Shown here: piece after piece, positions 1 to 38,404 of the stretch
How positions within the stretch are numbered: the stretch's first letter is position 1
How the letters are laid out: every line of letters begins with the position of its first letter
NCBI RefSeq assembly: GCF_004010195.1
Contig: NC_057726.1
Location: forward strand, 61,793,835 to 61,832,238
From: Chiloscyllium plagiosum
Taxonomy: Eukaryota
Direction of reading: 5' to 3'
DNA: 38,404 bases
Notes under the pieces: model-generated
Told to the model about the DNA's origin: nothing
Seen by the model: only the letters and a program-made list of their open reading frames with translations
Database searches by the model: none
Program-made: the position numbers and the translations under genes

Positions 1-870
1 AGGGCTTGGAGGCCTTCGTCATGGCAGATAGATGTGAACAGGGATTGGATGTCCATTTTGAGGATGAAGTGTTGCGGGCTGTGGAAACGAATGTCATGGA
101 GGAGGTGAAGTACATGGATGGTGTCCCGAACATAGGCGGGAAGTTCCTGTACCAAGGGGGCAGGACAGTATCAAGATATGTGGTGGGGCAGGAACAGGTT
201 GAGATGACAGGTCAACTGGGGCAGTTAGCTTAATCGATTTTGGGTAGGAGATAGAACCAGGCAGTGCAGAGTTTCTGGACAATTAAATTGGAGGCTGTGG
301 GTGGGAGAACCCCTGAGGTGATATGGTTGTGTATGGTCTGGGAGATGATGGTTTAGTGATAGGAGGTGAAGTTATGGTCAAGGGGGCAGTAGGAGGTGAT
401 GTCTGTCAGTTGGCACCTGGCTTCAGTGGTGTAGAGGCCAGTGCGCCAAACTACCACTGCCCCACCCTGCCTGCTGGTTTGATGCTGAGCTTGGGGTTGG
501 AAGGGAGGGAGTGGGCAGCTGTGCATTGTGAGGGTGAACAGGTTGAAGTGGTCAATGTCCTACCAGCATTGGAAATAAAGAGATCAAAGGCGGGTAACAG
601 GCCAGCACAGGGTGTCCAGGTGGATGAGATGTGTTGGAGGTGGAAGAAGGGGTCTCTGCTGGTTAGCTCTGTTCTTCCTTCCCACCTGTCCACTCCACCC
701 TCCTCTCCAACGTATCACCTTCACCCCTACCTCCATCCAATTATTGCATTCACAGCTGTCTTCCCACCTGTTCCACTCCCCTCCCATTTATCTCTTAGCC
801 CCCTTGGCCCACAAGCCTCATTCCTGATGAGTAGCTGATGTTCGAAACATCAATTCTCCTGCTCGTCAGA
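1..870. mobile_element. Penelope-like retroelement fragment: RT region on the minus strand (about 1-560) joined to an oppositely oriented terminal repeat (about 570-870)
   Basis: The minus strand gives IKPA..GAVVVWRTGLY (DKG region, frameshifted) near 430-485 and MDIQSL (RT motif A) near 39-56. The plus strand at 690-870 matches the terminal repeat at 23150-23290, including a degenerate CTGATGA...GAAA core at 824-851. Confidence 0.85.
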
Positions 871-1457
871 TGCTGTCTGTACAGTCTTACTGTCAGTAGT
901 TTTCATAACAATAGCCCATCCAAACCCCAAAGCTAATACTAGGTATGAACCTTAATGTGCTGTTATTAATTCTATTAATTTAATCCTTAATCCCAAAACA
1001 TCGTGTTAACCCTATCCTTAAAACTAAGGAGTCATTGATAGCATACGTAACAGGGTAAGTGTCCGGGGTCTTGATGTCCCCATTACATAAATTGGCCGGG
1101 GTCAATAGTCATTCACAGAAGGTCAACTTCCTCTTGGCAACTATTTTTCACTACGATATTGATAAATGTTTGTGCAACCATAGCGTTATAGGATGCGGCA
1201 TATGATTACTTTCAGACATAACATTTGGCAAATGCATTGTCACTGAAAGAAATAGATGATCATGCATTTGTACTTAGTAAAGCTTCCTACCATTGTGATC
1301 TCTCCCCTGCCACATGTGGGTCTGTTGTAGACTAATTGCTTGAGATTAACTTTCATGTTGGAGAAAGTGAGGACTGCAGATGCTGGAGATCAGAGCTTAA
1401 AAATGTGTTGCAAGAAAAGCGCAGCAGGTCAGGCAGCATCAAAGGAACAGGAGAATC

Positions 1458-1485
1458 GACGTTTCGGGCATAAGCCCCTCTTCAG
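1458..1485 (-). ncRNA. Minimal hammerhead ribozyme core (Penelope type)
   Basis: CTGAAGA-GGGGC-TTAT-GCCC-GAA-ACGT-C: CUGANGA box, stem II, GAA, palindromic ACGU, and a GUC cleavage triplet. Confidence 0.7.
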
Positions 1486-1514
1486 GAAAGCCCTTTGAAA
1501 TTGAAATTTCATTC

Positions 1515-1542
1515 CTGAAGAAGGGCTTATGCCTGAAACGTC
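1515..1542 (+). ncRNA. Minimal hammerhead ribozyme core (Penelope type)
   Basis: CTGAAGA-AGGGC-TTAT-GCCT-GAA-ACGT-C. Confidence 0.65.
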
Positions 1543-2114
1543 GATTCTCCTGTTCCTTTGATGCTGCCTGACCAGCTGCGCTTTTCCAATTAACTTTCAT
1601 GTTGACTCGATAACACCATTATGATGCAATGATAAGGGCATTGCAAGGGAGATCAGATGTACTTTAATCTTTTTGCCGAGAAACCACCCAAACTGCAAAC
1701 AGAATAGAGGAATGTCACATAGTAGTCAGTCTATGATTGGTTTCCCCAAATGTAGAAAAGGCCACATTATGTGCAGTAATTCAGAATACCAGTTGATAGA
1801 AATACAGGCAAGTTGTTATTTGACGAGCAGTCAGTCATAAGTTTGCTTCTTATATTAATGAAAGAACACCAAAATGTCTTTTGAATGATTACAGATAGAA
1901 ATAAAAAAAGCACACACACAATTTGATCTGGACTTGCGCTATTGAGTTGAACTGACTTGTGAAAATCATGGCTCCCCAAAGATTATAATCACAAAGACAT
2001 TTTGTTCTTTTTGGTTTGTCCCATCTGTTGGTGATGGACATGATTCACTAGATTTTGCAGAATGCCAGAAATGAGTTGAATTCATTCTTAACAAGAGATG
2101 TTAGAGTGGGTTAT

Positions 2115-4170
2115 TTTTGCTTTATTCATGGGATATGGGCATCACTGACTAAGTTTGTATTCGTTATCCATCACAAATCACAGTTGTGGTGGGCTGACTC
2201 TTGATTGCTTCAGTACTCCCTGCTATCGTTCAGAGGCAGTTCAAGGATTTTGATCCAGGAAGAAGTGAGAGATCTGTGATGCAGGATAGTGTACATCTTG
2301 GAGAGAACTTGAAGATGGTCTGAGCATCTGCTGTCCTTGTTCTAAAAGATGGTAGAGGTCATGGGATTGGAAGGTGCTGTTGGAGGTACAACTTTCAGAT
2401 AATATGCATTGTTGCCCTTGTATGTCGAGTGTGGAGGAATTGATGGTGGAAGGTGATGGATTGGATGCCAGTCACGTAGTGTGCTTTACCTTGAATGGTG
2501 TTGAGCTTCTTGGTTGCGTTCAGAAACATAGTAAGTTAGAAATTAGGTGCAGGAGTACGTCATTCAGCTCTTCGAGCTTGCACCATCTTTCAATATGATC
2601 ATAACTGATTGCAATTTCAGTATCCCATTCCAACCTTTTTCTATACCCCTTGGTCCATTTAGCTGAAAGGGCCATTTCCTTCTTTAATATATCAAATGAA
2701 GAGGCCTCAACAACTTTGTACGGTAAAAATTTGCACAGGTTGACAACTATGAGTCAATAAATTCTTCCTTATCTCAGTCCTGAATTGCTTACCCCTTATT
2801 TTTAGAATTTGATCCCCTAATTCTGTACTTGGCCACCATAAGGAACGTTCTTCCTGTACGTAACCTGTCCGGTCCCATCAGGATGTGCCCATAATGAAGG
2901 AAATGGAGTATATTCCATGACTCTCCTGTCTTATGCCTTGTAGATGGTGGAAAGGTATTGGTATGCCAGGTATGTTATTCACTGAAAAACCCCTTGCCTT
3001 TGAACTTTTCATGCAATGCCAGTATCTATTTAATATGCCCAATTCAGTTTCAGGTCAACTGCAAACCCTAAATGTTGACATTGGGGCTTTCAATGATGGC
3101 AATAGCAATGAATGTTGAGGAATAATGATTCATTCTCTAATGTTTGAGCTTGAATGGCACTTTTGTGGCACGAATGTCATTTGTCAAACATCAGTCCGAG
3201 CCTAATACCATCCAGGTATTTTAAGAAAAACAGAAAAAAGAAAAACAGAAATTATTGGAAAAGCTCAGCAGGTTCGTCAGCATCTGTGAAGAGAAATCAG
3301 AGTTAAAGTTTCGGATCTGGTTATCCATTATCAGAACTTATTCTTTTGCATTTTTTTACCATGCAGATCTTGCTGCATATGGAAATGTGCCATTTGATTT
3401 TTGAATTCGGTTGAACATTGCGCAATCACCGGCAAACATGCTAATTTATGACTATTTGATGACAAAGTAATTGAAGCAATTGACGGTGGCTGATTAAGAC
3501 ATTACAACACTGATCGACCTTCCTGCTGGTTATGACTCCAATTCCTGGTGTCTTTTCCCTCTGAATACGATTGATTCTAATTTTGCAAGTGCTCCATAAA
3601 GCCAAATTTAGTCAAAAGTTAACTTAGTGTAAAGGGCAGTCACTCCCACCTCATCTCTGAAGTTCATGCCTTTTTTTTTCATGTTTGAAACCAAATCTCA
3701 AATCAGATTAGAACTTGAATTTCCTTAGTCGGGCCCAAACTGAGCACCAGCGAGCAGCGTAATTTTAAGCAAGTTTCTTACTAAAACGCTACCCCCATTC
3801 AAAGGGCTGTCTTGGATATGTTTTGATTTTTGAGGACATGGTGCATGTTGGCAAATTGACACATTTCAGGCCATATGCCAATGATGTAGCTGCACTGGAA
3901 CAGATTGGCTGGGACAAATCTAGTCTGGTCAAAAGTTTTCATTTTACTCATGGTTATCAGGGCAAATAACCTGTGCTGTATCCAGTGCCTTCATTTGTTT
4001 GTTGATGCCACATGGATGGAATAATATTAGTTGAAGATTGGAATCTGTGATTCCGCAGATTTAAAAATGAGTTAGTGGTGTACCTTGCCCTCTTTTGATT
4101 GAAAATAGATTCAGATACGTCAGCTTTATGTTTTATACTAATGTTCTGGGTTACCCCTTTGTTGATAATA
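2115..4170 (-). mobile_element. Degraded non-LTR LINE, same family as 21765-30965, with nested CR1 and Penelope remnants
   Basis: Reverse-complement similarity to the RT and 3' part of the 21765-30965 element. A CR1 3' end is inserted at about 2520-2890 and a Penelope terminal remnant at about 3235-3340. Boundaries are approximate. Confidence 0.6.
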
Positions 4171-4283
4171 GGGCTGGCATAACATTTTCAATTTCCTCCT
4201 GAAAACTCATGCCTCACCCCCACGAAATTGCCAATATTGAAATAGTTCTTCCATAAACCAGACAGAAAGCGCCCTGCTCCCTT

Positions 4284-4606
4284 GTGGTGGTCGTGGCTCA
4301 GTGGTTAGCCCTGCTGCCTCATAATACCAGGAACCTTGGTTCGATTCCAGCCTCAGGTGACTGCCAATGTGTAGTTTGCACATTTTCCCTGTGTCTGCAT
4401 GGGTTTCCTCCTACTGTCCAAAGATGTGCGGATTAGGTGAATTAGCCATGCTATATTGCCTGTTCATGGATGTGTAGGTTATGTGCATTAATCACGGGTA
4501 AATGGAGAGTAAGAGGTGAGTGGAATGGGTCTGCGTGTGTAACTTTTCGGAGGGCAGTGTGGATATTTTGGGCTGAAGGACCTGTTTGCACACTGTAGAG
4601 ATTCTA
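4284..4606 (+). mobile_element. tRNA-derived V-SINE (HE1-like)
   Basis: A box TGGCTCAGTGG and B box GGTTCGATTCC, followed by V-domain-like TTTGCACATT..CCCTGTGTCTGCATGGGTTTCCTCC and a CR1-like tail ending CCTGTTTGCACACTGTAG. Confidence 0.85.
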
Positions 4607-4903
4607 GACTGGTGACCAATATGCTGTGTGAGACTCACGTAAGAGAAGATACAAAAGTCTAGAATAAGTATGTGAAGAGTGAGTCCTAAACTGTAGGTTG
4701 GAGAGCTGTATTTGAGAATCTCCTACGTGCCCACAACACTGAAGGTGAATATTAACATTTCATCTTCCCTTGCCATCATGCATATGAATTGCTTGCAATG
4801 TTCCAGATTAGTGGTACACAGTTAGCTACAACAAATGAAACAGCGATAAATATGAATTCTATGATATGTGATTGGATATCCTCGACTTCTATCCATAAAT
4901 AAT

Positions 4904-5071
4904 TCATAACTTCAGACTGCTTTTCTGGAATTTCAGGTTTTCTCGTTCTTTATCAGCTTTAAATTTGTACATATCGTGTATTTTTCTTCCTATGTTAGGT
5001 TTGATTTTTTTTTGGAACTGGTTAACTTCAAGTTGCCAAACCAGCTTGTCATCTCTACTGCTTTGATCAGT
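4904..5071 (-). CDS. IgSF receptor putative exon 6 (terminal cytoplasmic exon, TDQSSRDDKLVW...SSLKL*)
   Basis: Acceptor ttacttccatag lies immediately before 5071. The phase-0 frame is open for 55 codons to TGA at 4906-4904, matching the phase-0 end of exon 5. The sequence is non-repetitive between repeats. The link across a 6.6 kb intron is inferred. Confidence 0.55.
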   Translation of the reverse strand, partial: TDQSSRDDKLVWQLEVNQFQKKIKPNIGRKIHDMYKFKADKERENLKFQKSSLKL

Positions 5072-5133
5072 CTATGGAAGTAATGTTTAAAATCACCTGT
5101 TAGTCTATTGTCACTCCCTCCTTGAGATAATCA

Positions 5134-5355
5134 AGATTTGGAGATGCCAGTGTTCGACTGGGGTGTACAAAGTTAAAAATCACACAACACCAGGTTATAG
5201 TCCAACAGGTTTAATTGGAAGCACACTAGCTTTCGGAGCGACGCTCCTTCATTAGGTGATAGTCTATCACCTGATGAAGGAGCGTCGCTCCGAAAGCTAG
5301 TGTGCTTCCAATTAAACCTGTTGGACGATAACCTAGTGTTGTGTGTTTTTTAACT
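5134..5355. mobile_element. Palindromic Penelope-type terminal-repeat insertion (second family)
   Basis: 92 bp arms at 5171-5262 and 5264-5355 around a single T (4 mismatches). Direct repeat TGAGATAATC at 5123-5132 and 5355-5364. Confidence 0.88.
5271..5299 (+). ncRNA. Minimal hammerhead ribozyme core (Penelope type)
   Basis: cac-CTGATGA-AGGAGC-GTC-GCTCC-GAA-AGCT-A-gtg: 5 bp stem II, palindromic AGCU, CUA triplet, 3 bp stem I (cac/gtg). Confidence 0.72.
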
Positions 5356-5572
5356 GAGATAATCTAGGTTGTAAGTAGAGGCTGTGATGAAATTTCTTCT
5401 TATTAGTTCTTAATTTGGCAATGTTTTCTAAAGTAGTGATCTCTCCCACCCAGAAGGATAAGAGCAATGGATGCCTTGTGATTTCACCATATCTATACTG
5501 ACTTGAAATTATATTACTGTCTCTTCACTGTTGTTATTAACATAATCAAACCCCTTTCCTAATAGCATTATC

Positions 5573-5903
5573 TTAGAATCATAGAATCCCTACTGTGTGG
5601 AAACAGGCCATTCAGCCCAACAAGCCCACCTCAGTTCTCTGAAGGGCATCCCACCCAGAGTCACATCCTTACCCTATCTCCATAAGTCTGCAGTGTCCGT
5701 GGCTAATTCACCTAACTGGCACATCCCTGGACACCATGGTCAATTTAGAATGGCCAATCCACCTAACTTTCACATCTTTGGACTGGTGGAGGAAACCGGA
5801 GCAAATCCAGACTCCACACTCGCAGTTGCCCAAGGTTGGAATTAATCCGGGGTCCCTGGCAATGTGAGGCAGTAGAATTAACCCATGAGCCACCATGCCG
5901 CCC
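5573..5903 (-). mobile_element. tRNA-derived V-SINE (HE1-like)
   Basis: Reverse complement begins GGGCGGCATGGTGGCTCATGGG and has the same body and tail as 4284-4606. Confidence 0.85.
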
Positions 5904-6099
5904 AACATGCACCAAACCACATGGACTGCAGATGTTCAAGAAGGCAACTCAACATCACTATCACCATCTGAAGATCTGTTAGGATTAGCAAGAAGTGTTG
6001 GCCTAGTCAATGATACCCACATGCCGCGAGAATATATGGAAAAAAAACTTTAAATTATCGCAATTTACAGTTACTAACGGCAACATGCATTCTATCGAG

Positions 6100-9000
6100 T
6101 CTAAAGGCTTTCCTTGGGGCAATTTAGTCAGTTCAGTCCCACTTCCTAATTTAAACACTGTAACCTTGTAGTTTTATTTTCAAGCGTCAATACAATTTCG
6201 TTTTGAAATCATTAATGGTCTCTGATTTCACCACCCTAGAGAGTTGCGTGTTTCAGGTCAATATCACTCACGTTAATCAGTGCTTCCTTGCAATTCTCCT
6301 GCATCTCTGTGCCAAAACGTTAAATCTGTGTCCCCTTGTCTTTGTGCTGATAATTAATGGGAACACATTTTCCTTGTCTATCCTACCTAAACCTATCAAA
6401 ATTTTGATTGTCCCTACTATGCCATATCCTCAATGTACTTTTGTCAAGGTCAACACACCCAGTATTCCAAACGTATCACAGATCTACATTTCCAATCTGA
6501 AGAACAATCCTCTTATATTTGATGTGAATTCACTCAAGAGCCCACTTTTGATAAATTGTGATGACCACAACTGCATTCAGTACTCAAACTGCGACCCAAC
6601 CAAATCTATTAAGCTTCAACATTATTCCCTTACTTTCGTACTCAGTGCCTCAAATGCTGAATTCAAGAAAACATAAGGTTTGACAACTATAGTCTTACTT
6701 GTTACCACATTCAAAGATGAATTCAGGAGCACCTTCAGCGCCCCACTGTTGTTGTACTCTCTTTAGAAAGGTGCCAATCAGATTATGTTGTTTCTCCTTA
6801 CCCATACTTGAAAATTCATCATCTCCACTTTGCTAAATTACACATGCTATTCATTAGTCCATATCCTGTTATAATCCATTAATATCATCTTCTGTTTGCT
6901 GCTGCAACTTTGGCTTCATCATCAAATTCTCAAATTTGATTCTGTCGTCCAATATCTAAGTTGTTTGCATATAACAACAAAAACGTACGTTATTGACTGA
7001 TTTATTTCACTGGTTTTGTTCCTCTCCGTGTTTCGATCTTCTCTCTCTTGATGTTATGTTGGTGTTCTGGTTAAATCTTGATATTAAAGGTGTTTGTTTG
7101 CTATTATAACCTATTTAGAGAAGCAGGCTAATGCTTAAATGAAAATAGCACACAGAGGAATGTCATATAGCTTGATAAATTTATTATTTGTAGCTGGTCT
7201 GTACTGCTTGCAGAATCTTTCATTCTCGGTGGAATATATCTTTGTTGAGAGTTTAAATGTGTAGCACTACTTTTCACAATCTCTCTTATTGAGAGAACTT
7301 CCCCATTCAACTTAGACAGTCCTGACTTTGCATTTTTGCAATTGTCTTTTAGTTAAGTTTCCGACGCAGGTTTTAGATCTAAGATTCTTATTTTCAAATC
7401 AAATGTGAAAATCTTTACAGTATGATCACTTTTCCTGGTTGTTCATTTATTGCAACATCATCAAACTTTTCTCATTCAATGTTATATGTACTAATCTGTT
7501 TCACAAAGTATTGTTCTTAGAAATTGTCATGAATATATCCCATGAACTGCTTCTGATGCCAAATAGCCCCTCATTCTTTGCAACTTCAGAGAAGGGAAAT
7601 TAAATTTATTCAGCCTCTCATCAATGGACACCCAGCTCATCTCAGGGACAATTTACTGAAGGCTCACCATGCAGTCTCCAATATAAATACATCCTACCTT
7701 AAACCAAAAGCAAAGAAATGTAGAGACTGGAAAGCTGAAACAAAAACAGAAATTGCTGGAGAAAGTCATTAGGTCTAGTAACATCTGTGGAGAGGAAGCA
7801 CAGTGAGCATTTCGAATCCAGTGACCCTTCATCAGAAATGTTTCATCAGAAATTTCTGTTTTTGTTTCGCCCTTCTTTAAACTATTAATGCAAACTGCAC
7901 ACAATTTCCAGACGTTGCCTCACCAAAGTGTGGCACAACTGCAGCAAGATTTCCTTATTCCTTTTGCTCCAAGCCTCTCAGAATAAAATTCACAGTGTCA
8001 TTAACCTTCTCAATAACTTGCTGTACCTGCATGCCGACTTTCTGTGTTGCTTGCATAAGTACATCCACGCGTCTGTGAGCATCAGCATTTACAGCTGCCA
8101 AACTAATGTGTCCATTTCAATTAAGAGTAAAATCACCCACAATTATTGCAGCACTTTTATTGTCCGATTCATGGCATTTCTTGACTCCTATAAAATTACC
8201 TGCTGATCGATGGACTATAAACTACTTCTATTTATAACTTCTTCTCCTTGCTATCTTTTATCTCCATCCACACAACTTTTGCATATTTATTTTCTCATGA
8301 AAAGTAATTTCTCATGACTGTACTGATTAATCATTTATTAACAGAGCCAACGCATCTCGTTTTCCTTTAATGCTATCCTGTTGTAATGTCACACACTCTA
8401 TAACATTCAATATGCAGTCTTGGTTACCTTGCAAACATGTCCCTACATTGCCAATCATATCATAGCTCTTTTTTTTTGGATTCATGTGATCATTTCATCA
8501 AGTTCGTTACGCATTGCCTTCATTTAATTGAGGAGCCCTTAATCTAACTATCTATATTTTCGTATTGCTTTGCATATCAGAAAATGGAAATATGCATTCT
8601 CTGTCCCTTTATCAAAATCATTTGAATAGATTTGAAGTACCTCAGACCCTTGCATGCAGAAATATCAGCCTTCCAACTTCAACCGTTTCAGTTTGTACAC
8701 ACTGTTTGCTTCCTATCTATTAAACAATCCTCTATCAATGTTCATTTCATATCCTGATCTCCTTCAGTTCTTGGCTGTCATTTGACTTTTTCGCATGCCA
8801 TTTAGAAATGCCTCCACACTGTATTTGCGATTTCCCTGTCTTTAACTTTGCAACAGAAAGCCTTCAGACGCTCCAACATATTTGTCAAACATGGTATCTC
8901 TTTTGTCAAACTGTGTTGACTTACTCTAAACATACTACAAACGTCTAACTGCATTGTTTATACTTTTATAATATATTTCAGAATTTTGATAAAAAACGTG

Positions 9001-10800
9001 GTTGATCTAACTGCTCTGCAGTTCCCTGTTTCTTTCTCCTTGAATGTGAGATTGCATTTTCCAGCTCCCAATCTGATGTGAATGTTTTTTGCAAATAAGA
9101 AATTTTGTTTGAACATACCCAGGATAGATTTCTTCATCCATTGCGAAAAATTCTGTCACCTCTGCTTCCGAGGCACCAACATTTACTTTCGCAAGTTCCG
9201 TTCTTCTATATACTTTTAAAAACTCTTACAATCTATTTTTATATTAATAGCTAATTTACTTTTATTTGTTCCCATTTTATCAACTTTTTGATGCTTCTTT
9301 GTTAATTATTGAATCTCCCTTACTTCTCAGTCTCGTTTCCGATCTTTGCAAAACATAAGCCTCTTTTTAAAGTCTTAAACCACATTTAACTTTCTGAGTG
9401 AGCCATGGATGATGTTTCTTGCTGAGTTTTTATTAATCAATTAATTGAATATTTTCTTGAAATTATGTCTTTAAAGCCTACCCACTGTATATTCAATTAT
9501 CAGTATAATACTAATTAAATTAAATAATCACCTATTTTCCCCTCATAGTAATGTATTGATTTTGTTCAAGTTTGCGATTCTTTTCTGTGATTGTAACCAT
9601 AAAACCTACTACGGACTTCAATGGATTTATGATCATTTTTCCCCAGCAGACATTACAATGTTATTGCTACCTAATAATTCATCATTAGAAACACTGAATT
9701 TGCGATCACCTCCTTCAGAGGCAGTTGTAAAATGTATTGCTGCATGAAACTACCACAAAAATAAATTCTACAAGCTACTGTTCCAGATTATCGTTAGCAA
9801 TTCGATTTACATTGTTTACGTAAAGATTAAATTAACTTCATGATAAATACGTTTCCTTTGTGACAAGCTCCAAAAGTTTAGCTCAGTGCTTGATCCGCAG
9901 CATACTTTCTGTTATGGGCCCTACAAACTGCTCCCGCTATCACTCTCTGACTCCTGATATTTCCATTTACTGGGGAGAGTGATTCTGTTTCATGATATTC
10001 TTTCTTACTTCGTTGCATTATCCCTTATGATCAGAAACACCCTCCTCTTTTATAATTCTGAGCTCCTTTTAAAATGTATGTACCATGGAATGTTTATTTC
10101 TCAACCTTCATCACCTTGAAGCCATATCTCAATAGTAGTGTTCAAAGCAAAACTATGTACTACAGCTATATTTGTGTAAACAACACGTATTTCCTTGAAG
10201 ATGCATCATACGTTTAGAAAAGAGACTTTAATTTCACAGCTTTACTTCTTATTCCTACATTGAATTTATTCACATATATAGAATTAATTCTAAACTCGCA
10301 GTCCCATACTGCTTATTCTTTCTTTAACCCACATATCTGCATTGTTCTCATGTTTCGATGTCTTATTCTACCTCTCTGGATGGCTACATCTTGCTTCACT
10401 ACATTCCTCTCATCAGTATTCCTGACTACAGCTCTCATTACATCTTTATCCCACTATAGATGGTCCCACTAGCTTAAGTATTGTGCACCGAAATGAAATA
10501 GTTCCTTGCTTCCCAAATAATCAACATCCCTTGTAGCAATGCATCATTTGAGCTATGCGTTGAAGTCTCTAATCTGCTGTATCCTATGCCAGTAGTCACA
10601 TGGCTCAGATAACAATTCCAGAGATTATAATTTGATACTTGCTCCATTTTTAATTTAGTCCTAAAAATCTATCAGCATAACAAGATTCTTTGTTACACGT
10701 GTCATTGGTTCCCATGACACATAGATTCTCCTCTCTCATTCAAGGTTCCTTTTCAGTTATGAAGTGATGATGTCCTCAACTTTGGAACCAGGCAGACAGC
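6100..10800 (-). mobile_element. Patchwork of old CR1-like LINE fragments, with a Penelope terminal remnant at about 7705-7870
   Basis: Degenerate similarity to the CR1 at 24445-29553, for example QQRYIPPRMKDS in ORF 7128-7310. Many stops and frameshifts; boundaries approximate. Confidence 0.55.
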
Positions 10801-11641
10801 ACAGCATTTGGAGCTCAAAGAGTCAGCTGTTAACGGGGAGAATAATTTCCCCGTCTGTGCAATACAAGTGCTTCAAATTAGCAACTTGGCACCTGGAAAT
10901 CTCTCTCTTCTTTTAAAGAAGTTGAAGTATGAAGGCTCAGAATCAGCAGTCTCCCCTCCTTTATGTGCCCGAAGGCATGTTCCAAGTTAATTACCAAAGC
11001 ACAGCAAAATGCTGTTATTATTTCTTAAACAATGGGCCGGGCAAGGAAGTTGGTTCTGAGTTTACCCCCATTCAGAATACATACGCAGGTAAAATGCAAC
11101 AGCCAGTAAAGAGTGCAGAGGTGATTTAGTTTGGTATCTGGGATGAAGGACTTCAGTCATTCTGGGTAGATTAGACAATTCGACTGTTTTCCGCAGAATA
11201 GTGATGGACAAGGGACGATTTCTTAATGTTGCTCAGAATTATGAGAGGTTTCAATAAAATAAGTCAGTAAAATATGTTTACAGTTGTGGATCTGTCAGTA
11301 ACCAGAAGACACATTTATAATTGCTAATCGAATAGCCCTGGGAAGATAAATATTTATTGTATTCAAATCTCTGCTGTAGTTTAAAATACACTTCCCGAAT
11401 ATCTGACAGAACAGACCCAATGGAAGTTTTAAAAATGAGGTCGAGATTTCCCCATAGCTGCAGAAATACAAGTCTAACGACAAAGAGTGAGGAACTGGGC
11501 TGGTGAATAGTTGTTTTCAAAGAGCGAGACGTTCATAAAGGCCCCCTTCAGTCTATAAATGAATAAATCTTCTCAGACGATTGCAATAGTTCTTGCTATT
11601 TCTTCTGACTGTTTTTCCGTGTAAAAAGACTGTCATCTTAC

Positions 11642-11677
11642 CGGCTGTTGAGCTTCATCCACTACCGCAGCATGTCT
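11642..11677 (-). CDS. IgSF receptor exon 5 (cytoplasmic mini-exon RHAAVVDEAQQP)
   Basis: Acceptor ttcctttgggtgttcag and donor CCG|GTAAGA. The exon is 36 nt, phase 0-0, compatible with exon 4. Confidence 0.65.
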
Positions 11678-11759
11678 CTGAACACCCAAAGGAATTAAAA
11701 GATCTTTAAATTGAATTTAAATAAAAAAAACACAAATATAATAATAAATATATAAATAT

Positions 11760-12240
11760 GCTGGAGCTTATTCAGAGGAAATTCACTCGATTGACAACTG
11801 GAATGTGCGTGGTCTTATGGGAATCAGTTGGATGGACAAGGCTTCTTTCCATTGGGGTTTGGCTTGATTGCAGTGTATCAAATCCTGAATCATTTTTGAC
11901 AAGGTGGACATAGGATGAATGTTATCACCTGGGTAAATCGAGAGCCGTGGGAAATAGTTTACCAATTAAAAGTTGTCCTTTCTGGACAGAGATGTTGAAG
12001 CTTGTCATTTGTCTTAGAAGATTGTACCAGTTTGGAACTCACTGCTCCAGAATATGGTGGTGGTGGTGTGATTGAATATTTAAAGGCAAATGTACCGAGA
12101 TTCTTGTCTGACAAGGGAAGTGAAATGTTACTGGGGGATAGTTGGGAATGTGGAATTCCAAGCACCAGCTGATCACCTTATTCAAAGTTGGAGCGGCTGG
12201 AAGGTCAACTTGTGCTTTTGATTCATATGCTTGCTTGTGT
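11760..12240 (+). mobile_element. Degraded CR1 LINE 3' end
   Basis: Similar to the 3' part of the CR1 fragment at 28020-28950. A second, weaker copy lies at about 11090-11560. Confidence 0.55.
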
Positions 12241-12713
12241 GAATAATTTACTAAGTGCTCAAGCCACACCAGTGGCCTGCATTACCAAGAGTTACAGCTC
12301 AATAAGGAGTATGTTATCTTTGTAAATCCGATTTTGGTGCTACTCACAACAGAGTAGACTTTTGTTTGCATTGCGAAATTTTTTCGGCGATACAATCTGA
12401 GAGAATGGAAAAGCAGTTTGGATATTTTGATATCACTTCAAAATGAATATAATTACACTTCTAACTTTAGAATCGGGAGGTCATGTATAAATCGAGTAAA
12501 CAATTCGAAAGAGGGGATGAAATAATCCAATTTATATTGTCATGTCATTTTGCTAATCACATTTGTGATATTAGCTTCATTCGTTAACCATGTAGGAAAG
12601 TGCTCACTTTTCCTCTATAGCTAATCACGATTCGCCTCCTTTTTACGTCTTCGATAAAGGATCATTGGGTCTTGGGAACTAAAAATATTCAGTAAAATAA
12701 CAAATGTTCTTAC

Positions 12714-12835
12714 CCGCTTTAACACGAATGTTGTCAAAATGATTATCAATAGTAGAATTGCCAGCATGCCACCTGCCCATCTGGAGATCAGCAGATAATC
12801 TTTACCTACATGATCAATATTATTTGAATAAAAAA
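12714..12835 (-). CDS. IgSF receptor exon 4 (stalk and transmembrane: VFYSNNIDHVGKDYLLISRWAGGMLAILLLIIILTTFVLKR)
   Basis: Acceptor gtgctgtgcag (phase 1), a hydrophobic run ending in KR stop-transfer residues, and donor CGG|GTAAGA (phase 0). An alternative in-frame acceptor would start the exon at 12805. Confidence 0.82.
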
Positions 12836-14005
12836 CTGCACAGCACAGTAAGATTTAAACACTGAGCATCATGGTCAGGCACAGGAGGGCGAGCTGCAAA
12901 GGAGTGTCCCTGGACGATCACGTCCAATGAATGTAAATAGCGACTGATCCCCTTTATTTCAATGTGTGATGTGTGTACAAAGATTATAATGTCTATCATA
13001 TGACAAATCAGTAATACAATTTATAGAGGGAACAGTTCCATAAAGATTCGGGAATTTTCAAACTGGGTTGTTTCTAAAGGGGAAAGACATTTTATTGAAC
13101 TCGCCAATTTACGTAGCACCTGCTGCAAAACTGCCAAATTCTTACTTTCGTCAGATTTAATGCAGATCACCTCCTGTAACATTTGGCTTTTGCCCCGCCG
13201 ACATCCTTGCAGGACCATTGCAGCTTGATTTCCTTAACAAGGTACGCAACCTAGCCAAGGCTTTCTGTTCAGTCACAGTGCTAATGTTCATGCAACAATG
13301 TGAAAAATGACCTACACCCTGTCCACAATAAGCAATTCAAAGGAAATATGGGTAATGTACATCCCATTCTGGTTTCTGCAAAGATATGGAAGGTGCCATG
13401 GACAGTGCTGTCAGGTGAAACTTTCACAAGAATAACTTGTTCACTGAGGTTCGATTTGAATTCCACTCGGTGTTGTGTTTTTTGTTCAGTTGTGGAATGT
13501 GAACGTACCTAGCTGTCCAGTGTTTATTGTCCAAGCCTCGATACCCTTCGAAAGGTGATGGAGACCTACCCTCTAGAACTGCTGCAGTCCATTTAATATA
13601 GGGCGACCCACAATGTTGTTAGAGGGGGAATTCCAGGATTTTTACTCAGTGACTGTGAAGGAACTTCTGATTGCACTATAGTACTAGTTCAATTATTGAT
13701 CAAAGAGATGAAGTCTAGATGTGAGGTGAATGTGTCTGCTCTTAAAATTAAGGCAACATTTGACCAAGTATGGCATTAAGGAGTCCTAGAGAAACCAATG
13801 TCAATGGGAATAGAGTGGGATGGGGAATGGGAGCGCTGGCAGTGATGGAAGTGGTTAGAACTTACTACTGGTTGGAATTATATCGAGGAGAGAGGAAAAT
13901 GTTTTGGATATCAATTATTTCTGTACTATGCATCAACAGAGCAGTATCCTGCCCCAACTATTTTGCCTGCTTCTTCCTGACCTTGCCTCCAACATAAAGT
14001 CGACA

Positions 14006-14592
14006 TTCAGGAGGATGGAAGAACATAGCAAGCCAGGCAGCATCAGGAGATGGTGAAGTCAACGTTTTGGGTGTAACTCTTATTCAACACTGCGGGATTG
14101 TTGTAGTGGGAGCTGCAGATAAAGGGACTCACTGAGTGCACATCTGAGAGAGGCAGATAACTTCTTCAAAGTGGACATCCTTTCAGAAAGCTTCGTAGTT
14201 GAACAAACTTGGTTAGAGACAAAAAAAAACTGCAGATGCTGGAATCCAAAATAGACAGGCTGGAAGAACACAGCAAAGTCTCCTCAAAGGATGTCCACAT
14301 TGAAGAAGTTCTCTGCCTTCTCAGACGTGCACTCAGCATGTCCCTTTTTCAGCAGCTACTCCGACACTCACCCCCAGGTCCTGCAAGGAGGTCGGTGGGG
14401 CAAAAGCCTTTCTCAGTAGCAATCACAGTATACACCTGAAACAACTGAGAATTGCACAGTCTTCAACTATGTTTGATGTGAAGCACCCTCTCTGCTCCAG
14501 CATGGTGAAGATGAAGCAGTTGCTGGCCACAAATTGGCACCTTAGGTTACACCCAAAACGTTGACTTCTCCAGCTCCTGATGCTGCCTGGTT
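14006..14592. mobile_element. Rearranged Penelope-like terminal-repeat insertion
   Basis: Direct repeat TCCAACATAAAGTC(G/A)ACA at 13988-14005 and 14593-14610. Inverted pairs at about 14033-14078 / 14545-14590 and about 14105-14185 / 14275-14362. Confidence 0.75.
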
Positions 14593-15574
14593 TCCAACAT
14601 AAAGTCAACAATCTTCAGTACCATTTGCAGCTCCTCAGAAAATGAAATAGTTCTTGACCAAGTGCAGGAAAACCAAGGCACAATTCCATCTCCAGCTGAT
14701 AAGTGAAGAGTAACATGCACACCACACAAATGACCATTTCCAGCCAGATAGAATCTAACTGTCTCCCTTAATATTCACTGGCATCCCATTGCTATACTTC
14801 CCATATTCGACATGCTGAGGGTTGCATTGATCAGAAACTGAACTGGGCCAGTCATATACTTAACCAAAACAGAGGCTAGGAATTCTGCATCCTCTTAATT
14901 TCCTCGAAGTGTATCTATTGTCTGCAAGGCAGAATTGATGAATTTGATGGGATACTCATCACTTGCCAGAATGAATATATATTAACGACACTCAAGAAAT
15001 TAGATGTCACCTGGGACAAAGAAGCCCATTTGATTTGAATCCAATTCACCACGTCAAATATTCACCCCCGGACCACACATTGACATTGCAGCAGTGTATA
15101 CCATTGACTCTGGCCACTGGTTGCTGGTGTCCCCACTTTGTGCCATAGGTTCCTGGCATCATCTCTCCGGCTGCTGCTCACAAGTGTTCCAGCATACTTC
15201 ACCATTCAACTATATCATGGTTGAACTTCCTCAGCACTATTTTCTCGCACTATCTATATATCATTTAACATCTGGAACAATCTTGATCTCAATATTTTAT
15301 ATTCTTAGTGACCGAGCTTTCCCAGCAGTGTAAGGAGGCGGGGCTGGGTGGCTGATGGGAGTTGGCGGAATTCCAACATTCTGGTTGAAGAATTTCTCTT
15401 CACCTCAGTCCTAAATGACCTGCCCCTCCATATTGTGAAATAGTGTTCTCTGGATCTCGACCATGCGCCAGGGAAAATGTCCTTTCCTCATTTACCCTCG
15501 CGAGACCTGTAAGGATTTGTATGTTTTATGACACCCTTCTCCAGCCTTCCCAGACAGCACCGATTGCAATTTTT

Positions 15575-15800
15575 AGTGTATATAACAAGAGCAACTTGCA
15601 ATTATACTGACTTTAACCGGACAAAAAATAATTCTCAGGCATTTCGCAGAGCATTACCAGCCAAACATAATTGATCTTAGGACAGAGAGAAATAAGGATA
15701 AAGGAACTTCTTAAAGAAGGAACGGCACAGTGGGAGACTGAGAGGCCGCAATTTTCCAAGTTTAGAGGATAGGCAACTGAAGACGTTGTTGGTGGAGATT
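15575..15800 (-). mobile_element. Probable L2-like LINE 3' remnant
   Basis: AACTTGCAATTATACTGACTTTAAC...GGCATTTCGCAGAGC resembles the reverse-complemented L2-type 3' terminus. Highly degenerate. Confidence 0.35.
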
Positions 15801-16133
15801 AGCTGGATAGGATAAACGATATACATGAACGGGTTGTATCTGCACATTCATTTCATTAAACAAAATATAATTGCCGAGTTCTGAACGTTTGAGTAGTTTT
15901 CGCAACAATTTCCCATTTCAGGTTATTTTGGGAATCTATTCACCTTCCTGCACCCGCAAGCTATCTCCCAATATTTTACTTTGTTTCCATTTTGTGGCAT
16001 TGAGAATGAATACCGGTCACATTTATGTGATACGCTCGTTTTAGCGTTAGTTCAATGCCTTAAAGATACAGATTTAAGTCCATCACCACCCATCACACCC
16101 CCAACTCCCTGATGGGAATATTTTCAATCTTAC

Positions 16134-16430
16134 CTCGATTAACAGTGTAGCTGACACTGGCGAGCTCTTCAAGACAGATATGAGATGCCTGGCAGGTATA
16201 AACTGCACCGCTCTGCACAGGCTGCGCTTGTTCCAACGAACTAGTAACCTCATAGAGCCCGTCCAAAGTCTTGTTTTTCACAGTTTGTATTCGGGCCTGA
16301 ATTTCGACGCCATCTCTTAGCCAGGAGATTCTTAAATCCTCCGGGTAAAAGGTTGTAGTTTTACATTCGAACTTCCAATAATTCCTGGAAATCCCTTCCA
16401 CGGCAACGATTTTCCGGAGTGTTGGGGAAA
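16134..16430 (-). CDS. IgSF receptor exon 3 (C1-set Ig domain)
   Basis: Acceptor tttactttctgttatag and donor CGAG|GTAAGA; 297 nt, phase 1-1. FECKTTTFYPEDLRISWLRDG, DGLYEVTSSL and YTCQASH fit the C1/Ig-MHC signature [FY]xCx[VA]xH. Confidence 0.95.
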
Positions 16431-18207
16431 CTATAACAGAAAGTAAAACATTTTTTGAAAGATCAGCTTACATTCTCTTTTGTTCCCCTTCCCTCCAGAA
16501 CGCACCTTTCCTCGCCCCATGTTTTGCTGTTCCGTTCCGAGTGCGACAATTGTTTTCATTGTTATCCTATTTTAAACTTGCTTTATGCATTTATTTTTAG
16601 AAATGCAGGGCAAAACTTTGGTATGCTTTTCAATTTGTTTACAACGCGGTTGAACACGGGTAGAAAATCTTTTATAAAACGCAGGCCTTACATAATCCCA
16701 AAGGATTACCCTTCTGTAAATGAATTCGATTTGTTCAACATGTTTATTTCTCCCCCTGAAGGAGATTATGGGGGTGAAGCAAACTGTTCCAATGGGTAGG
16801 TCATTGGACCCTTTGAGTCTGATCCAACAGTTGATAAGATCATGTCTGTGCCGTTTGAGTTTCTGATTCATATGCCCGTCTTCACCTGAATCTCCCCGAA
16901 AATATCAATTCTACATTAACCGTTTACTAAAGCGAAAACGTGCTCTCTCGATCTGCAATCAGTGCTTAGCTGGAAGTAATGTCACTGAGTTTGTATTGTC
17001 CTGCTGTTCATTACAATCAATATCCGTACCATCTGATCCCTGTCTATTTATGGTTCCTGCATTTTAATACCTTAAATGAGTAATTAAATGAGATATTTTA
17101 CTCACTTCCAAATTCATGCTAGCTTTTATTGCGAGCAAAGGCTGAGAATTCTGACATTTTCCCCAGGGATATGCTTCAAACAGCATAGAATCCCGTGGAG
17201 AAAGTAAATAGTATTATTTTGATCTCCTGTCGTAAGTCCTTTTGCAACGAAATAATAAGTTATAAACACAAGGAGCGCAAAGTGTTTTTTAAAATATATG
17301 TTTGTTTCAGTCCTTAATGCACTTCGTGCCTGCATCAAAGAAAGTCCAGTTGGCGAGATACAGATGACCAAACAAAGGCAACGGTTAACTTCCCTGTCCT
17401 GCAAACTTAAGAACTGGGGATCAATCAGTTGATCTCTCACTATATCACATGATTCGCTTGTTTAAAAAAATGGCGTTTCAAGCATGTTAGTATTGGAAAA
17501 ATGTGCAGCCAAACGCGAGGCAATTCTGACCTTGAATTTCTCTCATTAATAGAATCATAGAATCCCAGCAGTGTGGAAGCAGGCCATTCTGCCCATCGGG
17601 TCCACACCACCACAACTCACTCTGCTGCTCACTTAAGTTATGGTTGAATTTTATCTCAATTCCGTTTGTCCAATTTTATTTAATTGCGTTGATTCCCAGC
17701 ATTAATTTCCCTCGATATCCATCTCAGAGTCTGATCAATTCGGTACAGTTCGAAAAGTTATACGATTTGAATTAATACTGAATGTACATTGCGGGTGCCG
17801 ATTTCGTGGTCTTTAGAAACTTGTATAAAGAAATTGTGTAGGAGTTGTCAAAATTATTCTGATGAAAGATTATGACTTTAAACATTAATTATGCTTTGAT
17901 TAACAAGTAAGTCCAAGGGTATCAGGTGGAGAGGAAAGCGAGTTGAGACTACAATCAGACCAGCCAAAATTTTATTGAGTGACTGAGTGAGCTGGAGGGA
18001 CAAATGGCCTACTCTAGCTTCTAATCCTTATGCTTGTATAACCTCTGCAGATGCTCTGACACGCTTCAAATAACTTTTATTAATATTTCACGTTTCCAAT
18101 ACCCACAGTAATTTGTTTTTGCAATAACATTATTTCCATTGTTGTATTTTAGCACTATAGTTAGAGATAAACCGAGCATCTTAACTCGTGACACAAGAAC
18201 AGAACCG

Positions 18208-18330
18208 TCCTGAAGAAGGATCATTGGACACAACGTTAGCTCACACAGATGCTGCCAGACCTGCGGCGTTTTTCCGGCAATTTCTATTTTTGTTTCAGAT
18301 TTCCAGCATCCGCAGTTCTTCGTTCTATCT
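18208..18330 (+). mobile_element. Penelope-like terminal repeat remnant
   Basis: CTGAAGAAGGATCA...CAGATGCTGCCAGACCTG...TTTGTTTCAGATTTCCAGCATC, the reverse complement of the family at 3235-3340 and 7705-7840. Confidence 0.7.
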
Positions 18331-18672
18331 TATTCCATGAATTAATTTCGACCCAAGATTTAATTAGTCATCCTGTTTCACTATCTTGGAGCAATGTCAA
18401 CTATTTTTGCAACAGAAAGGCACTCGTTGGATTTACAGCACTGTGCTGTGTCATGATCATGACGGGCGATGGAATTGATCGTGAGAAGTGCCGTTTAACG
18501 GGCGAAAGCGAATCAACAACCGTTGTACAGCGGGGTCAATGGAAAAGAGATGCCCCGGACAGTGCGAAGAGAATACGCTGTTACTGGATTCTCCTCTTAT
18601 TACAAAGCCTCAGATCACATAAATTGCACAAAACAACTGAAGATTGCCTGCCCCTGGTAAAGTGTCACTTAC

Positions 18673-18978
18673 CACACACAGTCAGCAACGAGCCACTTCC
18701 AGCTCCAATGATGGTTTGCTGATGCCTTAGTTTGCAAAAATACATTCCGGAGTCTGCGACAGTGACATTGAGAACATGAAGTGAGCTCCGTCCTTTCTCG
18801 ACATGCATTCGCTTTCTGCTGTCCGGTTCTAGAAGCGATTCCTCATTGCGTCTCCACCAAAATATTTCAGGAATGTCTTGAAATATGGGAAATGTGCAGA
18901 ACATGGAAACATTGTCACCTCTGGCCGCTTTCAACTGTTTGGGAAACTGATCTACTTTGCTCGAAGTTACTTTAGTTA
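18673..18978 (-). CDS. IgSF receptor exon 2 (V-set domain with J-like G strand)
   Basis: Acceptor tttctgttcttttttaaaatag and donor TGTG|GTAAGT; 306 nt, phase 1-1. Motifs GDNVSMFC, IFWWR, SSLHVLNVTVADSGMYFC and GAGSGSLLTV. Confidence 0.96.
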
Positions 18979-19203
18979 CTATTTTAAAAAAGAACAGAAA
19001 CCGTGACACTAGTTGTAGAAGCAGAGAAGGTAAAACAACAGAGTAAAGTACAAGAACAGCTAAGAATAATCACGTACATCGAATTGCGGAAGCAAAATAT
19101 CTAACTTTGCAGTGCATAGTAGCTGTAAACATGAAATGCAATCAAAGTTATTCTAAAAGGACAGCTCATAATATTTAAGGGTCACAAGAGTGCCAAGGCA
19201 TAC

Positions 19204-19243
19204 CCAGAAGAGCCATGAACAGAACCGCTGCTCTCGCCGACAT
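19204..19243 (-). CDS. IgSF receptor exon 1 (signal peptide MSARAAVLFMALL)
   Basis: ATG with A at -3, a hydrophobic core, and donor G|GTATGC in phase 1. It joins exon 2 in frame to give ...ALLVTKVTS-SKVDQFP. Confidence 0.88.
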
Positions 19244-19299
19244 ATTGCTGATATGGAAACAGAGTTGGCTCCTTGCTGTAAATGAGGATAGTATTTTGA

Positions 19300-19760
19300 A
19301 TGGTTGGGGGTTGGAGGAAGGGGAAGTGGGTGTCAAAGATAAGAATATTAAACGTGAGAGCATGCCATGAGATATCACTTGACTACTGCAGCGCACTGGA
19401 TGTAATTGTACTTCTCTGTGGGAATTTGTTAGGTTGGAGGTCCCTTCCAAACCCCCTGCTGAAACATTTCCATCTGATGATCAACGGTTTTGTTTTATTT
19501 TCAGTCACCACGGAGACACTACCTTCCAAAAACCCCCTTTGTCAGCGTTTACCTTTTATCGTTAGCTTAATGCTGAAAGTATCGCTTCAGGCCACAATAC
19601 TCGGCTCTTTTATTTAAGCCATTCCTTTCCACGTAAGTAACTGTTTATCCTCGGAGCTCTGAGTTTCCCGCCATCCTCATCTTTAACAAGCTCCGAACAC
19701 CCGAGTGTCCAGGAGGAAACACTGGAATGATAATTATATTCATTTCCATTTCTCCATTTC
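19300..19760 (-). promoter_or_regulatory. Putative promoter of the IgSF gene
   Basis: Repeat-free sequence upstream of the ATG. It has ETS/PU-box-like GAGGAAGGGGAAGTG (19314-19328) and GAGGAA (19713-19718), kB-like GGGAAACTCA (minus, 19660-19669) and ISRE core GAAATGGAAA (minus, 19743-19752). Motif matches only. Confidence 0.45.
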
Positions 19761-20289
19761 AGAATTGCTGAGAACAGTTGGAGCTTTATTTTAACCAGAT
19801 TATAAACAAAAACGACTTGTTTTCAAATCGTTTTGTGTTGAAGCTATTTGTCCACGCAATACACAACAAACAAACACAGCATTGTGTTCAGTGATACCTG
19901 GAGATGGAACCGTGAGGAGAAACAAGCTTGGACAATGCCCATTTAACTGGTCGGCATGAGAAAGGGATCTTCTGTGAAAGTAAAACCAAGTTTTGTCGAC
20001 TTGATACATTTGGATTGTTGGAATTATAGTCCTGAATATGGAGGCTTGACACAAAATATTATATATTTGAAATACATTTATGATCTCTCCGTATCTGTTG
20101 AAAGAGTTTTATGATTCACATTGGGGTTAATGATTGGAGATTTGATTATATTTCGTCATACAGGAATAAGAGTTGTCTGTTTAACTCTCCTAGTTTTTCT
20201 TCCAATTCACGAAGTCACAACAGATCTGAAATCTTATATCTTGCACTTGATATGTGATCAATTGTCATTTCCCTGATGCATATAATATA

Positions 20290-20760
20290 CCAGAGCTGGA
20301 AACGCTCAGCAGGTCAGTCAGCACAGGTAGAAGATTAATTTGACTAACATTTCAAGGATTGCCATATTTCAATGCAACCTCACAAAGTTCAAAATTTAAG
20401 TACTTTGAGACAGAGCAGAAAATAGTGAAAAAGGTCTATGATAGCAGGAACACAGAAGGTACGAAAAGATTGGAGAGTTACTCGTAGACAGTCAACCAGA
20501 GCGATGATGGGTGAAAAGAAACAATGATCAGAACATGCGCCCTTGAGAAGGTACGCTGCTGTAATATGAGCAACAAAATGCAAGATTGCTTTCAAAAATT
20601 GTTAAACTCATTGTTACGTCCGTAAGAATATAAAGTCCCTAACAAGACAATAAGGTACAGTTCCTGCAGCTATCAATGAGCTTTACTCGAACCTAGCGAA
20701 CATCGAGAAGTGAGTGTGAAGGTCTGATATCTACAGGTAGCTGGAAATCGTGCTTACAAG
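20290..20760 (-). mobile_element. Highly degraded Penelope-like 3' fragment
   Basis: Begins with GCTGGAAACGCTCAGCAGGTCAGTCAGCA, like the other terminal repeats. Weak similarity continues toward the GIY-YIG end. Confidence 0.45.
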
Positions 20761-21331
20761 CATTTGAACATTCACATTAGCCGTGTTTCTTAGAATAATC
20801 GAGTCCAGAATAAAATGTTTGACTTTTTTGTCTTCTACAGTTGAATAGTAATTCCAATATTGAAGAACTTAAGATTTAATATTATTGAATGTAAAACAGT
20901 ATTTTTTTTGTACGAGTATTGTTTCAATAAAAACAGCATGGTGAAAAATACCTCATCCATTACTCCGAGGAATAGGAGCAAGATTTTCTCGATTTCTGAA
21001 CGCATGATTATCCCTTATCCAATACTGCTAAAACAAAATCTGGAGATTATCTGCATTAATTGTGGGTCTCTATCGTTCACAATTTGTTAACAGCGTATGT
21101 TAATAGAGACTACACTATAGGACAAATCCAGCAGAGTTGGCAGAGCTCTTGTATACAGTCAAGCTAGAATTGCCCTGGGAGTCCTCAACTTTGACTCAGG
21201 ACCTCATTGCTTCAGTTTAAGTAAGGGCAAGGAAACTCCTGCTGATTACCATGTACCATCATCTCTCCCCGCCCCACCCCCTCCCCGACTCACCCCGCCC
21301 CCCCACCCCCACCCCCACCCCACGCCCGGCT

Positions 21332-21424
21332 NNNNNNNNNNNNNNNNNNNNNNNNNNNNNNNNNNNNNNNNNNNNNNNNNNNNNNNNNNNNNNNNNNNNN
21401 NNNNNNNNNNNNNNNNNNNNNNNN
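21332..21424. other. Assembly gap (93 N)
   Basis: Run of N next to a C-rich tract. Confidence 0.99.
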
Positions 21425-21742
21425 CCACCCCCCCTCCTCTCTTGCCTCCCTTTCTATCCTTCCTGTAGCATTTGTATCCTGGAACATTAAGCTGCCAGTT
21501 CTGCCCATCCCTGGGCCATGTTTCTGTAATTGCTAGGATATCCCAGTCCCATGTTCCTAACCATGCCCTGAGTTCATCTGCCTTCCCTGTTAGGCCCCTT
21601 GCATTGAAATAAATGCAGTTTAATATATTAGTCCTACCTTGTCCCTGCCTGCCCTGCCTGTTTGACTCACTTCTGTTCTCAAGTGTACCAGTCTCAGATT
21701 AATCTCTTTCCTCACTATCTCCCTAGGTCCAACCCCTCACCA
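21425..21742 (-). mobile_element. CR1 fragment (ORF1/ORF2 junction and endonuclease N-terminus)
   Basis: The minus strand reads CIYFNARGLTGKADELRAWLGTWDWDILAITETWPRDGQNWQLNV, an APE-type endonuclease start. Confidence 0.8.
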
Positions 21743-22305
21743 ACCCCCACCCCACGCCCGGCTAATAAATCAGTACTCCTCAATGTTGAATGAAACTTGT
21801 AGGAAGCACAGAGCACAAAATGTACTCTTGGTGGTGGATTTTAATGTTGACCACCAAGAGTGGCTCTGCAGCAGCTACTGATTGAGCTGGTCGGACCGAA
21901 AAAGACCTAATTGCTAGACTAGCGCTGTGGCAGAAGGTGAGGGAACTAATAAGAGGGTAAAAAATACTTGACTTCATTCTTTTCAATCTGTTGGCTGCAG
22001 ATGACACTATTGGTATGAGTGAGCGCTGCACTGTCCTTGTGGAGACATTGTCCTACCTACAAATTGAGACTACCCTCCATCGTGTTGTTTGGTACTATTC
22101 GCTGTGCTACATGGAACAGACTTAAAACAGATCTCACAGCTTAAGAATAGATATCCATGAGGCGCTATGGATCATCACGAATAGCAGAATTGTATTGCAG
22201 CACAATCTGAAACCTCATTGCCTGGCATTTCCCTCGCTCAGCAACCCGGGAGATTGACACAGTTTGAAGAAGAGTGCAGGAGGGCATGCGAGGAGCAATA
22301 CCCAG

Positions 22306-22613
22306 AAAATCCCAGATGGCTTCCTTCTTCAAAGATTGCAATTTCCCTTCCCATGTGTTCGACTTGCCCTCCAGTGCATCTCTTCCATTTCCTGAACCTC
22401 TGCCCTTGAAATCCAGCCCTCCCAACGCGACAAGGACAGAATCTCCCGGTCCTTACCTTCCACCCCAGCAACCTCCCTATACATTGCATTATCCTGCACC
22501 ATCTCCGCCACCTACAAATGGACCCCACCACTAGGGATATATTTCCCTCCCCACCCATATCAGCATTCCAACGAGACCATTCCCTCCTTGACTCCTTCGT
22601 CAGATCCAGCCCC

Positions 22614-22646
<33 letters not shown>

Positions 22647-23361
22647 CTCCCTNNNNNNNNNNNNNGGCTCCGCAGAAATTGCAAAATATGCACTCACACC
22701 TCCCCCCTCACTTCCAACCAAGGTCCCCAAGGATTCTTCCCCATTCAACAGAAATTTACCTGTACCTCCACCAATGGAATTTACTGTATCCGCTGCACCC
22801 ACTGTCATATTTTCTGCATGGGGGAGACAGGATGCTAACTTGTGAATCATTTTAGATAACATCCCTGTGACACCCACACCAACCAACCCCAGTGCCCCAT
22901 GCCTAAGCACATCAACTTCCCCTTCCACTCCATCAAGGATGTGCACGTCCAGGGCCTCCACCATTGCCAAACCCTGGAGGAATAATGCCTCATATTTCAC
23001 CTTGGGACCCTGCAACCATATAGGATCAATGTGGATTTCACCAGTTTCTACATTTTCCCTCCCTCCACATTATCCCAATCCCAAGCCTCCAACTTGGCAC
23101 TGCCTTCTTGACCTGTCCATCAGCTTTCCCTTCTATCTGCTCCACCCTCCTGTCTCATTTATCACATTCTCAGTCACCTTCCCCCCAACCCCTCATCCAT
23201 TTATCTCTCAGTCCCCCGGCCCACAAGTCTCATTCCTGATGAAGTGCATATGCCTGAAATGTCGGTTCTCCTGCTCCTCGGATGCTGCTTGACCTGCTGT
23301 GCTTTTCCAGCACCACACTCTCGACTCTGATCTCCAGCATCTGCAATTCTCACTTTCTCCT
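22306..23361 (+). mobile_element. 5'-truncated Penelope-like element (GIY-YIG end and terminal repeat); contains a 13-N gap at 22653-22665
   Basis: QMASFFKDCNFP, then CKICTH...FTCTSTNGIYCIRCTHCHIFCMGET (degenerate GIY-YIG with the Cys/His motif). Hammerhead-like CTGATGA...GAAA near 23237-23263. Imperfect flanking repeat AGCAA(T/C)ACC. Confidence 0.9.
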
Positions 23362-23698
23362 AGCAACACCAGCCATACCTGAAACTGAGGCATTAACCTG
23401 GCGAATCTACCAAACAGGACTACCTGCATGCTAAATAACAAGAGGATGAAGTGATAGATAGAATGGAGCTATTCCATAACCAGCAGATCAGATTTGAGCT
23501 CTACAGTCCTGCTACATTCAGGCTTGAATGGTGGTAGACAGTTACAGAATTCACTGGTGGATGAGGACATGGCGCAAGTATCCCCATCCTTACATTTGGA
23601 AGATCCCAACGCACCAGTGCAAAAGATAAGACTGAAGTACTCATAGCAATCCTCAGCCAGAAGTGCTGAGTGGATGATTAATCTCAGTCTCCTGCTAT

Positions 23699-24000
23699 TT
23701 AGATTAGATTAGATTACATTACAGTGTGGAAACAGGCCCTTCGGCCCAACAAGTCCACACCGACCCGCAGAAGCGCAACCCATCCATACCCCTATATTTA
23801 CCCCTTACCTAACACTACGGGCAATTTAGTATGGCCAATTCACCTGACCTGCACATCTTTGGACTGTGGAAGGAAACCAGAGCACCCAGAGGAAACCCAC
23901 GCAGACACGGGGAGAACATGCAAACTCCACACAGTCAGTCGCCTGAGGCGGGAATTGAACCCGGGTCTCTGGCGCTGTGAGGCAGCAGTGCTAACCACTA
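23699..24000 (-). mobile_element. tRNA-derived V-SINE (HE1-like), well preserved copy
   Basis: The minus strand has GTGGTTAGCACTGCTGCCTCACAGCGCC, B box GGTTCAATTCC, the V domain, and an (AATCT)n tail. Confidence 0.9.
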
Positions 24001-24300
24001 TGGTCTCCAAAATCACAGACATTAGTCTTCAGCCAATTTGATTCGCTCCATACAATATCAAGATAATTTTCAGAGCCACCAGATACTGCAAAGTCTATGG
24101 GCACTGGCAACATTCGAGCCGTATTATTGAAAACTTGTGTTCTAGAACTTGGTGCTCCCCCAGCCAAGCACTTCCAATACAGCTGCAAAACTGGCATCAA
24201 CTTGAAAATGTGGAACAGTGCCCAGCTATGCGTATACCCAAAACCTGGACAAATTCACCCAGCCAATTACTGTTCCAACAGTCGACTCTCAATCGTTATT

Positions 24301-24444
24301 AAAATCACACAACACCAGGTTTTAGTCCAACAGGTTTATTTGGAAGCACGAGCTTTCGGAGTACTGCTCCTTCACCCCATGGTTGTGACAACCACCTGAC
24401 GAAAGACCAGCATTCCAAAAGCTAGTGCTTCCAAATAAACCTAT
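24301..24444. mobile_element. Left part of a palindromic Penelope-type insertion; the right part is at 29554-29633
   Basis: Same family as 5134-5355. The second arm breaks at AAACCTAT and resumes as ACCTATTGGACTACAAC at 29554. Outer direct repeat CTCAATC(G/A)TTATTAAA at 24288-24303 and 29634-29649. Confidence 0.85.
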
Positions 24445-26091
24445 AAGACCATCTGCCAATAAGAAATAGGAGTGGATGTAAGGCCATTTGGCCCAACGAG
24501 TTCACTCAACCATTTAATCATGGCTGATGGGCATTTCAACTCCACTTACTCACACTTGCCCCATTTCCCTTAATTCCTTGCGTGATTAAGAAGTTATCAA
24601 TCTCTGCCTTGAAGGCATTTAACATTCTGGCCTCCACTACGCTCCACGCCAATGAATTCCACAGGCCCACCACTCTCTGGCTGAAGAAATGTCTCCTCAT
24701 TTCCTTTCTAAATTGACCCCCCTTCCAATTCTAAGACTGTGCCCACAGGTCCTAGTCTCCCCGCCTAACAGAAACAAATTCCCAGCGTCCACCCTTTCTA
24801 AGCCATGTATTATCTTGTAAGTTTCTATTAGATCTCCCCTCAACTTTCTAAACTGTAATGAATACAATCCCGGGATCCTCAGCCATTCATCGTATGTTAG
24901 GCTTACCATTCCAGGGATCATCTGTGTGAATCTCCGCTGAACATGCTCCAGTGTCAATACGTCCTTCCTGAGGTGTGGGGCTCAAAATTAGACACAGTAT
25001 TCTAAATGGGGCCGAACCAAAGCTTTACAAAGTCTCAGAAGCACATCGCTATTTTTATATTCCAACTCTCTTGAGATAAATGAGGACAATACATTTGCTT
25101 TCTTAACCATGGACTCAATCTGCAAGTCAACCTTTAGAGAATTCTGGACTAGCACTCCCAGATCCCTTTGTAGGTTGGCTTTATGAATTTTCTCACCATT
25201 TAGAAAATAGTCCATGCCTGTCATCTTTTTACCAAAGTGCCAGACCTCGCATTTACGTATGTTGAATTTCATCGGCCATTTGTTGGATCACTCTCCTAAA
25301 CTGTCCCAATCTTTCTCTAGCCTGCACACCTCTTCGGTACTACCTGTCTGTCCTCCTAACTTTGTATCATTGGCGAAAGTCGACAGAATGCCCCCAGTCC
25401 CTTCATCCAGATCATTTGTGTATAATGTGAACAGCTGGAGCCCCAACACTCAACCCTGTGGGACACCACTTGTCACCAACTGCCATTCCAAAAAATAAAC
25501 CTTTTATGACAACTCTATACCTTCTGTCAGACAGCCAATCCTCAATCCATGCCAGGAGTTCACCTCGAACACCATGGGCCCTCACCTTACTCAGCCTCCT
25601 CCCATAGGGCACATTAGCAAAGGCCTTATGGAAGTCTAGATAGATAACATCCACTGGGTTTCCCTGGTCTAACCTACTTGCTTCCTCTTCAATTAATTCT
25701 AACAGGTTTGTCAGGCACGACCTCCCTTTACTAAATCCTTTACTGATTTGTTCTAATCCGACCCTGCACTTAACGATGGATTCCAGAATTTTACCTACAA
25801 CCTATGTTAAGCTAATCAGTCTATAATTTTCCATCTTTTGTCTTGATCCTTTCTTGAACAAGGGGGTTACAAAAGTGATTTTTGAATCATCTGGGACTTT
25901 CCCTGACTCCAGTGATTTTTGAAAGATCACAACCAACGCCTCTGCTATTTCCTCTGTCACCTCCCTCAGAACACTAGGATGTAGCCCATTGGACCAGGGG
26001 ATTCATCAATTTTTAGACCTTGCACCTTTTCTAGCACATTCTCTTTTGTAATGGCTACCATATTCAACTCTGTCAACAACATCCTTAATTG

Positions 26092-26375
26092 ATGAGATTA
26101 CCTACAGTGTGGAAACTGGCCCTTCGGCCCAACACGTTCACACCAACTCTTCGAAGAGCAACCCACCCAGACTCATTTTCCTCTGGCAAATGCACCTAAC
26201 ACTTTGGGTAATTTAGTATGGCCAATTCACCTGACCTACACATCTTTCGACTATGGGAGGAAATCAACGCAGACTTGAGGGAGAATGTGCAAACGCCGCA
26301 CAGACATAGGCTGGAATCGAACCTGGGACCCTGGCGCTGTGAGGCAGCAGTGCTAACCACTGAGCCACCGTGACC
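26092..26375 (-). mobile_element. tRNA-derived V-SINE (HE1-like) nested in CR1
   Basis: CACGGTGGCTCAGTGGTTAGCACTGCTGCC...GGTTCGATTCC on the minus strand. Confidence 0.87.
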
Positions 26376-28019
26376 CCCCCCCCCCCCCCCCAATGGTTTG
26401 GATAATACTCATGTCTTCCATGGTGAAGACTGCCACAAAGTACTTATTAAGTTCTTCAACTATTTCCTTATCTCCATGTACTGTCCCTCCTGCATCAATT
26501 TGAAGCAGCCCAATTTTGAATTTTTCCCCTCGTTTGTTTCTTATGTATTGAAAGAAACTTTAACTATCATTTCTAATAATACTGGCAAGCTTACATTCAT
26601 ATTTGATCCTCTCCTTCCTTATTTTTCTCTTTGTCATCCTCTGTTTGTTTTTGTAGTCTTCCCAATCTTCTGATTTCCCAGTGCTCTTGGCCACTTTATA
26701 GGCTCTCTCTTTTACTTGGATACATTTCCTGACTTCCTTTGTCAGCCATGGCTGTCTAATCCGACCCCACCACCCCACCCCCGGATAATCTTTCTTTTGT
26801 TTAAGATGAACCTCTGCATTGTGTCCTCAATTACATCCCAGAAACTCCTGCCGTTTTTGCTCTACTGTCTTCCCCACTAGGCTCTGCTTCCAGTCAACTT
26901 GTGTCAGTTCCTCTCTTATGCCTCTGTAAATATTTTTATTTAACTGTATCACCGTTACATCCAAACTTGCCTTCTCTCTTTCCAACTGCAGACTGAACTC
27001 TACCATATTATGATCGCTGCCTACTAACTGTTCCCTTCCCTTAAGATCTTTTATAAAGTCTGGCTCATTACATAGCACTAAGTCCAGAATAGCCTGCTCC
27101 ATGTGAGCTCCATCACAAGCTGTTCTAAAAAGCAATCCTTGTAAGCATTCCATGTATTTCCTTTCTTTGGTTCCACTGGCAACATTATTTGCCCAGTTCA
27201 TTTTCATATTGAAGTTCCCCATGATCACTGTGACCTTGCCTTTCTGAGATGCCCTATATATTTCCTGGTATAGCTTGCACCCCTGGTCCTGACCACTGCT
27301 GGAAGGTCTGCACATCCCTTCCTTTGTGGTTCCTCAACTCCACCCACACAGACCGATATCATTCAGTGCCATAGATTTAATTCAATTCTTAACAAGGCAA
27401 CCCCGCCCCCTCTGCCCACCTCTCTGTCTTTTCGATAAGTTGTAAATCCTGGTTGAACTTAACACCCTGCAAAAACGTCTTTGTGATGCCTATCACTTCA
27501 TAATCATTCACGATGATTTGTGCCATCAATTCATTCTACTTTGTTACAAATACTACGAGCATTCAGGTAAAGTGCCTTAATGTTAATTTTCTTATCTTCA
27601 TGATTTCCAACATCTCTCGTAATATGTCCTAAGTTATCTTTCCTTTGTGCTTCATTCCTAGTCTGCCTTGAACTTAAACCCTGCATGCATACCAACCTGC
27701 TGCTTATGTTTCTGCTTGACTATATATTCTCTTGCTTTCCCTTTCCCTTCCCCCTGACTCACAACTTTAATGTCCGAATGACCACCCTATTTATCATTTT
27801 CACCAGAACACTGGTTCCAGATCAGTTAAAATGGAGACCGCTGCATTGTAACAGATGGTCCCGGTTCCACAACTGATGTCAATGTCCCATAAAATGTTAA
27901 TAAATACTAAATGTTAATATGATGTGGTACGCATCACAAAGACGTATTTGCAGGGGGTTCAGGACTGGCAGTTAAACCTCCAAGGATTTACAAATTATCA
28001 TTAATATTAATATTAAAAA

Positions 28020-28950
28020 CAATATTAGCACATTTGCTGATGACACAAAGCTGGGTGGCAGGGTAAAATGTCAGGAGGATTTTATGGGAATACAGGGTGA
28101 CTTGAACAGGTTAAGTGAGTGGACAGATGCATGGCAGATGCAGTTTAATGTGGATAAATGTGGATAAATGTGTAGTTATCCTCTTTGGGGGCAAGAACAG
28201 GAAGGCAGATTACTATCTAAATGGAGGCAAGTCAGGTAAAGGGGAAGTAAAACGAGATCTAGGTATTCTTGTACACCAGTCAATGAAAGCAAGCATGGAG
28301 AGATAGCAGGCAGTGAAGAAAGCTAATGGCATGCTGACCTTCATTATAAGAGGAATTGAGTATAGGAGCAAAGAGGTCCCTCTACAGCTGTACAGGGCCC
28401 TGGTGAGACTGCACTTGGAGTATTGTGTGCAGTTTTGGTCTCCAAATTTGAGGAGGAGGGAGTGCGGCGTAGGTTCACCAGGTCAATTCCCAGAATGGCG
28501 GGACTATCACATGTTGAAAGCTTGGACTGACTGGGCTTGGAGACACTTGAGTTTAGAAAGATGAGAGGGGATCTGATTGAGACGTATAAGATTATTGAAA
28601 GATTGAACACTCTGGAGGCAGGAAGCATGTTTCTGCTGATGGGTGAGTCCAGAACCAGAGGACACAGTTTTAAAATAAGGGGTAGGCCATTTAGAACAGA
28701 GTTGAGAAGAAACTTCTTCACCCAGATAATGGTGGATATATGGAATGCTCTGCCCCAGAAGGCAGTGGAGGCCAAGTCTCTGGATACTTTCAAAAAAGAG
28801 ATGGTTAGAGCTATTAAAGATAGTGGAATCAAGGGTTATGGGGATAAGGCAGGAACAGGATACTGATTGTGGATGATCAGCCATGACCATAATGAATGCT
28901 TGAAGGGCTGAAATGCTTACTCCTGCACCTATTGTCTATTGTCTACTGTC
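28020..28950 (+). mobile_element. 5'-truncated CR1 nested antisense in the larger CR1
   Basis: FADDTKLGG, LVRLHLEYCVQFWSP, RGDLIETYKI, RTRGHSFK, RRNFFTQ, and a (CTATTGT)n tail. Confidence 0.93.
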
Positions 28951-31900
28951 CGTTTAAATGGAATCTCTCTATCCCACACGAATCTCTTAGCCACGTGTTT
29001 ACTTCCCTAATTTTCTTATACCTATGCCAATTAGCATGTGGCTTGGGCAATAATCCAGAGATTATGACTCTCGAGAACCTGTTCCTCAATTTCCTTCCTA
29101 GAGCTTGATACTCCCCAAACAGGTCCTCCTTCCTAGCCTTGCCTATTTTATTAGTGCCAACATGGACCACAACAACTGGATCTTCCCCCTCCAGTCCAAT
29201 ATCTTTTGAAGCCGGTCCGAGATGTCCTGCAACCTGGCACAGGGCAGGCAACACACTATGTGGGACTCCCAATCCGGCTCTCAAAGGATACATCCCCTAT
29301 AATAATGTCTTTTAACCCTCCCCCCCCCCTTTTGAATGGCCTTCTGCACCATGGTGCCGTGGTCAGCTGGTTCATCCTTTCCACAGCTTTTTCTCATCCA
29401 TACAGGGAGCAAAAGTCTCATACTGTTTGGCAAGGTGAAGGTCTGAGGCTCCTCCACTCCTGAACTCAGAATCCTCCTACCTGTCTCACATACAGGCACA
29501 CCCTGTTGTTACTGATCACTAACAGAATTTGAATTACCTAATCTACCGGTTGGACCTATTGGACTACAACACGGTGTTGTGTGATTTTTAACTTTGTATA
29601 CCCCAGTCCAATACTGGTACCTCCAAATCATGACTCAATCATTATTAAAGTGATGGAAGGTGCCATCAGCAGTACTAACTACTATCATCTGATCATTACA
29701 GCCTGCTCACTGCCGCTCAGTATGGGTTCTGCCAGGCCCACTTAACTCCTGACCTCATTACAGCCATGGTCCGAACATGGACCAAAGAACTGTATTCGAA
29801 AAATGAGTTGAGAGTGACAGACCTTGGCAGCAAGGCCATATTCGACCAAGTGTGGCATCAAGAGTCCTCACAAAACTGGAATCAATGAATATCAGGGGGC
29901 AAACTCTCCGCTGGTTGGAGTCATACCTGGCACATATGAAGATGTTTGCATATGTTGGAGGTTAGTTATCTCAGCTCCAGAGCATCTCTGCAGGAATTGT
30001 TCAATGTAGTGTCGAAATCTAAACACCTTCAGCTGCTTCATCAATGGCTTTCATTCCACCATAAGGCCTGTACTGGGGTTATTCATCAATGTTTTCATAA
30101 GGTTCCACAACATTTACGACTCTTCAGGCACTGAAGTAGTCCATGTTCAAATGCAACAAGATGTGGACACTATTCAGACTCAGGCTGATAAATGCAGGTA
30201 ACATTCTCACCACAGAAAAACAAAGCAATGACCACATCAAATAACAGACAACCACTTCTCTTGACATTTGCTGGTGTTACCATCACTGAATCTCCACAAT
30301 TAATACCCTGGGGTTATCATTAACCAGACATTCAACTGGATTCACCACAAAAAATGATTACAACAGCTGGATAGACGCTCAGAATACATCAGCGAATAAC
30401 TCAGCTCCTGACACCCCAAAATCTGCTCACCATTTGCAAGGCACAAGTCATAAGTGTGATGGAATATTCCTCAATTTACCTGGAGATCTATAGCTCAAAC
30501 AGTTCTGAAGATGCTTGATATCATCCATGAAATTTTCACCCATTTAATGGGCAACACTTCCACAAACACTTACTCACGCAATTGTACCAACGATCATTGG
30601 CAACATCCACTGCATCTCTGCTGTAGAGGATGCACTGCAGAAATGCAACAAAGATCTTTCGCACATTTCAAACCCTCGACCATGCCATCTGGAATGGCAA
30701 ATGCAGCAGATACGAGGGAACACATGTAAGTCGCACTCCAAGCCACTCACCATCCTAACCTGGAGATATATCACCATTCCTTCATTGTTGTTCGGTCAAA
30801 ATCAGAGAATTCCCTCCCTAAGGGCATTGTGCGTCATCATACAGCACGTGGACTGCAGCAGTGCAAGAAGACAGTGCATCACAATCTTCTCAAGAGCAGT
30901 TAGGGGCGGGCAATAAATGCTGACTAGCAGTGTCACTCGCGTTGTATGTCCCACGAGTTATTAAAAAAAGTCTCATGTTCACAATTTTTTTTCTCTGAAT
31001 TCTGCCTTTCAGCTTCTCATATAATAGGTATCGTTCACATGTCACGAAGAGCTCTTCTGGTGTTTTCACCAATATAGTTAAAAAATGATATTTCCAGATT
31101 ATCTAATTGTTGTGCATGTCATTCATATGATTGCTGCTTGTCTTTTATTTCAAGAGCGTTGCATGTGCATGCAAGTCATTTCTCTTATCTACTGCTGGTA
31201 ATAATATTTTGCAATGAACAAATCTGTTTCCTTCCAGTTTTGTCTCTGTCACAAGCAGAGATATTTCAAAAGTGAACGAATGAAATGCAATGTAAAAGTA
31301 AAATTTACTTATTTTACCAAGGTGATATACCTGACGTGTGAAATTGATTGGAATTTAGCACTTCCCATGGACACTTGCAAGTTACAGAACTCAATGCACA
31401 TGAAGCACATTATTATGAAGGGATAGTCGCAAGGCCACTGTATTAAGCTGTATTTTTTTCTCACAAAAGTCCTCATTTCCTAATGTAAATCCAGAGCCAG
31501 GATTTGGTGGAATTCAGAACAATGAGTGAGAGTTTTACAGCTGATTCTCAATAGCCCGGAGGTCTAACATCACAACACTTGACATAACAATTCCAGGTCT
31601 TTGGCAACCACCAGAATCCTTGGGTACATTAATAACTCATGTTTGTCTGTTTCTCTTTGCACAAAATAACTGTGTAAGTGAAGATGACAGACAAGAGCCA
31701 AATAACAGGATACCGTGTCATGTTGCTTTTGTGTTGCTCAGTAGTCAGGGCAGTGATGTAGTTATAGATGATATACTATACCAATGACTTCTTGTGAAAT
31801 TCAAAACACTGCATGAAACATGTTTAGCACAATAACTCATCGTATTGATTGTGTCCAGGCTCGAACTCAGCCCTCAACCAACCTCACTGAAGCATGTTAT

Positions 31901-31972
31901 CTGTTTATTATAATGTTTCCGTCTGTGCAGCGTGAGTACCATGTTTCCAACACGACGTGACAACATGACAAA

Positions 31973-32965
31973 TGTAGACAATGTCAAACATGTCAAATTG
32001 TCTACAAGCATTTTGATAGCTCAATGGCCGCAAAATGCGTTGCACAAAATCAATGGGTTAATATACAGTGCTCTTTCCTATCACAACAGGAGCATTCCTT
32101 TGGAATGTGCAAATTAAAATATTCGACACATTAATCTCATTGAGAAATTTCGAACCATCATGTTATTCCCCATTAAAACTGAATATAACTGTCATTTTTC
32201 TAAACGTTTCTTGGTTTGATGCCACTTAATAAAAAGAGTGATTTCCATGCCTAGATGTGGTCAATTAAGCAGTAATTACTTCCGAAAGAAAACCATAAAT
32301 GATTCTCTAAAGATGTTTCCACAGAAAATACAAACGACTTTTCTCTTAAGTGAGTTGGACTTAACATTGGCAGTAGGTAATTCACCTGGTTAGCTTAATT
32401 GGAGGGATGGTTAATGTATATTTGAACTAATTACTAAGTATTGGGTTTTGATTTCCGTTTTGCCGTAAGTAGACAAGGCACCTGACGTCAAATTGTCTAT
32501 TGAGCACTTTGGTAGATCACGTGTCCGCAAAAGGCGCTGCACAAAATCAATGTATAATGAATGTACAACGCTATTTCCTACCACAACAGGAGCATTCGTT
32601 TGGAGGGTGCAATCTGAAATATTCGATACACTAAGCTCACTGAGAAATGTTTGAGCCATAATGTTAATTCTCCATTTAAACTGGATATAACTGCCATTTT
32701 TCTAAATGTTTCCTGGCTCCGTCTAATTTAAGAAAGAAAGTGATTTAGTTCTCTGGATATAGTCAATTGCGCAGTCATTACTTCGAAAGAAAAACATAAA
32801 TGATTCTCTAATGGATGTTCTTACAGAAAGTAAAAGATGTTTTCCCCTAAAATTAGTTATGTTTAACATTGTTATTAGGTATTTCATCTGTTTAGCTTAA
32901 TTGGAGAAATGACTAATTCGTATTTGAACTAATTACCAATCAGGTTGATTTCCATTCTGCCTTTA
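31973..32965. repeat. Diverged tandem duplication, two units of about 497 bp
   Basis: CCGCAAAA at 32028 and 32525. Shared blocks such as CACAACAGGAGCATTC, CATAAATGATTCTCTAA and TTAGCTTAATTGGAG are collinear throughout. Confidence 0.92.
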
Positions 32966-34554
32966 CTAGACTTGGAACCAGACTTCTGTTCCTATAAATG
33001 GAAGTGTAAGGCAATGTGAAACGTCTCTGACAAGCTCTGCCAGGAAACGCGTAGAATGAAGCAGCAGCGGTTATTAAACTAAGGACAAACTCAGAATGAC
33101 TCCGATGATTGAGCTGATATCAGAGTAAAAGCTTCCCATATTGCATTTCAGAATCAGCACGTTGACGAATCGCTAAACATAGAGATTGCAAAACTATTGT
33201 AGAAACGTATGGTTGGTGGGTGCGAAATTACAAATAAATTTCTTAAATTATACTTCTTCCGAACGTCAATAAAGGTAACGTGAGCGCGGTGTTAACTAGC
33301 AGACCCTGAGATGCACGCAGCGTCTGACCACACGTATTTCTATTATGGTATTGATCGCGACGTTCTGTTCTCCAAGCGAATGCAATGTTTACCTAAATGA
33401 GAAAAAGCAAGCAAGAAGTTGTGATCTATTTTTGTCTTTAAGTTGCAAGTGTTCCTACTTGAGCGCCAACAATCCTGTAATAGAACAAAAATGCCTAAAA
33501 TGAATTCCTCTGCAGTCAAAACGTTTAATCAGAATGTAATAAATGGTAAATGTGAAGAATTTAAAAGGATAAAGACGAATTGAGCCGAGAAAAACAAAGC
33601 AAAAGAGAGACAGCTCTCCACACGCACACTCACATATGTAACAGTAAAATATTTATGGAACGTATCTGTAAAGTATTACCAGACACTTCACAGGGAATAT
33701 TATCAATTTCTTTTACCACTGAGCAACACTAGAGACTGAAGCTTGATTAAATAGCAAGCTTTAAAAGAAGACACAGGCAGCGATTGTTTCTTATTGAATT
33801 CCAGAGCTTTGGAAATATATAACTCATAACATATCCATTAATGATAAAAATTAGAGATGGCAAAGAGATCAGAATTATAGCAAGGACAAGGTGACAGAGG
33901 GAATTGAAACTCGAGATGAGAATTTTAAAATAAAGACATTGCTAGGCCAGGAATCAAGGTAGATAATCGAACAAAGAGATGATGTTTGGGTAGGAATTCA
34001 CAGGATTTACTGGCGCACCTACACAGACATACATAATATACAGGAGCACACATAGGCAGTCATACACACATTCATATAGGGTATAAGTACACAAACATTT
34101 TAATGCATACAGTTATAAATACCTACATATGCAGAGCAGACCAAATACAGTAAATTGGTAGTGGAATTGAAGTTGAAAATAATACTAACGCCGAGAGTAT
34201 AAGAATTGATTGGATATTGTGATAAAACAGAGCTGAAAAGTCTTCTACTGGCATTTAATTAGTATACAATTGGCAAAAAGAATTTTGGTAGTTATTGGTG
34301 AAAAACACCAAATTATACTCAGAGGCACAATGCAAAGCCAGATAATGTGATGAATGTTTTGGCTGATGTTGACCAAAGCAGATGATGTCAACCAACAATA
34401 TATAGAAGTAGGGAGGGTAGAATGGATAAACATTGTAAAAATGTCTGGCCATGATGTATAGGGAATGCTGCTTGAACTAAGGTTGGTTGAGACGGGATGT
34501 TTCCTGGAACGCAATTGAAAGTGAGGGCGGACATAACTGGGAGATTACCATAAT

Positions 34555-35950
34555 AAGACCGTAATACCATAAGACTGATGAGCAGAAATTAGGTCATTTC
34601 ACTCATCGAGTCTGCTCCGCCATTCAATCATGATTGATATGTTTTTCAACCTCATTCTCCTGCTTTCTTCTTGTAACCCTTGATCCCTTTGACAATGAAG
34701 TATCTATCTATCTCTGCTCTAAATATACTCAATGACCTAGCCTCCACAATCTTCTATGGCAATGAATTCCATAGATTCACCACTCTCTGGCTAAAGAAAT
34801 TTCTCCTGGTCACCATTTTAAAGGGTCTTCCCTTTACTTTAAGGCTGTGCCCCACGTCGGAGTTTCTCCTGCCAATGAAAACATCTTCTGAGCATCCACT
34901 CTGTCCAGGCCACTCAGTATTCTGCAAGTATAAATTAGATCTGACTTCATCCTTTGAAACTCCAGCGAGTACAGTCCCAGAGTCCTCTAATGTTCATCAT
35001 AAGTTAAACCTTTATTCCCTGGAACCATTACTGTGAAGCTCCTCTGGACCCACTCCAGGAGCAGCACATCCTTCCTGAGGTATGGGCCCCCGAATTGATT
35101 ACAATACTCATAGTGTGGTCTGACAAGACCCTTATAAAGCCTCAGAAGTTCATCCTTGCTTTTCTATTCTAATCCTCATTTTATTTGCCTTAACTCTAAA
35201 TTTACCTTAAGAGGATCCTGGACTAAAAGCCCTAAGTACCTTTGAATTTCAGATTTCAGAAGTTTCGACTCATTAGAAAATAGTCTATGCCTCTATTCTT
35301 CCTACCAAAATGCATAATCTCATATTTTCCCACATTGCATTCTATTTGCCACTTCTTTGCTCACTCTCCTAGCAATCCTAAATCCTTCTGAAGCCTCCTG
35401 CCTCCTCAACACTACCTGTCTTTTCACGTATCATTGTCCTATATGTAAACTTAGACAGAATGCCATCAATTCCTTAATCTGGATCATTAATGCACAAAGC
35501 ACAAAGTTGTGGTCCCAACATTGACCCTTGTAGAACACCATTCATTACTGGCTGCTATCCTGAGAAGGACTCTTTTAACACCACTCTCTGCCTTATGTGA
35601 GACAATCTGCTCTCCATGATAGTTGCCTAGCCTTTAACATGATGGGCCCTTATTTTACTCAGCAGCCTCTTGTGTGCCACCTTGTCAAAGGCTTTCTGGA
35701 CGTCCAGGTAGATAACATCCACTGGCTCTCCTTGGTCAAACATGCTCATTATCTCCTCAAAGAAATCTAACAGAACTATCAACCATGATCTTCCAATGAT
35801 GAAACAATGTGACTTTGCCCTATTTTACCATGCACTTCCAAGTATTCAGAAATCTCATTCTTCACAATGGACTCCAAAATCTGATTAACAACTGATGTCA
35901 GGGTAACCGGCCTGTAATTTCCCATCTTTTGCCTTACTCCCTTCTTAATC
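34555..35950 (-). mobile_element. CR1 LINE 3' fragment
   Basis: Collinear with 24445-25860, for example CAATGAATTCCATAGATTCACCACTCTCTGGCT and GTCCAGGTAGATAACATCCAC (DVIYLD). Confidence 0.88.
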
Positions 35951-36284
35951 TTTCAATCCTTCCTCAGTGCAGAGGAAATACTTGAGAATTGAACAGCAAC
36001 AATGTTCACCTGAACCCACAATCCACACCCAGTGCCAGTTGCCACCACATGCATACTCTTAACATCTCTGTCCGTCAGCACCACCTCGCACTATCGAGTC
36101 CCCATTTCTTTATTTCATGCACAACTTTAATAGGAATCACTTTTTCTTGCTTTCAGGTGTTGAGGAACACAAGCTCCAAAAATTCACAAGTACCAGTGCC
36201 CTTCTGGATTCTGTCTCCTCCTCCTTCCCTCTGACTTCTTTAATTCCACAATTTGCCCTCTATTCACTATACCCGCTGGGTCAT

Positions 36285-36487
36285 TTACCTAAAGGGCTGC
36301 TTTGCAATGCAGAGTGACACCAAATGTGTGGGCTAAATTCCTGCACTGACTGAGGTCACCATAAAGGATTTTCCATCTCATCATCTGCCCTTGCCTGAAG
36401 TGTGGTGATACTCAGGCTGAAATTGCCACCATTCGCCGCTCTGTAATGAGAAAGCAGCTGGCAAGACTATGGTGACTTTTCTTTTAC
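36285..36487 (+). mobile_element. Probable second SINE family, degraded
   Basis: B-box-like GGGCTAAATTCC followed by a roughly 150 bp body and a T-rich tail. Recognised by resemblance only. Confidence 0.4.
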
Positions 36488-36589
36488 ACTCAGATACTGA
36501 CAATCAATGTTCAATGAAGAATTTAATTTCTCCCTTCATGCTCCAACTTCAATGTATTTCAGGCAGAACATGATGTTGAACTCTGGGAC

Positions 36590-36968
36590 AGGACTCGTTG
36601 ACCCACTCTTTCATCCACTTCCAAGTACCCCCTCCATCTGAACCATCTCCCCTCGGTCTTTTAGCTTGATCACTTCATTGAGTATTGTCAACTCGGCAGC
36701 AACTGCCTTATTTTCTCTGTTCCCCTTACATACTCTAACCTGTGGCCCTCTGAACTTGCTGCACTCCATTCTGTCAGTTCTAACTTTGAATTTATTATCA
36801 GAATTGCTGGTAAGGATCGTGCTATTGTCATCTATCTGGAATAGGCCGAGTACCAACTTTCAGATACGACCTCTTATCTGACCTCAGATCATGGCCCAAC
36901 AGAACATCAAACTGTTATTTTTGGAATGGTTACAAACTTCATGCTTTACAGAGATCTCCCCTCTACAG
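36590..36968 (+). mobile_element. Degraded Penelope RT N-terminal fragment
   Basis: SELAALHSVSSNFEFIIRIAGKDRAIVI and QLSDTTSYLTSDHGPTEHQ align with the DKG region seen at 400-520 on the minus strand. Confidence 0.6.
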
Positions 36969-36989
36969 TTCAGGATGGATATCAGCAAC

Positions 36990-37730
36990 TATTCTTAATG
37001 GTAAGATCCTGGGTAGTGCTCTGGAACAAAGAGACCATGGAGTGCAAGTTCAAAGTTCCTGCAAGTAGAGTCACAAGTAAATAGGATAGTAAAGAAGGCA
37101 TTTGGTAAACTTGCCTTTTTTGATCAGTTCATTGAGTACAGGAGTTGGGACATGGTTTCTATGTATAGAACCTTGATTAGGCCACATTTGGAATACTGCA
37201 CTCAAGTTGGTTTCCTGGCTATCAGAAAGATATTGTGAAACTTGAAAGGATTCAGAAAAGATTTACATGAATGTCACTAGGCTTGCAGGGTTTGAACTAT
37301 AGTGAGAGGATGAATTGGCTGAGGCAATTTTTCCCTGGAGCATCAGAGACTGATGGGTGACCTTAAAAAGTTTTTAAAAAATCATGAGGGTCATGGATTG
37401 GGTGAACAGCCAAGGTCTTTTCCCTCGGGTAGGGGAGTCCAAAACTAGAAGACATCGATTTAAAGTGTGAGGATAAAGACTTAAAAGGGATCTAAGGGAC
37501 AACTTTTTCACACAGAGGGTGGCGCATGTATGGAACAAGCTGGCAGAGGAAATGGTGGAAGTGGATATAATTACAACATTTAAAAGGCACTTGGAATGAG
37601 TTCATGAATAGGATTTGTTTACAGGGATATGGGCAAAATGCTGGCAAGAGGGACGCGATTAACTTCGGATGTCTGATCAGCACTGATGAATTGGACTGAA
37701 GGTTCTGTTTCCATGGTATACATCTCTATG
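36990..37730 (+). mobile_element. CR1 LINE 3' fragment
   Basis: LIRPHLEYC, GESKTRRHRFK and NFFTQRV motifs with stops. Confidence 0.85.
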
Positions 37731-37733
37731 AGC

Positions 37734-38404
37734 TGGAAATGTGTTGCTGGAAAAGCGCAGCAGGTCAGGCAGCATCCAGGGAACAGGAGAATCGACGTTT
37801 CGGGCATAAGCCCTTCTTCAGGAATGGGGAAAGTTTGTCCAGCAGGCTAAGATAAAAGGTAGGGAGGAGGGACTTGGGAGAGGGGCGTCGGAAATGTGAT
37901 AGGTGGAAAGAGGTCAAGGTGAGGGTGATAGGTCAGACTGGGGTGGGGGCGGAGAGGTCGGGAAGGCTCCCAGGAGGACCAGTTCCAAAAACGCACAACC
38001 CAGATGGCCTCCTTCTTCAAGGACCGCAATTTCCCCCCCGACGTGGTCGACGATGCCCTCCACCGCATCTCTTCCACTTCCCGCTCCTCCGCCCTTGAAC
38101 CCCGCCCCTCCAACCGCCACCAGGACAGAACCCCACTGGTCCTCACCTACCACCCCACCAATCTCCATGTACAGCGCATCATCCGCCGTCATTTCCGCCA
38201 CCTCCAAACGGACCCCACCACCAAGGATATATCTCCCTCCCCTCCCCTATCAGCATTCCGTAAAGACCACTCCCTCCGTGACTCCCTCATCAGACCCACA
38301 CCCCCCCACCAACCCAACCTCCACTCCCGGCACCCTCCCCTGCAACCGCAGGAGGTGCAAGACTTGCGCCCACAAGGATATGCAGGTTTTTGGACTCCTC
38401 CATC
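37734..38404 (+). mobile_element. Penelope-like element: inverted terminal repeat (37734-37965) followed by ORF sequence running off the window
   Basis: SQEDQFQKRTTQMASFFKDRNFP...TPLVLTYHPTN...LQTDPTTKDI is homologous to 22306 onward. Confidence 0.92.
37794..37821 (-). ncRNA. Minimal hammerhead ribozyme core (Penelope type)
   Basis: CTGAAGA-AGGGC-TTAT-GCCC-GAA-ACGT-C, with the core intact. Confidence 0.7.

Follow-up and report, generated by a model that had tools for sequence, protein, structure and literature searches.

A minus-strand gene of the shark Chiloscyllium plagiosum is predicted to encode an immunoglobulin-type receptor, and its last exon is a relic. Comparison with homologues, with another individual and with a related species shows that a tail of predicted inhibitory type has lost both of its tyrosine motifs via a frameshift and a Tyr-to-Cys change. 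The gene lies in a window of 38,404 nucleotides, the whole stretch of DNA that was analysed (contig NC_057726.1, positions 61,793,835 to 61,832,238). Its product may be a non-inhibitory decoy or adhesion receptor, which would bind ligand without recruiting SHP and would stand beside paralogues that bear an ITIM; the probability of this reading is put at roughly one half. The consensus patterns of ITIM and ITSM motifs are established knowledge, as is the role of SHP recruitment; ITIM loss in paired-receptor families is likewise well known.

The gene consists of a leader, a V(J) domain, a C1 domain, a membrane exon and a 36-nt cytoplasmic exon (exon A), and the decayed exon is its 3′ end (Table 1). 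The upstream exons (leader, V, C1, membrane and exon A) are open in frame with GT-AG borders; their ~770 nt of coding sequence contain zero stops or frameshifts, the splice sites are canonical, and the Ig Cys and Trp residues are kept. Exon A is the top of 394 GT donors when scored against a 12-sequence profile, with a thin margin (11.3 vs 9.1), and the intron between it and position 5071 is 6.6 kb in length. Only one C1 exon is present within the window, and no second gene of the family was found there.

Table 1. Features of the receptor gene and of its decayed last exon (window coordinates)
Feature	Position	Strand	Observations
Leader exon	19204–19243	-	ATG at 19243, phase 1 donor; tblastn match to P0154 N-terminus, E 0.003
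V(J)-type Ig exon	18673–18978	-	Open; GxGS J-like motif; Pfam V-set, E 2e-10; 79% identity with P0003
C1-set Ig exon	16134–16430	-	Open; Pfam C1-set, E 1.6e-10; 93% identity with P0174
Transmembrane exon	12714–12805	-	Predicted descent from inhibitory paralogues; 18/25 columns identical to P0154; profile score 72 (Gly-type) vs 29 (Arg-type)
AGA (Arg) codon	12780–12782	-	Column where short-tailed paralogues carry Arg
Cytoplasmic exon A (short, phase 0)	11642–11677	-	AG/GTAAGA borders
Intron end	5072–5103	-	Branch-point-like CTAAC (5103–5099), pyrimidine-rich stretch, AG acceptor; paralogous contigs align across
Decayed last exon	4933–5071	-	139 nt from acceptor to old TGA (4935–4933), not a multiple of 3
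Net -2 frameshift site, ITIM destroyed	5030–5041 (codons 11–14)	-	Breakpoint scan; no indel in X5, X12, X16 contigs
A-run of variable length	5005–5013	-	9 in window and X12, 10 in X5, 8 in X16 (contig calls, homopolymer error possible)
TAG stop, old frame	4990–4992	-	AAG (Lys) in organism B
TGT (Cys) at second conserved Tyr column	4969–4971	-	No difference in X5, X12, X16
Stop of present (phase-0) frame, window allele	4904–4906	-	TGA

Homologues are found among shark, ray and chimaera proteins annotated SIRP-like or NCR3LG1-like. It should be noted that such family names (‘tyrosine-protein phosphatase non-receptor type substrate 1-like’, ‘NCR3LG1-like’) are automatic annotation and do not signify orthology. 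The closest relatives are P0174, a fragment from Chiloscyllium punctatum, and the C. plagiosum model P0003; the Chiloscyllium proteins of the family are 79% identical to the window gene in V and 73–93% in C1. The V tree groups the window gene with P0003 (support 100/99) and the C1 tree groups it with P0174 and P0003 (97/92). The chondrichthyan V(J)-C1 ‘SIRP-like’ family is characterized by a single-exon V(J), one C1 domain and nearness to known members, and all of these are found here. On domain content and phylogeny, the window gene is a leader-V(J)-C1-TM member of this paired-receptor family. Its domains, exon layout and last-exon frame are common to the chondrichthyan proteins XP_043563363.1, XP_067906043.1 and chiPu_0004843; unlike the family, it has a frameshifted ITIM, Cys for the second Tyr and Arg for Gly in the membrane segment, and its exon B was not found. 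Two extra cysteines, at the end of the V exon (18673–18680, minus strand) and after the second canonical Cys of C1 (16165–16180, minus strand), are common to P0003 and P0174 and missing from Heterodontus paralogues; a lineage-specific disulphide is possible.

Two classes of protein make up the family. One has long tails that bear tyrosine motifs, and its membrane segment is of the Gly type; the other has a membrane Arg, an acidic residue 17 positions on, and short tails. The catshark has one member of each class, P0166 and P0168, with near-identical V domains (V tree 100/98). The family looks like a set of paired receptors, with the signalling roles of both classes predicted from sequence. The profile matches several solved structures with broadly comparable E-values (1e-16 to 1e-10), among them UrIg2, SIRP-alpha, B7-H6 and Ig light chains, and the top two Atlas feature matches for paralogue P0154 are SIRP clusters at 0.96. 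A literature search found no description of this chondrichthyan V(J)-C1 family, a weak negative, as it covered mainly journals available without subscription. Non-rearranging antigen-receptor-like genes termed PRARP or VJC1 are mentioned in the available parts of PMC10751288 and PMC11599192.

The model of the probable orthologue, P0174, starts only in the later part of V and lacks a membrane segment, and searches for homologues did not find a full-length protein of the window gene or of a close orthologue. P0003 is the nearest relative with a tail, and both tyrosine motifs are present in it, 23 apart. In the P0003 model, however, the C1 domain occurs twice in near-identical form, a membrane segment is lacking and the first Tyr of exon B is lost; the model may be incomplete or a fusion. 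In P0154, P0177 and P0092, the cytoplasmic exons resemble tandem repeats of one module that contains two tyrosines ~23 residues apart.

The last exon of family members has a regular design. A Tyr is found 8–11 residues from the exon start in all 14 tails, which corresponds to codon 12 of the window exon, and a second Tyr follows 20–23 residues later in 13 of the 13 tails that reach that far. A tail profile was built from 12 family tails, with the near-duplicates P0163 and P0159 left out, and was anchored at every AG on both strands of the window with one frameshift permitted. The acceptor at 5071 ranks first of 4885 AG sites, with a score of 45.5 half-bits vs -25.5 for the runner-up, and none of 2000 shuffles of the exon reached its score. 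When no frameshift is permitted, the same acceptor also takes the top rank, with a score of -24.4. Unanchored, frameshift-free HMM searches placed the exon frame first in two of three cases and second in one, with E-values of 0.34–0.41 that are not significant, and tblastn of the P0003 tail alone did not match the exon; the exon is resolved solely by scoring that is both anchored to the acceptor and aware of frameshifts. On this scoring, the exon at 5071 is homologous to the two-tyrosine last exon of the family. An exon-start look-alike further upstream in the +1 frame (~5124–5098) scores 2.0 bits, overlaps the branch-point-like site and is treated as chance.

Read in phase 0 from the acceptor, the exon has 55 open codons that end at the TGA at 4906–4904 and contain a single Tyr but no ITIM. 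In the +1 frame the sequence is MTSWFGNLKLTSSKKKSNLT*EEKYTICTNLKL, in which the Phe and Cys of interest are 23 codons apart. The first-pass annotation had quoted these sequence features, together with an A-run 9 long, and all of them are present. Its central proposal, a formerly inhibitory tail with both tyrosines disabled, is borne out: the homologous tails that it suggested inspecting carry Tyr at both columns (14/14 and 13/13), and codon 12 is TAT in a paralogous contig.

The details of the first lesion differ from those first proposed. SWFGNL had been read as an in-frame SxYxxL motif, but its S and W are out-of-frame letters; the upstream family match in the exon is the phase-0 DDKL, and placing the break ahead of codon 11 lowers the score. 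LVYGNL is not supported as the exact ancestor, as the residue after the first Tyr is Ala in 13 of 14 tails and Ser in the remaining one, never Gly. Nor can a 2-nt deletion be pinned to position 5038; the breakpoint is spread over codons 11–14 (5041–5030), on the ITIM Tyr, and these positions are all within 3 half-bits of one another. Two 1-nt losses around GCA-ACT would yield YATL, which is found in 4/14 tails. A single 2-nt loss of the LVYGNL type would be one option only, with two 1-nt losses being the other, and the data do not separate the two.

With the variable A-run, the tail as it now exists differs in length between alleles. From 5071, the last exons of the window, X5, X12 and X16 alleles have 55, 25, 29 and 45 codons, respectively, and none of the four contains an ITIM or a YxxL/I/V/M motif; the intact (I/L/V/S/T)xYxx(L/V/I) motif that marks tails of the inhibitory class is absent from all four. 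All eight differences to organism B in the present frame alter a residue or create a stop and none is silent, which by itself is not significant (P 0.10). Divergence from organism B is 7/139 in the exon and 15/323 downstream (Fisher P 0.82, counted from 22 of the 25 X12 contig differences). Identity of the old frame with five shark tails is 31%, compared with 62% among those tails themselves. By these measures, the present tail is unconstrained. Exon B, the other tyrosine exon of the family, which precedes the last exon, left no trace among 6464 positions of the interval 11641–5072 (best score -10.3, control strand -10.8), and this interval is free of N gaps. The V and C1 domains show 7 differences in 122 residues vs 12 expected if neutral (P 0.08, on the assumption that the divergence of P0174 equals that of organism B).

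Four of 24 listed sequencing runs were compared with the window over positions 4610–5130. The X5 contig, which has the same species label but is not the window haplotype, spans 4656–5130, and in it the shift site, TAG and TGT are all retained. Organism B differs from the window at 25 positions in 489 nt (~5% divergence); in its X12 contig, both the shift site and the TGT are bridged without change, and the X16 contig is concordant with X12 at the lesions, although one letter under the bridging bar at 5038. With the TAG replaced by AAG, the old frame of organism B reads K-Q-D-K, like Heterodontus tails. Since the frameshift and the Tyr-to-Cys change are present in both the window and organism B, both are older than the split, and the TAG is younger. 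Because the lesions are kept in contigs of another individual and of a ~5%-diverged species, they are not assembly errors, an alternative that the first-pass annotation had itself raised. From the RNA run X18, of which ~2% was read, 0 reads fell on 4610–5130, which does not test expression either way.

By hand translation, the loose contig ends of paralogues in these runs read R-D-E-D-N-T-V-S-Y-A-V over codons 4–14, with the TAT noted above; other such ends have old-frame stops one codon before 4935–4933 or at that position, where the TGA of a paralogue aligns with the old TGA of the window. All three DNA runs also contain a paralogous contig with 113 letters vs 112 in the window, where an intact exon of the same layout would be expected to have 114. 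This paralogous last exon (X5 16, X12 4, X16 10) matches 5041–5130 and ~4834/4870–4928, and the 113 letters lie between the two matches. Its depth in X5 is 66 vs 14, whereas organism B is close to single-copy level, a hint of an expansion of the paralogue in organism A, although depth is not a copy number. At intron base 5091, the window differs from the matching X5 contig and from the X12 and X16 contigs, and the base is either a private variant or an error.

The membrane segment has a mixed character. By its profile scores and its identities with P0154 (Table 1), it clearly descends from the inhibitory, Gly-type paralogues. The column of the window Arg contains Gly in 12 of 18 Gly-type segments and Arg in none of the 18; it contains Arg in 7/7 Arg-type segments, a figure that is partly circular because this group was picked by eye. 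The window gene resembles the Arg-type class in having an Arg early in its membrane segment, but the other two marks of that class are missing: the segment itself scores as Gly-type, and Thr occupies the column 17 positions after the Arg, where all seven Arg-type paralogues have D or E. The next charge is 21 residues past the window Arg vs 17 in 7/7 Arg-type paralogues, which leaves an uncharged run of 20 residues after the Arg, and the most hydrophobic 19-residue stretch leaves the Arg out (2.69 vs at most 2.31 with it). The NxxR motif is absent, with Leu three positions before the Arg, and the segment end is not acidic. An Arg one column further along is found in P0166 and in P0161, the latter with three ITIM-like motifs retained; an Arg near the segment edge is therefore not diagnostic. 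The membrane Arg is known from the window sequence alone, as the run comparison was restricted to 4610–5130.

A non-inhibitory decoy or adhesion receptor is the likeliest reading of these properties. The frameshift and the Tyr-to-Cys change have removed both inhibitory motifs of the tail. The gene would be transcribed, with exon A spliced from 11642 to 5071; the family model P0163 likewise joins exon A directly to the last exon. The protein would reach the surface, and its Arg would sit at the outer membrane edge and not pair with an ITAM adaptor. The product may then bind ligand without recruitment of SHP-1/2 and compete with inhibitory paralogues or serve adhesion, cf. SIRP-gamma. The 113-letter paralogous contig does not fit this explanation and counts against it.

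It is also conceivable, if on balance unlikely, that the gene underwent an activating switch, in which an inhibitory paralogue gained a membrane Arg, lost its tyrosine motifs and came to signal via FcR-gamma or another ITAM adaptor, independently of the older Arg-type members of the family. The first-pass annotation had hinted at an activating member; the membrane Arg, which it did not mention, speaks for the hint, and the missing acidic residue speaks against it. The Arg occupies, on a segment of Gly-type descent, the column that separates the short-tailed paralogues from the Gly-type ones (7/7 vs 0/18, within the limits of a group chosen by eye), and every tyrosine motif of the tail is gone. 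KIR and Ly49 are precedents for a switch by few point changes (PMC2213150, available text), and an Arg near the segment start is a feature of LRC receptors that pair with FcR-gamma (PMC6557307, available text). The segment, however, has neither an acidic residue at +17 nor an NxxR motif, and the long uncharged run allows the Arg to remain outside the bilayer; the edge Arg of P0161 and P0166 further weakens its value as a sign, and the activating role of the Arg-type paralogues is itself predicted from their sequences.

That decay affects the gene as a whole, as a pseudogene within a duplicated cluster, with the tail exon merely the place where damage shows, is rather improbable. The three tail lesions and the missing exon B would be expected of a pseudogene, an annotated full-length product was not found (the P0174 model being a fragment), and the constraint test on V and C1 is not significant. 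Against these points, the upstream exons are undamaged over ~770 nt, whereas three lesions are concentrated in a tail exon of 139 nt, and two of the three predate the split from organism B. It would be more surprising still, and is judged very improbable, if the exon were a real relic no longer spliced to the gene, or if its lesions were errors of assembly. The length of the intron and a junction unseen in RNA would suit an unspliced relic, but the acceptor keeps a branch-point-like CTAAC and an AG in the family phase, and the window has no other family gene; assembly error is excluded by the contigs from three other runs, in which the frameshift site and the TGT are unchanged.

Among known systems, the mammalian SIRP family (SIRP-alpha, -beta and -gamma) is one of the closest to the proposed decoy or adhesion receptor. 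SIRPs have a V plus C1 ectodomain, and inhibitory, charged-membrane and motif-less members occur side by side, as here. The available text of PMC12975943 describes SIRP-gamma as a decoy or adhesion form that does not signal, and defines mammalian SIRPs by one V and two C1 domains. The window gene has one C1 domain, and where the SIRP tail has 4 residues, it has a junk last exon of 25–55 codons. By analogy, the window gene would work like a motif-less member of a paired-receptor family; its standing as a SIRP is not established, given the single C1 domain.

The KIR and Ly49 receptors are a second point of comparison. Activating members arose from inhibitory ancestors, with ITIM loss by a stop or frameshift and a new positive charge in the membrane (PMC2213150, in the part available). 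The window gene is like them in ITIM loss and new charge, and unlike them in its unrelated ectodomain and in having the charge at the edge of the segment. In activating LILR, NCR1, GPVI and OSCAR, the membrane segment has an Arg close to its N-terminal end, as in the window gene. For LRC receptors that pair with FcR-gamma, the available text of PMC6557307 names an NxxR motif and an acidic C-terminal end as features, and both are missing in the window gene.

ITIM loss alone is of modest interest, and the present example is a well-supported case of a known process. What it adds is an inhibitory-tail loss documented in a shark paired-receptor family with cross-species support, in which the order of steps is partly set: the frameshift and the Tyr-to-Cys change came before the lineage of organism B split off, and the stop came later. 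Should the Arg pair with an ITAM adaptor, the inhibitory-to-activating switch of the KIR/Ly49 style would extend to cartilaginous fish.

Several smaller features of the region may be recorded. The old motifs are not restored from alternative acceptors; 6 of 62 acceptor-by-allele readings hit TxYxxI in the third frame, none of them from 5071. This string, at 4985–4959 on the minus strand, is reached via doubtful acceptors or via allele combinations not seen from 5071, and is probably due to chance. Gaps of N are found at 21332–21424 and 22653–22665, upstream of the gene in repeat-rich DNA. Two palindromic elements are located at 5171–5355 (185 nt, 95% self-complementary) and 1414–1586 (173 nt, 90%), the former 100 nt upstream of the acceptor. 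Related copies of both are found elsewhere in the window, and they look like small mobile elements.

What the first reader, a model, noticed from the sequence alone, without database searches (positions are those of the whole stretch)
4904..19243. Non-rearranging VJ-C1 receptor shaped like an antigen-receptor chain
Seen: a six-exon gene, intact in the reading frame modelled here, with leader, V, C1, TM and tail. A single exon encodes the whole V domain including a J-like G strand (YFC-KLRHQQTII-GAGSGSLLTV, compare FGxGTxLxV), and I see no RSS in or beside it. Established: C1 domains are largely confined to Ig, TCR, MHC, b2m, tapasin, SIRP and a few B7-family proteins such as B7-H6. Germline VJ plus one C1 is the architecture proposed for the pre-RAG antigen-receptor ancestor, and has been described for PRARP and amphibian VJC1-type genes. 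Inference: this is a chondrichthyan member of such a lineage, or of an uncharacterised SIRP/NKp30-related family, that automated annotation would label only as '-like'.
Basis: partly seen in the sequence, partly recalled or inferred. Interest (0 to 1): 0.85.

Follow-up and report, generated by a model that had tools for sequence, protein, structure and literature searches.

The report
Shark SIRP-like receptor, inhibitory tail lost
This is a real shark gene for a cell-surface receptor built from one antibody-like variable domain and one constant domain; it is one ordinary member of a large family that resembles mammalian SIRP receptors, and this copy seems to have lost its inhibitory signalling tail.

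Summary
The leader, V, C1 and TM exons are real, on the minus strand at 19243-12714. The V exon is one exon, ends in a J-like strand and has no RSS beside it. The "intact six-exon" tail could not be confirmed.

The gene belongs to a multigene family found across cartilaginous fish: V(J-like)-C1-TM plus tyrosine-motif tails. RefSeq names its members inconsistently as SIRP-alpha-like, NCR3LG1-like, tapasin-related-like or Ig-lambda-like. Its nearest relative is a Chiloscyllium plagiosum protein, 79% identical in V and 72% in C1, which keeps its tail tyrosine motifs.

In the window the family-type tail is decayed. The best relic has lost both tyrosines and carries an in-frame stop, and the outer edge of the TM has gained an Arg. 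My reading is a non-inhibitory (activating or decoy) partner of inhibitory paralogues, or else a dying copy.

RNA reads gave a blank. Orthology to SIRP, PRARP or UrIg could not be settled, and no outgroup tree or synteny analysis was possible.

First-stage notes of this scan describe at least eight similar genes elsewhere in this genome.

The parts
19186..19243 (-). Leader exon. ATG at 19243-19241. Two possible phase-1 donors: after 19204 (g|gtatgc) or after 19186 (t|gtgacc).
   Evidence: Sequence. tblastn of P0151 residues 1-21 matches 19243-19181 (57% identity, E 0.009). That match favours the longer exon, which reads MSARAAVLFMALLGMPWHS.. like the family's MS.RA..QYMALLGMVWPAA.
18673..18978 (-). 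Single exon for the whole V domain, including a J-like G strand (..YFCKLRHQQTIIGAGSGSLLTVC). Phase 1 to 1, 306 nt. Two further in-frame AG acceptors lie at 18971-18970 and 18956-18955.
   Evidence: Pfam V-set E 2e-10, I-set 1.7e-9. 79% identity to P0155. AF2 pLDDT 91.1 with the G strand split at 88-92 / 96-100. Foldseek finds VNAR, TCR V-alpha and SIRP-alpha V, TMq 0.73-0.82. No RSS.
16134..16430 (-). C1-set constant-domain exon, phase 1 to 1, 297 nt.
   Evidence: Pfam C1-set E 1.6e-10. 72% identity to P0155. AF2 pLDDT 86.5. Foldseek top hits are MHC class II beta-2 domains, TMq 0.87-0.89. PDB sequence hits include UrIg2, Ig CH, SIRP-gamma/alpha, TAPBPR and B7-H6.
12714..12805 (-). Transmembrane exon (G)KDYLLISRWAGGMLAILLLIIILTTFVLKR. 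Arg at the outer edge of the hydrophobic core. The donor cgg|gtaaga is in phase 0. An alternative in-frame acceptor gives a start at 12799.
   Evidence: Sequence; hydrophobicity scan. Aligns to family TM exons: 19/27 with P0035, 16/20 with P0153. Family members have ..GCAGG.. where the window has ..SRWAGG...
4933..5124 (-). Relic of the family's terminal cytoplasmic exon: ..SWFGNLKLTSSKKKSNLT*EEKYTICTNLKLIKNEKT*. Phe and Cys stand where relatives have the two tail tyrosines. There is an in-frame TAG, and the final stop is in the same register as the family stop.
   Evidence: tblastn. Smith-Waterman score 43 against a shuffle mean of 30.8, SD 3.2, max 41. Ungapped register gives 7/27 identities with P0155; intact members share 9-26 of 27. 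No AATAAA/ATTAAA between 5215 and 3034.
12185..12247 (-). Possible further relic of a tail exon (IIHTSKHMNQKHKLTFQPLQL against the family's ..IYSQ.K....KLTYAALQL). Not significant on its own.
   Evidence: tblastn E 2.1. Local score 33, inside the shuffle range. A similar weak match lies at 9743-9666 (score 40).

Best explanation
The locus is a non-rearranging immunoglobulin-superfamily receptor gene. It belongs to a multigene family found across cartilaginous fish, whose members have a split leader, one V exon that already contains a J-like G strand, one C1-set exon, a TM exon and, in most members, a cytoplasmic tail with ITIM/ITSM-type tyrosine motifs. The nearest described kind is the SIRP family of paired receptors.

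Shown: the four 5' exons, the family, and the position of this copy as sister to a Chiloscyllium plagiosum gene that still carries tail tyrosine motifs.

Inferred: this copy has lost the inhibitory tail and has gained an Arg (and lost a Cys) at the outer edge of its TM. It would therefore work as the non-inhibitory partner of its inhibitory paralogues. It would bind the same or a similar unknown ligand through the V domain, and either signal through an acidic-TM adaptor or act as a decoy. The V domain is germline encoded, and nothing in the locus supports somatic rearrangement.
For: Exons and domains.

Family:
- 14 of the 150 listed hits of the V-exon search are short V-C1 proteins at 33-68% identity.
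- 17 of 17 hits and 33 of 34 profile hits are chondrichthyan.
- The window pairs with P0155 in both the V tree and the C1 tree (100/99 and 99/97).

Constraint on the ectodomain:
- The window keeps all 7 invariant V columns and all 8 invariant C1 columns.
- Its V end branch (0.084) is shorter than its sister's (0.14).
- The V, C1 and TM exons (306 + 297 + 92 nt) are open, with GT/AG sites.

Tail and TM:
- P0155 keeps LTYATL and TLYAGI, while the window's relic has F and C there plus a TAG.
The third frame was not checked for this motif.
- The family has GC at the outer TM edge; the window has RW.
- The only other type I member with Arg there, P0157, also has a 27-residue tail without tyrosine motifs. 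That is 1 of 18 type I models.

SIRP as the nearest kind: source names, the atlas at 0.96, SIRP-alpha/gamma among the PDB hits and SIRP-alpha V among the fold hits.
Against: - No RNA support. Zero reads fell on the C1 or TM exons in two single-cell poly-A runs. Only about 2% and 6% of those runs were read, and the tissue is unknown.
- The real 3' end of the transcript is unknown.
- The tail relic is only marginally above chance (43 against a shuffle maximum of 41).
- Intact tail exons could lie beyond the window's start.
- The Arg sits at the boundary of the hydrophobic core, not inside it, and no adaptor was examined.
- The ectodomain is about as similar to Ig light chains and UrIg2 as to SIRP. 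Profile bits: light chains 73-77; SIRP-alpha 85.5 over two stretches; UrIg2 101.5 over three stretches.
- SIRP has two C1 domains; this gene has one.
- The window's C1 end branch (0.25) is longer than its sister's (0.16).
Confidence: 0.55

Rival explanations
1. A decaying copy. The gene is a young pseudogene of the family. Its 3' half has already broken down, and its V, C1 and TM exons have simply not yet acquired disabling changes.
For: - The tail relic has an in-frame stop and has lost both tyrosines.
- The phase of the TM exon donor differs from the family's.
- There is no canonical poly-A signal for about 1.9 kb after the terminal relic.
- No RNA reads were found.
- The window alone has lost two residues that are invariant in 12 relatives: F76 to M and G166 to R, read by eye against A1.
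- The C1 end branch is longer than the sister's.
Against: - 695 nt of V+C1+TM remain open with usable splice sites.
- All 15 columns invariant across 28 and 25 relatives are kept.
- The V end branch is shorter than the sister's.
- The start codon and leader are family-like.
- The decay is confined to the part that is dispensable for a non-inhibitory receptor.
- The RNA blank rests on 2-6% of two single-cell runs.
Confidence: 0.3
2. The family is not SIRP kin in particular. It is a separate surviving branch of the VJ-C1 'pre-RAG antigen receptor' stock (the PRARP / UrIg kind), and the SIRP-like tail is convergent or shared by descent from that stock.
For: - The architecture V(J)-one C1-TM is that of a TCR or PRARP-type chain, not the V-C1-C1 of SIRP.
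- The best PDB sequence hit of the C1 exon is UrIg2 (E 7.1e-16 summed over three domains).
- The family profile hits UrIg2 and Ig light chains as strongly as SIRP.
- The leader is split and the Ig exons are phase 1.
- Passages of PMC10751288 place VJC1-type precursors at the origin of antigen receptors.
Against: - The UrIg2 score is a sum of three weak domain matches (15-25 bits each).
- The V exon does not find UrIg2 among its 60 best PDB hits.
- UrIg and UrIg2 have three or more C domains, and no ITIM tail is mentioned ('ITIM' occurs 0 times in PMC12227049).
- No PRARP sequence could be compared.
Confidence: 0.12
3. A germline-joined immunoglobulin light chain, a TCR-like chain, or a one-to-one orthologue of tapasin-related protein or B7-H6, as some RefSeq names suggest.
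For: Some relatives are named Ig lambda-1 light chain-like, TCR beta chain-like, tapasin-related-like or NCR3LG1-like. Light chains score 73-77 bits with the family profile.
Against: - A TM exon and, in relatives, tyrosine-motif tails follow the C1.
- The J-like end is I-G-A-G-S-G-S-L-L-T-V, not FGxGT.
- No light chain is among the 60 best PDB hits of the V exon.
- There are no RSS, D or J segments.
- There is no tapasin N-terminal domain: the leader is followed directly by V.
- The names disagree with each other even within one species and one chromosome. That is what best-hit naming gives for a family without a tetrapod orthologue.
Confidence: 0.03

Closest known systems
SIRP family (SIRP-alpha / beta / gamma; PTPNS1), mammalian paired receptors
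   Same: - N-terminal V domain with a germline J-like G strand. SIRP is listed among the joined-VJ IgSF members in a passage of PMC11599192.
- C1-set constant domain.
- TM, and in relatives a tail with several ITIM/ITSM-type tyrosines.
- Inhibitory and short-tailed members coexist in one family.
- Source names and the atlas point to SIRP-alpha.
- SIRP-alpha V is among the fold hits.
   Different: - It has one C1 domain, not two.
- No one-to-one orthologue was found.
- Sequence similarity of the ectodomain is no higher than to Ig or UrIg2.
- The ligand is unknown; CD47 was not tested.
- The four-tyrosine layout of mammalian SIRP-alpha is recalled, not compared here.
UrIg and UrIg2 (elasmobranch non-rearranging antigen-receptor-like genes; PMC12227049, sections 4, 7 and 12 read)
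   Same: - The VJ domain is in one exon, with a split leader, C1-type domains and no rearrangement.
- They are restricted to cartilaginous fish.
- UrIg2 is the best PDB sequence hit of the C1 exon.
   Different: - UrIg has three C domains and is secreted. UrIg2 has 9-11 C domains and an IgM-like TM.
- The window has one C1, and its relatives have tyrosine-motif tails.
- V-level similarity was not detected.
[quoted passage not shown] 2019, seen only as a reference and in passages of PMC10751288 and PMC11599192)
   Same: Non-rearranging VJ-type V domain. By recall it has V-C-TM architecture.
   Different: It could not be compared. The paper is not held and no sequence was available, so the relationship is unknown.
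Activating members of paired Ig-like receptor families (SIRP-beta, activating KIR/LILR and similar; recalled general knowledge)
   Same: - The ectodomain is close to that of an inhibitory relative: 79% in V and 72% in C1 with P0155, which keeps its tail tyrosine motifs.
- The ITIMs are lost.
- A basic residue lies at the TM.
   Different: The Arg is at the outer boundary of the TM rather than deep in it. The actual tail and the adaptor are unknown, and expression has not been shown.

Membership tests
Chondrichthyan V(J)-C1-TM 'SIRP-alpha-like' family (RefSeq models, no paper found) | V and C1 exons that group inside the family with support | tested here: met
   The window is sister to P0155 in both the V tree (100/99) and the C1 tree (99/97), inside a clade of shark and ray members. 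Identity is 79% and 72%.
Chondrichthyan V(J)-C1-TM 'SIRP-alpha-like' family (RefSeq models, no paper found) | Family TM exon (..AGG.LAILLLIIIL..) | tested here: met
   19/27 identities with P0035 and 16/20 with P0153. The window differs at the outer edge, with SRW in place of FGC.
Chondrichthyan V(J)-C1-TM 'SIRP-alpha-like' family (RefSeq models, no paper found) | Cytoplasmic tail with ..TVY.QTK.. / ..LTYAAL.. / ..VYA.V.. motifs | tested here: not met
   Only a relic remains, without tyrosines and with a stop. Some family models also lack the tail, for example P0157 and the 8 type II models.
SIRP | N-terminal V-set domain with a germline J-like G strand | tested here: met
SIRP | Two membrane-proximal C1-set domains (V-C1-C1) | tested here: not met
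   There is one C1 exon in the window. Relatives with two C1 look like fused or duplicated models (P0155, P0175).
SIRP | ITIM tail that recruits SHP phosphatases (alpha), or a short tail plus a basic TM residue that binds an adaptor (beta) | tested here: inconclusive
   Relatives have ITIM/ITSM-type motifs. The window has none in the two frames examined, and it has a boundary Arg. Binding cannot be tested with these tools.
SIRP | Orthology or synteny with the SIRP cluster of bony vertebrates; CD47 as ligand | not testable with these tools
The window holds no flanking gene. No bony-vertebrate sequence was returned.
UrIg / UrIg2 | VJ exon followed by three or more C1-type exons | tested here: not met
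   There is one C1 exon. The definition is from PMC12227049.
UrIg / UrIg2 | Linkage to the MHC (UrIg) or to the IgH/TCR-alpha-delta complex (UrIg2) | not testable with these tools
   The window holds only this gene and repeats. Notes of the scan place paralogues, not MHC or Ig genes, nearby (unchecked).
PRARP | Sequence relationship to chicken PRARPA/B | not testable with these tools
   No sequence or paper was available.
Rearranging Ig/TCR V gene or germline-joined IgL | RSS beside V, or a C exon that ends the protein with no TM | tested here: not met
   No RSS. The J-like strand is fused in the V exon. A TM exon follows C1.

The most novel reading that the evidence does not exclude
The family, and not this copy alone, may be the closest living non-rearranging counterpart of a single antigen-receptor chain: split leader, VJ in one exon, exactly one C1, a membrane-proximal Cys and a TM. 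It would have been kept in cartilaginous fish as a large paired-receptor cluster, with tetrapod SIRPs derived from it by C1 duplication. On this reading the window shows an inhibitory member being turned into an Arg-TM activating member. It would give a living model of how a VJ-C1 receptor acquires adaptor-based signalling like a TCR or BCR.
Probability: 0.12. Interest if true: 0.8.

Novelty: new member of a known kind. Interest (0 to 1): 0.42.

Why it matters
SIRP-type VJ-C1 receptors have long been discussed as kin of the antigen-receptor ancestor. Sharks carry a large family of them that is inconsistently named and, in the library searched here, undescribed. Proper trees and synteny for this family could show whether it, UrIg/UrIg2 and PRARP are one stock.

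This particular copy adds a small but useful point: within the family, inhibitory genes seem to turn into tail-less, Arg-bearing ones, as in mammalian paired receptors. On its own the window is one ordinary member among many.

Tried and rejected
- **Second TM exon of the family's other class** (R...IIV[D/E]H). The only other hydrophobic candidate on the minus strand (about 5994) lies next to SINE-like sequence, and I recognised it from memory as common shark repeat. Only 5574-5803 was shown to be repeated inside the window. I dropped it as an exon, but this was not proven.
- **Further tail exons.** Sliding 32-residue pieces of seven relatives' tails over three frames of 2500-12720 gave scores inside the shuffle range, apart from the terminal relic.
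- **Frameshift at the tyrosine codon.** It rests on a score of 32, which is chance level, so it is kept only as a lead.
- **Rerun of the family profile at E<=10.** The method scores only the 8000 candidates that share the most words, so this says little about distant kin.
- **Outgroup trees** (SIRP, PRARP, UrIg, TCR, IgL, NKp30, CD8, tapasin, B7-H6). The trees are within-family only and rooted on the Callorhinchus rows.
- **Column entropy of the V domain** among 19 rows. It showed only mildly raised values in the BC and FG loops and the D/E strands (1.6-1.8 against 1.0-1.3), with no CDR-like hypervariability.
- **Synteny.** It was not possible.
- **Literature.** Searches for a description of shark SIRP-like genes found none (one search was badly framed). 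The PRARP searches found only citing passages. Two papers were not held. I did not ask for any supplementary file. Table S1 and figs S1-S2 of PMC12227049, and the supplements of PMC10751288, may list gene models that bear on linkage.
- **Joined protein.** The spliced, joined protein of this gene was never built or searched. Each exon was searched and folded apart.

Full report
**What is there.** The gene lies on the minus strand.
- **Leader.** An ATG at 19243-19241 opens a hydrophobic leader (MSARAAVLFMALLG..). It can be spliced in phase 1 after 19204 or after 19186. Relatives read MS.RA..QYMALLGMVWPAA before the V domain, and tblastn aligns that stretch to 19243-19181 (E 0.009), so I prefer the longer leader exon. 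Either way the leader is split by an intron of about 200 nt.
- **V exon.** It is 18978-18673, 306 nt, phase 1 to 1. It encodes a complete V-type domain that runs from the B-strand Cys through WW, DSGMYFC and IIGAGSGSLLTVC to a GT donor.
- **C1 exon.** It is 16430-16134, 297 nt, phase 1 to 1, and carries the C1 hallmarks FEC..FYP..ISW..YTC..SH.
- **Domain assignments.** Pfam gives V-set E 2e-10 (whole profile), I-set 1.7e-9 and C1-set 1.6e-10.
- **Exon models.** AlphaFold models of the two exons, each made apart with family alignments, are confident (pLDDT 91.1 and 86.5). The V model has a G strand broken at the GxG. It lacks a clear C'' strand and is nearest to shark VNAR, CD79b, TCR V-alpha and SIRP-alpha V (TMq 0.73-0.82). 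The C1 model is nearest to MHC class II beta-2 domains (TMq 0.87-0.89).
- **No RSS.** A scan of 15900-19500 on both strands found one poor match inside the V-C1 intron, against about two expected by chance, and one bare heptamer at 18439.
- **No further Ig exon.** No other V or C1 exon exists in the window. The rest of the window is repeats and LINE fragments.

**The TM exon.** It is 12805-12714, with an alternative acceptor that gives a start at 12799. It encodes (G)KDYLLISRWAGGMLAILLLIIILTTFVLKR and matches the TM of relatives (19/27 with P0035).

**The family.**
- **Representative search.** A search of the V exon alone against 1.84 billion representatives was dominated by giant multi-Ig proteins. 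It also listed 14 short proteins with 33-68% identity over the whole V exon. These have V, a PPTPL hinge, a C1 (CKTAAFYPE..YTCLVSH), a TM and tails with repeated tyrosine motifs.
- **Searches with relatives.** Searching with the closest full-length one (P0035, Heterodontus francisci) gave 17 hits, all chondrichthyan. Six sit on one H. francisci chromosome. A profile of 12 members gave 34 hits, 33 from sharks, rays or Callorhinchus and one unnamed. The list was the same at E<=10.
- **Source names.** They are inconsistent: SIRP-alpha-like (PTPNS1-like), NCR3LG1-like, tapasin-related-like, Ig lambda-like, TCR beta-like, PD-L1-like and class II DP-alpha-like. This is the pattern expected when there is no clear tetrapod orthologue.
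- **Within-family trees.** Trees of V and of C1 (29 and 26 rows, rooted on two Callorhinchus rows, no outside outgroup) show at least three old subfamilies, each with both sharks and rays. Both place the window as sister to P0155 of Chiloscyllium plagiosum (100/99 and 99/97). Identity to P0155 is 79% in V and 72% in C1.
- **Scan notes.** First-stage notes of this scan describe at least eight similar genes in the same genome. Several lie 34 kb to 8.8 Mb away on the same piece. These notes are unchecked.

**Which known family?**
- **Ectodomain sequence is not decisive.** The C1 exon's best PDB hit is UrIg2, but as a sum of three weak domain matches (15-25 bits each). Single-domain hits to IgM/IgE constant domains, SIRP-gamma/alpha, TAPBPR, class II beta and B7-H6 all lie at 32-38 bits.
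- **V exon.** Its best whole-domain PDB hits are VNAR and TCR alpha.
- **Family profile.** It scores Ig light chains at 73-77 bits, SIRP-alpha at 85.5 (two stretches) and UrIg2 at 101.5 (three stretches).
- **What points to SIRP.** The whole architecture with tyrosine-motif tails, the RefSeq names, and the language-model atlas, whose two nearest clusters for P0161 are SIRP-alpha clusters (0.96, 204-205 of 256 features). The atlas result is a lead, not a test.
- **Difference from SIRP.** The family has one C1 domain, not two.
- **UrIg and UrIg2.** They differ in having three to eleven C domains (sections 4, 7 and 12 of PMC12227049). That paper does not mention SIRP, PRARP or ITIM.
- **PRARP.** It could not be compared.

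**This copy's 3' half.**
- **Exon phase.** In relatives the TM exon appears symmetrical: P0035 and P0151 differ by exactly 34 residues. It is followed by short cytoplasmic exons. In the window the TM exon ends in phase 0.
- **Search for tail exons.** Seven relatives' tails were searched against three frames of 2500-12720. Only one match rose above 60 shuffles (43 against a maximum of 41).
- **The relic.** It lies at 5124-4933 and reads ..SWFGNLKLTSSKKKSNLT*EEKYTICTNLKLIKNEKT*. Its SKK motif and final stop are in the same register as the family's terminal exon. Phe and Cys stand where P0155 has the tyrosines of LTYATL and TLYAGI, and there is an in-frame TAG between them. It shares 7/27 identities with P0155, where intact members share 9-26 of 27.
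- **No ITIM/ITSM.** The third frame was not checked for this motif.
- **Poly-A signal.** No AATAAA or ATTAAA lies between 5215 and 3034.
- **TM edge.** Family members have ..GCAGG..; the window has ..SRWAGG.. .
- **Family precedent.** Among 27 TM-bearing family models, 18 have this type I TM and 8 have a different TM (R...IIV[D/E]H) with short tails. Only one other type I model has an Arg at the edge (P0157), and it too has a short tail without tyrosine motifs. That is two cases, so it is suggestive only.

**Constraint.**
- The window keeps all 7 invariant V columns and all 8 invariant C1 columns.
- Its V end branch is shorter than its sister's, while its C1 end branch is longer (0.25 against 0.16).
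- Read by eye against alignment A1, it alone changes 2 of the 26 residues that are invariant in 12 relatives (F to M, G to R). It shares four further changes with P0155.
- So decay is concentrated in the tail.

**Expression.**
- Two single-cell poly-A RNA runs of the same species gave 11 and 0 reads. All 11 were partial matches to a high-copy repeat at 13.9-14.3 kb.
- A third run, guessed to be RNA, covered only that repeat.
- About 2% and 6% of the runs were read, and such libraries are usually end-biased. This is a blank, not evidence of silence.
- The DNA run X1 covers 29 of the 30 bins.

**How it most likely works.**
- Shown: a germline-encoded V(J)-C1 ectodomain on a TM anchor, in a family whose typical members carry ITIM/ITSM-type tails.
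- Inferred: typical members are inhibitory receptors that recruit SH2 phosphatases. This copy has been released from that role. It acts either as an activating partner through its boundary Arg and an acidic-TM adaptor (from recall, FcR-gamma-type partners use an Arg near the outer leaflet) or as a decoy. The alternative is a copy on its way to death.
- Odds: about 0.55 for a functional non-inhibitory receptor of this family, 0.3 for a pseudogene.

**Novelty.** The gene is a new member of a known kind. The family is present in public annotation under mixed names. I found no paper on it in the held library, and the scan has met it repeatedly in this genome. The open and more interesting question is whether the family is SIRP, PRARP or its own branch of the VJ-C1 stock.

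Noticed in passing
family proteins (P0158, P0159, P0163, P0046, P0126, P0148, P0149, P0191): The family has a second TM class. An Arg comes just before the hydrophobic core, and an Asp/Glu-His pair lies at its inner end (..R.VLGFLVIL..IIVDH..), with short tails. This was seen in 8 of 27 TM-bearing models. P0046 is named as an isoform of a SIRP-alpha-like gene, so alternative TM exons in one gene are possible.
   Followed up: partly
window 16134-16430 (C1 exon): Contigs of DNA run X1 differ from the window at 5 places in the 297-nt C1 exon: 2 synonymous, plus Q>L, D>N and T>A. The 1230 nt of intron at 14900-16133 show only 3 differences. Three of the five are at partial depth. This could be an allele or a near-identical paralogue.
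   Followed up: partly
window 11954-12680: One X1 contig (depth 4.4) joins 11954 to 12680, skipping 725 nt that begin 34 nt beyond the TM exon donor. This is a possible indel polymorphism or an assembly artefact.
   Followed up: no
P0044 (Chelonia mydas, named NCAM2 isoform X3): This turtle protein has six tandem V domains, each ending in a J-like GxGT.VTI strand. Its TM (R...IIVAEC) recalls the shark type II TM. It may be a sauropsid relative of joined-VJ receptors and looks misnamed.
   Followed up: no
window 18674-18676, and family hinge: The window, P0155 and the Callorhinchus members have a Cys right after the J-like strand (..LTVC-V.P..). Most type I members also have a Cys at the outer TM edge (..GCAGG..), which the window has lost. 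These unpaired Cys residues suggest disulfide-linked dimers.
   Followed up: no
window 13900-14700; also 5574-5803, 4402-4497, 17550-17595 and 23720-23884: A very high-copy repeat lies at 13.9-14.7 kb (summed contig depth up to 75,000 in X1). SINE-like pieces are shared between several places in the window.
   Followed up: partly
window 24700-29300: These are LINE fragments on the minus strand. An endonuclease-RT domain scores E 5e-5 and a GDSL-type esterase-like piece E 3e-4, both below Pfam's cut-offs. The GC-rich stretch at 22-23 kb holds the two N runs and Gly/Pro-rich low-complexity ORFs.
   Followed up: partly
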